DNA from: Amphiscolops sp. MND2022
Lineage: Eukaryota
Direction of reading: 5' to 3'
Assembly (NCBI GenBank): GCA_964187785.1
Contig: OZ076412.1
Coordinates: forward strand, 72,602,001 to 72,666,000
DNA length: 64,000 nt
The notes beneath the pieces are model-generated. The model made no database searches, was not told the DNA's origin, and saw nothing but the letters and a program-made list of their open reading frames with translations. Made by a program: the position numbers and the translations under genes. The first letter of the stretch is position 1, and every line of letters begins with the position of its first letter. Below are positions 1 to 64,000 of this stretch, piece after piece.

Positions 1-224
1 TAATATTAATAATGCATCCATGATAATTTGTGATTTTTCGCAATCGTTTCACACTTGGCATGAAGTAAAAACTATCGTTTAAAAATATCCCAACGAAAAG
101 TTGACAAAAAATTTCAACAATTCTTTCTTTTTGTAGTGAGGCTTGAAAAGTATTGTTGAAAGTTTCGTTTTCACAGAGAAGAGTCTCATTGTATTTCCCA
201 ATTGTTCGCTAACATTGTTGCCGC

Positions 225-412
225 AAGTTCGACGTAATAGTACAATATTTCATAATTTGATAAAATCGTTGACGTAGTGTTGACGTACATTCAAAATCAG
301 TCCTTACTGTCCTTTTTGCGATGTAGTGTTGACGTAGATTCAAATTATTGTGACGTACTGTTGACGTAAACTGAGCCTTATTGCCGAGAAACCGAAGTAG
401 TGTTGACGTAAA
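225..412. repeat. Cluster of short repeats with core TGACGTA (mostly GTTGACGTA)
   Basis: About 7 copies of (T)GACGTA within about 190 bp, often as GTGTTGACGTA. Confidence 0.6.
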
Positions 413-619
413 TTTCTTCAGTTCTTACTGACATAGTTGCGGCGTAGCTGCGAATTTTGAATTCATAAGCCTCGCTCTGATGGGGCTGTGCCCTAGAGAG
501 ACGTTTCTTTAGATACCGTCTGCGTGATAGTGACGCTACAAAAATCTTCACAAAAATCATTCCCATTTTATAATCACCGTAAATTTAATTGAAGTGATCG
601 CGTTCAAATCGGAAACCAA

Positions 620-1990
620 AAACATGTTTGGGAATAAAATTGAAATTGCACAGAACAAGACAACAGACCAACTCAAACAAAAAATTGAAAAGTCATTCGA
701 AAGCGAACCTTTCAGTTGAAAACATCGAGGTAGATATGAACCTCGAACTGTATGCAAAAGTCGTACATCAAAGAGAAAAACCGATCCCCATACATTTACA
801 CAATTTGATGGCACCAGTGCTAAAACGTCAAATGGACTCTGTACATTTATTTAGTGAAGCTACTGAACTGAAAATTGACTCATTCATGCGTGCCTTTGTT
901 CAACGAAACTAAACGCTTGCAAAAATCAAAAAAAGCAACTGCCAAAAATGGAAGTGTCGTTGAACAAAACAACCAAAACAATCAATAAAAAGCTGGATAT
1001 GGACCTGCAGATTTTGACAAGAACTCGAATACGGACACAACCAACTGAAGCCAACTGAAAGGGTACAAAACACTATGCTCGCAATGACAACTGTATAATC
1101 GATATTACAGATTTTGAAAAAGATTTCACGGCCTATTTGATTTACCCTCCAATTTTCTTACAATTAGTGGACAAAGCACTCAACTTTGAGATGCCCGCAC
1201 GATATCATAATAGTGACAAGGGGCTCTATGGAAGACCAACATGAACAAGTCGAAGTTATCTTAACACAATTCAATTACTAAAGGCTGGATACAGGACAAG
1301 TTCAAAAAGCAATTCTTCTTGACAAAAAAGGAATGGCTCGATTGTGAATCCAACGACTCAAGAAGATAAAGTAAAAGGACTGACAGAAATCAGCTTTTCA
1401 ATAAAACAAAATGAGCTGAAAGTCTTCAAGGTTAAATTTATACGCTTTCGAAATCCATAGAGAACTTATTAAGCAAAACTGGCGTAGTACGGAAATTAGC
1501 GAAAAAAATTAAGAAAAGGACTTGGAACGAAGAAAAACGAAAAAAAAATGAGGAAATACTGCCAATGTTTGAAAGCATTCCGAACCTGGCCCATTTCTAC
1601 AAAAGTCTGAAAAATAGATTCCAACTGAGGCCAGCACACTAGGTCTGGTAGCGATTTCATGGCAAGAGTAAAAAGACAAACCAACAAAAACCAATTGAAT
1701 TTGCCAGCTGATTTTTAAACAGAGCCGAAAAAAGCTGAGTTTAAAATCTAGAACTACCAGCAATGCTTTGGGCCTAGAACATTACAGTTTGTACATATAC
1801 GGCGAAGAAGTCATTTTGGCAATTGTCTACTAAGCCCCTCAACCAATGTTACGGTCAACAATCTTTTCTGTCGGCGCTTTTGAAGAAAAGTGCCCGACTC
1901 TTCCAGTGGGTAGTTTTTTAGACACATAAGGTCCACTTTTTTGTTCATTTGTTCAGCAACAACAACAACTACTTGAACTACGGACGTTCA
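620..1990 (+). mobile_element. Degenerate Gypsy-type pol fragment (RT connection/RNase H)
   Basis: Interrupted translations at about 1590-1860 (AHF..T-EASTLGLVAISWQE; WGLEHYSLYIYGEEVIL) resemble Gypsy RNase H motifs (TDAS..GLGA.LWQ; WGLEHF..YIYG). Many stops and frameshifts; boundaries approximate. Confidence 0.6.
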
Positions 1991-2032
1991 AAACATACTC
2001 GAAACGTGAGAACATCGTCCAAAACTTACTAA

Positions 2033-2306
2033 GGATCCCCCTTTGGCTATCTTGGTGTTTTTCACTTGGATGTTTTCGGCACTATGGGACTTTTTTTCGA
2101 AAATTTTTGGATTGCACTAAAGGGTCCCCCTTCACTTTTGCAACAGAATATATCCCAGAGGGTCCCCTTTTTACATTTTTCGGCACTGTGACACTGCAAC
2201 AAACTGGAGTTCCAAAAAGCCCAAAGGGTCCCCCTTTACAATTTTTAAAATGTTGCGCTTTTTGATCCGTAGATATAGCGCCGAATTTGGCAGTTACCGG
2301 CTTGTT
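2033..2306 (+). mobile_element. Truncated copy of HINE-like family C
   Basis: Ends AGATATAGCGCCGAATTTGGCAGTTACCGGCTTGTT, like the copy at 48045-48618, and contains the GGGTCCCC modules. Confidence 0.65.
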
Positions 2307-2886
2307 ACTCTGTAAAGGATAAAACGTCTACAAAAAACCTACACTTCAATCAAATTTCTGAACGCTTCAGAATTCAATATCTTTACCGAAAAAGATAAGC
2401 TAACGACAATTCAATCCGAAAAACCATCATGCTGTAAAACTTTCTTCCTTCTTTTCCATGGGCCACAGTGTAAAATCAACTTCCCCATCTGACTAAACAA
2501 TCGGTTATTCTTACACGTGTGGAATGTGTTTTGGTGTTTCCTGTAGATTCTGATACTTCAAAAAAAACGTTTGATCTCTTCTTTTTTTTATAGTGAGGTC
2601 ATGATGCTTGAAAGAATTGTTGACACGTTGAGAGGCTGATTGTACTTGTCTTCACTGCGCTTGATAGTTCTAAGAATCACTAAGCTAATGGACAGAAATA
2701 GCAGTAAACTGTAAATTGGGTAGATCTATCGATTATTATCTGTAATGTTATGAACTAGAAGTATCTTGGTATTTTGATAATGTTTACCAACAACAACAAA
2801 CATGAGTCTAAAAAAGTTCATTGTTCATTTCAACTCAATAGATTTCGGAACCCGGTTAACACGTAACAAATAGAACTTCTTTGCAG

Positions 2887-3110
2887 GTGACCGAAAACCC
2901 GCAAGTGATGGAACCGCCAGCATGTTACCCATATTGGGAGCCAAAGATTCAGGCCCCATGCCAGGCCATAACTGGTTGCAAGCCGTTGATGACAACGTGA
3001 AAACATATTTCTACGCAATGCGTGTAACCGGTGGTTGGATTCGATTCGAAATTCCCCAAGCCAAAGTGACTGAAGTTCGCTTGAGAAGTAGAAGAAGCTC
3101 TAGTCGTTAG
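2887..3110 (+). CDS. Probable terminal exon of an unidentified host gene
   Basis: Acceptor ttctttgcAG at 2885-2886, then an open frame (G)DRKPASDGTASMLPILGAKDSGPMPGHNWLQAVDD...RSSSR* with higher GC than the flanks. No domain recognised. Confidence 0.45.
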
Positions 3111-4008
3111 TATAAAACTTGCTACTTTTTTAGCATTGTCATATTGATGGGAAACTGCTATCTATCTATCTAATTTATCTAGCTATCTCTTTCTAATTCA
3201 CCGCATGTACCAGTGACGCGAAAGGCGAATTCCAGGTTCTCTTTCAAACCAAAGGCGGATTGTCTTTATGAAGGGTCCTATGGTACCATCACATAGCTGT
3301 GGTGTCCACTACAGTTTCCCCGAAAAAAAAACGTTGCCTCCTTAGCCATTGTAAGACTTGTAGATGCTTCCGTTTTTTGGTTGCTGATGTCGCCAGAGTG
3401 ACTGGCTTGTTCGTGAATCAACCTTCCAGTCATCAATCAGGCTCTGTTCCGCGTAGACCCGGTTGATATGTGCCAAAAACTGTCGATTAACTCTTTCTTT
3501 TTTGGGGCTTTATTTGATTGTCTGAAGTTTTCACAGTGTTGGAGGTTTCTGGTTTCTGGTTCAAAATGGGTCATTACTAAATCCATCTCCTAGCCTTTTT
3601 GTTTTCAGTTTCTTCGGTTGGTAGTCAAATCTAACGTCACTCCTTAGAACGAACAGATTCAATACTTTTTGTGTCTGCTGAAATTCCAATCTAGTGAGGA
3701 TGTCCAGGTGGTCGCAATTCAAGAAGTTTTAACTTTGGTAAATGGTCTTTTATAGTAGTGAAATTCTAATCAGTACTCCTTTTGAACTCAGTTTGGAGGT
3801 TGTTCTCAAAATTTCCTAGGCATTTTCTGGACTTTGACTGACGGTTTTACAGGATTTTAAATTCGTTTAAAACAATTCTTACAATGTCCATACTCAACGC
3901 CCTTCTAGGTTTGTGGTATGGCAGTGTCGAGTTCTGTGCACCAGATCAAAACATACCCTCTTTGGAAGAAATTTCATCAATCCTTTCATAGTGTTTTCGG
4001 AATGTAAA

Positions 4009-4283
4009 TGTTGGTAATGGACTTGGTGAGGAGCAATCTGTCCTCAGAAGAATTTGTTCGTTGTGATATTTACGAGTTAGGAGAAAGGTTAATAACGATT
4101 ACAACTTCCTCAGAGGCGTTAGACTCGATTCTTAAGTTAATATATCAGTGATAATTTAACCATCAATTAGAAAAGTAGCCTCTAATAATTACTAGTTAGG
4201 CATACGTATATCCGTGATTAAAGGATTACTTTACCTTATGAGCATCTGTCAAGTAAGACCCGTGTGAGATCAAGCTGTTAACA
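4009..4283 (-). repeat. Copia 3' LTR
   Basis: Direct repeat of 8189-8463, adjacent to the PPT. Confidence 0.9.
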
Positions 4284-7200
4284 CCCCCACTCAGCGTTGA
4301 CCCGAATTAGGAGTTAGGGTGTAGTCTGCCCATGATATTCTCACGGTGTTCTTTGAATTTCAGTTCACAGAGTCATTTAGGGGAAAAATCTGCTGCCAAT
4401 TTCTGTGTTGGCACATAACGTATATTTATCCTATTTTTCTGGACTGCATCAAGCAGGAAGTGCTGTTTGACATCAATATGTGTCGATTTTTTGTGGGAGA
4501 CAGGGTTTGTTGACAACTTTACAGTACTTTGATAGTCTTCTCCCAGATCAGTTGGTTGATTCTGTGGATAATGTATATTAGCTATTAGTTGTCGAAGAAA
4601 TAACACTTCTTGTGCTGCAGCTGCCAGCCCTTGATTTTCTGCTTCGCAACTCGAGAGTGCAACAGTTTGTTGCTTCCTCACTTGCCATGATATAGCACCA
4701 CTGTAGACCATACTTGAAATAGAAACCGGTGGTTGATTTGCGACCGTTTTGATCGCAACCAGTCTAGAGCACTTTCTTCCAACAAAATAGGGTTCTTTAG
4801 TTTGAAAAAGGGTATTTTCAGGTTCGATGATCCACGTAGATATTCAAAGATTCTTTTCACAGCACTCATATGTGCTTTGGTTGGTTTCGCAATGAACCTT
4901 GAGAATACGTTTTCTCCAAACAAGATACCTCGTCGAGTTTGCTTAGAAAGAAATACAAAGATGCAAGTGGGCTTCGATATGCAGTTTCATCTGCAAGTTC
5001 ATCGTCATCAGTAGCTTTCATGAACTTCTCGTTTGGAGAATTATGGATTTACAAGGGATTTGCAATTACTCATGCCTTGCTTCTCTAGTAACTCTAGTTC
5101 TGTCTCTAGTAAGTACTGTTCTTGATTAAGACTTGTTCGTCCTGGCCCCTTCTCTATTCTGATGCATAAGAACCATCTTACCTCCCCTCTTTCTTCCATT
5201 TTGAAGTTTTCTCTGAAATTCTTTTTCAGCGCTTGAATTTCTTCGAGATTAGAAATAGTCACAATGACATCATTTATTGAAAACTCATCCGTGAATTATT
5301 TCCTGGTTCGTTTCTGACATACAAACAGTGAACGTTTCTGTTTTGTTTAAAAGTTTCTTCCACTAAGAAGTTTTTGAGTCTATCTTTCCAGTTTTTGCTG
5401 GCTTGTTTCAAACAATAAATTGACCTATTGAGCTTGCGCACTAATTTTGTGCCATCCTCAGTTTTTCTTGATATTCTTCGGGTTGTTCATTTAACACCTC
5501 CTCATCAATTTTTGCATGTGAGAATTTTGACTTAACATCTAACTACTCTAAATGTAAATAATGTTGCGCTACTATAGCTAAGAATAATACGAACGTTTCA
5601 GGTTTACTAGTGGGAGCGAACGTTTCTCCGTACTCTAGAATTCCTATTTGATCGAACCCAATTGGAACGAATTGAACCTTATCCCTTTCAACTGCTCCAT
5701 GTTCGTTGTTTGATTTTGAATATCCATTTTCTGGGCACAATCATCCGAGCGTTTGGTGGCTTGACTGGCAACCAAGTCTGCTTTTCTTTCAAGGTTTGCA
5801 ATTCTTTATTCATTGGTTTGATTCACTGCTCAGAACTGGTTGAATCAACTGCTTGCTTTTACATCAGTGGTTCTGACTTCTCACTGAGAAAAGAATCAGG
5901 AGTGAAGTATTTTCCGAAACGTAAAAGAATTAAAGTATTTTCTCGTTTAGCCTTAGCCGGTTTAAAATTACTTGTCGTCATATCAAATCTCTCTTTGTAA
6001 GAGCTTGTTGCAAATCGGAGCCTGTAATTTGGCAATGAACTACGAATGGTTCCAGTTTTTAATCAAAATTTTGATTACTTCGAGTAATTGCAACTTCTTT
6101 TCTATAAGTGCTATCAACAGATAGCTTTTCAAGCTCAGTTTTTACAGGTTCGTTTTTGACTTCCTCCAAACTAGTTTCATGACCTAGTGTTACATCTGCC
6201 GAACCCATTCGAAGCTCATTTGATTCATTCCCGTTGTTTATGTCAATGGGATTTTGGCGGAGAGATGACGAACTCGAGTCATCGAAATCAGCTTCTTTAT
6301 CTGTTTTAAATGATGTTACTTATATTTCGTTGACGATTACTACATTCCTGGCAACGAATTTTTTCACTGTGCTCACGTCTTGCACTACGTACCCCGGACT
6401 ACGTTCATCGTATCATAAATACTTACATTTTGACGACTTTTCGTCAAGTGTTTGTCGTGAGATTTTGAGTTATTGTAGCATAAGTACGTAACGATATCCA
6501 TGAACGCTCGCAGGATTCAGAGGCCCTAAAATGTCTACAAAATCTCTTCCCATGGTTTTTTTCCTTTTGATTTCAGTTTCTTTTGGATGTGGTACTTTGG
6601 TTATCTTACATAATGCACACATTCCACGGACATCTAGTTTGCAGGCTCTCTGAGTGTGAGCAGTCTTTCTGACGTCATTCAAATTCAAATGACATAGACG
6701 TTTATGCGTAGACAAAGTTCCGAATCATCAGTTTTGACTGCGCTACAAATTTTGCCTTTTTCGACAAACTCAGCTCGTAGGAAATAGAAGTTGTGTTTTC
6801 CCTGATATCAAAATAATCACGGCAACTACAGAGTTTCAGACTAACACGTTTCGCTTTAAACAAGATTGAGTGCCCTTTCTGAAGAATTTTGTCGACTGAG
6901 AGTATATTATAATGAACTTGTATCGAGGTACATACAAAACATCCTTCGAAAGCAACCTAACGTTCGGGTTTTTTGTGTTGCAAGCTTCAATCTCAACACT
7001 GCCTACTCCTTTTAATTCTGATTATCCTCCATTGGGACTCAGTACAACTTCCTGTTTCTCTTGGAACTCAGGAAAAAATGGTTTCCGGAAACAATGTGAT
7101 CAGTGCTTCCTGGATCTATCACGAAATTGCTCCTTATCACTTCGAACTTTTGGCGCATAATCATGCTGAAGACTGAATCACGCGGACTCAAACTTCTGCC

Positions 7201-8188
7201 CCTTTCTTTGCATGCCTTTTCTAAATGACTTTTCTGCATGCAATGACTGCAAAAAGGCATGTCCTTTTTTTACAGTCCGTCCCTAAATGCCCCGCTAAAC
7301 CTCAGGCATAATAAGTGAGAACTCTATCACCGCCTTTCTTAATGTCTTTGCTTCGAGCCGCCCCAGAGAAAGACTAAGTTGGCATTCCCACATGCCTTGC
7401 TGTTTGCCCTAGCCTCTGCTCTTTCTCAATACTGTAGTTGAGAATCCTCTTGCACAGTTCCGTGTAGTCTCCAGAAGTGTTGAACGACTCCTGAACAATG
7501 AATTGTTCATACTGCCCTGGAAGACCATTCAGTATCAGCGCATTAAATATTGCTGGGCCCAGATTCTCACCTGCTTGTTGTAGTCGACTGTACAATTTTT
7601 GGGCTCTGATGAAAAACCAATGGATATCTTCGCATTCTGTCAACTTCAATCGCGCCGGTTAAGCAACTATACTGACAACAGTTGGCGGCTCATTGCTGCG
7701 GAATCGATCCATCACAGAATTCCATGCTTCCTGGCTATCGCTCATTCCTTCTGCATTCACAGTTGTCATCAAGGTCGTTAAATCCCGAGCTAGAGCCAAA
7801 TAACACCAAACAATGTTGTTTCAGTTTGTCTTCTTTTCAACCTTGAATCGATTTTGCTCTTGCTGAACATTGTGCGCATCTTGTTGCTTATCTGAAGTGT
7901 TTTCTGCGCGATTTCGAGGCCTGACTATGAAATCTTTTTCTCCCATTAATGTTTTGTAGAGACCCTTCGTCTGCATGAATGCAACGAATCTGGATCTCCA
8001 AGGTGAAAAATTCTCCGATTTTCCAATAATTGTAGCCATTTGAGACTATTGCTGTCAGTTGTCATCACTCTTTATCTCTCTCGAGCTGCTCTGTACACTT
8101 TCAAAGTTGAATGCAGAATGTTCAGAACTTTGAATCGCTTGTGGTGATTGGGATCTTGCTTCAACTTCGGAATACTATGCCCATAACC

Positions 8189-8463
8189 TGTTGGTAAAAG
8201 ACTTGGTAAGGAGCAATCTGTTCTCGAAAAATATTATTCGTTGTGATATTTACAAGTTAAGAAAAAAGTTAATACTGATTACAACTTCTTGAGATGCGTT
8301 AGACTTGATTAATTAATAAATATGTCAGCGATAATTTAACGATCAATTAAAAAAGTAGCCTCTCATAGTTACTAAGTAGCGATAAATATATCCGTGATTG
8401 AAGGATTCTTTTAACTTATACGCATCTGTCAAGTATGACCTGTGTGAGATCAAGCTGTTAACA
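8189..8463 (-). repeat. Copia 5' LTR
   Basis: Direct repeat of 4009-4283, adjacent to the PBS at about 8175-8188. Confidence 0.9.
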
Positions 8464-9089
8464 GTTATTCCGCCGGTTGAGTTAATACACTGCTCTAGAA
8501 GTTGTTCGAGCGGTCATCTCTCCTTTTAATAGCTCAAATGCCCGCTCATGCGCTTCTGGTCACATCTTGTTTGTATCTGTTTCAAACAATTGGCATAGAA
8601 TGCCTGATTGGGTTTGAGAATTATGACGAACTTTAACAAGTGAAAACATGTGATAACGGGAAAAGATAACGGAATCGATAGTATAGATGTAGCAGGTGAT
8701 TAACAAAGGAAGAACAAATGTAGTTGATTAGGTATCTATCAACCAATAGCAAGACATTTGTTAGTTGTCTCATTCCACTTCAGTTTATCAATCTACTCGA
8801 CTGATAATATCCCAACAATTTGTCAAATAGGCTTGTATTTGCCAGCAAAGACGGTCACAAAGTGTTCAAAACAAGCAATCATTTAATCATCAAATCCTCG
8901 CACTATCTGAAGAAAAGTTGGAAACTTAAACAAACAGGGGAAGAAAAACAACAAACGGCGAAAATACGATTTGCATGGTACAGGTTGTCTTTTAGGGTTT
9001 GTTTTTGCGTGATTGTATTCAAAAGCATTGTTTTGCAAATGTCGTTTTTTCTAACGTTGGAACTAGAAACTTGGAATTCACCACTGTTT

Positions 9090-9641
9090 TCATCCAAGAC
9101 TGCAAAATACATTAAGCAAATTCAAAGATAGCTTTTCAGACGATTCAACGATACATTCGTTCGAGCTCTTTTTTTCAAATTTTAGCCTAAGTTTCACCAC
9201 TTCATTTTCACGTTTCAAGAATTTAAAAGTACTTTTTTTACAGACTCTAGCAAGAATGGTGACCAAATATTTGTTTGCGACGGAGCAACTTGTCAACTCT
9301 GTGGAACTTTCTCCCATTCTGAAGTCGGACCTGGAGAATGGGGTAGGAAGCAATGCAATGACGGCAATGGGTTTTTCGGTGACACTGTCGTTGTAACGGC
9401 GCCTCTTCAGGTTCTTCAGATAGTAGAAATTCAAATCATGGGATTCAGTTAGTTCATGTTCACATTGCTTCTCTACAACAGATTTGGAAGTTAATATTGG
9501 ATCTAATCGATCAACCAGAAGACTATTCTTTACCTCTTTACTCACAGTTCGTCTGATGATTTGAATCAGAGAGGAATATTCCAAAACTTTGAAAAGTTTT
9601 TGACATTCAAAATACCAACTATTCCTCACTATGTTCCTCAC
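9090..9641 (-). CDS. Unassigned 183-aa ORF (possibly transposon-derived or an exon)
   Basis: ATG-initiated ORF that is long for this AT-rich background. No recognisable motif. Confidence 0.25.
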   Translation of the reverse strand: MRNIVRNSWYFECQKLFKVLEYSSLIQIIRRTVSKEVKNSLLVDRLDPILTSKSVVEKQCEHELTESHDLNFYYLKNLKRRRYNDSVTEKPIAVIALLPTPFSRSDFRMGESSTELTSCSVANKYLVTILARVCKKSTFKFLKRENEVVKLRLKFEKKSSNECIVESSEKLSLNLLNVFCSLG

Positions 9642-11582
9642 TAATTGTGAATATTGTGATTGAGTTCAAATCACTCAGACTCTCATATCAGTGTTCTAAA
9701 AATTCTATAGGCTTATCGAAGAGTTCAAATTAAGTTCACGAAGAGGTTTCAAAATGCAAGCAAAATGGCATTTGACGGTTTATAAAATTTTCAAGGTGTT
9801 GTTAGAAAACCTCGACGTCAACAATATTTACCAGTGACTTCACTATTCAAGGCTACCAATTGCGAGCAAGTGTACATTTATACTTTCTCAATACATTTTA
9901 CATATTTTATAAAATCTGTTGTTTTGTACCACTAAAACTAAACGGAGATCCGTAAATTGTGACTCACAAAGGTATGAGAAAATTGAGTATACGTCTTATT
10001 CAGGGAGCAAATTACGAGGAAAAATACTAGAGCTATTCCCGGTTGTTAAAAATCAGCGGAAATCTTGGTTTTATGATTCAATTTTCATTTTTGAGATTGC
10101 AATTTCTCGTTCTCACTGTATATTCGGTTTAATCTTTTATTCGGTTTTTCTAGTTTCAAACTCGGTAGTTGTAGGGGGTTTTCTAATAAAACCAAATTGG
10201 TAAAATACCAATCGGAGACAGGGGGTTTTTCGGATTTTTCATACTCAGTACTGCTGTTGATTTGCCATTCAAAACTTCAGCGAGTCCACAGGTTTTTCAG
10301 CCTGACGATGCGTAGCCAGCATGTATGCGAAGCAGGTCTCTTGGTTTGTTCGGAGTTTCAAGAGTAATAGGCTTTTCACTCACAATCGCTTCAATATTTT
10401 TATTTTCCGCCCACATATAATGGGGAAGGAAAATCATAATCTGTGTTGCGTTTTTTTTCCAATTTTTGCCAAATCTCCACGATCTTCATCCGCTACTTGA
10501 CTATTTCTGAAATTACTTGAATATTTCTAGTAAATGCAAATTGATTTCATTAATAAGTTCTAAGTTCATCGTCTACATTAGCCTTCTAACTATCGCAACT
10601 CCATTGCTTAAAATTGCAAAGTTCAAATCCAAGTATCTTGAGAACTACTAGGAAAACAAAACATTGTCAGCTAGGGACGTTTGTTGGATTTTTTGTAGTT
10701 ATCAAAAATATTTGTTCGACTTTTCTACTAGAAAAGGTAGAAATTGTATATTCTGACCAAATTTGATCAAATTTGCATTTTTCTCGACTTTCGCAAAGTT
10801 AAAAAAGTACTTTTGAAGCATTTCGGTCAGTCATTTGCACTCACTGAGGATGCCTATATAATTTGATTGAAAAAGTTTTTCCATTCAAAAAAAAGTCATC
10901 AGTTTTCTAAATAGTTTTTATCGCCTGTCTTAACATATGTGTTTTCATAGGCCCAAAACAGAGTAAATTTTTTTTGGAAAAATTCATTAGGTTTGGGAGA
11001 TAATAAAAATGAAAAAATGGATATAAGTCTCTCAAATGTCAAAAAACTCAAAGTTAAATTAAAAGTTTCTAAAATTTGCAATTTTCAAATGGGTTGTAGA
11101 AATTTCAAACAAACATTTTTGTAGAGTACATAAAATTTTACAAAGCTTTTTGTAGCTGACAATTTTTTGTATTTGTGACAGTTTGCGAGTTATTTGGTTT
11201 TGAATTTTGTCATTTTGTGCATTGGAGTTGCAATATTTTAGAACGCTACTGTATTTCTCACACTCCGTCTGTAAAGCTTTTTGGCGATAGCCATCGATTT
11301 CGTAGGCTGATGTGGGCAGTGTGTAACAAACGGGCGACTGTTGACTGTGATTCAGGAGGCCCGAGATAATTCTGCTCTATTAGGAACTAACTGATGTTTG
11401 TCGACAGTGTAGCCTTCACGGAAAACCACTCAAGGAAGTACTAAGATAGACCAAAAACTTCATGTAAGTCTTTTGGCATCTTTTTGTACCATATTTTCTT
11501 TCATGTACATCGCTAAATCCATAAGTCGACGAAAAACGCTATTTCGACAGGGGAACAACTATGTTTTCTGTCATTTGTGTCA

Positions 11583-12359
11583 CCCGGGTTGACCACCATA
11601 CGAAAAACATGTAGATCATAAAATGCCATATATGGTGTTTATGAAATCAGTTCAGCCATGAAATGACAATACAAAAAGATCTATGGTCATTTTATGAGAA
11701 ACATGTTTCCCATACTATGGTCATTTTATGGAACGAATGGTTTCCATAGTTTGTTCAAACTATGAAAAACGTGCTTTTTGAACGAGTTTTCTCTGTCAAC
11801 ATTAATTAGGCAGAAATTAGAATTCCTCTGTCTAACACAGTGACTTTTTTCGGTTTTTCATCTTTAAAACTTCAAAAACATACTTTAAAAACATGCATTC
11901 CATGAAATAACCATACTTTGAAAAAATGGGTTCAAATTATGTTGACCTTTCAGCAAAAGTGACCACTTCCAGAAAAAATGATGAGTCCTAATATGACTTG
12001 TATTTTGTGAGGATAGTAACAGAAGAGCAGGTTTCATCAAAGTGTCATACTTCAAACAACATGATTTCCATAAGAGGGCCATACTTAAAAAACATGGTAT
12101 CCATAGAATGACCATACTTGAAAACATGGTATCCATAGAATGATCATACATGAAAACATGGTTTCCATAAAGGGGCCATACTTGAAAACATGGTTTCCAT
12201 AAAAGGGCCATACAGTTATATGAAATCATGCAATCCATACAATGATCATATATGGAAAACATTAAAGTCATAACAAGAACATAAAATGTTTTTTTTTGTA
12301 TGGCAACTAATTTCCATCTATGGAAACATTTTATGGTTTGCATGTCAGGTCAACCCGGG
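11583..12359. mobile_element. MITE with CCCGGGTTGAC TIRs and an internal minisatellite (CMC/EnSpm-like by termini)
   Basis: 11-bp TIR and a 2-bp direct flank (CA/CA). Internal tandem units of about 30-33 bp (CCATACTTGAAAACATGG...). Confidence 0.7.
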
Positions 12360-12590
12360 CAATGAAGTTTGTTGGCTCGACACATATTAGTCGTGGATCT
12401 GTGCGAAAAACTGTAAAATGTTCGAATGATCTAATAGGCTGTTTGTGTGTTTTTTAAAAAATTTGGCCCACCTGTCACACTTCTGAACTCCAAGTGCCAG
12501 TGGCAACCGGAGTTCAGGGGAAAATTTGTGTTTCAGCCTATTTTTCAATACCAAGATTTAATTGCTAAATCATACCCCTTGCTGGTCCTC

Positions 12591-13292
12591 CCAGTGTGAG
12601 ATATCTTGAAACTCTTGCTAAGAATCTTACAATTTCCTGAGACCCTTGGTAAGAATCTTGACAAGATTCTTACCAAGAGCGCCAAGAATATGTACGATCT
12701 TGCAAGATCTTGCCAACTTCAAGAAAAATGCCTAATTTTTTCGACTAAAATACCACAAAAAAAGGTATTTGGAACAAAAAAAAGATCTCAGGAAAAACCA
12801 AGACTCTTGTCAAAACTTCGAAGAAATTCCAAGAATCTTGTCAAAAAATGCAAGAAAATCTAAGAAATGCCAAGAATCTTGGCAAGAAATCCGGCAAAAA
12901 CCCAAGAACAAACTTTTTGTATTTTTACAAAAAAATCAATCTGATTCAACAATTTGGCTCCAAAATACTTTTGGAAAGTTTCCCTGATTTCATATTTGAT
13001 ATTTTTCCATATTTCAGCAGGAAATTTTTTTATAAACAAAGTTTGTTCCATACGAACGATCCTGGTTGGTGTTTGATGAAATGCATAAATTATCAGAGAC
13101 ATAAATAAATTGCGAAATGCAGTTTTCACCTCCCGGATTTCTTGACAAGAATCTTGGCAAGATTCTTGTCAAGAGTTTCAAGATTTTTTTGGTCCAAGAT
13201 AATTCAAGATCTTATCAAGGTTTTCAGGAGGTAACGGGAATTTGTGGGAAAATCCAAGATCTTGGCAAGAGTTTCAAGATATTTTACACTGG
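12591..13292. mobile_element. MITE with ~32-bp TIRs and many CAAGA/TCTTG motifs
   Basis: CCAGTGTGAGATATCTTGAAACTCTTGC at the left end matches the reverse complement of the right end (CCAGTGTAAAATATCTTGAAACTCTTGC). No clear TSD. Confidence 0.7.
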
Positions 13293-13508
13293 ACTGAGAC
13301 CCCCGACTTCTAAACTTGATAATAATAATACTACTAGTTACGCCCCTGTCCCCCTGTTCCTGCGTGTGTTGCAATATCGTCGATCAAGCTTTCGCAAATA
13401 TAATCCCATCAAAAAAGCCCACACTTGCCCAAAAAAAGACACAATTGTGATAAAAACCCATAAAAAACAAGGGTCGCCCACTTTTCTTCCAGTGACAACA
13501 AAATAGAA

Positions 13509-14477
13509 CCCTTGTTGAAACTGCTTGAACTTTTTGCATGTACTTTAATGTTGCCAGCAACTTTTATGATGACTTCCTAAAACTCTTACGGAAACTTTCA
13601 TGCGAAAATATTTACCTGTTGTATTGACTTTCATCAAGCTCCTCGAAAGATTCATCAAAGTTTTGGCGGCAATTTTAAGCATTGAAGTTTTGCAGGTTTC
13701 ATTAAGATGCAGTTTTAATTTTAAAAGCAAATAAATCGCTCTCAGTTCAACAGTTATTTTAATGCAAAATAACTTCAGTCACGTAATGAACTGCAAATTA
13801 GCGTCATGTTTAGCGTCCTATTTGAGAAGCGGTGATCACATCAGATGAGTAGTTGAGAAAACAAAGTGTAAATACAAAGTGATCGTGTCGGTGGGTGATG
13901 AAGTGGTATTTAGTTCCAAATTTAACTCCAGTAGTAGAAAATGCAGTGTAATTCTACAAAATTTACCTTCAGAATTACCACAGAATTTTCTAGGTTTTAT
14001 AAACAATTACCCTGCATGCAGGCCTGCAGTATGTGAAAAGTTCCTGCAGGGGACGGTTCAAATCGCAGAATATTCAAAGCGTCAAAAGTAGTTTACACAC
14101 AGTAAATACTGCGCGTCATAGTCACGTGACCAAACTTTCATTCAATGAACCAATCAAATTCAGTAAAATGAATACAGCACAAGCGACGAACTAATTAGGA
14201 TAACGTAGTAAGCTATGTCCACATACTCCTATTGCCCTAAATACAGGAGTGAAGCTAAGCGGAGCGACGTGCCATATGGCCATGCCTCAACGTTGCTACT
14301 TGGCGAAGGGAGCGAAGCGACCGAGCCATACAACAAATATGCTAACCTCTTCAAATTATAACCTGAAAATAATCGCTGCTATGGAATTCTTTCGACGCTT
14401 TGAATAGCTTTGATTTTTTCGACGGTTTGAATGTTCTACGATTTGAATAGTCACTGTTCCTGCAGTCTCAACTAGGG
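13509..14477 (+). mobile_element. CCCT(T/A)GTTGA-terminated MITE, copy 1 (interrupted by a nested MITE)
   Basis: TIRs CCCTTGTTGAAACTGC / GCAGTCTCAACTAGGG and 2-bp flanks AA/AA. Homologous to 15569-16056 in the opposite orientation. Confidence 0.75.
14050..14455. mobile_element. Nested MITE with a 10-bp target duplication (Mutator-like)
   Basis: Flanked by the direct repeat GTTCCTGCAG (14040-14049 and 14456-14465). Imperfect TIRs of about 35-40 bp (..TTCAAATCG(C/T)AGAA(T/C)ATTCAAA(G/C)CGTC). Confidence 0.65.
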
Positions 14478-14931
14478 AATCGTTAATATCTCGTGACATG
14501 GTGAATATTCGTTCTCTCACCTCTCGCCTTGATAACGTTGGAAAGTGGAACCGTCGGTTTAGGCGATAGACCGTGTCTGCAGCATGCAATTGCGAGAAAG
14601 CAGTGCGTTGGATTATCCATATCCAGCTGGGATCAGTTAAAGTGAACTGACTGACAAGCAACCTCTTTTGCGATATTTTCGTTTGGCTGAATTGACTTCG
14701 GTTGTTTGGTAATCAGATGACGACGTATTGTCATATCAGATATCATATTGTCTGCAAACACAGCAGCAGTTCAACCCGGGTTGAGATTGCAGGAATTTTT
14801 TTCATGCGCAGGCATGCACGCATGGATCATTTTTGATAGATTAATCTAGCGCATAAATAATCGAGATTATACAGTACGGGTATCCTTAAAATACGAGCAC
14901 AAAACGTAATACGGCCTTACAGGTCAAGGGC

Positions 14932-15064
14932 ACCGGCACGGGGCTCATCGAGTTTAAACTTGTCACTTTTCGAGGTTCGCGCCCCTCCAGGTTGGACAGT
15001 CCAACCTGGAGGGGCGCGAACCTCGAAAAGTGACAAGTTTAAACTCGATGAGCCCCGTGCCGGT
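14932..15064. repeat. Perfect 133-bp GC-rich palindrome (66-bp arms, 1-nt spacer at 14998)
   Basis: 14932-14997 is the exact reverse complement of 14999-15064. Confidence 0.95.
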
Positions 15065-15568
15065 CCCAACTTGGACTTCGTCAAAAGCAGCCGCTGTCGT
15101 CTGTCCAAGTAGTGACACGTCACCCACGCTTCCCTTCGCTCCTGTATTGAGGTTTGCGACTACGTTATCACAATTAGTTCGACACTGTGCAGCACACGAA
15201 TTAAACTATTAAATTTTATCATTTTAATTTCCAATCAAATAGAAAAGTTTAGCAATCATCTTTCGGGGCAATAAATAGGTTTTAAAAATTTGCGGCGCGA
15301 TGGATGTTCGGCCGAAAAATTAGTATTTTACTTCTCTATGAAAAGTTCAACCTCGTTTTCCATTGTTGAGAAAATCTCCTAATTGAAATCTTTTAATTTT
15401 TTCAGTCTAATTGTTTCAATCACAGTTAATAGTCAATCCCAGTCGCTGTTTCGCAATCCGGTTGCTACCGTTTCAATTTGATTCAAGTGCATTTGTTTTT
15501 CGGCTCACTTCAAGTTTTTTCTTCCAAGCTGTTGCAAGATTACAGACATCAGCTGTAGACATCAGCTT

Positions 15569-16056
15569 CCCTAGTTGAGACTGCAGGAACTTTTTACATG
15601 CTGCAGGCCTGCATGCAGGGTAATTGTTTATAAAACCTAGAAAATTCAGGGTAAATAGATACAACATCATCACCGACACGACCTTATTGTATTTACAATT
15701 TGCTTTCTCAACTACTCATCTGATGTGATCACCGCGTCTCAAATAGGACGCTAAACATGACGGTATATTGCAGTTTATTAGGTGACTGAAGTAATTTTGC
15801 ATTAAAATGGCTGTTAAACTGAGAGCAATTTATTTGCTTTTAAAATTAGAACTGCTTCTTAATGAAATCTGCAAAACTTCAAGGCGTAAAATTGCCGCCA
15901 AAATTTTGATGAATCTTTCAAGCAGCTTGATAAAAGTCGAATACAACAGGTAAATATTTTCTCAATAAAGTTTCTGTAAGAGTTTTAGAAAGTCATAATA
16001 AAAGTTGCTGGCAACATTAAAGTACATGCAAAAAGTTCAAGAAGTTTCAACAAGGG
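15569..16056 (-). mobile_element. CCCT(T/A)GTTGA-terminated MITE, copy 2
   Basis: Both TIRs present with TT/TT flanks. Inverted homolog of 13509-14477; a further fragment lies near 38650-38740. Confidence 0.75.
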
Positions 16057-17299
16057 TTGTCTGATCGTGCAGGTAGAATCAGACGAATTCTAGCTGAGGA
16101 TGACCGGAAGCTCGACTGGGGAAAGTTTAGGCACCAAAAGTGTTCAAAATATTTAACATATGGTGCAAAGAAAACTCCTGCTTGGAGAAATCCATGTCAT
16201 TGTGAAGAACAATCACATTCAACTGGCTACTGCACTATGTGTTACGGTGAATCCATACATGAGCCAGTTGAATAAACTTTGTCCAGTGATGACCCAAAGT
16301 TTTCATAGGAACTTGAATTTTAAAAAATATCGAATATTAGGATGATTGAAAAAAAGGATTTAGAGACACAACAGTTTTTTCCACAAACATGGTTGCTTTG
16401 ATGTAAATCAATATAGCATGGCTTCAACACATTATCAGATTCCTCATGTTTTAGCGAACGAAACTCAGGGAACGATCAACTCTGTGTGTGCACGTTGGTA
16501 ACATTCTCACATTTTATATTCATTTTCACATTCTTGCAAAGCCAAAATAATTCGAAGTTTGTGCGTACTTGGTTGCCTGGTTCATTCACTTTTCAAGACT
16601 TTCCATCTCTAGTTTTTTTTTCAATTCCAATCCAAAAACTATAATGATCATTCTTGATTCAATGTTGCCTAAAAATTATGCGAAAACAGAGCCATGATCC
16701 TAAATAGAGAATTAACCAAGGATTAGCCTGTTTGCAATAGGAAAAGCATCAGAAAAAATTGTTCTTTAAAATGAAAAATGCATGAAATTGAATGAAAAGA
16801 TCAAACACAGAAAGAAAATAAGTCGAAAAACTTTGAAAAAACTCTTGCCTTTATCCACGTAGCATTTGATGCTCAGTGAAGTTTCAATGAAACCAATTCA
16901 TCATCCATAAAATGCCTGCGACTGAAGTCCTAAGGTCAGGTAAACGAAAAACTAACAGGTTTGATCTTTAGGGATTTTGGTTTCCAAATGTTAAGAAGTG
17001 ACGTGAGATATGAATTTGACTTCAATCAATTCGTATTAAAATCTCGATAAGGGAATTGGAATGAGGATGATAAAAAACAATGAGAAATCGTTCAGGGAAG
17101 CGAACTGAAAACACTAAAGAAGATTTGAAAAGTCCCTGCCAGAATATTGAGGATGACACTTGAATGCTTGTATGTCCAGAAGAAAGTAAGTAAGTGCAAC
17201 GAGGGGTTAAGCTGCGAACGGGAATTGGGAAACTTTGGCAGAGCATCTTGCAAATACAGAATGCTATACCCAAATGAAGCTACTCTTAGCTACCCTGAA

Positions 17300-17582
17300 A
17301 AGAAAAATGCTTTCCTTACAAGTATCTTGCGAGAACCTTGCAAGATCTTGTAAGATAATGCATTTTCCTTGGATTCCTTGGAAGAATCTTGCAAGGTTCT
17401 TTCTGATAATGCGTTCCTTGCTAGCAATGCATTCCTTGCAAAGATCTTGCAAGATTCTTGCAAGGAATCAATTTCCTTGCAAGATCTTGTAGGGAAGGTG
17501 TTTCCCTGGAAAATTTTACAAGGATTAGATTACAAGAATGTTGCAAGATCCTTGCAAGAATTTCATTCTTTTTCAACCAGTA
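17300..17582. repeat. CAAGATCTTG/CTTGCAAG-rich MITE-like repeat
   Basis: Dense, partly palindromic CTTGCAAG and CAAGATCTTG units, like those in 12591-13292. Confidence 0.5.
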
Positions 17583-19147
17583 AACCCAGTTTTCTAACTA
17601 TACTTAGTCGTGTCTCAAATATCCAACAAAGGTTTTCCCCCGTTAAAGAAATTTATGATTGGGTGCATGACCCAACTCAGAAAAAGCAAATTCTGAATCT
17701 CATTCCTGATGTTGGAGAGACAATAGCCGATTCTCTGAAAAAAAAAATTAAGCCGATGCCGGTTCGAAATCTAACTAACCAACTTCAGCTAGCTGATCTT
17801 CAGCTGTTCCCTCCTTCAATTCCTGCTATGAATTAAAAAGACAAAATTATGATCTAAAAAACTTGAATATGGCCTAAAATCACTTTTGGTGGAAAAGGCC
17901 TAAAATCATTGTATCTCGAGCAAAATGATCTAAAATCACAGTTTTCTAGTGGCATAATAGCGGGGCAAATAACGTCTGAGGAGAACGTCTCAATGTGTTT
18001 CAGGAATAACGTCTAAAGGAGTAACGTCTAAAATTCGAGATATGCTGATACGGAAAGGAATTTTAGTCTTTGGTATTTTTGTAACAGTTTTGTTATTGCT
18101 TGTTTGGCAAAACTACTGTTTACTTAGTAGACGATACTTCTCACAACTTCAAAAATATGTCATGGATTGACGTCGGCGATGTAATTTTTTGAACCAGTCA
18201 AAACTGACGCAACCAGAAGGTCCCATAAGATACCGTGTTAGGGTAGACATAGGCTTCTGGGAGATTTATAAGTTGCTGATTTCCTGCCACGTGTTTTTGT
18301 AATCTCCCCAAACTTCTCTGGAGTCGGCACATGCTGGACGCCACAGCAACTGGATTAGAGAGGAAAGAATCCAAAAACCTTTTAATTGGGTTCTAAATTT
18401 AAAAACTATTGCCCACCAACAATTCAACATAGCGAAAATCAATTCAATGGCGAAATCACGTTGACTCAATGATTCATCTTGCTTGCTGTTAACGACTGAC
18501 GAACTCGAGGAAAACAATGTAGTTAGCAAACTATTGAATTGTACGTATTCTGATGTTATGGCAGTTTCTTCTGTTATGCCAGTTCACTTCAGTTTGGCAG
18601 GTTGTTATTATGTTATGTAATTAATTCTTTCACACTGACAGTTTTCTCGTGGTATTTAAGTACAGCAAGGCAATTAATAGACTTAGCTCTATCACACTTG
18701 CACAAATGAATCTAGGAAAACTCGTCGAAAACAACTCGCTGAAAATTCTTTGGTAGAAAACTCGTCCCAAAAACATAAAATAATCTCAGACAAATGTAGT
18801 GCTAACTTTGCGGTCGTACCGTGTTATGAAGTTCTTAATTAATATAAAGTATTACGTTGTAAACTATAAAAGTGAAACGTTTCAAGCAATTATATCACTA
18901 AAAAACTAGATTATGCGTAAAACTGAAAATTGCACGCATCAATTTACGAAAAACAATCCTTAATTAGCTCTACATATTCCCTGTGGGTAATCTGAAACGA
19001 TTAGACGGGTTTGCATACAATTATTATTCGACGAGTTGTGTTCGACGAGTTTTCCGCGTACCTGCACAAATAACGTTAGGATACCGTTAAGTCAAGTTCT
19101 GTGCTAGATTCAGTGCCGTAAAAACTCAAAATGTCTTTCTTTTTCAG

Positions 19148-19342
19148 CCAAGTTTGAAGCAATCTACAAATCTCGAGGTTGCTCTTGCTGGTGTGGACGA
19201 GGCACGGAAGTGTTGACTAAAAGTTGCTACACCTACGAGAAAGGGAAAAACGGGAAGTGCAACAGAGTTCCCACACTCTCTGAAAATTGCGAAAATGATC
19301 CAGATACGAAATCCGGCGACGAATGCGAAACTCAAAAATGCG
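19148..19342 (+). CDS. Exon encoding a thrombospondin type-1 repeat-like Cys-rich module (TSP1-PLAT gene)
   Basis: Acceptor tctttttcAG, donor G|GTcagg, phase 1/1. Translation KFEAIYKSRGCSCWCGRGTEVLTKSCY...CNR...ENC...ECETQKC resembles the TSR pattern CS..CG.G....C. Confidence 0.7.
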
Positions 19343-19923
19343 GTCAGGTTTCTTTACAACCAGTTCCAAATTTTTCTCTAAAAAAATATTATTTAAGGCT
19401 GACACAGCTCCTCGAAAGAGTTTTTTTATTCATTCAATTATTTTCCAGACAGGCTATGACAGTTATTTATTTTTGTTTTGAAGCACTGCTCATGAAGCTT
19501 GAAGATGGCCAAGTTATTTTCTAAACCACCCTGAGATTTCCGAGTTTTTATGCAAAAATTTATTTAAACTTAAACACTCTATTATGCTGACATTTATGAA
19601 ATCATTTATTGATAGAAGTCACAATATAATTTCTTATTAAGCAATATTCTATTAGGAAAAAGTCAAGAACAGAATGTTTTGAGTCAAACAAAACAGTTGT
19701 TCTGATCTATTTCATAGTCAGAAAGTGTGAAAGATGTTGTTTTCACGAAAACCTCACTCCACTTGAAGTTAACTTCCGGTACTAAAAAGTATTTCATATT
19801 GAAATTTGAAATTCTGGAAACAAAAAAGAGCCGATGGCAAATGCATAAAAGTGGAGCAGTGTCTAATCGATAATACAAGGTAGTTGCTTATAACCTCTGT
19901 GACGAACATCATCTGTTTTTCAG

Positions 19924-20071
19924 TGGTTTCACTATTGAAAGTCACTACCGATGACCTTCTCTGGTCTGGAACGGATAACGATTTGAAGTTCGAAGCAGTC
20001 GCTGAAAATGGAGAAACGTGCGATTTTGGATTCCTTGACAATCCCGATCGCGATGATTTCGAAAGTGGCCA
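19924..20071 (+). CDS. Exon encoding the N-terminal half of a PLAT/LH2 domain
   Basis: Acceptor tgtttttcAG, donor GTtagt, phase 1/2. KVTTDDLLWSGTDNDL...LDNPDRDDFESGQ matches the PLAT GTD and DDFE.G motifs. Confidence 0.8.
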
Positions 20072-20804
20072 GTTAGTTTGCACAATTTATTTTCCTCGAC
20101 AATGATTTCGTCATCAAATGATGACAGCGATTTTTTCACACTTAATAAACAATTACGAAAGGCAAAAAGAATATAGGAAAAAGGAAATTTGTCTCTCTTA
20201 TCGACAATCTATCGGAGTATCTGAAGTGAGCTGTTATTTGTGTCAATGTAGCTTTTTTCCGAGCCACCGGCAAAAAAGTAATTGGAAAAAGTAAAAATTT
20301 GCAAATTATTCAATTTCAGAAAAATAGCCTTTTCTCAATAACTGAGCAACTGTTTGCAAAGTTACTGTCCCACACTAATAACACAGCAGGCCACCATTGG
20401 AAACGCATATAGAAGTTTTTTCAATGAAGCTTCAATTAAGAGTTTGATCGGCATGTGAAAGGCCCGGCGCAGCTCAACTCAAAAAAGGACGCCAACTCCC
20501 AGCCTAACTAGTGTGCATTTGAAAGCTCAGGTAAATGGCTTTTAGGAGCAGAAAACCAATTTGAGCCGCAGCTAATAATCATGGAGAAATGAAGCCTTGA
20601 AAAATTTTGCCAAATTTTTGTCAATTTTGCTACTTTTCTGTGTACTGTCGGGGTTATTCTGCTGACCGATTTTCAACACCTGTTTCTGAAACAGATGAAA
20701 AAGTTAATATTACAAATCATGTCAACTCTTTCGGCACAAACGGCAGTTTTGTTGAATTCATTGCCGGTTAATAGGAAAAATCAGAGACTGGCATTCTAGA
20801 GTGA

Positions 20805-22742
20805 TGTAGAAATTTTTGCTAGAGGGTCGGAGAGAAATCCCAAAGGCTCGATTCTAACAGAAAGGTTTAGTTTTTAGTGAGTAAGTTTCGTCCACGTATC
20901 GCGTATTCTTTTCTCAAAGTCTCTCCGGTGCTCAAGTTTCGATTCCAAAACACTATGGAAAAGTTACTTGCAATTAATACTCTAATTCAGGAATTATCTG
21001 GATATAACAAGTCGAAGGTTTCCACAGTATATAAACTCTCAATCAAATAACAATAGCACAGCAGGTGAATGAAATATATACAATAACTCGACAAGACTGT
21101 GCCAGAATCACGATTCACTCAAAGATTTCCAAGTCCCGGACTTGTAACTTATTCACTGCTCTCACAAAGCAGTTAAGTCAAATTCGATCTCGAGTAGGTT
21201 TCTTGCCCGCCCGCGGCTCAACTTACTCTTGACTTCGTAATCGTTCTTCTGTCTCAATTCGGTCTCCTTTTCCCTCCCTAAGATATTTATTCATCAGCCG
21301 CATTTTTGTTGTACCGATGTCGCTCTTTTATTTGCATGCTTTTATAAATCATGTAATTTCATTCCTTTTATGGCATGGTAGCGCCCTAGTCATATTTCGG
21401 CCAGACATACTTCGCCGCCAACGTCAAGTAATTCACATCTTGTCCGAAGTCCACATTTCAATAATAATTCAAGTCACCCGAGATATCTTTAACATCGAAG
21501 AAATCGCTCAATGACCTTCAATTACATGGTTTACATGCTTTCTACGTGTAAGGTGTACTTTTCTGTCATTCTGATTGCAATACATCGCGAATCGTTCCGC
21601 CTGACTGAAATGCATAAATTATCGCTTAAAGACACTGATTTACATGTTTTATTGTACGTTTTCCTCTAGGTTCCGGGGTTACATCTAAATTGACCTTGAG
21701 GTCCATCTGTGACCTTGAAGTTATTTGTCATCATCTAATGTCACTACATGCCAAGTTATATCGTCCTAGGGTCAATGGTTCCCGAGTTACATGATATGCG
21801 TATCGTTTGTTTACTTAAGGCTGTCACCCCCGCATGGGTTACAAATACGGTTTCATTCACATTAAAAATCGACTACATTCATTATTCCGGTTCGTTTGAG
21901 ATATTACAAGCCAAGGTCAATGTCTTTTATCGGTCGGGCCCGCGCGTCCGGTCCCGCGTGCCTTAAACAAACATTACTCCGCTCGCGGTGGACCGATTAA
22001 TGTATCTTCCATGTATATTACTTAGGGTTACTAGGTAAACATCTTGGGTAAGTTTCGTGATCTTCGGGCCATCCGATGGCTATTTACATAACATTCGGGG
22101 TTTATTTACATAGGGTCCGTGCTCCTCCTACGCGCGTCGTAGGTTTCCGAAAATGTGCGCAAACGGCTTAATATCCTATGGGCTATCAATTCCATATACA
22201 ATACGACTTACTCCGTGCTTGGTCGACGAGTTCGTAGGGGGGTCGACCTAGGTCACCTCCGGTGCTAATAGCCCGGGGCTGGGGGGTCTCGGCTCGGTTC
22301 TGCTTTTATAGGCGCGTGGCATAACAGCTCAGGTATACGTGTGCCAAATTTCAGGTCTCTACGATAAATAGTCTTTTTGAAAATCCCGACTGGGGGGGGG
22401 TTCGCCGGTTTTGTCACACTTGGTTTTCCCGGGTGGTATCTTAGAATATTTTCGCTTGGAAGTGGGACTTAGTAAAATTCGCTCCAAGTGGTCGATTCTA
22501 ACTTAGCTGATTCGAACAATTTCGTTGTTGACGTCGATTCTATCTTACTCAAACAATCAAATTTACTCTTTCTATTATTCGTATACCAAAACCATTAACG
22601 AAACACGTCTACTTCGCCTTTTCAGCTGTTTTTACTATTCCGACGGTTTTTAAAACGTGATTAACATAGTTCTGCCTATCGTATGTACTTCGCGCAAAAA
22701 TGATGGGATTTTTCTAAAACGCCAAAATCTAAAAATTCTACA
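20805..22742 (-). repeat. 3' LTR (1,938 bp)
   Basis: Near-identical to 27430-29367. Preceded on the minus strand by the PPT AGAAGGGAAGAG. Confidence 0.97.
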
Positions 22743-22969
22743 CTCTTCCCTTCTGGACTTTTATTCTCCCGAATAAACTTAGCGGTATTGTCATTGGCTG
22801 AATCGTGGGATCTAGGTTAAACATATATAAATGTGGGGGGAGGATTCGGGATTGGTAAAAATGATTTCGGACTAAAAAATAACACCGATCGTTGATAATA
22901 TGTACAGTGTTCCTGAAAGAGTATAGCATCGAATAAAAAAAACAATTTAAATATCAAATAAAACATAAC

Positions 22970-23272
22970 TCATTTGTGCACCAGGGGAGGTCGAAGAAAG
23001 TCAACCATATACTCGAGCAGACTGGTGACATCCTCAATTTCTTGATCTTTCTGGTGGGTTCGTATTATGGCCCAGTCATATAAAAAATCGAATAAAATAT
23101 TCCACAGCAATGTCCTCGGAGGTATTGTAATTACTTCTTGACAATAGAGATCACGACAGAAAATGTCAACGACGATAGGTTCTCCATCGAACCAGCATCT
23201 AATCCGATCCAATCTTACCGGTCTGGTTCGGTCCGGTAGGGGCCAGTCAAAGAAAAGTTTTCTGAAAGCCAT
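22970..23272 (-). CDS. Accessory ORF A of the LTR element (100 aa, unknown function)
   Basis: ATG-initiated intact 303-nt ORF (MAFRKLFFDWPLP...PLVHK), immediately preceded by an acceptor-like tattgttcttgcaattgcatAG. Confidence 0.55.
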   Translation of the reverse strand: MAFRKLFFDWPLPDRTRPVRLDRIRCWFDGEPIVVDIFCRDLYCQEVITIPPRTLLWNILFDFLYDWAIIRTHQKDQEIEDVTSLLEYMVDFLRPPLVHK

Positions 23273-23642
23273 CTATGCAATTGCAAGAACAATAGGTATC
23301 AAACGACGGGTTATTCTTTATGATAGATGCGTTTCTTTATCCAACTTTTATTTAGAGAGCCATTTAGAGGGTAAACAAAGATTTTCCTGTGGTCTTATTC
23401 TATATCGGCAATTCGGGTACGGACTTTCATGGTTCCCTACTTGCTTGCTTAGTTATTCACGATTAGACGTCGTCAAAGAATCATAATTAAATGAAGTGGG
23501 ATTTTCGTCGTTGGAAGTTTTGTTTACTCGACATATTTACTCTTTTACCACAGTCAACTTTCGCCAGCTCGGAGTTTCGGTACTGCTTAATTATACATCC
23601 ATACGCTTTCCTCTACGCCTAAATCAAAACGAGAATAACAAC

Positions 23643-23945
23643 ATGGCACAAGGTCCATTCCTATTGAGTCTGTATTGGGAATCTCAGTACTTCCGCGTGG
23701 TGTTCGAGATCACCCGTATGGAAATTGCAGAGCATCACGAGGTCCAGCTGACCGTGGAGGGCGAATTGGGCGCGTTATGTCTGGACTACCTTAGCCCTGG
23801 TTGGGTAGAATTCGTCATCTTCCTGAGGAACCTCGCCACATCGGAGATTGGTCTGGTGGGAGTGCAAAAATTTCGTCTCCTCATTGCCCGCCAAAAACTC
23901 TGGGGTGCTCTGCGGGAGCCAACCCCTCCACATTTCTTACTTTAA
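23643..23945 (+). CDS. Antisense accessory ORF B of the LTR element (100 aa, unknown function)
   Basis: ATG in good context (AACATGG) and an intact 303-nt ORF (MAQGPFLLSLYWESQYF...PPHFLL), GC-richer than the surrounding spacer. Confidence 0.55.
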   Translation: MAQGPFLLSLYWESQYFRVVFEITRMEIAEHHEVQLTVEGELGALCLDYLSPGWVEFVIFLRNLATSEIGLVGVQKFRLLIARQKLWGALREPTPPHFLL

Positions 23946-24730
23946 TTCATCCGTATAAACATCATCTGTCATCATCGACTTCCTTCGTTAAAATTGAAAT
24001 ACAGTATTCATAGCTCTCCCTCTAATTTGAGAAAGTCCCCTTTAATGCTTACGAACGAGTACGATTCAGGGTTCGGTCGAGTCTTCTAGGCCCCCTTTAA
24101 AGAAAAGGGTGCAGGGGTCAAAGAATGTAACAAAAAAATACTGCACAAAACTATATCAAAGCAAATCTGGGGGCTACGATTCATCACTAGGTACAAAACG
24201 CTGATTTTGCACCGCATCATTAACTCGGGGTAGTCATTTTAGGGAGGGGAGGTCGATTGATCGTAGATAAAAAAATATATATATATAGTCAAGGCGGGAC
24301 ACCGCTTTGATAGAAGAGTATCTCAGGGCGATTAAAACATGAGACATACTTTCTTTGGAAGGGGGAATCCTCAGGAACAGGTCTCGTTGGGTCGTGAAAA
24401 TTATACGCAAGAACATGCCTTGAGCCTTGGGGGGGGGTGACATTGTTTCGAGGCGCCGTTGTTTTAGTAATACCCCAAATTCTGATACATAGCACTGCTA
24501 ATTCAAAATTCTTTCTTCCCTTCTGCTCGCTTCGAAACAACGTCACAGGGGGGTTTTAGGTGTTCACGGGTGGCGCGTTACCTGATTTATAAAAAAAAAA
24601 CAAAAACAAAAAAATCGTAAGATTAAGGAAAGTTTCACTATGTTTCGTAAAGTCGTCAAGCCGAATCGAAGTTTCGGGTCAAATACAACTAACCAAAGAC
24701 ACGTCAATCTCCCGAAGTGATAGTTGTTCT

Positions 24731-25768
24731 TTAAGCCATCATCTTCTCACGTTTGTACGGTCCAGTGGTATCCGGCTGAGCCGCTCCGCGTTTGAGTGAC
24801 CACAATCCTGCATTCTCGCACCTCTTGTGCCGGAGAGACCGCAACCCTCGCTCCTTGAACTTTCCCAGTTCTGATTGTTGGTTCCTGTCGAACCAGTCGT
24901 CAATGTACTCCGAGCTGGAAGGTGTCGGCGAAGGGCGTTCTCCCCTTCTGCTTCCAACTTCTTCGACGTCAGTCTCGCAATTGGGAGTCGGGTTCTGCTG
25001 AGGGACTACATACACTGTAATAGCTACGTGACTCCCTTTGAAGACGTCTTTAATTAGGCTTCGTATTTCACTCCAATTCAGTTTATCCAACCCACAGCCT
25101 ATCCTCGGCAGGCCTATTCGGTGGACCCCAGACCACTCCGCGTGAGTTCTCATCTCTTGCAGCGACGTTTTCACGGATTCGTAGGTCGGTTTCTCGAAGT
25201 ATCGTTGTTTGGTGACCAAGTGATACACGTAACGACGTTCTCCTTCAATCCACTGCGCAAAAACTGGCTGTCTCTTGTGGTTGACATCCTTTGGATAAGT
25301 AGTGGGATACCTCGTTTTGACTTGCTTGGCAACTCCGACCCCCATGTGGAAATCTGCCGAAACACAGTGAGCCAAACAACCTTTGGACGAAAATAGCTCT
25401 CCCTCGATCTCTTTGTACTTCAGGTTTCCGCGTTCAACGTCGAGGTCATCATCGCCAAAAAGTGTAGTCTGTCGAGGTTTCAGGGTAGTAACGATGGAGC
25501 ATCTGCTGCGATCACACCTGTACTTAGACTCTGTTGTCGATACCATGCGGAAATCAGCATTTGCGTCGACTATCATTGCGTCCCAGCGCCTTGGTGGCGG
25601 TTTCTCTCCGGAATCCCAGCTTGGATTCCTGCTCTCGGGAGCGCTCAAGTGCTGAGTGGAGGATGCCGACCGTGAGGGTTCAGTCTCCGCGCTTTCAAGA
25701 CTGTCACTGGTGCTTCGCTGGTACCAAATTCCTCCGTCTTCGCCCCATTGCGATGTAACAACTCTCAT
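24731..25768 (-). CDS. 345-aa ORF with a TARG1/OARD1 (Poa1p-like) macrodomain
   Basis: Contains EIEGELFS..LAHCVSADFHMGVGVAKQVK..YHLVTKQRYFEKPTYESVKTSLQEMRTH..LPRIGCGLDKLNW, closely matching human OARD1 motifs (AHCIS.D..MGAGIA; YYLITK..SHKPTY; PRIGCGLDRLQW). Domain at about 25000-25425. Confidence 0.92.
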   Translation of the reverse strand: MRVVTSQWGEDGGIWYQRSTSDSLESAETEPSRSASSTQHLSAPESRNPSWDSGEKPPPRRWDAMIVDANADFRMVSTTESKYRCDRSRCSIVTTLKPRQTTLFGDDDLDVERGNLKYKEIEGELFSSKGCLAHCVSADFHMGVGVAKQVKTRYPTTYPKDVNHKRQPVFAQWIEGERRYVYHLVTKQRYFEKPTYESVKTSLQEMRTHAEWSGVHRIGLPRIGCGLDKLNWSEIRSLIKDVFKGSHVAITVYVVPQQNPTPNCETDVEEVGSRRGERPSPTPSSSEYIDDWFDRNQQSELGKFKERGLRSLRHKRCENAGLWSLKRGAAQPDTTGPYKREKMMA

Positions 25769-25770
25769 TT

Positions 25771-27222
25771 TCAGCGGTTCTGGGACAGAGGAGGTATGGA
25801 CAGTTCGTCTCTCCCAAAGTCAAAAATCATTCTATGCTTTTTCACGAAGTTCAAGCCTAGAATAACGGATGGCTCGCAGTGGGGTACCACCACAAATTCT
25901 TCCTGCTCCTTCAAGGGTCCCAGCTGCAAATTCAGTCGGGTTAATCCTTTAGTCGTCACTGGTTGGCCGTCTACAGACCGCAACTCTCCATGAAATTCTT
26001 CGACCGCATCGGGGGGTCTAAGCGATTCCATTGTACTTGAGTCCACCACGTTCACGCCAGCTCCCGTGTCCAACAAAATGTCCATCTCTTTCTCCTCGAT
26101 TCGGGCTTTCACAAAGACACCACTGTTACAACCAGAACAGTCTACCACACGCACAGCGTTCAACGCCTTTCTTTCAATTGCTAAGCCAGCCCTCTCAACA
26201 ATTTGTGCAGCTTTCTCTCTTGTCAACTTCCCATGCACATCTGGAGCGTCTTCGACCACCAGCTGCCGTTTGGGGCATTGTTGAGGAAAGTGTCCAAAAC
26301 CATCGCAAACAGGGCAGATATCGGCTACAAAACCGCCATCCCCCTTGAATTTTTGTTCGGTCACCACAGTGGTGGCCTCGCGTTTATGTGGGTCTGTCAT
26401 CCCAGCCTGCTTCTCAGGCCTCACAGTTGTTGACAGAGTTTCCATGAAAGTCATCATCTGCGTCATCTGGTCCATTCTTCTAGTGAGCAGATGTAAACCC
26501 TCTTTCCACGGTTCGTCCGAAAAGGCACGAACGTCACGACTGGGTTCCTGCTGTCTCCCAAACTCGTCAAACCGCTCTAGTTCATTCCGTGAACGGCCAC
26601 GTGTTATTCGAGCGATAACTTCCAAGTCAACGGCCCTATTCACTAGATCCCCAAATGTTTGTGGGTTTTCTTTCAACAACTGAACTTCCAGTTGTACATC
26701 GCTCAAACCCTCGAGGAACTTCTCGCGGAACAACTCGTCTCTCGTGTTGGGGTCCTTCTCTGAGTAGGCAATTTTTCCAATGTTTCTCACTCGTCGGGCA
26801 AATTCCCTCAGGGTTTCCTCTGGTTGCTGTCGAAGTTTTCTAAATTCTGCTTTCCCCAGACGGTCATTTCGCATCATCCCCATTTCTCTACCCAGGTAAT
26901 TGAATAGTGCAGCTAACGTAGGTGCATCTTCCCCATCCACTTGCTCTCTCAGTTCTCGAGGCGCAGCGTTGTACTCGTCCAATGCGTACTCAATCAAGCA
27001 CACAGGCACAGCTTGCAGACCTTGCAACTCAGTCCATCCGTTGGCTCTGCCAACTCTGTAAAAGTGCGTTTTCCATTGGGACCAATCTGGATAGTTCTGC
27101 GAGGGGAAGCTGTCAGGTCTGATTGCTCCATTGCCAAACAGCCGATTCTCATTCCCGTTGAGGCCCTGTATCACCCCTTGGGCGACAGCCTCCATTATTG
27201 CAAGTCGCTGTTCGTCTTCCAT
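25771..27222 (-). CDS. Gag-protease polyprotein (capsid-like Gag, CCHC zinc knuckle, aspartic protease)
   Basis: Intact ORF from the first ATG at 27222. CPVCDGFGHFPQQC knuckle and LLDTGAGVNV protease active site. Stops shortly after the protease. Confidence 0.93.
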   Translation of the reverse strand: MEDEQRLAIMEAVAQGVIQGLNGNENRLFGNGAIRPDSFPSQNYPDWSQWKTHFYRVGRANGWTELQGLQAVPVCLIEYALDEYNAAPRELREQVDGEDAPTLAALFNYLGREMGMMRNDRLGKAEFRKLRQQPEETLREFARRVRNIGKIAYSEKDPNTRDELFREKFLEGLSDVQLEVQLLKENPQTFGDLVNRAVDLEVIARITRGRSRNELERFDEFGRQQEPSRDVRAFSDEPWKEGLHLLTRRMDQMTQMMTFMETLSTTVRPEKQAGMTDPHKREATTVVTEQKFKGDGGFVADICPVCDGFGHFPQQCPKRQLVVEDAPDVHGKLTREKAAQIVERAGLAIERKALNAVRVVDCSGCNSGVFVKARIEEKEMDILLDTGAGVNVVDSSTMESLRPPDAVEEFHGELRSVDGQPVTTKGLTRLNLQLGPLKEQEEFVVVPHCEPSVILGLNFVKKHRMIFDFGRDELSIPPLSQNR

Positions 27223-27410
27223 ACCCAAAGCGTTACTTCAGGCACCAACTAGTTGCATTAGAAAAACGTCTCTGTTCTGTTGTACAAGAACGTTCTCAGT
27301 CGATCAACCTCATCGGATAATGTGCTTGTTTTGATCGCGTCGTGAAGGGATTACAGCTAAGTCCCAGTAAAACAATTCCAAAATAACAGCGATACAGAAC
27401 TACGAAAATT

Positions 27411-27428
27411 GCCCACCCAGGAGCGCCA
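27411..27428 (-). promoter_or_regulatory. Primer-binding site, tRNA-Asn-like
   Basis: TGGCGCTCCTGGGTGGGC lies 1 nt inside the 5' LTR. Its complement GCCCACCCAGGAGCGCCA resembles the 3' end of animal tRNA-Asn(GTT) as recalled (…GCCCACCCRGGRRCG-CCA). Confidence 0.7.
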
Positions 27429-27429
27429 C

Positions 27430-29367
27430 TGTAGAAATTTTTGCTAGAGGGTCGGAGAGAAATCCCAAAGGCTCGATTCTAACAGAAAGGTTTAGTTTTT
27501 AGTGAGTAAGTTTCGTCCACGTATCGCGTATTCTTTTCTCAAAGTCTCTCCGGTGCTCAAGTTTCGACTCCAAAACACTATGGAAAAGTTACTTGCAATT
27601 AATACTCTAATTCAGGAATTATCTGGATATAACAAGTCGAAGGTTTCCACAGTATATAAACTCTCAATCAAATAACAATAGCACAGCAGGTGAATGAATT
27701 ATATACAATAACTCGACAAGACTGTGCCAGAATCACGATTCACTCAAAGATTTCCAAGTCCCGGACTTGTAACTTATTCACTGCTCTCACAAAGCAGTTA
27801 AGTCAAATTCGATCTCGAGTAGGTTTCTTGCCCGCCCGCGGCTCAACTTACTCTTGACTTCGTAATCGTTCTTCTGTCTCAATTCGGTCTCCTTTTCCCT
27901 CCCTAAGATATTTATTCATCAGCCGCATTTTTGTTGTACCGATGTCGCTCTTTTATTTGCATGCTTTTATAAATCATGTAATTTCATTCCTTTTATGGCA
28001 TGGTAGCGCCCTAGTCATATTTCGGCCAGACATACTTCGCCGCCAACGTCAAGTAATTCACATCTTGTCCGAAGTCCACATTTCAATAATAATTCAAGTC
28101 ACCCGAGATATCTTTAACATCGAAGAAATCGCTCAATGACCTTCAATTACATGGTTTACATGCTTTCTACGTGTAAGGTGTACTTTTCTGTCATTCTGAG
28201 TGCAATACATCGCGAATCGTTCCGCCTGACTGAAATGCATAAATTATCGCTTAAAGACACTGATTTACATGTTTTATTGTACGTTTTCCTCTAGGTTCCG
28301 GGGTTACATCTAAATTGACCTTGAGGTCCATCTGTGACCTTGAAGTTATTTGTCATCATCTAATGTCACTACATGCCAAGTTATATCGTCCTAGGGTCAA
28401 TGGTTCCCGAGTTACATGATATGCGTATCGTTTGTTTACTTAAGGCTGTCACCCCCGCATGGGTTACAAATACGGTTTCATTCACATTAAAAATCGACTA
28501 CATTCATTATTCCGGTTCGTTTGAGATATTACAAGCCAAGGTCAATGTCTTTTATCGGTCGGGCCCGCGCGTCCGGTCCCGCGTGCCTTAAACAAACATT
28601 ACTCCGCTCGCGGTGGACCGATTAATGTATCTTCCATGTATATTACTTAGGGTTACTAGGTAAACATCTTGGGTAAGTTTCGTGATCTTCGGGCCATCCG
28701 GTGGCTATTTACATAACATTCGGGGTTTATTTACATAGGGTCCGTGCTCCTCCTACGCGCGTCGTAGGTTTCCGAAAATGTGCGCAAACGGCTTAATATC
28801 CTATGGGCTATCAATTCCATATACAATACGACTTACTCCGTGCTTGGTCGACGAGTTCGTAGGGGGGTCGACCTAGGTCACTTCCGGTGCTAATAGCCCG
28901 GGGCTGGGGGGTCTCGGCTCGGTTCTGTTTTTATAGGCGGGTGGCATAACAGCTCAGGTATACGTGTGCCAAATTTCAGGTCTCTACGATAAATAGTCTT
29001 TGAGAAAATTCGACTGGGGGGGGGGTTCGCCGGTTTTGTCACACTTGGTTTTCCCGGGTGGTATCTTAGAATATTTTCGCTTGGAAGTGGGACTTAGTAA
29101 AATTCGCTCCAAGTGGTCGATTCTAACTTAGCTGATTCGAACAATTTCGTTGTTGACGTCGATTCTATCTTACTCAAACAATCAAATTTACTCTTTCTAT
29201 TATTCGTATACCAAAACCATTAACGAAACACGTCTACTTCGCCTTTTCAGCTGTTTTTACTATTCCGACGGTTTTTAAAACGTGATTAACATAGTTCTGC
29301 CTATCGTATGTACTTCGCGCAAAAATGATGGGATTTTTCTAAAACGCCAAAATCTAAAAATTCTACA
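27430..29367 (-). repeat. 5' LTR (1,938 bp)
   Basis: Near-identical to 20805-22742 and followed by the PBS. Confidence 0.97.
28929..28935 (-). promoter_or_regulatory. Candidate TATA box of the 5' LTR promoter
   Basis: TATAAAA on the minus strand within a GC-rich segment. The equivalent site in the 3' LTR is at about 22305-22311. Confidence 0.45.
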
Positions 29368-29793
29368 AGTGACAACAAAAGGAGTCTTCTGGAAAATGGA
29401 AAATTGCCAAGCAGACACTAAAAATGCAGACAGAGAATTCTTTTTGTTCTGCGTAAATTCTCTCTTTCCCAAGCGTTTCTCCGCTGCCCACGGATTAGTG
29501 AGTGATGCATAGATGAAATATTGTTTCGAAAATGCTAATGCTTGTGAATGTAATAGAAGGTAGGTACTTTGTTGACATACACGTCTATATGACAAAAATG
29601 AACATTGAAAGCGAAAAGGTGAGGCAAAAACGTATTTAACTCTCTTCAGTCAATTATCAATTTCCTTTAAAACGTTTAATGAAAGGAATGAAGGTACTGC
29701 AAGCTCTGACTCCAAATAGTTTTTCATGAAAACTTTCGAAAACATCTTGAGAGTATCCACGCGTTTGAGCGGTATACTTTTATTGTGTTTTAG

Positions 29794-29908
29794 AGAAGAT
29801 ATTTATCAACTGAACTTAACATGTGATGTTTGTCTTTCACAATGGACTCCTTTCTTCAGTAATATAACAGTGACGACCTCGGGATATGATGGATGGCTAG
29901 GTAGTAAT
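29794..29908 (+). CDS. Exon continuing the PLAT/LH2 domain
   Basis: Acceptor tgtgttttAG, donor GTaagt. Phase 2 matches the exon ending at 20071, giving ...DDFESGQ|EDIYQLNLTCDVCLSQWTPFFSNITVTTSGYDGWLGSN (PLAT 'D.F/Y' and 'G.DGW' pattern). Confidence 0.75.
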
Positions 29909-30520
29909 GTAAGTTAACTTTCTTTTTTTTCGGAAAAAGTTCTAAAAGTCCCAGACATCTTCATCCAAGACGCATGTAAGAATAGTGTTGGGAAACCTCT
30001 GAAAACAGGGAACACCCCGCTCATGGTTCAAAAAGAGCAAACTGTTTTGAATAAACGAAGGGACACTATTGTGACAAATTTCATCAAATCTAGAGCGCCA
30101 AAAATGCTCGAAATATCAAAAATCCTATTTTTGAAAAAATGACGAAATTGTTTTTTTACGGAAAAGTCTCAAAGTTCCGAAGAACCCAACAGGAGACCCT
30201 CTAAGTTGGGAAAACGCTTTTTCAAACGAAAAATTTTTTGAAAGTCAAAGGACTCTTTGACCACATGATTTTTTCCCGAAAAAAGTCGAACAGCTCCGGG
30301 GAAACCATAGACCTTTTCCACAGGCATTGAAGAAACTCTCATCAGTCCCACAAGACATTAAAATTAACCAAAGATGCCACCCTTAAGACTCGGAAAACGG
30401 TTTTCCCTAGACGAACAACTAAAAAATCAAAAATTTTGAAGAAAAAATTTAACGGAAAACTGTCTTCAATAAGTTATAGTGCCAAAAACTCTGAAGGGAA
30501 TTAGATTGAATCTGGAAAAA

Positions 30521-30861
30521 AACTGGTTTACTGGAAAGAAAAAAGACAAGTATTTCCTTTTTTAAGTGTAAATGCCCAGTTTTTACTTGGAATACCAGCT
30601 ACAGCAGTTCTTAGTGAACGACATTGGTCCGATTCAGGCAACATCACCACGCAAAGAAACTTTCCGCGAACTTGTTTTTTTGAGAAGTTGCATTAAGTAA
30701 ACTGTTCAAAACTGAAGTTGAAAATTACTGTTTTGTTCACATTTGTTTATAAATAACCGACCGATAACCGATAACCGACCGATAACCGATAACCGACAGA
30801 GTTTTTAAATAACCGACCGATAACCGACCGAACTCGAAAAAATGATAATTGCACAGCCCTA
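30521..30861 (+). mobile_element. hAT transposon 3' remnant (dimerisation domain, subterminal repeats, TIR)
   Basis: YWKEKRQVFPFLSVNAQFLLGIPATAVLSERHWSDSG matches the hAT C-terminal dimerisation motif. CCGATAA tandem subterminal repeats; ends GCACAGCCCTA (TAGGG-type TIR). Confidence 0.85.
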
Positions 30862-31791
30862 GCCTGGAAACCCGCATTAACCACTGAACCAACAGCAGTG
30901 TCCACTTTTATATAAATTTGTGACCCATTCACAGTTTATAATAGTGGACGTTTCACGGTTACTTGCCACTCTTTTCGAAAAGCGACGACTAAAAATTAGC
31001 TCAACGAATTTCAGTAGCGGGCTGTTTTATCCGGCTATTTCGTAACTTTTCAACAAAATATGGAACCTATTCCTTTCTACAAAACACGACCTCTGATCGC
31101 GTCGAACTCATTCAGACGATTGATCAATGGGGAAACTTATGGAAAACTTTGAATTTTTCTAAAAATGAAAACAATTGGTCAATAAAAATTTCCGTACAAT
31201 GAAATCAAATTTCACACAAAATAAATGACCTCCCTGTAGCAACAGTCTTATAAAAAACATTTTTCCAATGACTGGAAAATCCTTCTTCCAGAAGAAGGAG
31301 AAGAAAATTGATTTCCCACATTAACGCGAGGTGGTCACCGAATAAGAAATTCTGCTTTCTTTTCAAATTCGCTTTTCCGGATACTATCGATAGCAAATCG
31401 AGATCTCCCCATAGCAAACTATGGTATCATATTTGCAGCATTTGCAACCACGTGGCCTAGCAATGGTCGACTGGAAACTGTGGTTTCAAAGTAAACTTTC
31501 TCAAGGTCACAAAGTTCTGATTCCTTACTGTTGCTTTTTTTAAATTCTGCGTTTCCCCGCAAAATTCGTTATTTTTTGTCTTTGACCATACCACTAAGCC
31601 AGGGATGAAGGACTTGCTCATTTGGAAAGTAATCAACTTTGCTGAAACAATCAGCAAGTTTTACTTGAAGGTTGAAAAACTAGAAGTAATAGCCTATACT
31701 GTAGTTATCACACTGTCTATTGGTCTTTTTTCCTTCCAGATTGGAAATACATTAAGAAACAATTATTAATTACTGTATTTACTGTTTATAG

Positions 31792-31917
31792 ATTGTCATG
31801 GAGATGTACGGACGACAAATTTCATACAAAAACCCATCGCGAGAAGTGTTGAGTAAAAGTAAAAGATCCTCAGTAAATTATGGCCATGTATACTCAAACC
31901 AATGCAACATGTATTGA
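31792..31917 (+). CDS. Candidate terminal exon of the TSP1-PLAT gene
   Basis: Acceptor actgtttatAG in phase 0, matching the donor at 29909. IVMEMYGRQISYKNPSREVL...CNMY* would supply the last PLAT strands. Inferred. Confidence 0.45.
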   Translation: MVMEMYGRQISYKNPSREVLSKSKRSSVNYGHVYSNQCNMY

Positions 31918-31985
31918 TTGTCGACGAGCATAGATGTTTATGGCTTGCAAATATAGATGGTTTCAAAAAGTTCGCGAGACTAGAA

Positions 31986-32288
31986 CTAATTAATCGTCGC
32001 TAAAATACCTTTTGTGAAGTCAAAATATAAATGTCGACGGCACCAGTTAACTCTCCTATCTTTTTGAGCATTCGTAACAACGTCTTGTACAGCAACACGA
32101 TTTCGAATGTCGCGGTTTTTCAAAAAACGGTGCTCCGTGGCATTGGAGACAAGTCGTCTGGCTGTAAGCACAAGGTCAGAAAGCCGGAATTTTGAGTTTC
32201 GATTAACGCGGCCCAGTCTCGCGAACTTTTTGAAACGATCTATAGATACACCAACAATGGCTCGAATATTGTACCCCTTTACCCTCAA
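31986..32288 (-). pseudogene. Degenerate Tc1-like transposase fragment
   Basis: TNAQKDRRVNWCRRHLYFDFTKGILA resembles the Tc1 segment that precedes the first catalytic Asp. Confidence 0.55.
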
Positions 32289-35200
32289 AATGTATATGAA
32301 AATATGTACACTATCTTCATTGAGTTATATGTGGTGGGAACAATGGTTGCAAATTCCTGAATTTTTCTGCTATGGTGAAAATTTCAACGTAATTGAAGCA
32401 AATAAATGAACGTTTCAAAGCTGTATTTATTTTTCATCCGACTGATGTTGTGTGTACTTACAGTGTTTGAAACTCTGAAGTAGTCTAATAGGCAGACTAG
32501 CTATAAAGCAAGACCAAAAACCTGAAATATACCGAGAAATTGAATTATTCGACCTATCAAAATTGAGTATAAACGAAAAAATAAATTGAGCAAACTATAG
32601 AAAAACAACAGAAATAAAAGATTTCTACAAATCCAGAACTTCCAACCCAGTTTATGTACAGAGAAAATTTTCCGCCTGAGTTTCCAGACAATTCATTTTC
32701 TCGTCCAAAGGTATTCCATATGCAGTGGTTCTGTTCCAAAAAATCTTGGAGTAATTAGTTGGAAAAACAATCTTTGAAAGTGCCACTATGTGGCCATTAA
32801 GTTCAAAGTGCCTGCCTCCTAAAACATTGATCTTCAAGAAAACATTTAGAGCTGTTGCTACACAAGATACAGTTATTACATAGAGTTGTGTGCTGTAAAC
32901 TACGTGCTAACTTTAGTTATCTGATCTTCAGTTTTAATTCAACTTTCTTACTACTTTCGTCAGTCTATCATATGGCGCAGTCAGCAACCTAATGGACACA
33001 CACGCAGACCCGAACACATCGGTACAATCGGCTCAAACAGCGGTGAACCAAATAACAATGAACCAGACAACCGCTGATCGATTGGAAAAAATAAATACAA
33101 AGTCCCGATTTTATCGGATAGAGATACAGACTTGACAAAAACAAACCCGCGAATGTGGTGGAAACAATTTTCAGAGTATACACACCTACGTATAACCGAT
33201 ATTTCGACGAAATAATGGATCAAGGTATCAACCAGATGGACCTACACACAGTATATCACATCAAGGGAGACGTAATCTGGGCACTGGGGCCAAAAGCCAA
33301 ACACGAAAGTATGAGAGGCCAGTGAGGCAGAGAACTGAAAGACGTTGACCCACCAGAGCTACAGAAACTATTCAAGAAAACGTTAAAAACAGCGAGAAAC
33401 GTATTCCACAGTCGAGCCCAAGTTTTCAACATCAAACAGGAAAATAACGAAACACTGAATGAGTATTGGAAACCGGGCATTAACCGGGTAGACTTCTACA
33501 AGGCAATACTAATGGTCCAGGGACAGCCAATAGAATTCATCATTGACATTGGCTCTCCTGTATCGATCATACCACCAAAAATTAATCCAATAGTAGTACG
33601 CAAGACCACAAAATGCTTTGTAGACGTGAATAAAAACAGAATGAAATTCAAAGGCGAAGCCATGGTGGAAATAGAAACGAAAAAAAGCAAGTCCTGCCAA
33701 TACTTATAACCGAAAATACAATCACACAACCATTGCTAGGTGTGGACTGGATCGACTACTTGAAAAAAGGGTTACGAGGAAACAAAAACACGAACATTAT
33801 CCGACATATCGAGACCGACGAAAGACGGGAGAAGATTATCAACGAATACGAAGATTCATTCAAAAACAATCAAACAATCGAAAATCTAACCATAAGTATT
33901 TAACTGAGAAGTGACTCAGAACCAATACAACAAAAAGGACGGCTAGTATCTATCCACGTTCAATAAAGGTCAGACAAGAACTGGAAAAATTGATTGAGAA
34001 AAGACACCTGGAAAAAGCAGACAAAACCACCGAAAACTGTTTTATCTCACCGGCCGTCATAACCATAAAGAAAAATGAATCGGTGAAAAAAGCACTCGAT
34101 TCGAGAAAACTAAATGTGGCCTGCGTAAAAAGAAAAACCGCAATGCCCAACATGGAAGAATTAATCAGTAAAAGATCAGCGGAGATTACTAAAAATGAGG
34201 GAGAAATTCGGATCTCAAAAAATGATTTGGATTATGCGTATGGACAGGCGAAATTATGCAAAGAAGCAGCACGACTTTGTGTATTCTGAAAGACTGGGGG
34301 TGACTTTACCGGCCACTATCGTTTCAAGAAAGGCTTCCACGGATTATCGGATATCACCAACCCTATTCAAAGAGCACATCGACAAGGTACAGGAATTTGA
34401 AACACCAGTTTGGCTAGACGATATCATCTGTGTAACCAATGAAACAACTGATGAACACGTGAAGTACTCACTAAATTGCAAAACGCCGTCTACAGAGCAA
34501 GTGAAAAGAAAACTGAGCTCTTCAACCAAGAACAAACTTGGAAGGGCTACCACATTAATCAAAGTGGAGTAAAGCCGATAAAAGACAAGACCGAAGCCAT
34601 CACGAAGTTGAATACCCAAAGAATGTTAAAGAACTAAAATCTTTCCAGGGCTCGATACAACACCTGTCAAAATTCATAAACAATCTTTCCAAGAAGACCG
34701 ATAGAATGAGAAAACTCCTGAAGCAGGCGATCCACTAAGAGTGGACACCCGAGATAAATGAAGATTTCGAGAACTTTAAGAACGAAAAAACAGAATCACC
34801 GTGCCTGGCTCACTTCGACCCGAAGATAGACAATTACGTAACAACCGATGCCTGCAACACTGGGTGGGGAGCAACACTGTGGCAGAAGGAAGGAGAAAAT
34901 TCTGACCAATTGCATTCCCTAGTAGATTTCTCACCGACTGTGAAAGAAGATACGCTTTTATTGAGCTAGAGATACTAGAAGCGTTAAGGGGGTTAGAATA
35001 TTTCAAATATTCCGTTTACGGAAAAAGGGTCAATCAATTAACTGACCACCGAGCGCTTCAGCCGTTGTCAAAAAAATAGGGGACATAAACTGTACAGTGC
35101 TAGATTAACACGGTGGTTGGACAGACTGAGCCATTTTGATGTAAATGTGCAGTATACGGCCGGCAAAAACATCCCGTTGGCGGATACTTAAGCGGACATC

Positions 35201-37144
35201 CAATCGTGAGTACCGTAGAGAACGAGACGGAAACTAGCGTTAGCGGACAACTCGAAACAGGGCCGAAGAGGATTTCGTGAAAAATCAAATACTCGGCCTA
35301 TTTGACCTCATTCAAACGAACGGAAGCATAAAGTGATTCACGGAACGAACCAAGCCGAGACCAAAAACTGACCAATCACATCACGCTACGCGTAAGCGTG
35401 AACAAAACCAGAACGTTCATTCGCGTGAAGCCTCAACGTCATCGAACGGTGTTATTAAGAATCTCACCGAACAAACCGCCAGAAATGGACAAAGTTAATG
35501 GCATTGATTTGCACTTCTTTATAAAAAGAGGGGCCACTTCCCGGAAACTCATTGACTCTGGACGGAAAGAAAGCGGATATTGAAGCCTGAGAAGACAAAA
35601 ATTGTTGGGAAATGAAGCAATAACAAGAGTATCGCCCCACACAACACGGCCGAAAACAAATTGTGGAGTTGAATTTACGGATTTACAACCGATTCTTCCA
35701 CTACTGCGAGACATTGGGGACAACCTCGTTAAAAGAGTACCAACAGAACAATCACGAATCTTGGCTGAGTTAGAATTTGTCAGACACCGAAAGCCAGGTC
35801 AGCAACGTAAAGCAGGAGAAATGTCCCACAAACGCCCTCGAAAACTTCCATCAACACGAAACAGTTAACTTGTTTCGATTGAAACAGACGATAAAAGCAA
35901 ATACAATGGACACAGAACTAAACGAACAGACGGAAGAAACGATTAGAAAAGCCGAAAGAGAGTTTGCTTTCGATTTACCATTGCTAGTGAAAAGGCAAGA
36001 GTCGTGAAGATACTTAATGCTATTACTGCCGTTGAAAAAAGTCAACTGGAATACATCTTCTACCCCTAACGCCCTCACTGAATTCATCTGACCACCAGGT
36101 TTGTATTCCTGTTCTACAACGACAAGATTATTATCCCGGAGACGATGCGGACAACAATCATAGCAATTCTTCATCAAGGACACCCCGCCGCGACAAAAAT
36201 GGACCAATCAGTCGAAAAATTCTGATGGACCGGCATGTATCGCGAGATACGGGAGAATGCGGAAAACTGTCCCAGTTGCAGATCCGCAGGTAAGAATCTC
36301 TGAACACAAATACCGTCCACGGATAAGAATAAGTTAGAAATTTAGTCTGAACCGGACCAAGAAATTCAGTTGGACTTTGCTGTTCCGATAAAATGAAGAC
36401 CCGCGGCGATGTATATATTTTAGTAGCTATCGACCGATTTAGTAAGTGGCCGACCGCGCAAATTTGTAAAAACACCGATACACGGACCGTTTTAAAATTT
36501 TAAACGAAATATTGTTCAGTCAACGGAACATAACTGAGTATTCGCATCGATAACAGAAGTTGTTTTAAAAGTAATGAATTCAAGGATTTCGGTAACGGAG
36601 AAAATATACAGCACATTAGATGCACACTGAATTTACACACCGGTACCGGCCAAGTTGAAAGAACAATACGAACAATTAAAAAGGTAACTAGAGCAAACAT
36701 GGCGGACGGATTAACATTTGAAGAAGGCGTACAGGTAGCAATTAAAACAATTAGACAGACTCCTCATAGTAAACTCAACATGACGCCATTCCAAATGCAT
36801 TTCAGACTAAAGCCATGCACGGCGATAACCAGTTTAATCGGGAAGCCGGAATGTCTCTTATCTAATTGGAAAAAGACATTTACCAATTATATTTCAGCAC
36901 AAACAACTGAATTGCAGATATTCACCATAAACGATTCCGGTGGCGAGATGGCTGATTATATGGTACTAAATGACTCGAAGAAAAGAGCTCGACCGTTAAG
37001 CCGGGAATTTAAACAATGTCAGTTTTTTGAAATGAAAATAAACCAAATGCGATGAAATGTAGATTCAAAACTAACAATATACTAACGGCCGTAAAAGAAA
37101 CAGACCATACCATAACCACGTCGAAAGGGAAAGTAATACATAAA

Positions 37145-37451
37145 CACAGAGGCGAAGCGGTGCTTCGCAACACATGACGAAGACATCGATTATTTTAAAG
37201 ATAGCTCTACGTTGTATATAAATAAATCGTATATATTCAATCGCATGCGTATATATTCAACAGTTCAACTTTTTTCAATAACGTCCCTATGGCACAGTGG
37301 TCAACGCTTATGCCGTGCAATCGGGAGGCTGCAGGTTCGAGTCTCTCTGAGGTTTTGGCTTTTCTCTAAAAGGTGCTCTTTATCAAGTTGACTTTTGTGG
37401 AAAAAAAACTTCCTTAGCTGGACTGCAATGCCCATTGACTTCGTCATGTGC
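37145..37451 (-). mobile_element. HINE/Helentron-like family A, copy 1, inserted in the Gypsy integrase tail
   Basis: 12-bp subterminal inverted repeats (CACATGACGAAG / CTTCGTCATGTG) and a terminal hairpin GCGAAGC-GGT-GCTTCGC. Inserted in an A-run without a TSD; removing it restores the Gypsy reading GKVIHKKLASKPIKF. Confidence 0.75.
37283..37354 (+). pseudogene. tRNA-derived sequence inside HINE family A (second copy at about 50540-50610)
   Basis: A-box TGGCACAGTGG and B-box GGTTCGAGTC at tRNA-like spacing. Cloverleaf stems pair poorly. Confidence 0.6.
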
Positions 37452-38779
37452 AAAAACTAGCCTCAAAACCGATAAAGTTTCCGCTCTCGAGAAAGCCAGA
37501 AGAACAGCGCAAGCCAACTAGCCGCTGCCGCCGATGCGGAAAATCGTTTAAAAACCATCCCATGTCCACTCACACGATTCTTAACTACTCCCTTCCTGAG
37601 GCTGAAGAAGGACAATCCCGAGAAAGCAACTTTGAGTGCCAACGTACCCTCTGGAAGCAAAGACTGGTTCCCCTAACCCGGGAAGGGGGAATGTGAAGAA
37701 GGTGCCACTATGTGGCCCTTAAGTTCAAAGTACCTGCCTCCTAAAACATTGATCTTCATAAAAATATTTAGAGCTGGTGCTACACAAGATACAGTTGTTA
37801 CATAGAATTGTATGCTGTAAACTACGTGCTAACTTTAATTATCTGATCTTCAGTTTCAATTCATTTTTCTTACTTACTACTTTCGTCAGTCTATCATACT
37901 CTTGTTCGCTCAGTTTTCTATGGAATGTTTCCGGAATGAAGTCTGGTCTGTAGGGTGACTTGATGTTCAAAAATCGTTTCAGTAGCCAGTTAGTTAGTTG
38001 CCAAAAAAACAAAAACCAAAAATCCTTACGATATTCTTTCGAGATCCGGGTGTTATGCTTTCGTTTTAGTATCTTTGAAAACTTCCAAACATTTATTGGA
38101 ATGTAAGCAATGCTGTACCGGACAATTGCTTGAAGACAATTTGCAGAAATGCGTTTCCCGAATGATTTCGAGAGAACCTATTTTTGAAACGTTTTCTTTA
38201 TATTCATTCCGAGTATTTTAATAAACTATCAGCATGTTTGGCAACCAGTTTGGTATCCATATATTGAATTGGAGTGAACTCTGCCCAAAAATCTTCATCA
38301 AAGTTGATAGTAAATTTGCCGCAATTTTCGATCCGAGTGGGAGCTGTCGATCGGTCTAAAATTAAGTCTTTGGTCTGATGCAAAAATCAGTTTTTGAGGC
38401 TTTGAAGTAGCGTTCAATGCCAATATCCACGAAATTCTGTTTTCACTGAGTCGATTTTTTGTGAAGGTAGATGAACCGCCATTTTTGACATCCTGCTTCT
38501 CATCTGATAAAATTGTCAACAAAAACTTCTCCGTACCAAGGAACAAACACAAAATAAAAAATGTAGGGTTATTTTTGACGCCTTGTAACTTTTTTTGATG
38601 AAAATTCCTTCATTCAGAAGAGTTTGGGGCCGAATTTGTTATAATGTAAACAACAAACTAGCGTCATCTCCAACGTCCTATTTGAGAAGTGGTAATTACA
38701 TTCGATGAGCAGTTGAGAAATCAAAGCGTGAAAACAACGGGATCCTATTGGGGGTACAGTGGCAATTATGCAGCATGTA

Positions 38780-40326
38780 AACTGTCTAAAACGTATGTGA
38801 AAAATCGAAAAAATCTTTTATTGTCACTTAGATTGAAAACCAGAAAAAATGATCTAAGTAGATTTTAAACGATGTTAGACGAGCTATATGTTCTAATTGT
38901 TTTCACCAAAGAAACTTTGATGTGACTTCCGGTTTCAGAGTTTTCAACTTCCGATCATGAAAATATTGTCTAAAACGTATGTGAAAAAAAAACGTTCAAC
39001 GTGAATTCCGACTCAACTACTCCAAATCCAACCAAATTTTTATTTTCAGAGAACTTTATTCAATCAAAATCTTCGGGGTCATCAAAAAATCAAGAGTATT
39101 TTATTCAAGATTCATCAAAATTATCAAGTTTATCAAGATTATTCAAGATTATCAAGAATGCCGAAGAGAGGACCCTTACTAACTGACATTGAAAAAGGGC
39201 GAATAACTGGGATGAGAGATTCAGAAAAGACCGTGACCGAAATATCGAAACAGTTGAAAAGGACATATAACTGCGTTAACATTTTTTCAAAGACAGATGG
39301 TGATTACAGACACGGAGGTGGACCCGCCAAAAAATTGTCAGAATCAATGAAAAGACATTTAGTACGACACATGAGTGGAGAAAGCCATGTTTCCCTACGG
39401 AAAATAGTCACACAGCTACACGTACCTGCAGAAAAAGACACAGTGAGGAGTTTTCTGAAAACCGAAGGCTATAAATACACTTCCCCAAAGAAATAACCAT
39501 CACTAACAGATGCAAATCAAAAGAGAAGAGCGGAATGGTCAAAAAATGTTCTCGAACAAATCACAGCTGGACAAATTAATATCGAAAATATCGCATTCAC
39601 AGACGAAAAACGTGTTTTACTGGATGGACCTGATGGATGTCGAAAGTATTGGCAATTGGAAGGAGAAGAGGAAAGGTGGTGTGGAAAAAATTTTTTTTGC
39701 TCGGGAGTTATGGTTTGGGCAGGCATTGGATCACGAGGAACAACAACAATACATTTTTGTGAAAAGAATGTCGACTCGCAGTTTTATCAGAGAATTCTCA
39801 GTGAGAATTATTTACCGTTCCATCAACAAGGATTCATTTTAATGCAAGATAATGCAACACCTCATATATCACAATCAACACTAAAGTTTCTGGAAGACAA
39901 AAATATCGACGTCCTGGAATGGGCACCTCACTCTCCAGACTGTAACCCCATTGAACGTATTGCGATAAAAAGAGTGTGGGAAGATCTGGAGATAGAACTG
40001 ATTCAAAAATCAGTCAGGAGCTTTCCAAAACGTCTCATTCAAGTAGTGGCGAATAGAGGAGGGCCAACTCGAACCTATTGAGTTAGTTTCGTACAATATT
40101 GTTTCTATTTTCGTGAAAATTGTTAAGTTTTCCATATTTTTCACATACGTTTTAGACAGCCCTGAACATCGAATTTGACCAAGAAAAGCAAGGAAATCAT
40201 TCAAGAACAGTGAAAATACTATCATATGGACTGCTTTACTGTTGATATATACCGTTGTTCTAATTTTTCTGTAATTCAGATTTTCTGGCCCAAAAACGTG
40301 TTTTTACATACGTTTTAGACAGAGTT
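38780..40326 (+). mobile_element. Tc1/Tc3-like DD34E transposon, defective
   Basis: TA flanks. The terminal motif CTGTCTAAAACGTATGTGAAAAA occurs at both ends and again about 165-190 bp inward on each side. Confidence 0.85.
39158..40081 (+). pseudogene. Tc3-like transposase with one premature stop (TAA at 39494) and a deletion after NPIE
   Basis: MPKRGPLLTDIEKGRI HTH start; FTDEK..DGPDG, QDNA and SPDCNPIE motifs, with 34 residues between D and E. The segments on either side of the stop are in the same frame. Confidence 0.9.
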
Positions 40327-40908
40327 TACAAAATTTCGGCAGTCTCGAGAAGAGTTTCTGTCGAAAGTATTTGTCCCATAAGCTGCTTTGAGGTTTATCT
40401 TGAAGAACAACTGAAGAAGTGGTTATGCGCTTCTGCTACGTTCGGCCTTCAGCGTTTCAGTTTCCGCCAAAAATCTGAATAATCACAACATGTGACTAAT
40501 TCCGCCACACAATCAATTCATGACTTCTTGCTTCCGAGAATTTTTCAAAACGCAAGTATCAGCTAAGAATTGATATTTTTGTTCCATTCGAATTTGAGTG
40601 AGATTAGTTTGCTTTCAGAGGTTGATGGCTTTTTTAACCATCATACTAGTGACAAAAATTGGGTGATAATGGTCCTATAAAATTAACTTCTTTGGAAGAG
40701 TCTTCAGTAACATCTTCAATAACGTCTACCTACCTCACAAGGTACAGTGAGAGTTAGCTTCGGATTGAGGAGCGATTTTCGCCTGAAACTACTGCAATGA
40801 TTGGAAACTACTCGACACTTGCTCAAGCGGTAGAGACAGTTGCCTGGCTCAGCTGAGCTGTGTTACGGGAGTAGTGTTCGAATACCGGGCTTTTGATATG
40901 AAAAAACA

Positions 40909-41290
40909 GGCCCCTGTGGGGTACAGTATCATTTCTGCTTTTAGAGTTTCATGTTCAATTATAGAACATATCTAGAATAACTTAACACTCCTGTTTAATC
41001 ATTATATAGCGCACAATCAATCACTGTACCAGTTCACACGCCTTTAATTCTTCTCGTACTAAAATAAATATAAATACTGAGCCTAGACAAAGTTTCGCAT
41101 CCGCATTTGAATGCAGGCGAAGCTCTCGGCGAACGAATACTTAACACTCACTCGCTTCAACTCAATAGTTCGGCGTACGAAAGCAGAAGTACGAACGTTC
41201 GTTCGCTTCATCTCATGAATTCAGCGTTGTAATGCATAATTACCACTCGTTCATTTCATTGCACGAGAAACGAATTGTCGTTAGCAGCTT
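40909..41290. repeat. Dispersed repeat family D (homolog at about 59649-59990)
   Basis: Both copies share a GGCCCC-N3-GGGG hairpin start, GCATTTGAATGCAGGCGAAGCTCTCGGCGAACGAA and CACGAGAAACGAATTGTCG. Confidence 0.75.
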
Positions 41291-43245
41291 AAGAAAGGTA
41301 AATCTCACGTTATTTCTCCTGGTTTTTTCGGCTCTGTGATTTTTCTCTAGTGTTTTTGATGTTCTCAACTAGGAAAGGAAAACGCCTTTTTCGATCCTAG
41401 AGGGTCACCACTTGGATGTTTTCGGAATTATTCATATTTTGACACTCCCTTTCAATTTTCCCAATGACTCGTTTAAAAACGCTTCAGGATAGAAGAGTTC
41501 TTTTTTGTTAAAAAATTGAAGCTGGAAGTTTTTTCGAAGCGTATTAAATTCTGTCGTGCCACTGCGCTTTTTGTAAAAGATATAAACCGAAGAGGACGCT
41601 TTTCCTTTTAAAAAGCACTGACTAGAAAGAGAAGAAAGCGCTTAGGTTCATCGAAGTATTGCCCTATCAACCCATCGAAATTTTGATTCCGAATCATCGG
41701 CAAGCCTCTCTCGTGATACAATTCATGCCGAACTTTTGGGTTCTATTTGCAAATACAAAGATTGCTTGAAAAGTAGGTGAAGTAACAAAAGTTGAATTTA
41801 AAGATATTGTACAAGTAACGATTCATATAGCCTCATTATTAATTGCAGAAACATCTGTGAATGAAACTTAACCAACAGACCCGATCCTTCCAAACAGTAG
41901 GTCGTCCCACAGCTCCGAAGAGACAGCGAGGGCCACTACTACCCTTAAGCTCATGTTTCTAATTCAAAAACGAACAAACAGCTGCTAAATGCGGGGGGGG
42001 GGGTGAGAAAACGAACAAGGCAAACGGGTAGGAATAGGAGATTGAGACAAAGGCGTGAAAAGATGGTTCGCGCATTCATTTTCATCATCATTCCATCCAT
42101 AAACTATCATCAATCCAAATATCAACTAAATTATGATTCATTTACATGCTAACAAAATGTATAAAATTATGTTATTCCTTCATCGATAGCCATTTATCAC
42201 AGTCGTTGTCCAACGTAAATGAGACGATTCACTTTTCTGCACTACTTGATATTCAAACTCAAGATTTTCTCACTCTAGCAATCATAAAAAAAGTTCTAAA
42301 TACACTATCTTATCAATTTCTGAAGCCCACATGAAAAAGTTGATCAGTGAAATTGGAATTACGGGAGTAAAATAGCTAGTGTGGAAAGTCTTGGAAACCG
42401 GTGTCATTGAATTTATACAAAAATTACAAACTTCAATCAGATGAAAGAGAAGCCGTTTAATACAACGAACGCAACTGGTGGGTGTACGAACCAGCTGAAC
42501 GGGGAGTGATGATAAAAGGGAGCAGAGTTACTACTAGATGAAGAAAGTTGGATAAACAAAAGAAGCGCATGTTCAAGCACAAATCTTGAGGGGGCGGCGG
42601 TGGATGCGCGAAGGAGAATTCAATTCAATAAATACCAGCTAAGGAGACAACTCTTTTGCAGTGAGTCCCATGACATGGGGTCAAGCGGTGGACGGCAGAG
42701 AGGGGGAAGGGGGTACGGTAATTCACCATCCACAAACAAAAGCATCAAGATCTTAATTGCATTATTAATTTTGGAGCAAAAGCATAACTACTAGAAAACT
42801 ACTAGTCTGAGATGAGTGTTTTGCCTGTCTGCACACAGTCGGTTTATGTTGCAAACGTTCGAAAGGTAGATGTTGAAATACGTGTGAAGCGAGATGACTC
42901 CAAGAGTCAAGCGGCAATGGGTGGGATTGGAGAGGAATATAATGTGAAAATTAAAAGCTCTTCTCTTTTATGAATGATAAATACAATTTATGACGACCAA
43001 GAAATTAGCGCAATCACCGAAATTCGAAATTATATAGTAAAAATTTAGAAGTCGTTTTAGGAGGCAAATGAACTAAATATTCATCCAATCAGGCAAAAGT
43101 TTCACTACTATTCACGTTGAGGAATAATCCGAGCAGTTTTCTGTTCTGTTACTTTTGTACTGTTCTAAGCCCTGACCTCGCCGCAGTAGATCAGGGTCAA
43201 GCAGAGGTCAAAGGTCATGTGAGTGTTGCAGTATATGTTGCAGTA

Positions 43246-43416
43246 CTACTTCTTGCTGGGTTTGAGAGTACTGGCCTTTTTGTCCTTCTTCTTGCCACTG
43301 TCCCCGGCTCCAGGGGCGTCTCCTCCGGAAGCAGAGGCCGGTCTGGGCATGGTGGAAGAGCCCCCCTTAGTGGGACACACTGTGCCAATGCTCTGCATCC
43401 ATGCATTCATGTCGTT
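43246..43416 (-). CDS. SPTBN1: Beta-spectrin terminal exon (end of PH domain, stop TAG)
   Basis: cAG|NDMNAWMQSIG...PSKK*; phase 0. Confidence 0.85.
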   Translation of the reverse strand, partial: NDMNAWMQSIGTVCPTKGGSSTMPRPASASGGDAPGAGDSGKKKDKKASTLKPSKK

Positions 43417-46400
43417 CTGAACAAACACCAGGGTTGGGAAAACATCCGATATTTATTCAATTATCAGAAATATCGGACAGTATTTCACTTCAAAAATGAA
43501 CTATTTTTATTTCAATCATTTTCTAAATGATTTTCTTGTTTAAATCACTCGATTTATTTAATGTCTCGAAAGAAAATAAAAGCCTTTTACAAATGGCCCA
43601 AGTACCACTATTGCCTTCTTTGCGAGATCGCCCGAATTTCTGTTGGTCTTCTGCCCATTTCTAACCGAAAAGACACTATATTTGTTAGTCTTGATATATA
43701 TCACCCATCCCTGACAAACAAAACAACGGCAATCAATTGTAGACAATTTTGACACCGCCAAGGGGCGATTTAGTTAGAGTTATCTACGCTCCTTTCCTGT
43801 CCTATTTAAAATTAGATGATTTAAATATACAATACTTCTTCGAATAGAAGTCGCCCCCGACTAGAAGCCGCATTAAGCCCGAAAATTTAATCTTAAAAGC
43901 ATTAGTTTACCGTATTTCTTATTACCCCCTGCGGCTGCTTGGGGGAGATGAGAAACATGTTAAGGTTAAATTGTTTTCATCTGCGTGATACAATGTGATG
44001 CAGAGATTTGACTCGCTATTTTTTTTCGTTAATCGCTAACTAACACTAATTACATATCGCTAATCGCTAACTTCGCTAATTCACAGTCGCTAATCGCTAA
44101 CGCTATTTAAATGCATAGTGAAAAGTTCAATTCACATTATAGTTAATAATGAGGAATTTTGATAACATTTCACTAGGAAGTCGAGATCGTTTTGGAGATA
44201 TACAAGTTTTTGGGATTAATCAGTACATGTAGAGACAATTTATAATATATATGTAATGTTTGATGCAAAATAAAGCGTTGTTTCAGAAAAGTGACCAATA
44301 GGAAACGCCATAGCTAAGCGGTCGCTAAATAATGTTTTACGCTAACTAATTTCCGCTAATGTAATAATTCCTCGCTAGCGCTAAAGCGGCGCTATTAGCG
44401 ACAAATCTCTGATGTGATGTGATGACTAACAGGGTCCTTGGCGAGGAAGAGACATTCGGCTCCGTTGTTGTTCTTCACTCTGAAGACGTTCTTCTTCTTG
44501 GTGTAGTCACTCGCGATGCTGCACTCTGCCGTGCTCAGGTCAATGGGCCCGTGACCCGACAGCTGGTGGTTTTGCTGAAACACCCACCAATCTACTTAAC
44601 ACCTCTCACAATGACACCAACCATGTCGTGTCCAAATGGTGAGCAATCGGCAGGAAAAATAAGTCGGGAACTGCAGAAGTCGGAAGCTCACTTAACGATT
44701 AAAAAGTTTGAGAGGGCGAGTAGTCAGGAACGAAGAAAAATATTGAAAGATTAAATTTTTGGCACGATTCTGAATGATCAAAAAATTAGCACATGCCTGG
44801 GATCGATTTCGAAACCTCATGTCTGGCAAGAGCCCGACCTTTAGTCAGATTCCATCACGGCTTTCTACCTATAGATCTTGAGTGCATTTCACCAATCTTA
44901 TTTTGGCTACTTGGTCAGGATTGCACAAAAAACATACAACCAAAAGCAACTACATTACTCGGAACACTTACTTATTTCACAACACTTACTAAATATTGAG
45001 CCTTATTGCTTTTCCGGTTTTCTGAAACTAACATACTTCACATTTATTAATCAATTTCAAAAATTAGAGAAAGCTCACGATGTTAGAAGCTTCGCTTCGA
45101 CAAAACCTTATCTACCAAAAATTGACACTACCTGGGTCCAGAAATATTTTTGATTCTTGAATTCGACGCAGAGTTTGCGACTCAATCTAAAATTTCGTTT
45201 TTCAAAAAAATGAATTTGGTTGAATACATTACATTTGAAATTATCGTACATTATCGTCTCAAAAGTTGGAAAAAGGGGAGTAGCGTGTGACTATGAAATC
45301 TATGACACTCCTTTTCGAGCGAGTAGGGACAGTTCTTGGCAAAAATTTAACTTTTTAAAGCCATGAATACGGGCAAGTCAATAGTTGGCAACAGGTGTTC
45401 AGTAAACAAATGAAATGTTAGATAGATTGAAACAATTTCGTTCGAGACTAGCTACGCCTAAAAAGTTGCACTTAGCATCTCATCCTAGATAAGTCAGAAA
45501 TGTAACTTGAACTTCCGTAACATTACTTCCACCAGAACTGATCGTGGTACTATCTACTTAGATTTATAACCCTAATTATAGCCCTAATTGATCCGGACAT
45601 TTTTGCCAATTTCGATTAAAATTTTTCAATCGTTATGGCTTTCATTTTGATTAAAGTGAGCTACTGTCGCCGCGCGCCCCATGCTTCAGAATTTTAGTTT
45701 CTTTTAAACTTCTAGTAACAACACACATTATCTGATTTTGTTGCACAAGGTCTTGTGAAACGATATGGGGCTGCCTTTCTTTATGGGTCAGGGACTTTTG
45801 ACAAAATTGAATTTTGCCAAAAAGGGAGTTTTTGAGAAATTGAATTTTTTGCAAAAAAAAAACATTTTCTCAATTTTGGAGAAAAAATCACTGCCGTTCA
45901 GACCAAACACGGTACCAACAAATTGTTAAATAAAAACAGCTAAAAATGGGCTGCGGGCAAAAGGAATTAGAAGTTGAAAAACGTTTGCTCCTTTTAAGAA
46001 CCGCTATTCTACTATTTAGGGTAAACAATGGAACTTCAAAAACACAGTCAGTATCATCGATCTGTGGGCCTGAGCTATGATGACAGTTGAGTGAAACTTT
46101 GCGGTACTACCTTGGATGCCTTTGCGTCCTTGAATGTAGAGAGGGTGGATCCCTTGAGGACCATGTGAACACTCTTCCAGCCCCTCTCCTTGGCCTGCAC
46201 TCCGCCTTCGTCGTGCTCCTTCTTCTTCTGCAGGGGGCCCTCCTTGATTACCACGTCATCTGCTGGGGGCTTGCTAGGTGTTGCTGCGGCGGCTAAAAAC
46301 ACATACACCATTCAGTCAGTATTGACACGAAAACTTAACACTAAAACATTGCAATCACAGCGAGATGCGCCCAATAGAATGTTTGAAGTTCTTCTGCGCA

Positions 46401-49400
46401 GTTGAAGACGGCAAGAAAACAGCAGATGGGACACAGCAAAATAAATGATACTGACAGGGCATATTTGAACAACCAAGTTCAAGTTCATTACACTAAAATT
46501 CACAAAGAAAATCCAAAAAACAGGGAAAACTTCAAAGGTTATACACGGATACAAAGAGACTTATACACAAGATATAAAGCTAACTTTGTCCAGGAAAAGC
46601 ATAACATGAATCAGTTTTGAAATAAATATCAAAAAGTGAAACTAAAATTAGTTGAATGGATCATAAATAGCTGAAAATGGCATCAAACAATGGCATGCTA
46701 AACTAGAACCAGTGATGGCAAAGATAACCTGGCCAGGCTACCAACACCGGGTAAGCGATTCGAAACTCGGTCAGTGCATCAAAAATTTACGATTACTAAA
46801 CATTTGAATATCCACAAACACCAATACTAGAGAAACGCATCAAAATTTTTTTAATTAAAAAATTTAAGCACTATTTATCAGACAAAAATATGAGAAGATA
46901 CTTATTCAGCAGCTCATATAATTGTACGCACTCAGGAGCATAAAATATGAACTCTTCTTATTATAATAATTATAATGACAACTTTGACGGTGAACTTAAC
47001 TTGTGTGCACATTCAACATAGCAGCTTTTCATGCATGCACATTGAAGAACTTCAACATAAATTGGCAAAACAGAAAACAGGGACAGAAAAAAGAAGGGAA
47101 GATAGAATAATTGTTTGTTCAGAAAGAACATTGATGCTGCAATTGACCAATGGCAGCGCTACCTCTACGTGAGCAAGAGTTGGGGGGTTGTTGTAGTAGC
47201 TCAGAGGCATTCTTTCGCGTGGCGGAGGCATTCTTAGGAGTACTGTAGGAGCAACCTTGTGTCTGGGAAAAGCCAGTAGTGGCGGGGTGAAGACTCTGGG
47301 TGCGGGCCATCGTCATCTGGACAACGGCCGCAGGGGGTGTGGCTTTAGTGGGCCCTACCGTATTCAGAGCAGGCTTATTTTGCAAGTTTTTATATTGTAT
47401 TGAAAAATTTTCGAAAAATTAATCAAAAAATTCAATTTATTCTGATTAAAACTGCTACACCTTTACACAAAAATTACCATGAAACCAACTTTGTCAAAAT
47501 AAGCAATCACTTATAAATCTCATGGCAAGCTAGCAACACGACAAAAAGCTTTCAGAGATAACCTAAATAACGCAGAGGTTGGTATATACATACCAACGTT
47601 TTGAAATTCCCAGAGTAGTAAACTCTACAATTTAAACTTTTGAAAGCTTTAGTTGAAGTTTCACGCTAGAGTTTCTTTCAATTTCAATAAGTCAATAGAA
47701 TTGTGAATCAAAAATGTCAAACAAAAATGGAAAAATTGAACATTCAAAAGACCCTTTAATAAATAAATGAAACTATAAAGAATGAAACATCAAAGAAATA
47801 AATGAATAATAAAAGAAATCTTTTGTGACATTCCTTCTCAATACTCATATTTCACATCAATGCAATTTGTCATTCGGGCCGAAAATAGCATTTTAACAGA
47901 ACGTACGTTTTAAAGGTTACATGACGTTTGCTGCTAGGACATTTGTTACCAGGACTTTTGTTACTAGGCAATTTGCTACTAGGTAGTTTGTTACTAGTTC
48001 TACTATGGGGCTATTAGCTGTTAACTATGAAACTATTATTCTGCTTTTTTAGTCGGCGCTTTTCTTAAGAAAAGATTCAACTCTAGTCATGGCTTTTCGT
48101 CCGTGTTTTTTTTCGATACACCCGAAGTGACCAAAATAGTTCTACAAAATTTAAAGGAAGGCCCCAAAATGTACCTGTTTGCCCAGGGAACTGAACCAAA
48201 AAGGTTTTTCCTTTTTTCCGCGTAACATACAATACCGAGCGAGAATAAAGGGTCCCCTTTTCAGTTTTTTCGGCATTGTCAGACTTTTTTCAAAAAAATT
48301 CCCCAAAGGGTCCCATTTTTTGGAGTTTCGCGACAGACTGGATGTTGAAAAATCCCAAAGGGTCCCGTCCCCCCTTTCAGTTTTTTCGGCATTGTGACTT
48401 TTCAAAAAAAATTCTCACCAAAGGGTCCTCATTTCATTTTTTTGATGATTTGGAGCAGAATGGATGAAAAATCTCAAAGCGTCCCCCCTGGTGCGCCAAT
48501 TCGGTCAAACTTTTGGGTTTTTCGGGTACTGTAGAAGAGAATATTTTGACACTTTGAAGTCCTTTTGCTATTTTTGAGCCTTAGATATGGCGCCGACTTG
48601 GGCCGATCCCGGCTTGTTAATTTTCAGTGTGAAAGCTCAAATAAATCCACATTTCACGACTCAATTAACAGACAATTTTGACAAATAGTGTGCCAAGTTC
48701 CATCAAACTTGGTTGTTTTCATAATTCGCTGATTAGTCTCATTGCTTATTCCGTCGTAGCACCTAATTGAAGGTGATTGATTAGCTTACTAGCAATTTGC
48801 CTGTAGTAGCATGTGTCCGAACACCGTTTTAAAAACTAGGGGAGTAATGTACGAAGATAGGATACAAGTTGGAAGTATGATGACTTTTTTGGTTCACCTG
48901 ATGATTCATTCGAAAAAGGAGTCTCCAGCAATGAAGGGAAATGATGAGTTCTACAAGTGATGAGCTACGAGCTTTCATTTCAATTTAATCTAACTTCCCC
49001 ACAGTTTGAGAGTGACCACAAACATCAAAATGTGTCCCCCTTGAAATCAAGCATTCAACAGAACAACCAGTAAGGAGGACGCAGTGATGTAATTAACAAA
49101 ACATTTCAAAAAAACTTTTTCACAACAAAAATGCCAATTTGAAAACTAAGACCAAAACTGTCTTCCCTTAAAGTGGAGAAGGCATAGTGATGGAAGCATA
49201 AGGGTAAACAACAGAGAAAACAGAAGAAATCATGAAGCAACTGAGAGGGAAGAAAAGAATACTATGATTCATCACACGATGCACAGAATCATCACCAAAG
49301 CTATTGATATATTGCGTTCAAAGATTACAACAAAAGTATTTGAAATTATAGCGTGAAGTTACACCAAAAAGGAACTTTTTAGAAGGGCTAGCATACAATC

Positions 49401-52400
49401 GCGAGCCTGAATTAGCGTGAGTTTCCGGCGAATCAAGGTGCTCCGTGACATGGCGTGATTTTACAGCGGAACTAGCGATTGGCGGAATATGAGTTTTGAA
49501 GCTATTACAGGTTATGGAATTGAGCCTGTTTTAACGTCACCGGTTATAAAGTCATTTCATTTATAACACAGAGGCGAAGCCGTGCTTCGCAAACACTTCC
49601 GAAGAAAGTTGTGAACTTTTCAAAAGAAAACCAAATAAGCAATATCATACGAACCAAGGGTAAAAGGACAATAATGTTAAAATTTCATCAATTTTACAGC
49701 CTCAAAAAAATACCCGAAGGGATACGCATAAGTATCGAAAACCATTCTTCCCCAACTTGAAACAGCAAAAAATTCATCTTTCTCCACCGGAAACATTTTA
49801 AAAAAACCCAGAAAAATAAGGGAAAAATCAAAATTTTTCGAAAAATTTTTTGAAGGTCTCCGGTAAGTCGCATAGTGCCGAAAACCTTGAGCAGTCCGTT
49901 ATTAGAAAAAGTAGCATTTAGAAAAAAACAGAAAATTGAGGAAAAATTTTTTTCTAAATTTCCCGAAATTTTTTTTGAAGAAGGTTTCCGGTAAGTCGCA
50001 TAGTGCCGAAAACGTTGAGGAGTGCTTTAGGCTCGCAAAACGTTTCGTTTCTTGTAAAAATTGAGGGGGGCTTCGATGAAAACGAATTAAAAATGTCGCA
50101 TTGAAAAAACACCGTTTTTTAAAAAAAATCGGGTATAGCGTGCAGGGCCTGAGAAAACCTTATTTTAAGACAAAGATTATTCCTTTCGAAAAATCTCACA
50201 ATGCCGAAAACTGTGAAAAGGGGGCCCTTTGAGATTTTTTAACAACCATTCTGTTGCAAAATTTCAAAAAAATTGAAGGGGAACCCATTGGAGTCTTTGA
50301 AAAATTTTCGGAAAAAAAACAAAAAATGAGAATTTTTAACTGTATCATAGTGCCGAAAAATCTGAAAGAAGGGACCCTTTGAGATTTTTTAACATCCACT
50401 CTGTTGCAAAAATTCAAACACAGAGGCGAAGCGGTGCTTCGCAACACATGACGAAGACATCGATTATTTTAATATGCGTATATATATTATTTTAATCGCT
50501 AGCATATATATTCAACAGTTCAACTTTCTTCAATAACGTCCCTATGGCACAGTGGTCAACACTTATGCCGTGCAATCGGGAGGCTGCAGGTTCGAATCTC
50601 TCTGGGGTTTTGGCTTTTTTCTAAAAGGCGCTCATTATGAAGTTGACTATAGTGGAAAAAACTTACTTAGCTGGATTGCAATGCACATTGACTTCGTCAT
50701 GTGCAAAAACTGAAGAGACCGTTTGGAGAAAAATTTTCGAAAAAAAACAAAGAGAAAATTTAACAGTCTCATAGTGTCGAAAAATCTGAAAAAGGGCCCC
50801 TTTAGGATTTTCTAGAATTCATTCTGTTGCAAAATATCAAAACAAATTGAAGGGAGTACACTTTGTGGACATGAAAAAATTTTCGAAAAAAGTCTCACAA
50901 AGCCGAGAAAAGGGGGGAGTCTCATAGTGCCGAAAAAGGTGAGAACCTTCTGCTTCGGAATACTTGTAAAAAAATAGCGCATACGCAAGGGTTCGAACAC
51001 GAAACCTCTGGGTTGAAAAGCAAACATCTTACCACTAGACCACGAACGCGTAAACTGTGCGACTTGCCGCGTGTGAAACGAGAGAGTTGTCGCACGAAAA
51101 AAAGCGCCCGCACTTTCCCATAACACTTGCTTATCGCAAGTGTAATCACAGGGCCGTGCTATATCCGGTGCGCATAAAATCCTTCGGATATAATCATTTT
51201 TAAGCCCGTACTAGGCAGAGATTATATTCGGATTGCACAGGGGTTATGGTATGCACACGCAATATTTCAACAGCCACGACAGAACCATTTATCAACATCA
51301 ACAGCATCACATGGGTGGTAGGTTCTATAGCCGAACGGTATTGATGCAGAACAAATCAATAGCAGAACCGAATTGAATTATTCATAGTGATTGGTTGCTC
51401 CAATCGATAGTCAACTTTGAATGATCAAACTATCATGTAACTTTGCAACAGGTCAGAGTAAATGAAAGTCAAGGTGGTAGTTCGCTTTTTCGCCGTCCAA
51501 TCAGATTCGAGATCGGCTTTAGATTCGTTCTTCTTAAAGCTTGTTCGACTATACGAACGGCTACCCAGCACATGTATTCTACATGTATGTATCGACCCGA
51601 CAGCAATTCGCACTACAGTGGGTAGTGGCGACATAGCAGTGAAGGCATTGAATTCAAAGACTAGGAAATGAACAGATAATTGTAGAGGGGGTTGGGGTTT
51701 TCTAGCAGTGCGGGATTTTCTCACCAGACAAACAACAAAACATACTTCTTTGCGAGACTTATCCAACACCAATCAGTTCAGTACAGTGTCAGGCATGTTT
51801 TGTACACTTTCGCATTACGAAAAGAGTTAGGCAAGCGCTTCCAATGATCCAGAACTTACGTTTCTGGTGTATTCAAGTCATTCATCGGTCGATCACCCAA
51901 AAAAACGACTTAAATTCAATTCCACTCGCAAAAAGAACAGTAATAGAGGCTTTTGACAATGACTTTGGCGGTTTTTGACAGAAGAAACGAATCAACTTTC
52001 GCGGAATGGTTTCTGTGAGTTGATGTTTGTCTGGTGAGGGGGTAAGCGCAACAGCCCAGGAGCGCTGCATTGTTCTACTAGAAAGCAGCCGCAACAGCCA
52101 ATAGGAGGCTTACCCTCTTTGGCAGCAGGGGCGGCCCCAACCGAGGAGGACCCCGGCTGAGCAGCCGCTGCTTCTTGTCCTGCAGCGGGCGATGGGTGCT
52201 GCTTGGCAGGCTCTGCAAAAGTAATTGAGAGCTTTTAAAAACGCACAAAAACAACTACAACACATAAACTCAACTGGTACAACATCGCTTTGTATACATA
52301 AGTGTATACACCGGTATTCTAGATAAAATCAGCGTTTCAGACATTCATTCTTCCTGGAAGGGTGCCTTTGAATTTGACGATATCGTTCATTCAGATGTTA

Positions 52401-55400
52401 ATGAGTTGACCCAAAACAAGCAACCCACTATAGGAGCTCATACATTTTGAAACTTACCATTGCTATACTCGTTTGAAATGCTGCGTCTATTCGTGAGCAC
52501 GCACCGTGACCCATATTCTTTTCTCCGAGATTTTTATTCATCAGCTAACATTGGTTTTTATCCTTACAACTGAGAGCAGAGATGGAATTTACTAGCTAAA
52601 AGAAAGGGGGGTTTGGGTTGATTTGTACCTGTTTTTGGTGTCTGTGATGGAGGCGTTGATTGGACGAGAGGAGCGGATGAAGATGGCGCCTGTTTCATGT
52701 CCTCCACGTCTTCCATTCTCCGCCTTTCTGGCTCTTCTTCCCTGAAACGAAGTCAATTATCCCAATACAGTAGAAAATCATCAACAGGGACTCAGAAAAT
52801 TGAGTAAATTGGAGGAAGTTATCGAGAAAAAAGTTGTACTGAAACAATTGAATTTGGAATAATTTTTCAATTGATTTTTTTTCGAAGTCTCATTTCTGAA
52901 GCGACCTCGTTTAATAACAATCACCTGCTTCACAATATTTATCGAGATGTTTTTAACCGAGGTACACAGTACAATTCAATAAATAATGAATGCATCAATT
53001 GCAGAAGTAACATTTCACATCAACAAACAAACTACCTTTTTTAATAAGCAATCAATAACGAAAACTTTTTTGATGTCTTCCGCCAAACTGCCCAAGATTA
53101 CTTGCGATTTTAGGAATTTGGAAATATTTATATCTGAAATGAAAACAATTGAACAAAATGAAGGTTTTTGTCGCGAACCCTGATAGAAAACAATCCGGGA
53201 ACGGCATAAGTCGGCGCAATATCTAAGGCTCGAAAATAACAAAAGGACACGAAAGTGTCAAAAAACTCAAAGTATCAAACTCACAAAAAGAGTATCAAAC
53301 TCACGAAAAACCCAAACGACGGAAATGACGCGCTAAAAGGGGGATCCTTTCGCATTTTTTAACATCCATTGTTGCAAAACATCAAAAAATTGAAGGGGGA
53401 CCCTTTGGGGAAATTTTTTTTTTCGAAAAAAATCTCACAATGCCGAAAACAAAATGAAAGAGTCACCCTTTAGTCTCTCCCGGTATGGTATGTTACGCGG
53501 AAAAAGAGGAAAAACCTTTTTGGTTCAGTTCGCTAGGCCAAATGATGCAATTTGGGACCCTTAAATTTTCGTATAACTCAAAACTTTTTTGGTCAGCTCG
53601 TGTGGATTGAAAAAAAAGTCACTATAATAGTCGCGTTTCACTTCATGAAGCGCCGACTAAAAAGCTTTTCTTTTTTAACACAAACTAACTTCTCTTGCAA
53701 CTGGTGCATAGCAATGTACTCGTCAATGAACTGCTTCCTGTTCTTGCTGATGGGAGTGGGCTCGTCGATGAAATCGGGGTGGTCTTTCATGTACTCCGCT
53801 ATCTTCTGTCTTCTCAGCTCTCGCTGTTCCATCTAAACACGCAAACTTGTTTCCAAACAGGTTTCATCACTTCAATTCAATCAAACAGGTTTCAATCACA
53901 TGTCACTTCAAGTTCTACATGGACCAAAGATGAAAATAAATTAGAAATAAGTCGCATAGAAAAAACGCCGATCTTTTAAAAAAAAAAACAAAATTCGGAT
54001 ATAGCGTGCTGGGCCTGGGAAAACCTTATTTTAACACGAAAAATATCAATTTTGAAAAATCTCACAATGCCGAAAACTGTAAAAGGGTGAACCCTTTGAC
54101 ATTTTTAAACATCCATTCTGTTGCAAAAGATCAAAAAAACTGAAGGGTGACCCTTTGGAGACACCAGAAAATTTCCGAAAAAATTCTCATAAAGCCGACA
54201 ATGGGGGGATGGGAGTCTCATAGTGCCAAAAAAGAGTGGATTTCCAGTGTTTATCCCCATACAAATTTTGCATCTCAATTATAACTGTCACCCGGGAAAT
54301 AATTTCAAAATTGAAGATTTCTGGCTTGTAATCAATTATTTTTGTTTTAATATTTTCATTAATTTTCCAAAAATTTTGGTGGTGGGGGAAAATGAAGAAA
54401 AGGAGCGATCTTTCTTACAGTGGTGACTCTGTCCAGGTCGTGGAACCGGTCAGTCTGGGCAATGAGCGACTTCTCGAACAGCTCGTGTTTCTTCTGCAGC
54501 TTCTCCACGGCCTCGACCGAGTCTCCCAAGTCCTGGCTCTTGAGGTAGCCCTCCTGGCTGTTGAGCCAGGCCTCGGCCGCCTGGGCGTCCTTCACGTACT
54601 GGTACACCTCCAGGATGAGTTGCAGGTACTCCCACCTGTGCTCCCAATCCGCGATCAGATCTGCTCTCTTGTACCCAATCTCCAAAAGCTTCTTCTTAAT
54701 CTAGAGGACAACACACACGCAAAACATCACGCAAAACATCACTATTACTTGCCAGCACAATGGAATGAAAAACACTAAACTTCGAACAAGCACATTCATC
54801 CATAAAACCAGCAGTGTAAAAGTGTAATAAATTGAAAGTAATATTAGGACTAAGAATAATATTATAACTATTTAAAATCATAGACACACATTAAAGATTC
54901 AGTTAAAAACGGTAATTTTTCCAACATTACATTCTATAGTAATGTTGATCGATTTCCCTTTGATTTTCGAGAAGAAATGTTTCAATTTTTTTTATGATCT
55001 TGTAGATTTTGTGAGATTCCGTTTAAATCCACGAACAAAATGGTTGAGGACAGGGAGGCTCTCCCCAAACTAACTGACTTGGACTAGGAACATTTTTGCT
55101 GTTAGTCATGTTTTTACGTCTACGTTTTTTTGACGAGCAGTTTTTTGTGACATGGTGTTTTAATTTATAAATTAGTTTTTCACTTGATGTTTTTGAATGT
55201 ATTTTTGTGGCACCGTTATTGGCACTGCTAGGAGTCTCTACAGCTTGCATCTCACTCACAACCAACTATGCATCCTACAACAGATCCTTTTTCATGAGCA
55301 AAAAAACCTCCACATTTTTTTTCGGATTTGAATACGCGCGGTTCTGTGGTCCTTGATCGTTTGAATTAGACTAGATGACAAAACGAATAAAGAGGACAAT

Positions 55401-58400
55401 CCATTGATACAGTCAACTCCGGTTAATTCGTATCCGGATAATTCGGATCTTCGTCTAATTCGTATGGATTTGAGACGCCCTTTTCGTGATAAGCAAAGTA
55501 ATATCATCCGGTTAATTCGTATTTCTCACTATTCGTACTAATTTATTCGGTCCCTAGTGATACGAATTAGACGGATTCCACTGTAGTACAACATAAACCT
55601 ACTAACTCGTTACAAAGAACTATTTTGTTTTTACGATTTATTCGTCAAATTGATGCCCCGAAATCACAAAATACCACGATGAAAATTATTTCAGTCCGAA
55701 CATTTTGCTTCAAAAATGGCGTTCCAATCGGAATAATTTTGTGATGAGAGCCAGCGTTTCATCAAAATTTAGACATCAAATGACGATGCCCTGGCTTCTT
55801 GACTTTTCAATACTTACTTCTTTTAAGGCGTAGTGTCCTTTAGCAATGAGCTCCTTGCCAAGTGATATACAATCCGCAAAGCTTTCATCCCTTGCGTCGA
55901 TTTCCAGTTTGATAGCTTGGTGTAGATTCATGAGCAACTCCACACCCGAAACGTCTCTGAAATCAAAAACACACATTAGCAACTTCTCGCTGAATTGAAA
56001 CTGTTGACTTTGCAAAATGCAAAACTTTCTCGAAAAGCAGATACTGAAAAAGATTATATTACAAAGGGCAGTCAAATCTATCCGAGTCGTAGTGCAAGGG
56101 ACCGAATAGAGATTGAGCGAATGAAAAAAATCTCGGGGACTCCGCCATTCTATGCATTGGATGGATATCTCAATTTTTTGATACGAATCAATTGTATTGC
56201 CAGTTTCTTTATCAGATTGGAGAACGCATTTGATTGAAATAGCACAAGAGTTTGTGGTAGTAGTGAATAAGTGTGCTGTAATAATGTATTTATTTTGGAA
56301 GGCGGAATTCCAGCTTGAATACGAAGGACGAGGGACGAGTACCGGAGCAGAACCCTTCACTACCGGTTCTGCTACATTGCAGATCTGCACTTAGTTTTTT
56401 TCTTTTTTATATCTTTTTCTTTCAACTTATATTGATAGGGACCGCGCGTATTGAAACCACACGTTTGTTTTTTTTTGTAGCTTGTTTGTGCTCATAGTAC
56501 AAAGGGGGCGTGTCGGTAAAGGTAAATGAAAGAAATAGCAAAGAAAAACAGGTGTCAAAACGCTGCAAGTTCAGATCTGCACTTAGTTGCTTTCTGTTTG
56601 ACAGTCAGTGTTATCTGAATATCTATATGTTGATTTTTTTAGATCCATGTTATGCATGTCTAATCACATGATGATGGATCGTAACTGATGATGATTAACT
56701 TCGAAAAGTTTTTACATTTCTTTCATTCGTTTTCACCTTTTCAAATAATAATATAGGTAATAATAATTCAAGGAGGCTCTGCAACCTGCAGAGAATCGGC
56801 ACTATCTCATCATGCAGTCATAAAATTGCCCCTTTGAGCACTGGGTCATCATTACCGTTGCAGACCAACATAGTTTCGCTTCGCGCGGACCCCATAAGAA
56901 AGTATAAATATGAAAGAAGAAATAATAATGATAGAGGTACTGTACTGACTTGGGTTTCTCTTGATTCTTGATTTGTCGGCTGATGTCGTCCATCCAGTTG
57001 AGGAGGTCTCGCACCATGGTGTAGAATCTGAACAGGTCTCCGGTGTCTGCCAGTTTGATTCTCCTGTCGTCGCACGCCAGCAACAGCTGGTTCCATGCAT
57101 CCACCACCTAATACAAACAACCAACTCCAATACAACATATACCAATGTCCAACATACCACGGACCGGTTCACGTTCTTGAACTCTGGCATCTTTCATGCC
57201 AAGTATCGATACTTTTTCCAAGTACTTAACGATGACTTACAATCTCAATAAAAACTGGCAGCTCTCATTTTTTTTACTTTTGCTTCGTTTGTTACCTTTC
57301 ACTGTTAGTAATAAGGTGTGAGGCAGCAAAAGTGTTAGAGGAAAAACTTGAATTTATATACAAGCACATGAAAGTGCAAACAAAACCGAAGTTAAAAGAA
57401 TGGGAGAATAGAGCTTAAAGAGCATTTTGGAAACTTCGTGTTACAGTTTTAAGGCCTCGTTTAGCGGCTTTCGTACTTTGGTATAAAGACGTCTAAATAG
57501 GTTTTGACACACATTCGAGGGCAATTTTTTGGCACAATTTTTCGGTTTTTTTTCTGGCCATCCTTGTTTTTTTGCGGACCAATCACCTTCGTAAACTTTC
57601 ATCTATTGCCCAAAATTTCTCGATTGACCGTATTTGGGGACAGCTTGGAGAGGAAGTTTTGGGGTTTTTTCTTGTACCTATCAACATTACCCACAGTGTG
57701 AGTGTCATTCGTGTTAGCATTAGTACATGTACCAATTAGTAACTTTTTCACTACTTCCATCACTAGCTCCAATACGGTAGCAACTATTTTGCATCAGCTA
57801 GTGCTAGTTTCAAATTTGTACAGCCTTTATGTTTTAGTGCAAAGAACGCAAGTCCCAATGCTAACTTCTTACAGGTCAAACTATGTAATGAAATATACAG
57901 ATATCCCTAGGCCGTCCAGGCCTGTGCTCTTTTTCATTAAGGATTAAAACGAAATATATTTTCATATACCGCGCAGTTAATTAGGTCGCTTGTTAGCGAG
58001 AACGCAAAAGAAGCGAAAGCTGCGTATTATCGGATCAAGCACTGAGAGCGAAAGCGACGACTGAAATTTGCGCTCATCTGATTGGTCGAAAATTTCAGCT
58101 ATTTTGGTAACAAGGAGTGCCCAACTCTTAGTGGCAAGTTTTTTTGTACCGGGCGTTTCGCCCGACACCTGCACAGTTGAAAAATTTGTCTCTTGTGGTG
58201 GTACTTTGTTGAAAAAATAGGCCCCTGCGCGTTTCTCGGTAAAATCTATGTCACTGATACCGACCCCTAATTTACATGTGAGTAATACGTACCTCTTTCT
58301 CTCTCATCTGGATCTCCCTGGCCTTGTCTCCGGCGTAAGACTGCTGGAACTTGCCAGCCTCCTCCGTGATTCTGTGCACCTGGTCTCTGAGAGACTGCAC

Positions 58401-61400
58401 GTCCAAGATGAATGAGTCATGCTTCCTCTCCAGGTTCTCAACCTGCTTCTTGTCCTTGCCCAGATCGTCAGGCAAGTTGTTGTACTTGTCTCTGATTCGA
58501 GCAAGCGTGTCTTTGCAGTCGCTGTAGAACTTGCGAAGGTCGTAGGAAGCCATGAGAAGCTGACAATGATAAGGCACATGAGGTCAATCATTTCAAATGT
58601 CACTAGCGACAGACCAATCAACACAAATTGTATAATTATGCCTATTTATGAAGAAAATCGAAAAGTTGCGTGAAATTTCTGAAAATTTTTTCTCAAGGCT
58701 GTGGAGAAACTTTGAGTTCGGTGAATTTCATCGGAAATGTCAACAATCTGTGAAAAAATACGCCTCGGAAGACAACACTTGCGCGACTTTGAAAAAATGC
58801 TCTTTTGGACACTATGTAATAGAATTTGAACTCTGTCAATGCATTTGCATGGTCCTCAAGTCTTAAAAATAACCAGAGCCGCATGTGCGGTAAAGGAGTC
58901 GTAAACGGATTAAAATATTGAAAAACGCATTACCTACTTTTTGTCAGTCATTTCGTCATTTATGGATTAATTTTGACTATTTTTCTCAGATCCCAATCCT
59001 ACAATTTCGATGTCATTGCACACGCAGGAGCACCTTTGAGTGCAGAATGACTGCGCTAAATTTTATTAAAATCGTATGGAATTTTTGAGAAACTTCCCTG
59101 AAAGGTCGGGATAATAAAGATACGAAAGCATAAGCAGTCGAAATTTTTTCCGACTCCTAATTATAAACAAGCCGGGAACGGCCCAAGTCGGCGCCATATC
59201 CAAGGCTCAAAAATAGCAAAAGGACTTCAAAATTTCCAAGTATTGGTGAATTGGGACTACTTTTATGAAAAAAAATTTTGGAAAAAAGTCTCACAATGCC
59301 GAAAAAAAACTGAAAGGGAGGACTTTTTGGGATTTTTCAACATCCATTCTGTTGCAAAACTCCAAAAAATTGAAGGGGGGCCTTTTGTGGGGAAAAAAAG
59401 TTTTTTTTTGAAAAAAGTCGCACAGTGCCGAAAAAATGGACCCTTTGGCCTCGTCCGGTATTGTATGTTACGAGGGAAACCTTTTTGGTTCAGTTCCTTG
59501 GGCCAACAGGTACATTTTGGCGTCTTCTGAAAATTTTGTAGAACTTTTGGTAGATCTATTTTGGTCAGTTCAGGTGGTCTTAAAAAAACACTGACGAAAA
59601 GCCATGACTATAGTCGACTCTTTTCTAAAGAAAAGTGCCGACTAAAAATAGGCCCCCGCGGGGCACAGTATTATTTCTGCTTCTAGGCTTTCATGTTTAA
59701 TAATAGAAGCATATCGTATTCATTTAGATAGCGCACAATTAATCACTCTACCAGTATACACCGCCTTTAATTCTTCTCGGACTAAAGAAAATATAACTTC
59801 AGAGCGTAGACGAAGTTTCTCATTCGCATTTGAATGCAGGCGAAGCTCTCGGCGAACGAATAATTAACACTCGTTCGCTTAATCTCTATGACTCGGCGTA
59901 CGAAAGCATCATTACCACTTGTTCGTTCCATCGCACGAGAAACGAATTGTCGGCAGCTTGAGAAATTTAAATCTCCCGCTTATACTCACTGCCAAACAAA
60001 ATATCTGAATTTGTCAGTAGGTACTCGATATCACAAGAATTGTACTGAAAAAAAGTTGAATTCTTGAGATTTCAATAATATTCCAGCTATCACAGAAATA
60101 ATAATGAGAGCTTCTAATTACCTGTGTCCTAGTGTCCATCAACTCAAGCAGGTCGTTCCAGATCTCGTTGAGGTGTTCCTTCCACTCTGCAATGAGCACT
60201 GCGTCCCCGTGGCCCTGGTCTATCATGGCGTCACACGCGTCCGACACTTGGTTCACCCGCTCGTGGCCCACCTCGGTGGTGTCTTTGGTGAACACCTTGA
60301 ACTTGTCCAACAACATCTGCAACAACCACAGCAACAATAATAATAATCGCAAAACCACCTTTTCACAATGAATTATACCTTTGTTATTTAAAACAAATCA
60401 ACTCAGTTTCCAAATAAAGCAGTGTACTACGCTAAATGGTATTCAGATAAGTATTGAAATTCATACGATCCAAAATTTATGAAAAAGCAAGGGTTTAATG
60501 AAATTTTTGTTATATTCGGGTAGGTTTATTTCGTTTTTGAATTTTTCCAAAAAAAACTTTTTCATTTTCGTTTTCATTGTTTGGTATGAATGTTATCCGT
60601 TTTCAAGTTTTTCGGTAGGGTGTGATATATTGGGACCGCTTTGCTGAAAAAGCTATTTTAAACACAGAGGCGAAGCCGTGCTTCGCAAACACTTGCGAAG
60701 TTTTGAAAACCAAATAAGCAATATCATACGTAGAACCAAGGGTAAAAGGAGTATGTTAAAATTTCATCAATTTTACAGCGCCAAAAAATACCCGAAGGGA
60801 TGGGCATGTCTCGAAAACCATTCTTCCCCAACTGAAAACAGCAAAAAACCCATCTTCCTCAACGGAAAACCTTAAAAAAACAGAAAATTGAAGGAAAAAC
60901 TTTTTTTCAAAAATTTTCCGAAATTTTTCCAAAATATTTTCGAAAAATTTTTTTGAAGGACACCGGCAATTTTTTTGAGGTCGCATAGTGCCGAAAACCT
61001 TGACGAGTCCTTTAGAGTCGCAAAACGTTTCATTTTTGGTAAAAATTGAGGGGGGACTTCGATGAAAAAAAAATTGAAAAAGTCGCATATGAAAAACACC
61101 GGTCTTTGAAAAAAAAATCGGATATAGCGTGCTGGGCCTGAGAAAACCTAACTTTAAGACAAAAGTCTAAGACAAAACCTAACTTTAACAGTCTCATAGT
61201 GCCGAAAAATCTGAAAGAAGAGACCCTTTTGAATTTTTTAACGTTCGTTCTGTTGCAAAATATCAAAAAAATGAAGGGAGGACCCTTTGGGGACATTAAA
61301 AAATTCTCGAAAATAAGTCTCAAAAAGCCGAAAAGGGGGGAGGGGGAGTCTCATATTGTCGAAAAAAGTGAGAATCTTCTGCTTCGAAAATTTTGTAAAA

Positions 61401-62090
61401 AAAATTAGCACATAGGCATGGGTTCGAACCCGGACCCTCTGGGTTGAAAAGCAAGCATCTTACCGCTAGACCAAAAAAGTCTGAATTATGCGACTTGCGG
61501 TCTGAAACGAGAGAGTTGTCGCGCGGAAAAAAAACTCGCACTTTCCCATAACACTTGCTTATCGCAAGCGTAATCAAGATACTGTCAAGATCAGATGATT
61601 AATTTAATTTAAAAGTTGAAACATTGATTTCACTATTTCTATTGATAGAGATCATTTGACCGAATGAGTTCTGGACTTTTCCTGATATCATTTTGTCTTC
61701 AGCTTTGCTGAACCCCCAACTGATGACAGATCAAGAAACAGAAAGGAGCATTGTTTCTGATATAGAAACTGTTTGATTTTGTTCAACTCTGATTTGTGAA
61801 TTGGTTCAACAGGGTTTTCTGAGGTAATAATTTTTGATTAAAATTTTTTTTGACAACGATAATCATCACTGAATGTTGCACTAACGATGACATGTTCCAG
61901 ATCTTGTCCCATTTCGTGAGATCCAGCCACAATCTCTCGCTCGTTGATCCAGATCTCCAGATCATCCACATCTCTGTTGAGTTTGAACAGTTCCACTGCC
62001 TGTTCCAGTCGTTGTTTCCTTTCTTCACACAGGCCCTTGAGGTTTGCGTAGCTGTGCTCCAATTTCTCCTCCTCCGCTGATATCTTGGGG
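43246..62090 (-). CDS. SPTBN1: Beta-spectrin, 3' portion (12 exons, about 698 aa: late spectrin repeats, linker, PH domain); the 5' part lies beyond the window
   Basis: Exon translations align with beta-spectrin as recalled (LFKLNRDVDDLEIWINEREIVAGSHEMGQDLEHV; AEWKEHLNEIWNDLLELMDTRTQ; YAGDKAREIQ; DVSGVELLM; WEHRWEYLQLILEVYQ). All GT-AG junctions are phase-compatible. The symbol denotes the SPTB/SPTBN1/beta-Spec/unc-70 orthology group. Confidence 0.95.
44431..44574 (-). CDS. SPTBN1: Beta-spectrin PH-domain exon
   Basis: QNHQLSGHGPIDLSTAECSIASDYTKKKNVFRVKNNNGAECLFLAKDP; phase 0/0. Confidence 0.92.
46111..46292 (-). CDS. SPTBN1: Beta-spectrin PH-domain start exon
   Basis: EGPLQKKKEHDEGGVQAKERGWKSVHMVLKGSTLSTFKDAK; phase 1/0. 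Confidence 0.92.
47162..47354 (-). CDS. Possible alternative linker exon of beta-spectrin
   Basis: GC-rich island in an AT-rich intron with several candidate acceptors. A phase 1/1 reading (GPTKATPP...CSRR) is possible but the boundaries are ambiguous. Confidence 0.3.
48045..48618 (+). mobile_element. HINE-like family C copy
   Basis: Subterminal inverted repeats GTCGGCGC/GCGCCGAC, terminal hairpin GCCG-N4-CGGC followed by TTGTT, T-run start. Confidence 0.7.
50419..50704 (-). mobile_element. HINE-like family A, copy 2
   Basis: Near-identical structure to 37145-37451, inserted in an A-run of family B. Confidence 0.75.
50979..51049 (-). pseudogene. tRNA-derived (Gly-TCC- or Glu-TTC-like) sequence inside family B (second copy at about 61408-61473)
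   Basis: GCGTTCGTGGTCTAGTGGTAAGATG...TTTTCAA...GTTCGAACCC. Acceptor and D stems partly pair; the anticodon stem does not. Confidence 0.6.
52114..52212 (-). CDS. SPTBN1: Beta-spectrin low-complexity linker exon
   Basis: tttgcAG|EPAKQHPSPAAGQEAAAAQPGSSSVGAAPAAKE|GTaagc; phase 1/1. Confidence 0.75.
52629..52741 (-). CDS. SPTBN1: Beta-spectrin linker exon
   Basis: gtttcAG|EEEPERRRMEDVEDMKQAPSS...TPKT|GTacaa; phase 2/1. Confidence 0.75.
53189..53663 (-). mobile_element. HINE-like family C copy (a family B fragment follows at about 53980-54235)
   Basis: Starts with the diverged hairpin end AACAATCCGGGAACGGCATAAGTCGGCGC and ends GCGCCGACTAAAAA. Confidence 0.65.
53690..53832 (-). CDS. SPTBN1: Beta-spectrin exon after the last repeat
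   Basis: MEQRELRRQKIAEY...LQE corresponds to the LELLEVRRQQ segment; phase 0/2. Confidence 0.82.
54419..54700 (-). CDS. SPTBN1: Beta-spectrin repeat exon
   Basis: IKKKLLEIG...WEHRWEYLQLILEVYQY...EKLQKKHELFEKS...RVTT; phase 0/0. Confidence 0.95.
55410..55583. mobile_element. pogo/Tigger-like MITE (174 bp)
   Basis: TA flanks and ~24-bp imperfect TIRs (CAGTCAACTCCGGTTAATTCGTAT / CAGTGGAATCCGTCTAATTCGTAT). Confidence 0.8.
55818..55956 (-). CDS. SPTBN1: Beta-spectrin repeat exon
   Basis: DVSGVELLMNLHQAIKLEIDARDESFADCISLGKELIAKGHYALKE; phase 2/0. Confidence 0.95.
56950..57107 (-). CDS. SPTBN1: Beta-spectrin repeat exon
   Basis: VVDAWNQLLLACDDRRIKLADTGDLFRFYTMVRDLLNWMDDISRQIKNQEKP; phase 0/2. 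Confidence 0.95.
58293..58559 (-). CDS. SPTBN1: Beta-spectrin repeat exon
   Basis: LLMASYDLRKFYSDCKD...YAGDKAREIQMREKE; phase 0/0. Confidence 0.95.
59166..59648 (-). mobile_element. HINE-like family C copy
   Basis: AACAAGCCGGGAACGGCCCAAGTCGGCGCC...GTGCCGACTAAAAA; reverse complement of the 48045-48618 structure. Confidence 0.7.
60122..60316 (-). CDS. SPTBN1: Beta-spectrin repeat exon
   Basis: MLLDKFKVFTKDTTEVGHERV...DLLELMDTRTQ; phase 0/0. Confidence 0.95.
60663..61571 (-). mobile_element. HINE-like family B copy
   Basis: Hairpin end plus subTIRs ACACTTGCGA / TCGCAAGCGT; carries the tRNA-like core. Confidence 0.7.
61886..62090 (-). CDS. SPTBN1: Beta-spectrin repeat exon (most 5' in the window)
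   Basis: PKISAEEEKLEHSYANLKGLCEERKQRLEQAVELFKLNRDVDDLEIWINEREIVAGSHEMGQDLEHVI; phase 2/0. Confidence 0.95.
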
Positions 62091-64000
62091 CTAAAATTAG
62101 TCCCACTTCAATACTTGACCCACTTTTCAAACATCACCATCATGGTTTGTTTCAACCCGAGCTTTGACACCGCTTTTTAGCAATTTAGCGAAATAGCGGC
62201 CAGAACTTTTCAGCGATTTCATTAGCAATTCAAATTAGCGGTAACCAAAAGAATGTCCAAATTCAAACTTTCCTCTTAGTAAACTTGAAGATTCAAAATG
62301 AATTTCAAAAATTCTAACTCTTACTTTTGTAAAACACACAGTGTAAAATATTCCAGCCTTTTTTCTGGCATACCAAAATTAGGTTATCATTCAATTTCGA
62401 AAGATACTTGAAGTCTGATATTAGTTTGGAGAAAAACTTCTCGGCGAAATAACGATTTTTAAATCAGCGGTTGAGCGGTATCCAAACCCCGGTTTCAGCA
62501 AAAATGGTTTGATAAACCCAATGATAGTCAAGCTTCAAAAACTCCGTTACAAAGTTGAATAAATCTTGAGGGAGTTAATGTTATGAATGGTGATAAATCA
62601 TTTGTACCTGTTATTAACATGAAATAACGTATAATCAATGATTATCATCCTGATTGGTATTAATATCGGGCGATTCCCAGGTGTGTTTATTGCCATAAAC
62701 ATTGATATTTAAATTGAAGGCGGCACTACTTTCTATGAAGCTAAAAATAGTTTTGAGGAAAACTCGAACAGAAAACTACAACACAATTTTGCAGGACAAG
62801 ACGCCCTCAGATCAGAATGAAACTCAGATACACTGTCATAACAATCATCTTGGGAAGATTTGGCCAATTCTTATATCGTTTAACTGAACACAGATTTGGT
62901 CATTCCTCTAATTCAACGAAAAATGAACAGACTTCGTTTATAATTCCAGATATTCGATGAAAAAGAGCAAAAGTATTGCAGTCTGAAAACAATGAAGGCA
63001 ATTGAGTTGAAAAGTCTCCGAGCATGGATTAACGACATCCAGTATTTATTGAAATTCTGCCACGAATGGTTAAAGCGTCATGTTACAAGTTTACAATAAC
63101 CAACTTATGTCCGTTTTCTTTGCGAAAAGATCCTCAAAAATCAGGTATCATCAAAAACATGGACTTTTCAACTTTTATTAGATCTACGCTGGTGTCCCTA
63201 TGTGCCTGGGAATAAAACGCCAACAATTCGGATCTAACACTTTTCATCACAGAAAACAGCATCCGAAAATGGTATCATCATAGTTCTATCTGAAAATATG
63301 CAGAAATTCGTTGTAATTGGTTTGCTGCCAACTGAAACCATTTTTGAGAAATCAAAGATGCGAACATCGAGTAGAGCCTGGACCAGTTAAATTTTAGTTT
63401 CATCGATTAAAATAACCGAAGAAAGGTGATTTTGAGCAAAAAATTATTGCGATGAATCGTTAAACTCAAATTCAATCGAATTTTCATTACAAAATGTAGA
63501 TTCCGCGAATTTTCAACTTGACCAAAAGGTCATATGATCCAGTTTCCAAAATTCTGTCTGAACTAGCTGTGGTGGCCTTAATTGTTTAGTTTAATTTTTA
63601 GACCATTGTACAGAGCATTTGTTCATCAATTGGACTCGGGACTAACTGTCAACTACTTTTCGCTTTAACCGGTTAAATTTTTTCTTCGATGACGAATTAA
63701 TCAACCATATGGTGATAGGAAAAAATTTCAAAAAGTAGCACATATCCGAAATGAATGAATATTGAATTCACTTTTTGTTACCCCGCATGCTGTACAAAAC
63801 TCAAATTATCAATTTTACAGCGGACATGGTCGGAGACCAGTTTACAATAGATACTGAGGTGCGTTAATCTCACGGTGCTTGCTGGTTCATCAGTTTTCGT
63901 CAAGTTTCAAAGACTGGTGGAATTTTGGTGATAGCACTTGCTAAGGTATTTTGCGCGTAAGTCTTGTAGGACTTAAGAAAGCTAAAATTGGAGAAAAGGG

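What the first reader, a model, noticed from the sequence alone, without database searches (positions are those of the whole stretch)
20805..29367. Recently mobile LTR element with no RT/RNase H/integrase but intact Gag-protease, a macrodomain gene and orphan ORFs
Seen: two 1,938-bp LTRs with only about ten differences, a perfect AGTGA TSD, PBS and PPT. The 4.7-kb interior holds intact Gag-CCHC-PR (483 aa), a 345-aa macrodomain ORF and two 100-aa ORFs. No YxDD, RNase H or DDE integrase motif appears in any frame I could read, and there is little room for them. Known: LTRs are identical at insertion, so this copy integrated recently, and without RT/IN it must have been copied in trans. Inference: this is a non-autonomous lineage that builds its own capsid and keeps cargo genes intact. 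That looks more like a specialised helper-dependent element than a simple deletion derivative, and it contrasts with the heavily decayed Copia and Gypsy elements nearby.
Basis: partly seen in the sequence, partly recalled or inferred. Interest (0 to 1): 0.85.

Follow-up and report, generated by a model that had tools for sequence, protein, structure and literature searches.

The report
Helper-dependent retrotransposon carrying an ADP-ribose eraser
This is a young copy of an abundant retrotransposon family that has no reverse transcriptase or integrase but keeps one long gene for a capsid protein, a protease and a TARG1-like enzyme domain that removes ADP-ribose, so it probably builds its own shell, borrows the copying enzymes from another element, and may use the extra enzyme against a host defence.

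Summary
There are two 1,938-bp LTRs at 99.4% identity, TG..CA ends, an AGTGA target duplication, a PBS, a PPT and a 4,687-bp interior. No RT, RNase H or integrase is detectable. The element lies on the minus strand.

In 37 of 38 relatives that span the junction, Gag-CCHC-protease and the macrodomain form one ORF of about 830 aa. The window copy has a frame break at about 25,778-25,785.

The macrodomain is a clear TARG1/OARD1 homologue (PDB E=2e-28, TM 0.84), and its catalytic Lys and Asp are kept in 26 of 26 intact relatives.

The window matches a 155-kb contig of ENA assembly ERZ25074608. Six other copies from that assembly have the same RT-less structure. They share an identical PBS and PPT, each has its own 5-bp duplication, and their LTRs are 99.0-99.8% identical. 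More than 130 protein variants exist.

Gag, protease and macrodomain are under purifying selection (dN/dS 0.13-0.4). One of the 100-aa ORFs (22970-23272, minus strand) is also a conserved gene (dN/dS 0.11).

The closest known kind is the "semi-autonomous" Gag-Pro elements of wheat (RLG_Sabrina_SA). The fused macrodomain is the new part. The helper element was not found.

The parts
29368..29372 (.). Target-site duplication (AGTGA on the + strand), upstream of the element in its own orientation
   Evidence: Identical to 20800-20804. Seven relatives each carry a different 5-bp duplication.
27430..29367 (-). 5' LTR, 1,938 bp, TG..CA ends
   Evidence: 99.38% identical to 20805-22742. 84-88% identical to the LTRs of L001 and L009-L011. 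LTR positions 137-1470 are missing from the 585-bp LTR of the intact copy L008.
27411..27428 (-). Primer-binding site (TGGCGCTCCTGGGTGGGC in sense), one base from the LTR
   Evidence: Identical in all eight copies examined, including the divergent sibling L007. The priming tRNA was not identified: there are no tRNA genes in the window or in the loci scanned.
27223..27410 (-). Leader between the PBS and the gag ATG, presumably holding the packaging signal (inferred)
   Evidence: 95-99% identical to L009 against 89% for the whole element. Its function was not tested.
25771..27222 (-). Gag-CCHC-protease part of the polyprotein gene (483 aa to a premature stop). CCHC knuckle at 26275-26316; protease DTGAG at 26056-26070
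   Evidence: Pfam Asp_protease_2 E=1.3e-9 and gag-asp_proteas E=1.5e-7. Distant full-length alignment to Ty3/Gypsy Gag-PR-RT-RH proteins. The AF2 model has a confident helical region over about residues 40-225. dN/dS is 0.15-0.40 for gag and 0.13-0.29 for PR. CCHC and DTG are kept in 26/26 intact relatives.
25778..25785 (-). Approximate place of the frame break that splits the polyprotein gene in this copy. Downstream the coding frame is -1 relative to Gag-PR
   Evidence: The window reads ...IPPLS then QNR-stop, and the macro frame is open from 25819. 37 of 38 family proteins spanning this point continue in one frame. The only exception, P0245, is this very copy.
24731..25768 (-). Downstream part of the polyprotein gene (345 aa from the first ATG): disordered linker, TARG1-like macrodomain (25007-25423), low-confidence tail. 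Catalytic Lys codon at 25208-25210; Asp codon at 25085-25087
   Evidence: PDB TARG1/C6orf130 E=2e-28. Foldseek top hits are TARG1 (TM 0.84, 35% identity), then DarG. NCBIfam DarG E=2.8e-13. Lys and Asp are kept in 26/26 relatives; their role in TARG1 is described in PMC7050489. Macrodomain dN/dS is 0.20-0.27, Fisher p<=1.4e-3 in two independent pairs. Linker and tail are not distinguishable from neutral. pLDDT is above 90 for the macrodomain and below 50 for linker and tail.
22970..23272 (-). Conserved small accessory ORF (100 aa), sense strand, just upstream of the PPT. Function unknown
   Evidence: Intact in the window, L008, L009 and L007. Window versus L007: 74% aa identity, dN/dS 0.11, Fisher p=8e-15, although the two gags are only 41-48% identical. 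No Pfam, NCBIfam or PDB match. The AF2 model is poor (pLDDT 58). The region is deleted in L001, L002, L010 and L011.
22755..24730 (-). 3' interior with no RT, RNase H or integrase. Variable between copies. Contains the small ORF
   Evidence: No RT/RH/IN Pfam hit in any open piece of 30 aa or more and no tblastn hit with Gypsy pol proteins. L001, L010 and L011 lack element positions about 5409-5765 and 5895-6546. The antisense ORFs 23163-23486 and 23496-23945 are not supported as genes.
22743..22754 (-). Polypurine tract (AGAAGGGAAGAG in sense) abutting the 3' LTR
   Evidence: Identical in all eight copies.
20805..22742 (-). 3' LTR, 1,938 bp
20800..20804 (.). Target-site duplication (AGTGA), downstream side

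Best explanation
SHOWN.
- The window holds a young, minus-strand copy of a high-copy LTR retrotransposon family derived from Ty3/Gypsy-type elements.
- The family has no reverse transcriptase, RNase H or integrase.
- Its intact members encode one polyprotein of about 830 aa: helical Gag, CCHC knuckle, aspartic protease, a disordered linker of about 115 aa, a TARG1/OARD1-type macrodomain, and a tail.
- Some members, this copy included, also carry a conserved 100-aa ORF next to the PPT.
- Gag, protease, macrodomain and the small ORF are under purifying selection. The macrodomain keeps the TARG1 catalytic Lys and Asp.
- In this copy the polyprotein frame is broken once, between protease and linker.

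INFERRED.
- The family is semi-autonomous. Its RNA is packaged in particles built at least partly from its own Gag and matured by its own protease.
- Reverse transcription (primed at the invariant PBS and PPT) and integration (TG..CA ends, 5-bp duplications) depend on RT-RH-IN supplied in trans by a still unidentified autonomous partner that recognises the same cis signals.
- Because the macrodomain is fused to Gag, it would enter every particle in equal amounts to Gag.
- I propose that it removes ADP-ribose placed by host ADP-ribosyltransferases on particle proteins or on the RNA/single-stranded DNA replication intermediates. That would make it a counter-defence enzyme, like the macrodomains of RNA viruses but of the TARG1/DarG class, which also acts on nucleic acids.
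- The single frame break is the kind of damage expected after insertion, so this copy was probably intact when it integrated.
For: Anatomy and cis signals.

Absence of RT/RH/IN.

Same structure in L001, L002 and L008-L011 from the same assembly, with within-copy LTR identity of 99.0-99.8% and between-copy divergence of 4-15%.

One-ORF polyprotein: P0180-P0189 are 829-840 aa, clusters hold 87, 22 and 25 members, and 26 of 78 fetched family proteins are full length.

Junction continuous in 37/38 proteins.

Ty3/Gypsy affinity of Gag-PR.

TARG1 homology, fold and catalytic dyad.

Purifying selection by domain. Small ORF.

A macrodomain is also fused between RNase H and integrase in an unrelated Gypsy element (L003/P0018). 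It groups with the family's macrodomains apart from 39 other, mostly stand-alone, OARD1-like proteins (support 95/93).

Expected decay: 2 indels in 2 x 1,938 bp of LTR predict about 1.3 indels in a 2.5-kb ORF since insertion (arithmetic).

Literature:
- TARG1 reverses protein Glu/Asp ADP-ribosylation and ADP-ribosylation of nucleic-acid ends (PMC7050489, read).
- By their titles and abstracts only (papers not read): it also reverses thymidine-linked DNA ADP-ribosylation (PMC8501950, PMC11102865).
- By its title and abstract only (paper not read): viral macrodomains counter host antiviral ADP-ribosylation (PMC7232374).
- Gag-Pro semi-autonomous elements are mobilised by an autonomous partner in wheat (PMC9744471).
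Against: - No autonomous partner was found. None lies in the 184 kb of this genome I could read, and no long protein with more than 31% identity to this Gag-PR appeared among 1.84 billion representatives.
- No transcript, particle or enzyme data exist.
- The counter-defence role is an analogy only. Nothing here shows that the host ADP-ribosylates retroelement components.
- The grouping of the family's macrodomain with the L003 macrodomain involves long branches (SH-aLRT only 40 for the inner node), so common descent of the two is not secure.
- dN/dS between dispersed copies mixes selection on active lineages with neutral decay, and the copies are mosaics. The values are therefore approximate.
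- The protease part of the AF2 model is of low confidence.
Confidence: 0.75

Rival explanations
1. One-off internal deletion. This single copy lost RT-RH-IN after insertion, and its relatives are full-length autonomous Gypsy elements.
For: Only the general fact that internal deletions of LTR elements are common. The 3' interior does vary by deletions between copies.
Against: All seven copies examined, the window included, lack RT/RH/IN and have the same Gag-PR-macro junction and the same ORF end. They belong to sub-lineages 4-15% apart, each with young LTRs and its own TSD. Polyproteins of about 830 aa ending in the same C-terminal residues recur on many contigs.
Confidence: 0.02
2. Passenger gene. 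The macrodomain is a host OARD1/TARG1 cDNA recently picked up by the element, like a retroviral oncogene or the maize Bs1 element. It has no role in the element's life cycle and is carried along neutrally.
For: The domain belongs to a cellular family. It is intronless and sits where pol would be. Fish epsilon-retroviruses are reported to carry macro-domain ORFs of cellular origin (Basta 2009, as cited in PMC4977317).
Against: dN/dS is 0.20-0.27, with p<=1.4e-3 in two independent pairs. The catalytic Lys and Asp are kept in 26/26 relatives. The in-frame fusion is kept in 37/38. The nearest homologues outside the family are only 34-45% identical, with nothing between 45% and 75%, so any capture was ancient. 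A macrodomain is also built into the pol of another Gypsy element.
Confidence: 0.08
3. Deletion descendant of a macro-carrying autonomous Gypsy. The ancestor had PR-RT-RH-macro-IN, as in L003. Loss of RT-RH and IN left Gag-PR-macro. The macrodomain is retained because it was already an element function, and the lineage is a plain parasite of its parent.
For: L003/P0018 shows RNase H and the macrodomain in one ORF, followed by integrase. The retroelement macrodomains group together in the tree. This is an origin story for the best explanation, not a contradiction of it.
Against: The PR of L003 is only 29% identical and its macrodomain 42% identical to the window's. The linker and tail show no similarity to L003 pol. 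L003's LTR ends and PBS region are unlike the family's. The tree node has weak SH-aLRT support. No such parent was seen in this genome.
Confidence: 0.35
4. Domesticated host gene family. The Gag-PR-macro ORFs are co-opted genes (like Arc or PEG10), duplicated by the host and no longer mobile.
For: There are long intact ORFs under purifying selection.
Against: Every copy is framed by near-identical LTRs with an intact PBS and PPT and a unique 5-bp TSD at a different locus. There are hundreds of variants, and about two thirds of the fetched proteins are truncated. This is the pattern of a replicating transposon, not of a conserved gene family.
Confidence: 0.02

Closest known systems
RLG_Sabrina_SA and RLG_WHAM, the 'semi-autonomous' Gypsy elements of wheat and barley, mobilised by RLG_Wilma (PMC9744471)
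   Same: The whole population lacks RT and INT but keeps an intact GAG-protease ORF. Copy number is high. Sibling variants carry other unique coding segments in place of GAG-Pro (compare L007). The lineage persists alongside an autonomous partner.
   Different: Those are plant elements whose partner has been identified and which carry no enzymatic accessory domain. This family comes from an unidentified eukaryote; the nearest named homologues of its macrodomain are from animals. It fuses a TARG1-type macrodomain in frame to Gag-PR, it has a conserved small 3' ORF, and its partner is unknown.
BARE2/BARE1, ETn/MusD, MaLR/ERV-L, LARDs and TRIMs (classical non-autonomous LTR elements; recalled from general knowledge, with BARE2 as described in PMC9744471)
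   Same: Trans-mobilisation through shared LTR ends, PBS and PPT.
   Different: Those have lost gag (BARE2) or all coding capacity. This family keeps gag and protease under selection and adds new coding capacity.
Human TARG1/OARD1 (PDB 4J5Q/4J5S/2L8R) and bacterial DarG antitoxin macrodomains (ALC1-like class)
   Same: Sequence E=2e-28, 35% identity, TM 0.84. The catalytic Lys84 and residue-125 acid equivalents are conserved. It is the minimal macro fold.
   Different: TARG1 is a stand-alone cellular protein of about 150 aa, and DarG is a toxin-antitoxin component. Here the domain is part of a retroelement Gag-protease polyprotein. Activity is untested.
Macrodomains of coronaviruses, alphaviruses, hepeviruses and rubella virus (PMC7232374)
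   Same: A mobile genetic parasite carries an ADP-ribose eraser inside a replicative polyprotein. The counter-defence logic is proposed to be the same.
   Different: Those are RNA viruses with a MacroD-like class domain, only 12-17% identical to this one, and there the domain sits in the non-structural replicase, not fused to the capsid protein.
Fish epsilon-like endogenous retroviruses with extra ORFs encoding macro-domain or CNPase proteins (Basta et al. 2009, as cited in PMC4977317)
   Same: A reverse-transcribing element carries a macro-domain coding sequence of cellular type.
   Different: Those are replication-competent-type retroviruses (Retroviridae) with pol and env and a separate accessory ORF. 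I could not read the original paper, so the macro class and the selection on it are unknown to me.
Gypsy element in L003 (ENA ERZ26859043), with pol order RT / RNase H-macro / integrase
   Same: A TARG1-like macrodomain (42% identical) is embedded in a Ty3/Gypsy polyprotein and groups with the family's macrodomains.
   Different: It has autonomous-type coding content, it comes from a different sample, its PR is only 29% identical, and its LTR ends and PBS region are unrelated.

Membership tests
LTR retrotransposon (structural definition) | Direct long terminal repeats ending TG..CA and flanked by a 4-6 bp target-site duplication | tested here: met
   The same holds in seven relatives, each with a different TSD.
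LTR retrotransposon (structural definition) | A PBS next to the 5' LTR and a PPT next to the 3' LTR | tested here: met
   The 18-nt TGG-initiated PBS and the 12-nt purine tract are invariant in eight copies. The complementary tRNA was not identified.
Ty3/Gypsy (Metaviridae-type) autonomous element | A pol with RT, RNase H and integrase in that order | tested here: not met
   There are no RT/RH/IN hits by Pfam on six-frame pieces or by tblastn with Gypsy pol proteins.
Ty3/Gypsy (Metaviridae-type) autonomous element | A Gag with a CCHC knuckle followed by a retropepsin, homologous to Ty3/Gypsy Gag-PR | tested here: met
   Pfam protease hits. The CCHC motif is present. Alignments over about 430 aa to Gag-PR-RT-RH proteins P0120 and P0093 and to P0147 (integrase domains only) at 22-27% identity.
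Semi-autonomous Gag-Pro LTR elements (Sabrina_SA type, PMC9744471) | The whole population lacks RT/INT but keeps an intact Gag-protease ORF | tested here: met
   Seven of seven copies with DNA in hand lack RT/IN. 26 of 78 family proteins are full length. There is purifying selection on gag and PR. A full genome census was not possible.
Semi-autonomous Gag-Pro LTR elements (Sabrina_SA type, PMC9744471) | An autonomous partner sharing the cis signals and active at the same time | tested here: inconclusive
   None was found in 184 kb of the genome, among protein representatives, or in a metagenome scan for the LTR end plus PBS. The full assembly could not be searched by DNA.
TARG1/OARD1 (ALC1-like macrodomain hydrolases) | Sequence and fold homology to the TARG1 macrodomain | tested here: met
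   phmmer E=2e-28 over the whole domain. Foldseek TM 0.84, E=8e-13, with pLDDT above 90.
TARG1/OARD1 (ALC1-like macrodomain hydrolases) | Catalytic dyad of Lys84 and the acid at position 125 (PMC7050489) | tested here: met
   Lys (codon 25208-25210) and Asp (codon 25085-25087) align to the human residues. They are invariant in 26/26 intact relatives.
TARG1/OARD1 (ALC1-like macrodomain hydrolases) | ADP-ribosylhydrolase activity | not testable with these tools
   This needs an enzyme assay.
LARD / TRIM | An interior without coding capacity | tested here: not met
   There is a selected ORF of about 830 aa plus a selected 100-aa ORF.
Recent transduction of a host gene (acute retrovirus or Bs1 type) | Cargo nearly identical to a cellular gene of the host | tested here: not met
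   The best homologues outside the family are 34-45% identical. Caveat: host genes split by introns may be poorly represented in that database.

The most novel reading that the evidence does not exclude
The macrodomain is a particle-delivered counter-defence enzyme. The host restricts retroelements by ADP-ribosylating their capsid or replicase proteins, or their RNA and single-stranded DNA intermediates. This RT-less family survives as a cooperating member of a retrotransposon consortium: it supplies capsid, protease, an ADP-ribose eraser and a small accessory protein, while a partner supplies RT and integrase. That would be a division of labour rather than simple parasitism, and the first sign of an ADP-ribosylation arms race around LTR retrotransposons.
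Probability: 0.3. Interest if true: 0.85.

Novelty: new variant of a known kind. Interest (0 to 1): 0.62.

Why it matters
Helper-dependent LTR elements that keep Gag and protease are known from cereals. An enzymatic accessory domain fused to Gag and held under selection across hundreds of copies has no counterpart in the literature I could search. The only precedent found was a brief mention of macro-domain ORFs in fish retroviruses.

TARG1-class macrodomains erase ADP-ribose from proteins. They also erase it from nucleic acids, including single-stranded DNA, which is the very intermediate a retroelement makes.

If the domain is active, it points to ADP-ribosylation as a host restriction on retrotransposons and to a transposon-encoded countermeasure. 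That would parallel the macrodomains of RNA viruses and the bacterial DarT/DarG conflict.

The family also offers a natural system for asking how non-autonomous elements persist. It has many young copies, several sub-lineages, sibling variants with different cargo, and signs of recombination.

Tried and rejected
**Programmed -1 frameshift or reinitiation at the Gag-PR/macro junction.**
- The macro frame is -1 and overlaps Gag-PR by 46 nt, but there is no heptamer in the canonical phase.
- Relatives are simply in frame.
- I therefore read the offset as a mutation.

**Hidden RT or IN.**
- Pfam on 39 open pieces found none.
- tblastn with Gypsy pol proteins found none.
- Pieces under 30 aa were not scanned, and the tblastn queries were Gypsy-type only.

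**Search for the helper.**
- The best Gag relatives lie on short contigs (L004, L005, L006, 1.5-2.2 kb) that say nothing about what follows PR.
- P0199 led to L007, a sibling that is also RT-less.
- A metagenome scan for the LTR end plus PBS gave one 1.8-kb contig.
- P0053 is only a distant Gag-PR.

**Function of the small ORF.** There is no Pfam, NCBIfam or PDB hit. The AF2 model is too poor (pLDDT 58) to justify a fold search.

**The L007 387-aa ORF.** No hit anywhere.

**Antisense ORFs.** 23496-23945 has dN/dS 0.5-0.9, not significant. 23163-23486 is interrupted by stops in L007. Both were rejected as genes.

**Other scans.**
- Rfam, tRNA and tandem-repeat scans of the element found nothing.
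- A second macro-like match at 38747-38857 is 37 aa long with two stops (E=1e-3). It is either a decayed scrap or chance.
- One call failed because I chose coordinates that contained stops, and one script (73) did nothing.

**Organism.** It could not be named with the tools at hand.

Full report
**1. The observation**

A BLASTN of the two ends of the region aligns 20805-22742 with 27430-29367 over 1,939 columns. There are 10 mismatches and 2 gaps, giving 99.38% identity. Both repeats start TG and end CA. The five bases outside each end are AGTGA.

All long ORFs lie on the minus strand. In its own orientation the element therefore runs from 29367 down to 20805:
- The 5' LTR is 27430-29367.
- An 18-nt TGG-initiated primer-binding site lies at 27411-27428, one base from the LTR.
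- A 12-nt purine tract lies at 22743-22754 and abuts the 3' LTR.

The interior is 4,687 bp. The window holds no second copy of the element.

**2. No reverse transcriptase, RNase H or integrase**

I cut the interior outside the two large ORFs into its 39 six-frame open pieces of 30 aa or more and scanned each against Pfam at E<=1. There was no RT, RNase H or integrase family among the hits, which were four unrelated marginal matches.

tblastn of five Ty3/Gypsy polyproteins and all ORF pieces of a related Gypsy element against the whole window hit only Gag-PR and the macrodomain inside the element. Elsewhere it hit one decayed RT/RNase H fragment at 34.6-34.9 kb.

Pieces under 30 aa were not scanned.

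**3. What the ORFs are**

*Gag-protease.* The 483-aa ORF (25771-27222) carries a CCHC knuckle (26275-26316) and a retropepsin with DTGAG (26056-26070). Pfam gives Asp_protease_2 at E=1.3e-9. A search of 1.84 billion representative proteins found 1,116 relatives. The long ones among them are Ty3/Gypsy-type:
- P0093 and P0120 are Gag-PR-RT-RNase H.
- P0147 carries Integrase_H2C2 and rve domains.
- All are only 22-31% identical.

*Macrodomain.* The 345-aa ORF has only a sub-threshold Pfam Macro hit. It matches the solved structures of human TARG1/OARD1 (C6orf130) at E=2e-28 across the whole domain, and the DarG antitoxin model at E=2.8e-13.

I predicted the structure of the closest intact relative, P0180. 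The model has pLDDT above 90 for the macrodomain and for a helical Gag region. It has pLDDT below 30 for a linker of about 115 aa and low confidence for the tail. Foldseek ranks TARG1 first (TM 0.84, 35% identity), then DarG. Viral macrodomains come far behind at 12-17% identity.

The TARG1 catalytic lysine, and the acid 41 residues downstream of it, align with Lys (codon 25208-25210) and Asp (codon 25085-25087) in the window.

**4. One gene, not two**

Homologues of each ORF include proteins of 829-840 aa (P0180-P0189) that cover both ORFs end to end.
- In 37 of 38 family proteins that span the junction, the protease continues in frame through a short conserved motif into the linker and macrodomain.
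- The one exception, P0245, is identical to the window's Gag-PR. Its contig matches the window exactly.
- In the window the downstream frame is -1 relative to Gag-PR, and the break lies at about 25778-25785.
- No heptamer in the canonical phase is present.
- The LTRs show 2 indels in 2 x 1,938 bp. About 1.3 indels are therefore expected in a 2.5-kb ORF since insertion, and a single frame break fits ordinary post-insertion decay (inference).

I describe the break only. No mended or consensus sequence was made.

**5. A lineage, not an accident**

The exact match of L013 places the window in contig ctg182152 of ENA assembly ERZ25074608, at about 105x coverage. Six other loci from that assembly (L001, L002, L008-L011, at 77-113x) carry the same LTR / Gag-PR-macro / LTR structure without RT or IN.

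| Property | Result |
|---|---|
| LTR identity within a copy | 99.0-99.8% |
| Nucleotide divergence between copies | 4-15% |
| PBS and PPT | identical in all |
| Target duplication | a different 5-bp sequence in each copy |

Three 90%-identity protein clusters alone hold 87, 22 and 25 distinct members on separate contigs. Of the 78 family proteins fetched, 26 are full length. This refutes a one-off deletion. It shows several sub-lineages that have each inserted recently.

**6. Selection**

Nei-Gojobori estimates between the four intact copies and the window's two pieces:

| Region | dN/dS | Significance |
|---|---|---|
| Gag | 0.15-0.40 | Fisher p from 2e-10 to 1.4e-3 across Gag, protease and macrodomain |
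| Protease | 0.13-0.29 | as above |
| Macrodomain | 0.20-0.27 | as above |
| Linker | 0.6-1.0 | not significant |
| Tail | 0.4-0.8 | not significant |

Two non-overlapping pairs (L008-L009 and L010-L011) both give the significant results for Gag, protease and macrodomain. DTG, CCHC, and the macrodomain Lys and Asp are invariant in 26/26 intact proteins.

There are two caveats:
- Comparisons between dispersed copies include some neutral decay.
- The copies are mosaics. The window and L009 are 96-100% identical over element positions 5400-6300 against 89% overall, and the rank order of dS differs between domains. This suggests recombination between co-replicating sub-lineages.

**7. The small ORFs**

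The sense-strand 100-aa ORF (22970-23272) is intact in L008, L009 and the divergent sibling L007. Window versus L007 gives 74% amino-acid identity, dN/dS 0.11 and p=8e-15, although the two Gags are only 41-48% identical. It is a real, conserved accessory gene of unknown function:
- It has no Pfam, NCBIfam or PDB hit.
- Its AF2 model reaches only pLDDT 58.

It is deleted in L001, L002, L010 and L011, so it is not needed in cis for insertion.

The two antisense ORFs are not supported as genes.

**8. Relatives that bear on origin**

*L007.* It has LTRs about 85% like the window's over the stretches that align. It has the same PBS, PPT and small ORF. Its Gag is different, and a 387-aa ORF of unknown nature replaces PR-macro. 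One set of cis signals therefore serves several coding modules, as in the wheat Sabrina variants.

*L003.* It comes from another sample and is a Gypsy element. In it RNase H and a TARG1-like macrodomain (42% identical) share one ORF, which is followed by integrase.

In a maximum-likelihood tree the family's macrodomains, L003's and one long-branch protein form a group. It is separated from 39 other, mostly stand-alone, OARD1-like proteins with 95/93 support. The inner node joining L003 to the family has SH-aLRT of only 40, and the branches are long.

The nearest macrodomains outside the family are 34-45% identical; the named ones among them come from rotifers and Drosophila. Nothing lies between 45% and 75% identity. 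The domain was therefore not captured recently. It may descend from a macro-bearing Gypsy pol, but that is not secure.

**9. Mechanism**

*Shown.* The anatomy, the absence of RT and IN, the single polyprotein, the conserved active-site residues, selection, copy number and youth.

*Inferred from the established LTR-retroelement cycle.*
- The family's RNA is packaged by its own Gag and matured by its own protease.
- It is reverse-transcribed from the invariant PBS and PPT and integrated by RT-RH-IN from a partner that recognises the same ends.

The partner was not found.

*Proposed.* The Gag-fused macrodomain rides into every particle and removes ADP-ribose from particle proteins or from RNA or single-stranded DNA intermediates. 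TARG1 is described as reversing ADP-ribosylation on proteins and at nucleic-acid ends (PMC7050489). By their titles and abstracts it also reverses thymidine-linked DNA ADP-ribosylation (PMC8501950, PMC11102865). By its title and abstract viral macrodomains counter antiviral ADP-ribosylation (PMC7232374). This step is by analogy only.

**10. Comparison with what is known**

The closest kind is the "semi-autonomous" GAG-Pro Gypsy elements of wheat and barley, RLG_Sabrina_SA and WHAM. They are mobilised by RLG_Wilma, and they have sibling variants that carry other short coding segments (PMC9744471).

Full-text searches combining macro-domain terms (macro domain, macrodomain, A1pp) with retrotransposon terms returned only a passing mention of macro-domain ORFs in fish epsilon-retroviruses (PMC4977317).

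I therefore rate the finding a new variant of a known kind. The Gag-Pro semi-autonomous architecture is known. The selected TARG1-type macrodomain fused to it, and the conserved small ORF, are new as far as I could check.

**11. Limits**

- The organism could not be named.
- The full assembly could not be searched by DNA.
- There are no expression or biochemical data.
- The identity of the PBS tRNA is untested. From memory it resembles the complement of an animal tRNA-Asn 3' end.

Noticed in passing
L007:8117-15755 (same assembly as the window): A sibling element whose LTRs are about 85% like the window's over the stretches that align, with an identical PBS and PPT and the same small 3' ORF. 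Its Gag is only 41-48% identical, and a 387-aa ORF (10987-12150) with no detectable homologue replaces protease-macrodomain. Its LTRs are 96.3% identical, so it is an older insertion.
   Followed up: partly
L003:102-12548 (ENA ERZ26859043, a different sample): A Gypsy element with RVT_1 (5122-5766), RNase H plus a TARG1-like macrodomain in a single ORF (6010-6888), then integrase (7377-7883). Its LTRs are 99.45% identical. It shows a macrodomain built into an autonomous-type pol.
   Followed up: partly
window 23068-23968 (element sense positions about 5400-6300), compared with L009: This stretch is 96-100% identical to L009 while the elements are 89% identical overall. The order of pairwise dS values also differs between domains. 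The copies look like recombinants of sub-lineages.
   Followed up: partly
L008:5209-10918: A copy with an intact 831-aa ORF and LTRs of only 585 bp (99.83% identical). It lacks positions 137-1470 of the window's LTR, so about 1.3 kb of the long LTR is dispensable for insertion.
   Followed up: no
window 34300-35190 (+): A decayed Gypsy remnant: RT_RNaseH and RT_RNaseH_2 pieces split over several frames. It is unrelated to the element studied.
   Followed up: partly
window 39656-40081 (+): A 141-aa ORF matching the DDE_3 transposase family (E=1e-7), probably a fragment of a DDE-type DNA transposon.
   Followed up: no
window 55776-56390 (-): A 204-aa ORF with a weak, sub-threshold spectrin-repeat match (E=2.5e-4). 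It may be a host exon.
   Followed up: no
window 38747-38857 (-): A 37-aa match (43% identity, two in-frame stops, E=1e-3) to the C-terminal end of the family's macrodomain. It is either a badly decayed scrap of a related element or chance.
   Followed up: partly
Proteins P0070, P0139, P0104, P0084 (distant Gag-PR relatives from other samples): These are Gag-protease proteins of 790-940 aa with no RT domain but with other additions: the integrase p58 C-terminal domain, a C2H2 zinc finger, or a Cdc14-binding N-terminal domain. Gag-PR-plus-cargo elements may be widespread.
   Followed up: no
L012 (GenBank WGS contig JAAUXW010035804.1, 1.8 kb) and L005 (ENA ERZ1742291): L012 carries the same 22-nt LTR-end-plus-PBS string with a Gag 43% identical. 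L005 has a Gag 66% and a protease 44% identical, and it ends at the contig edge. The lineage occurs in other samples.
   Followed up: partly
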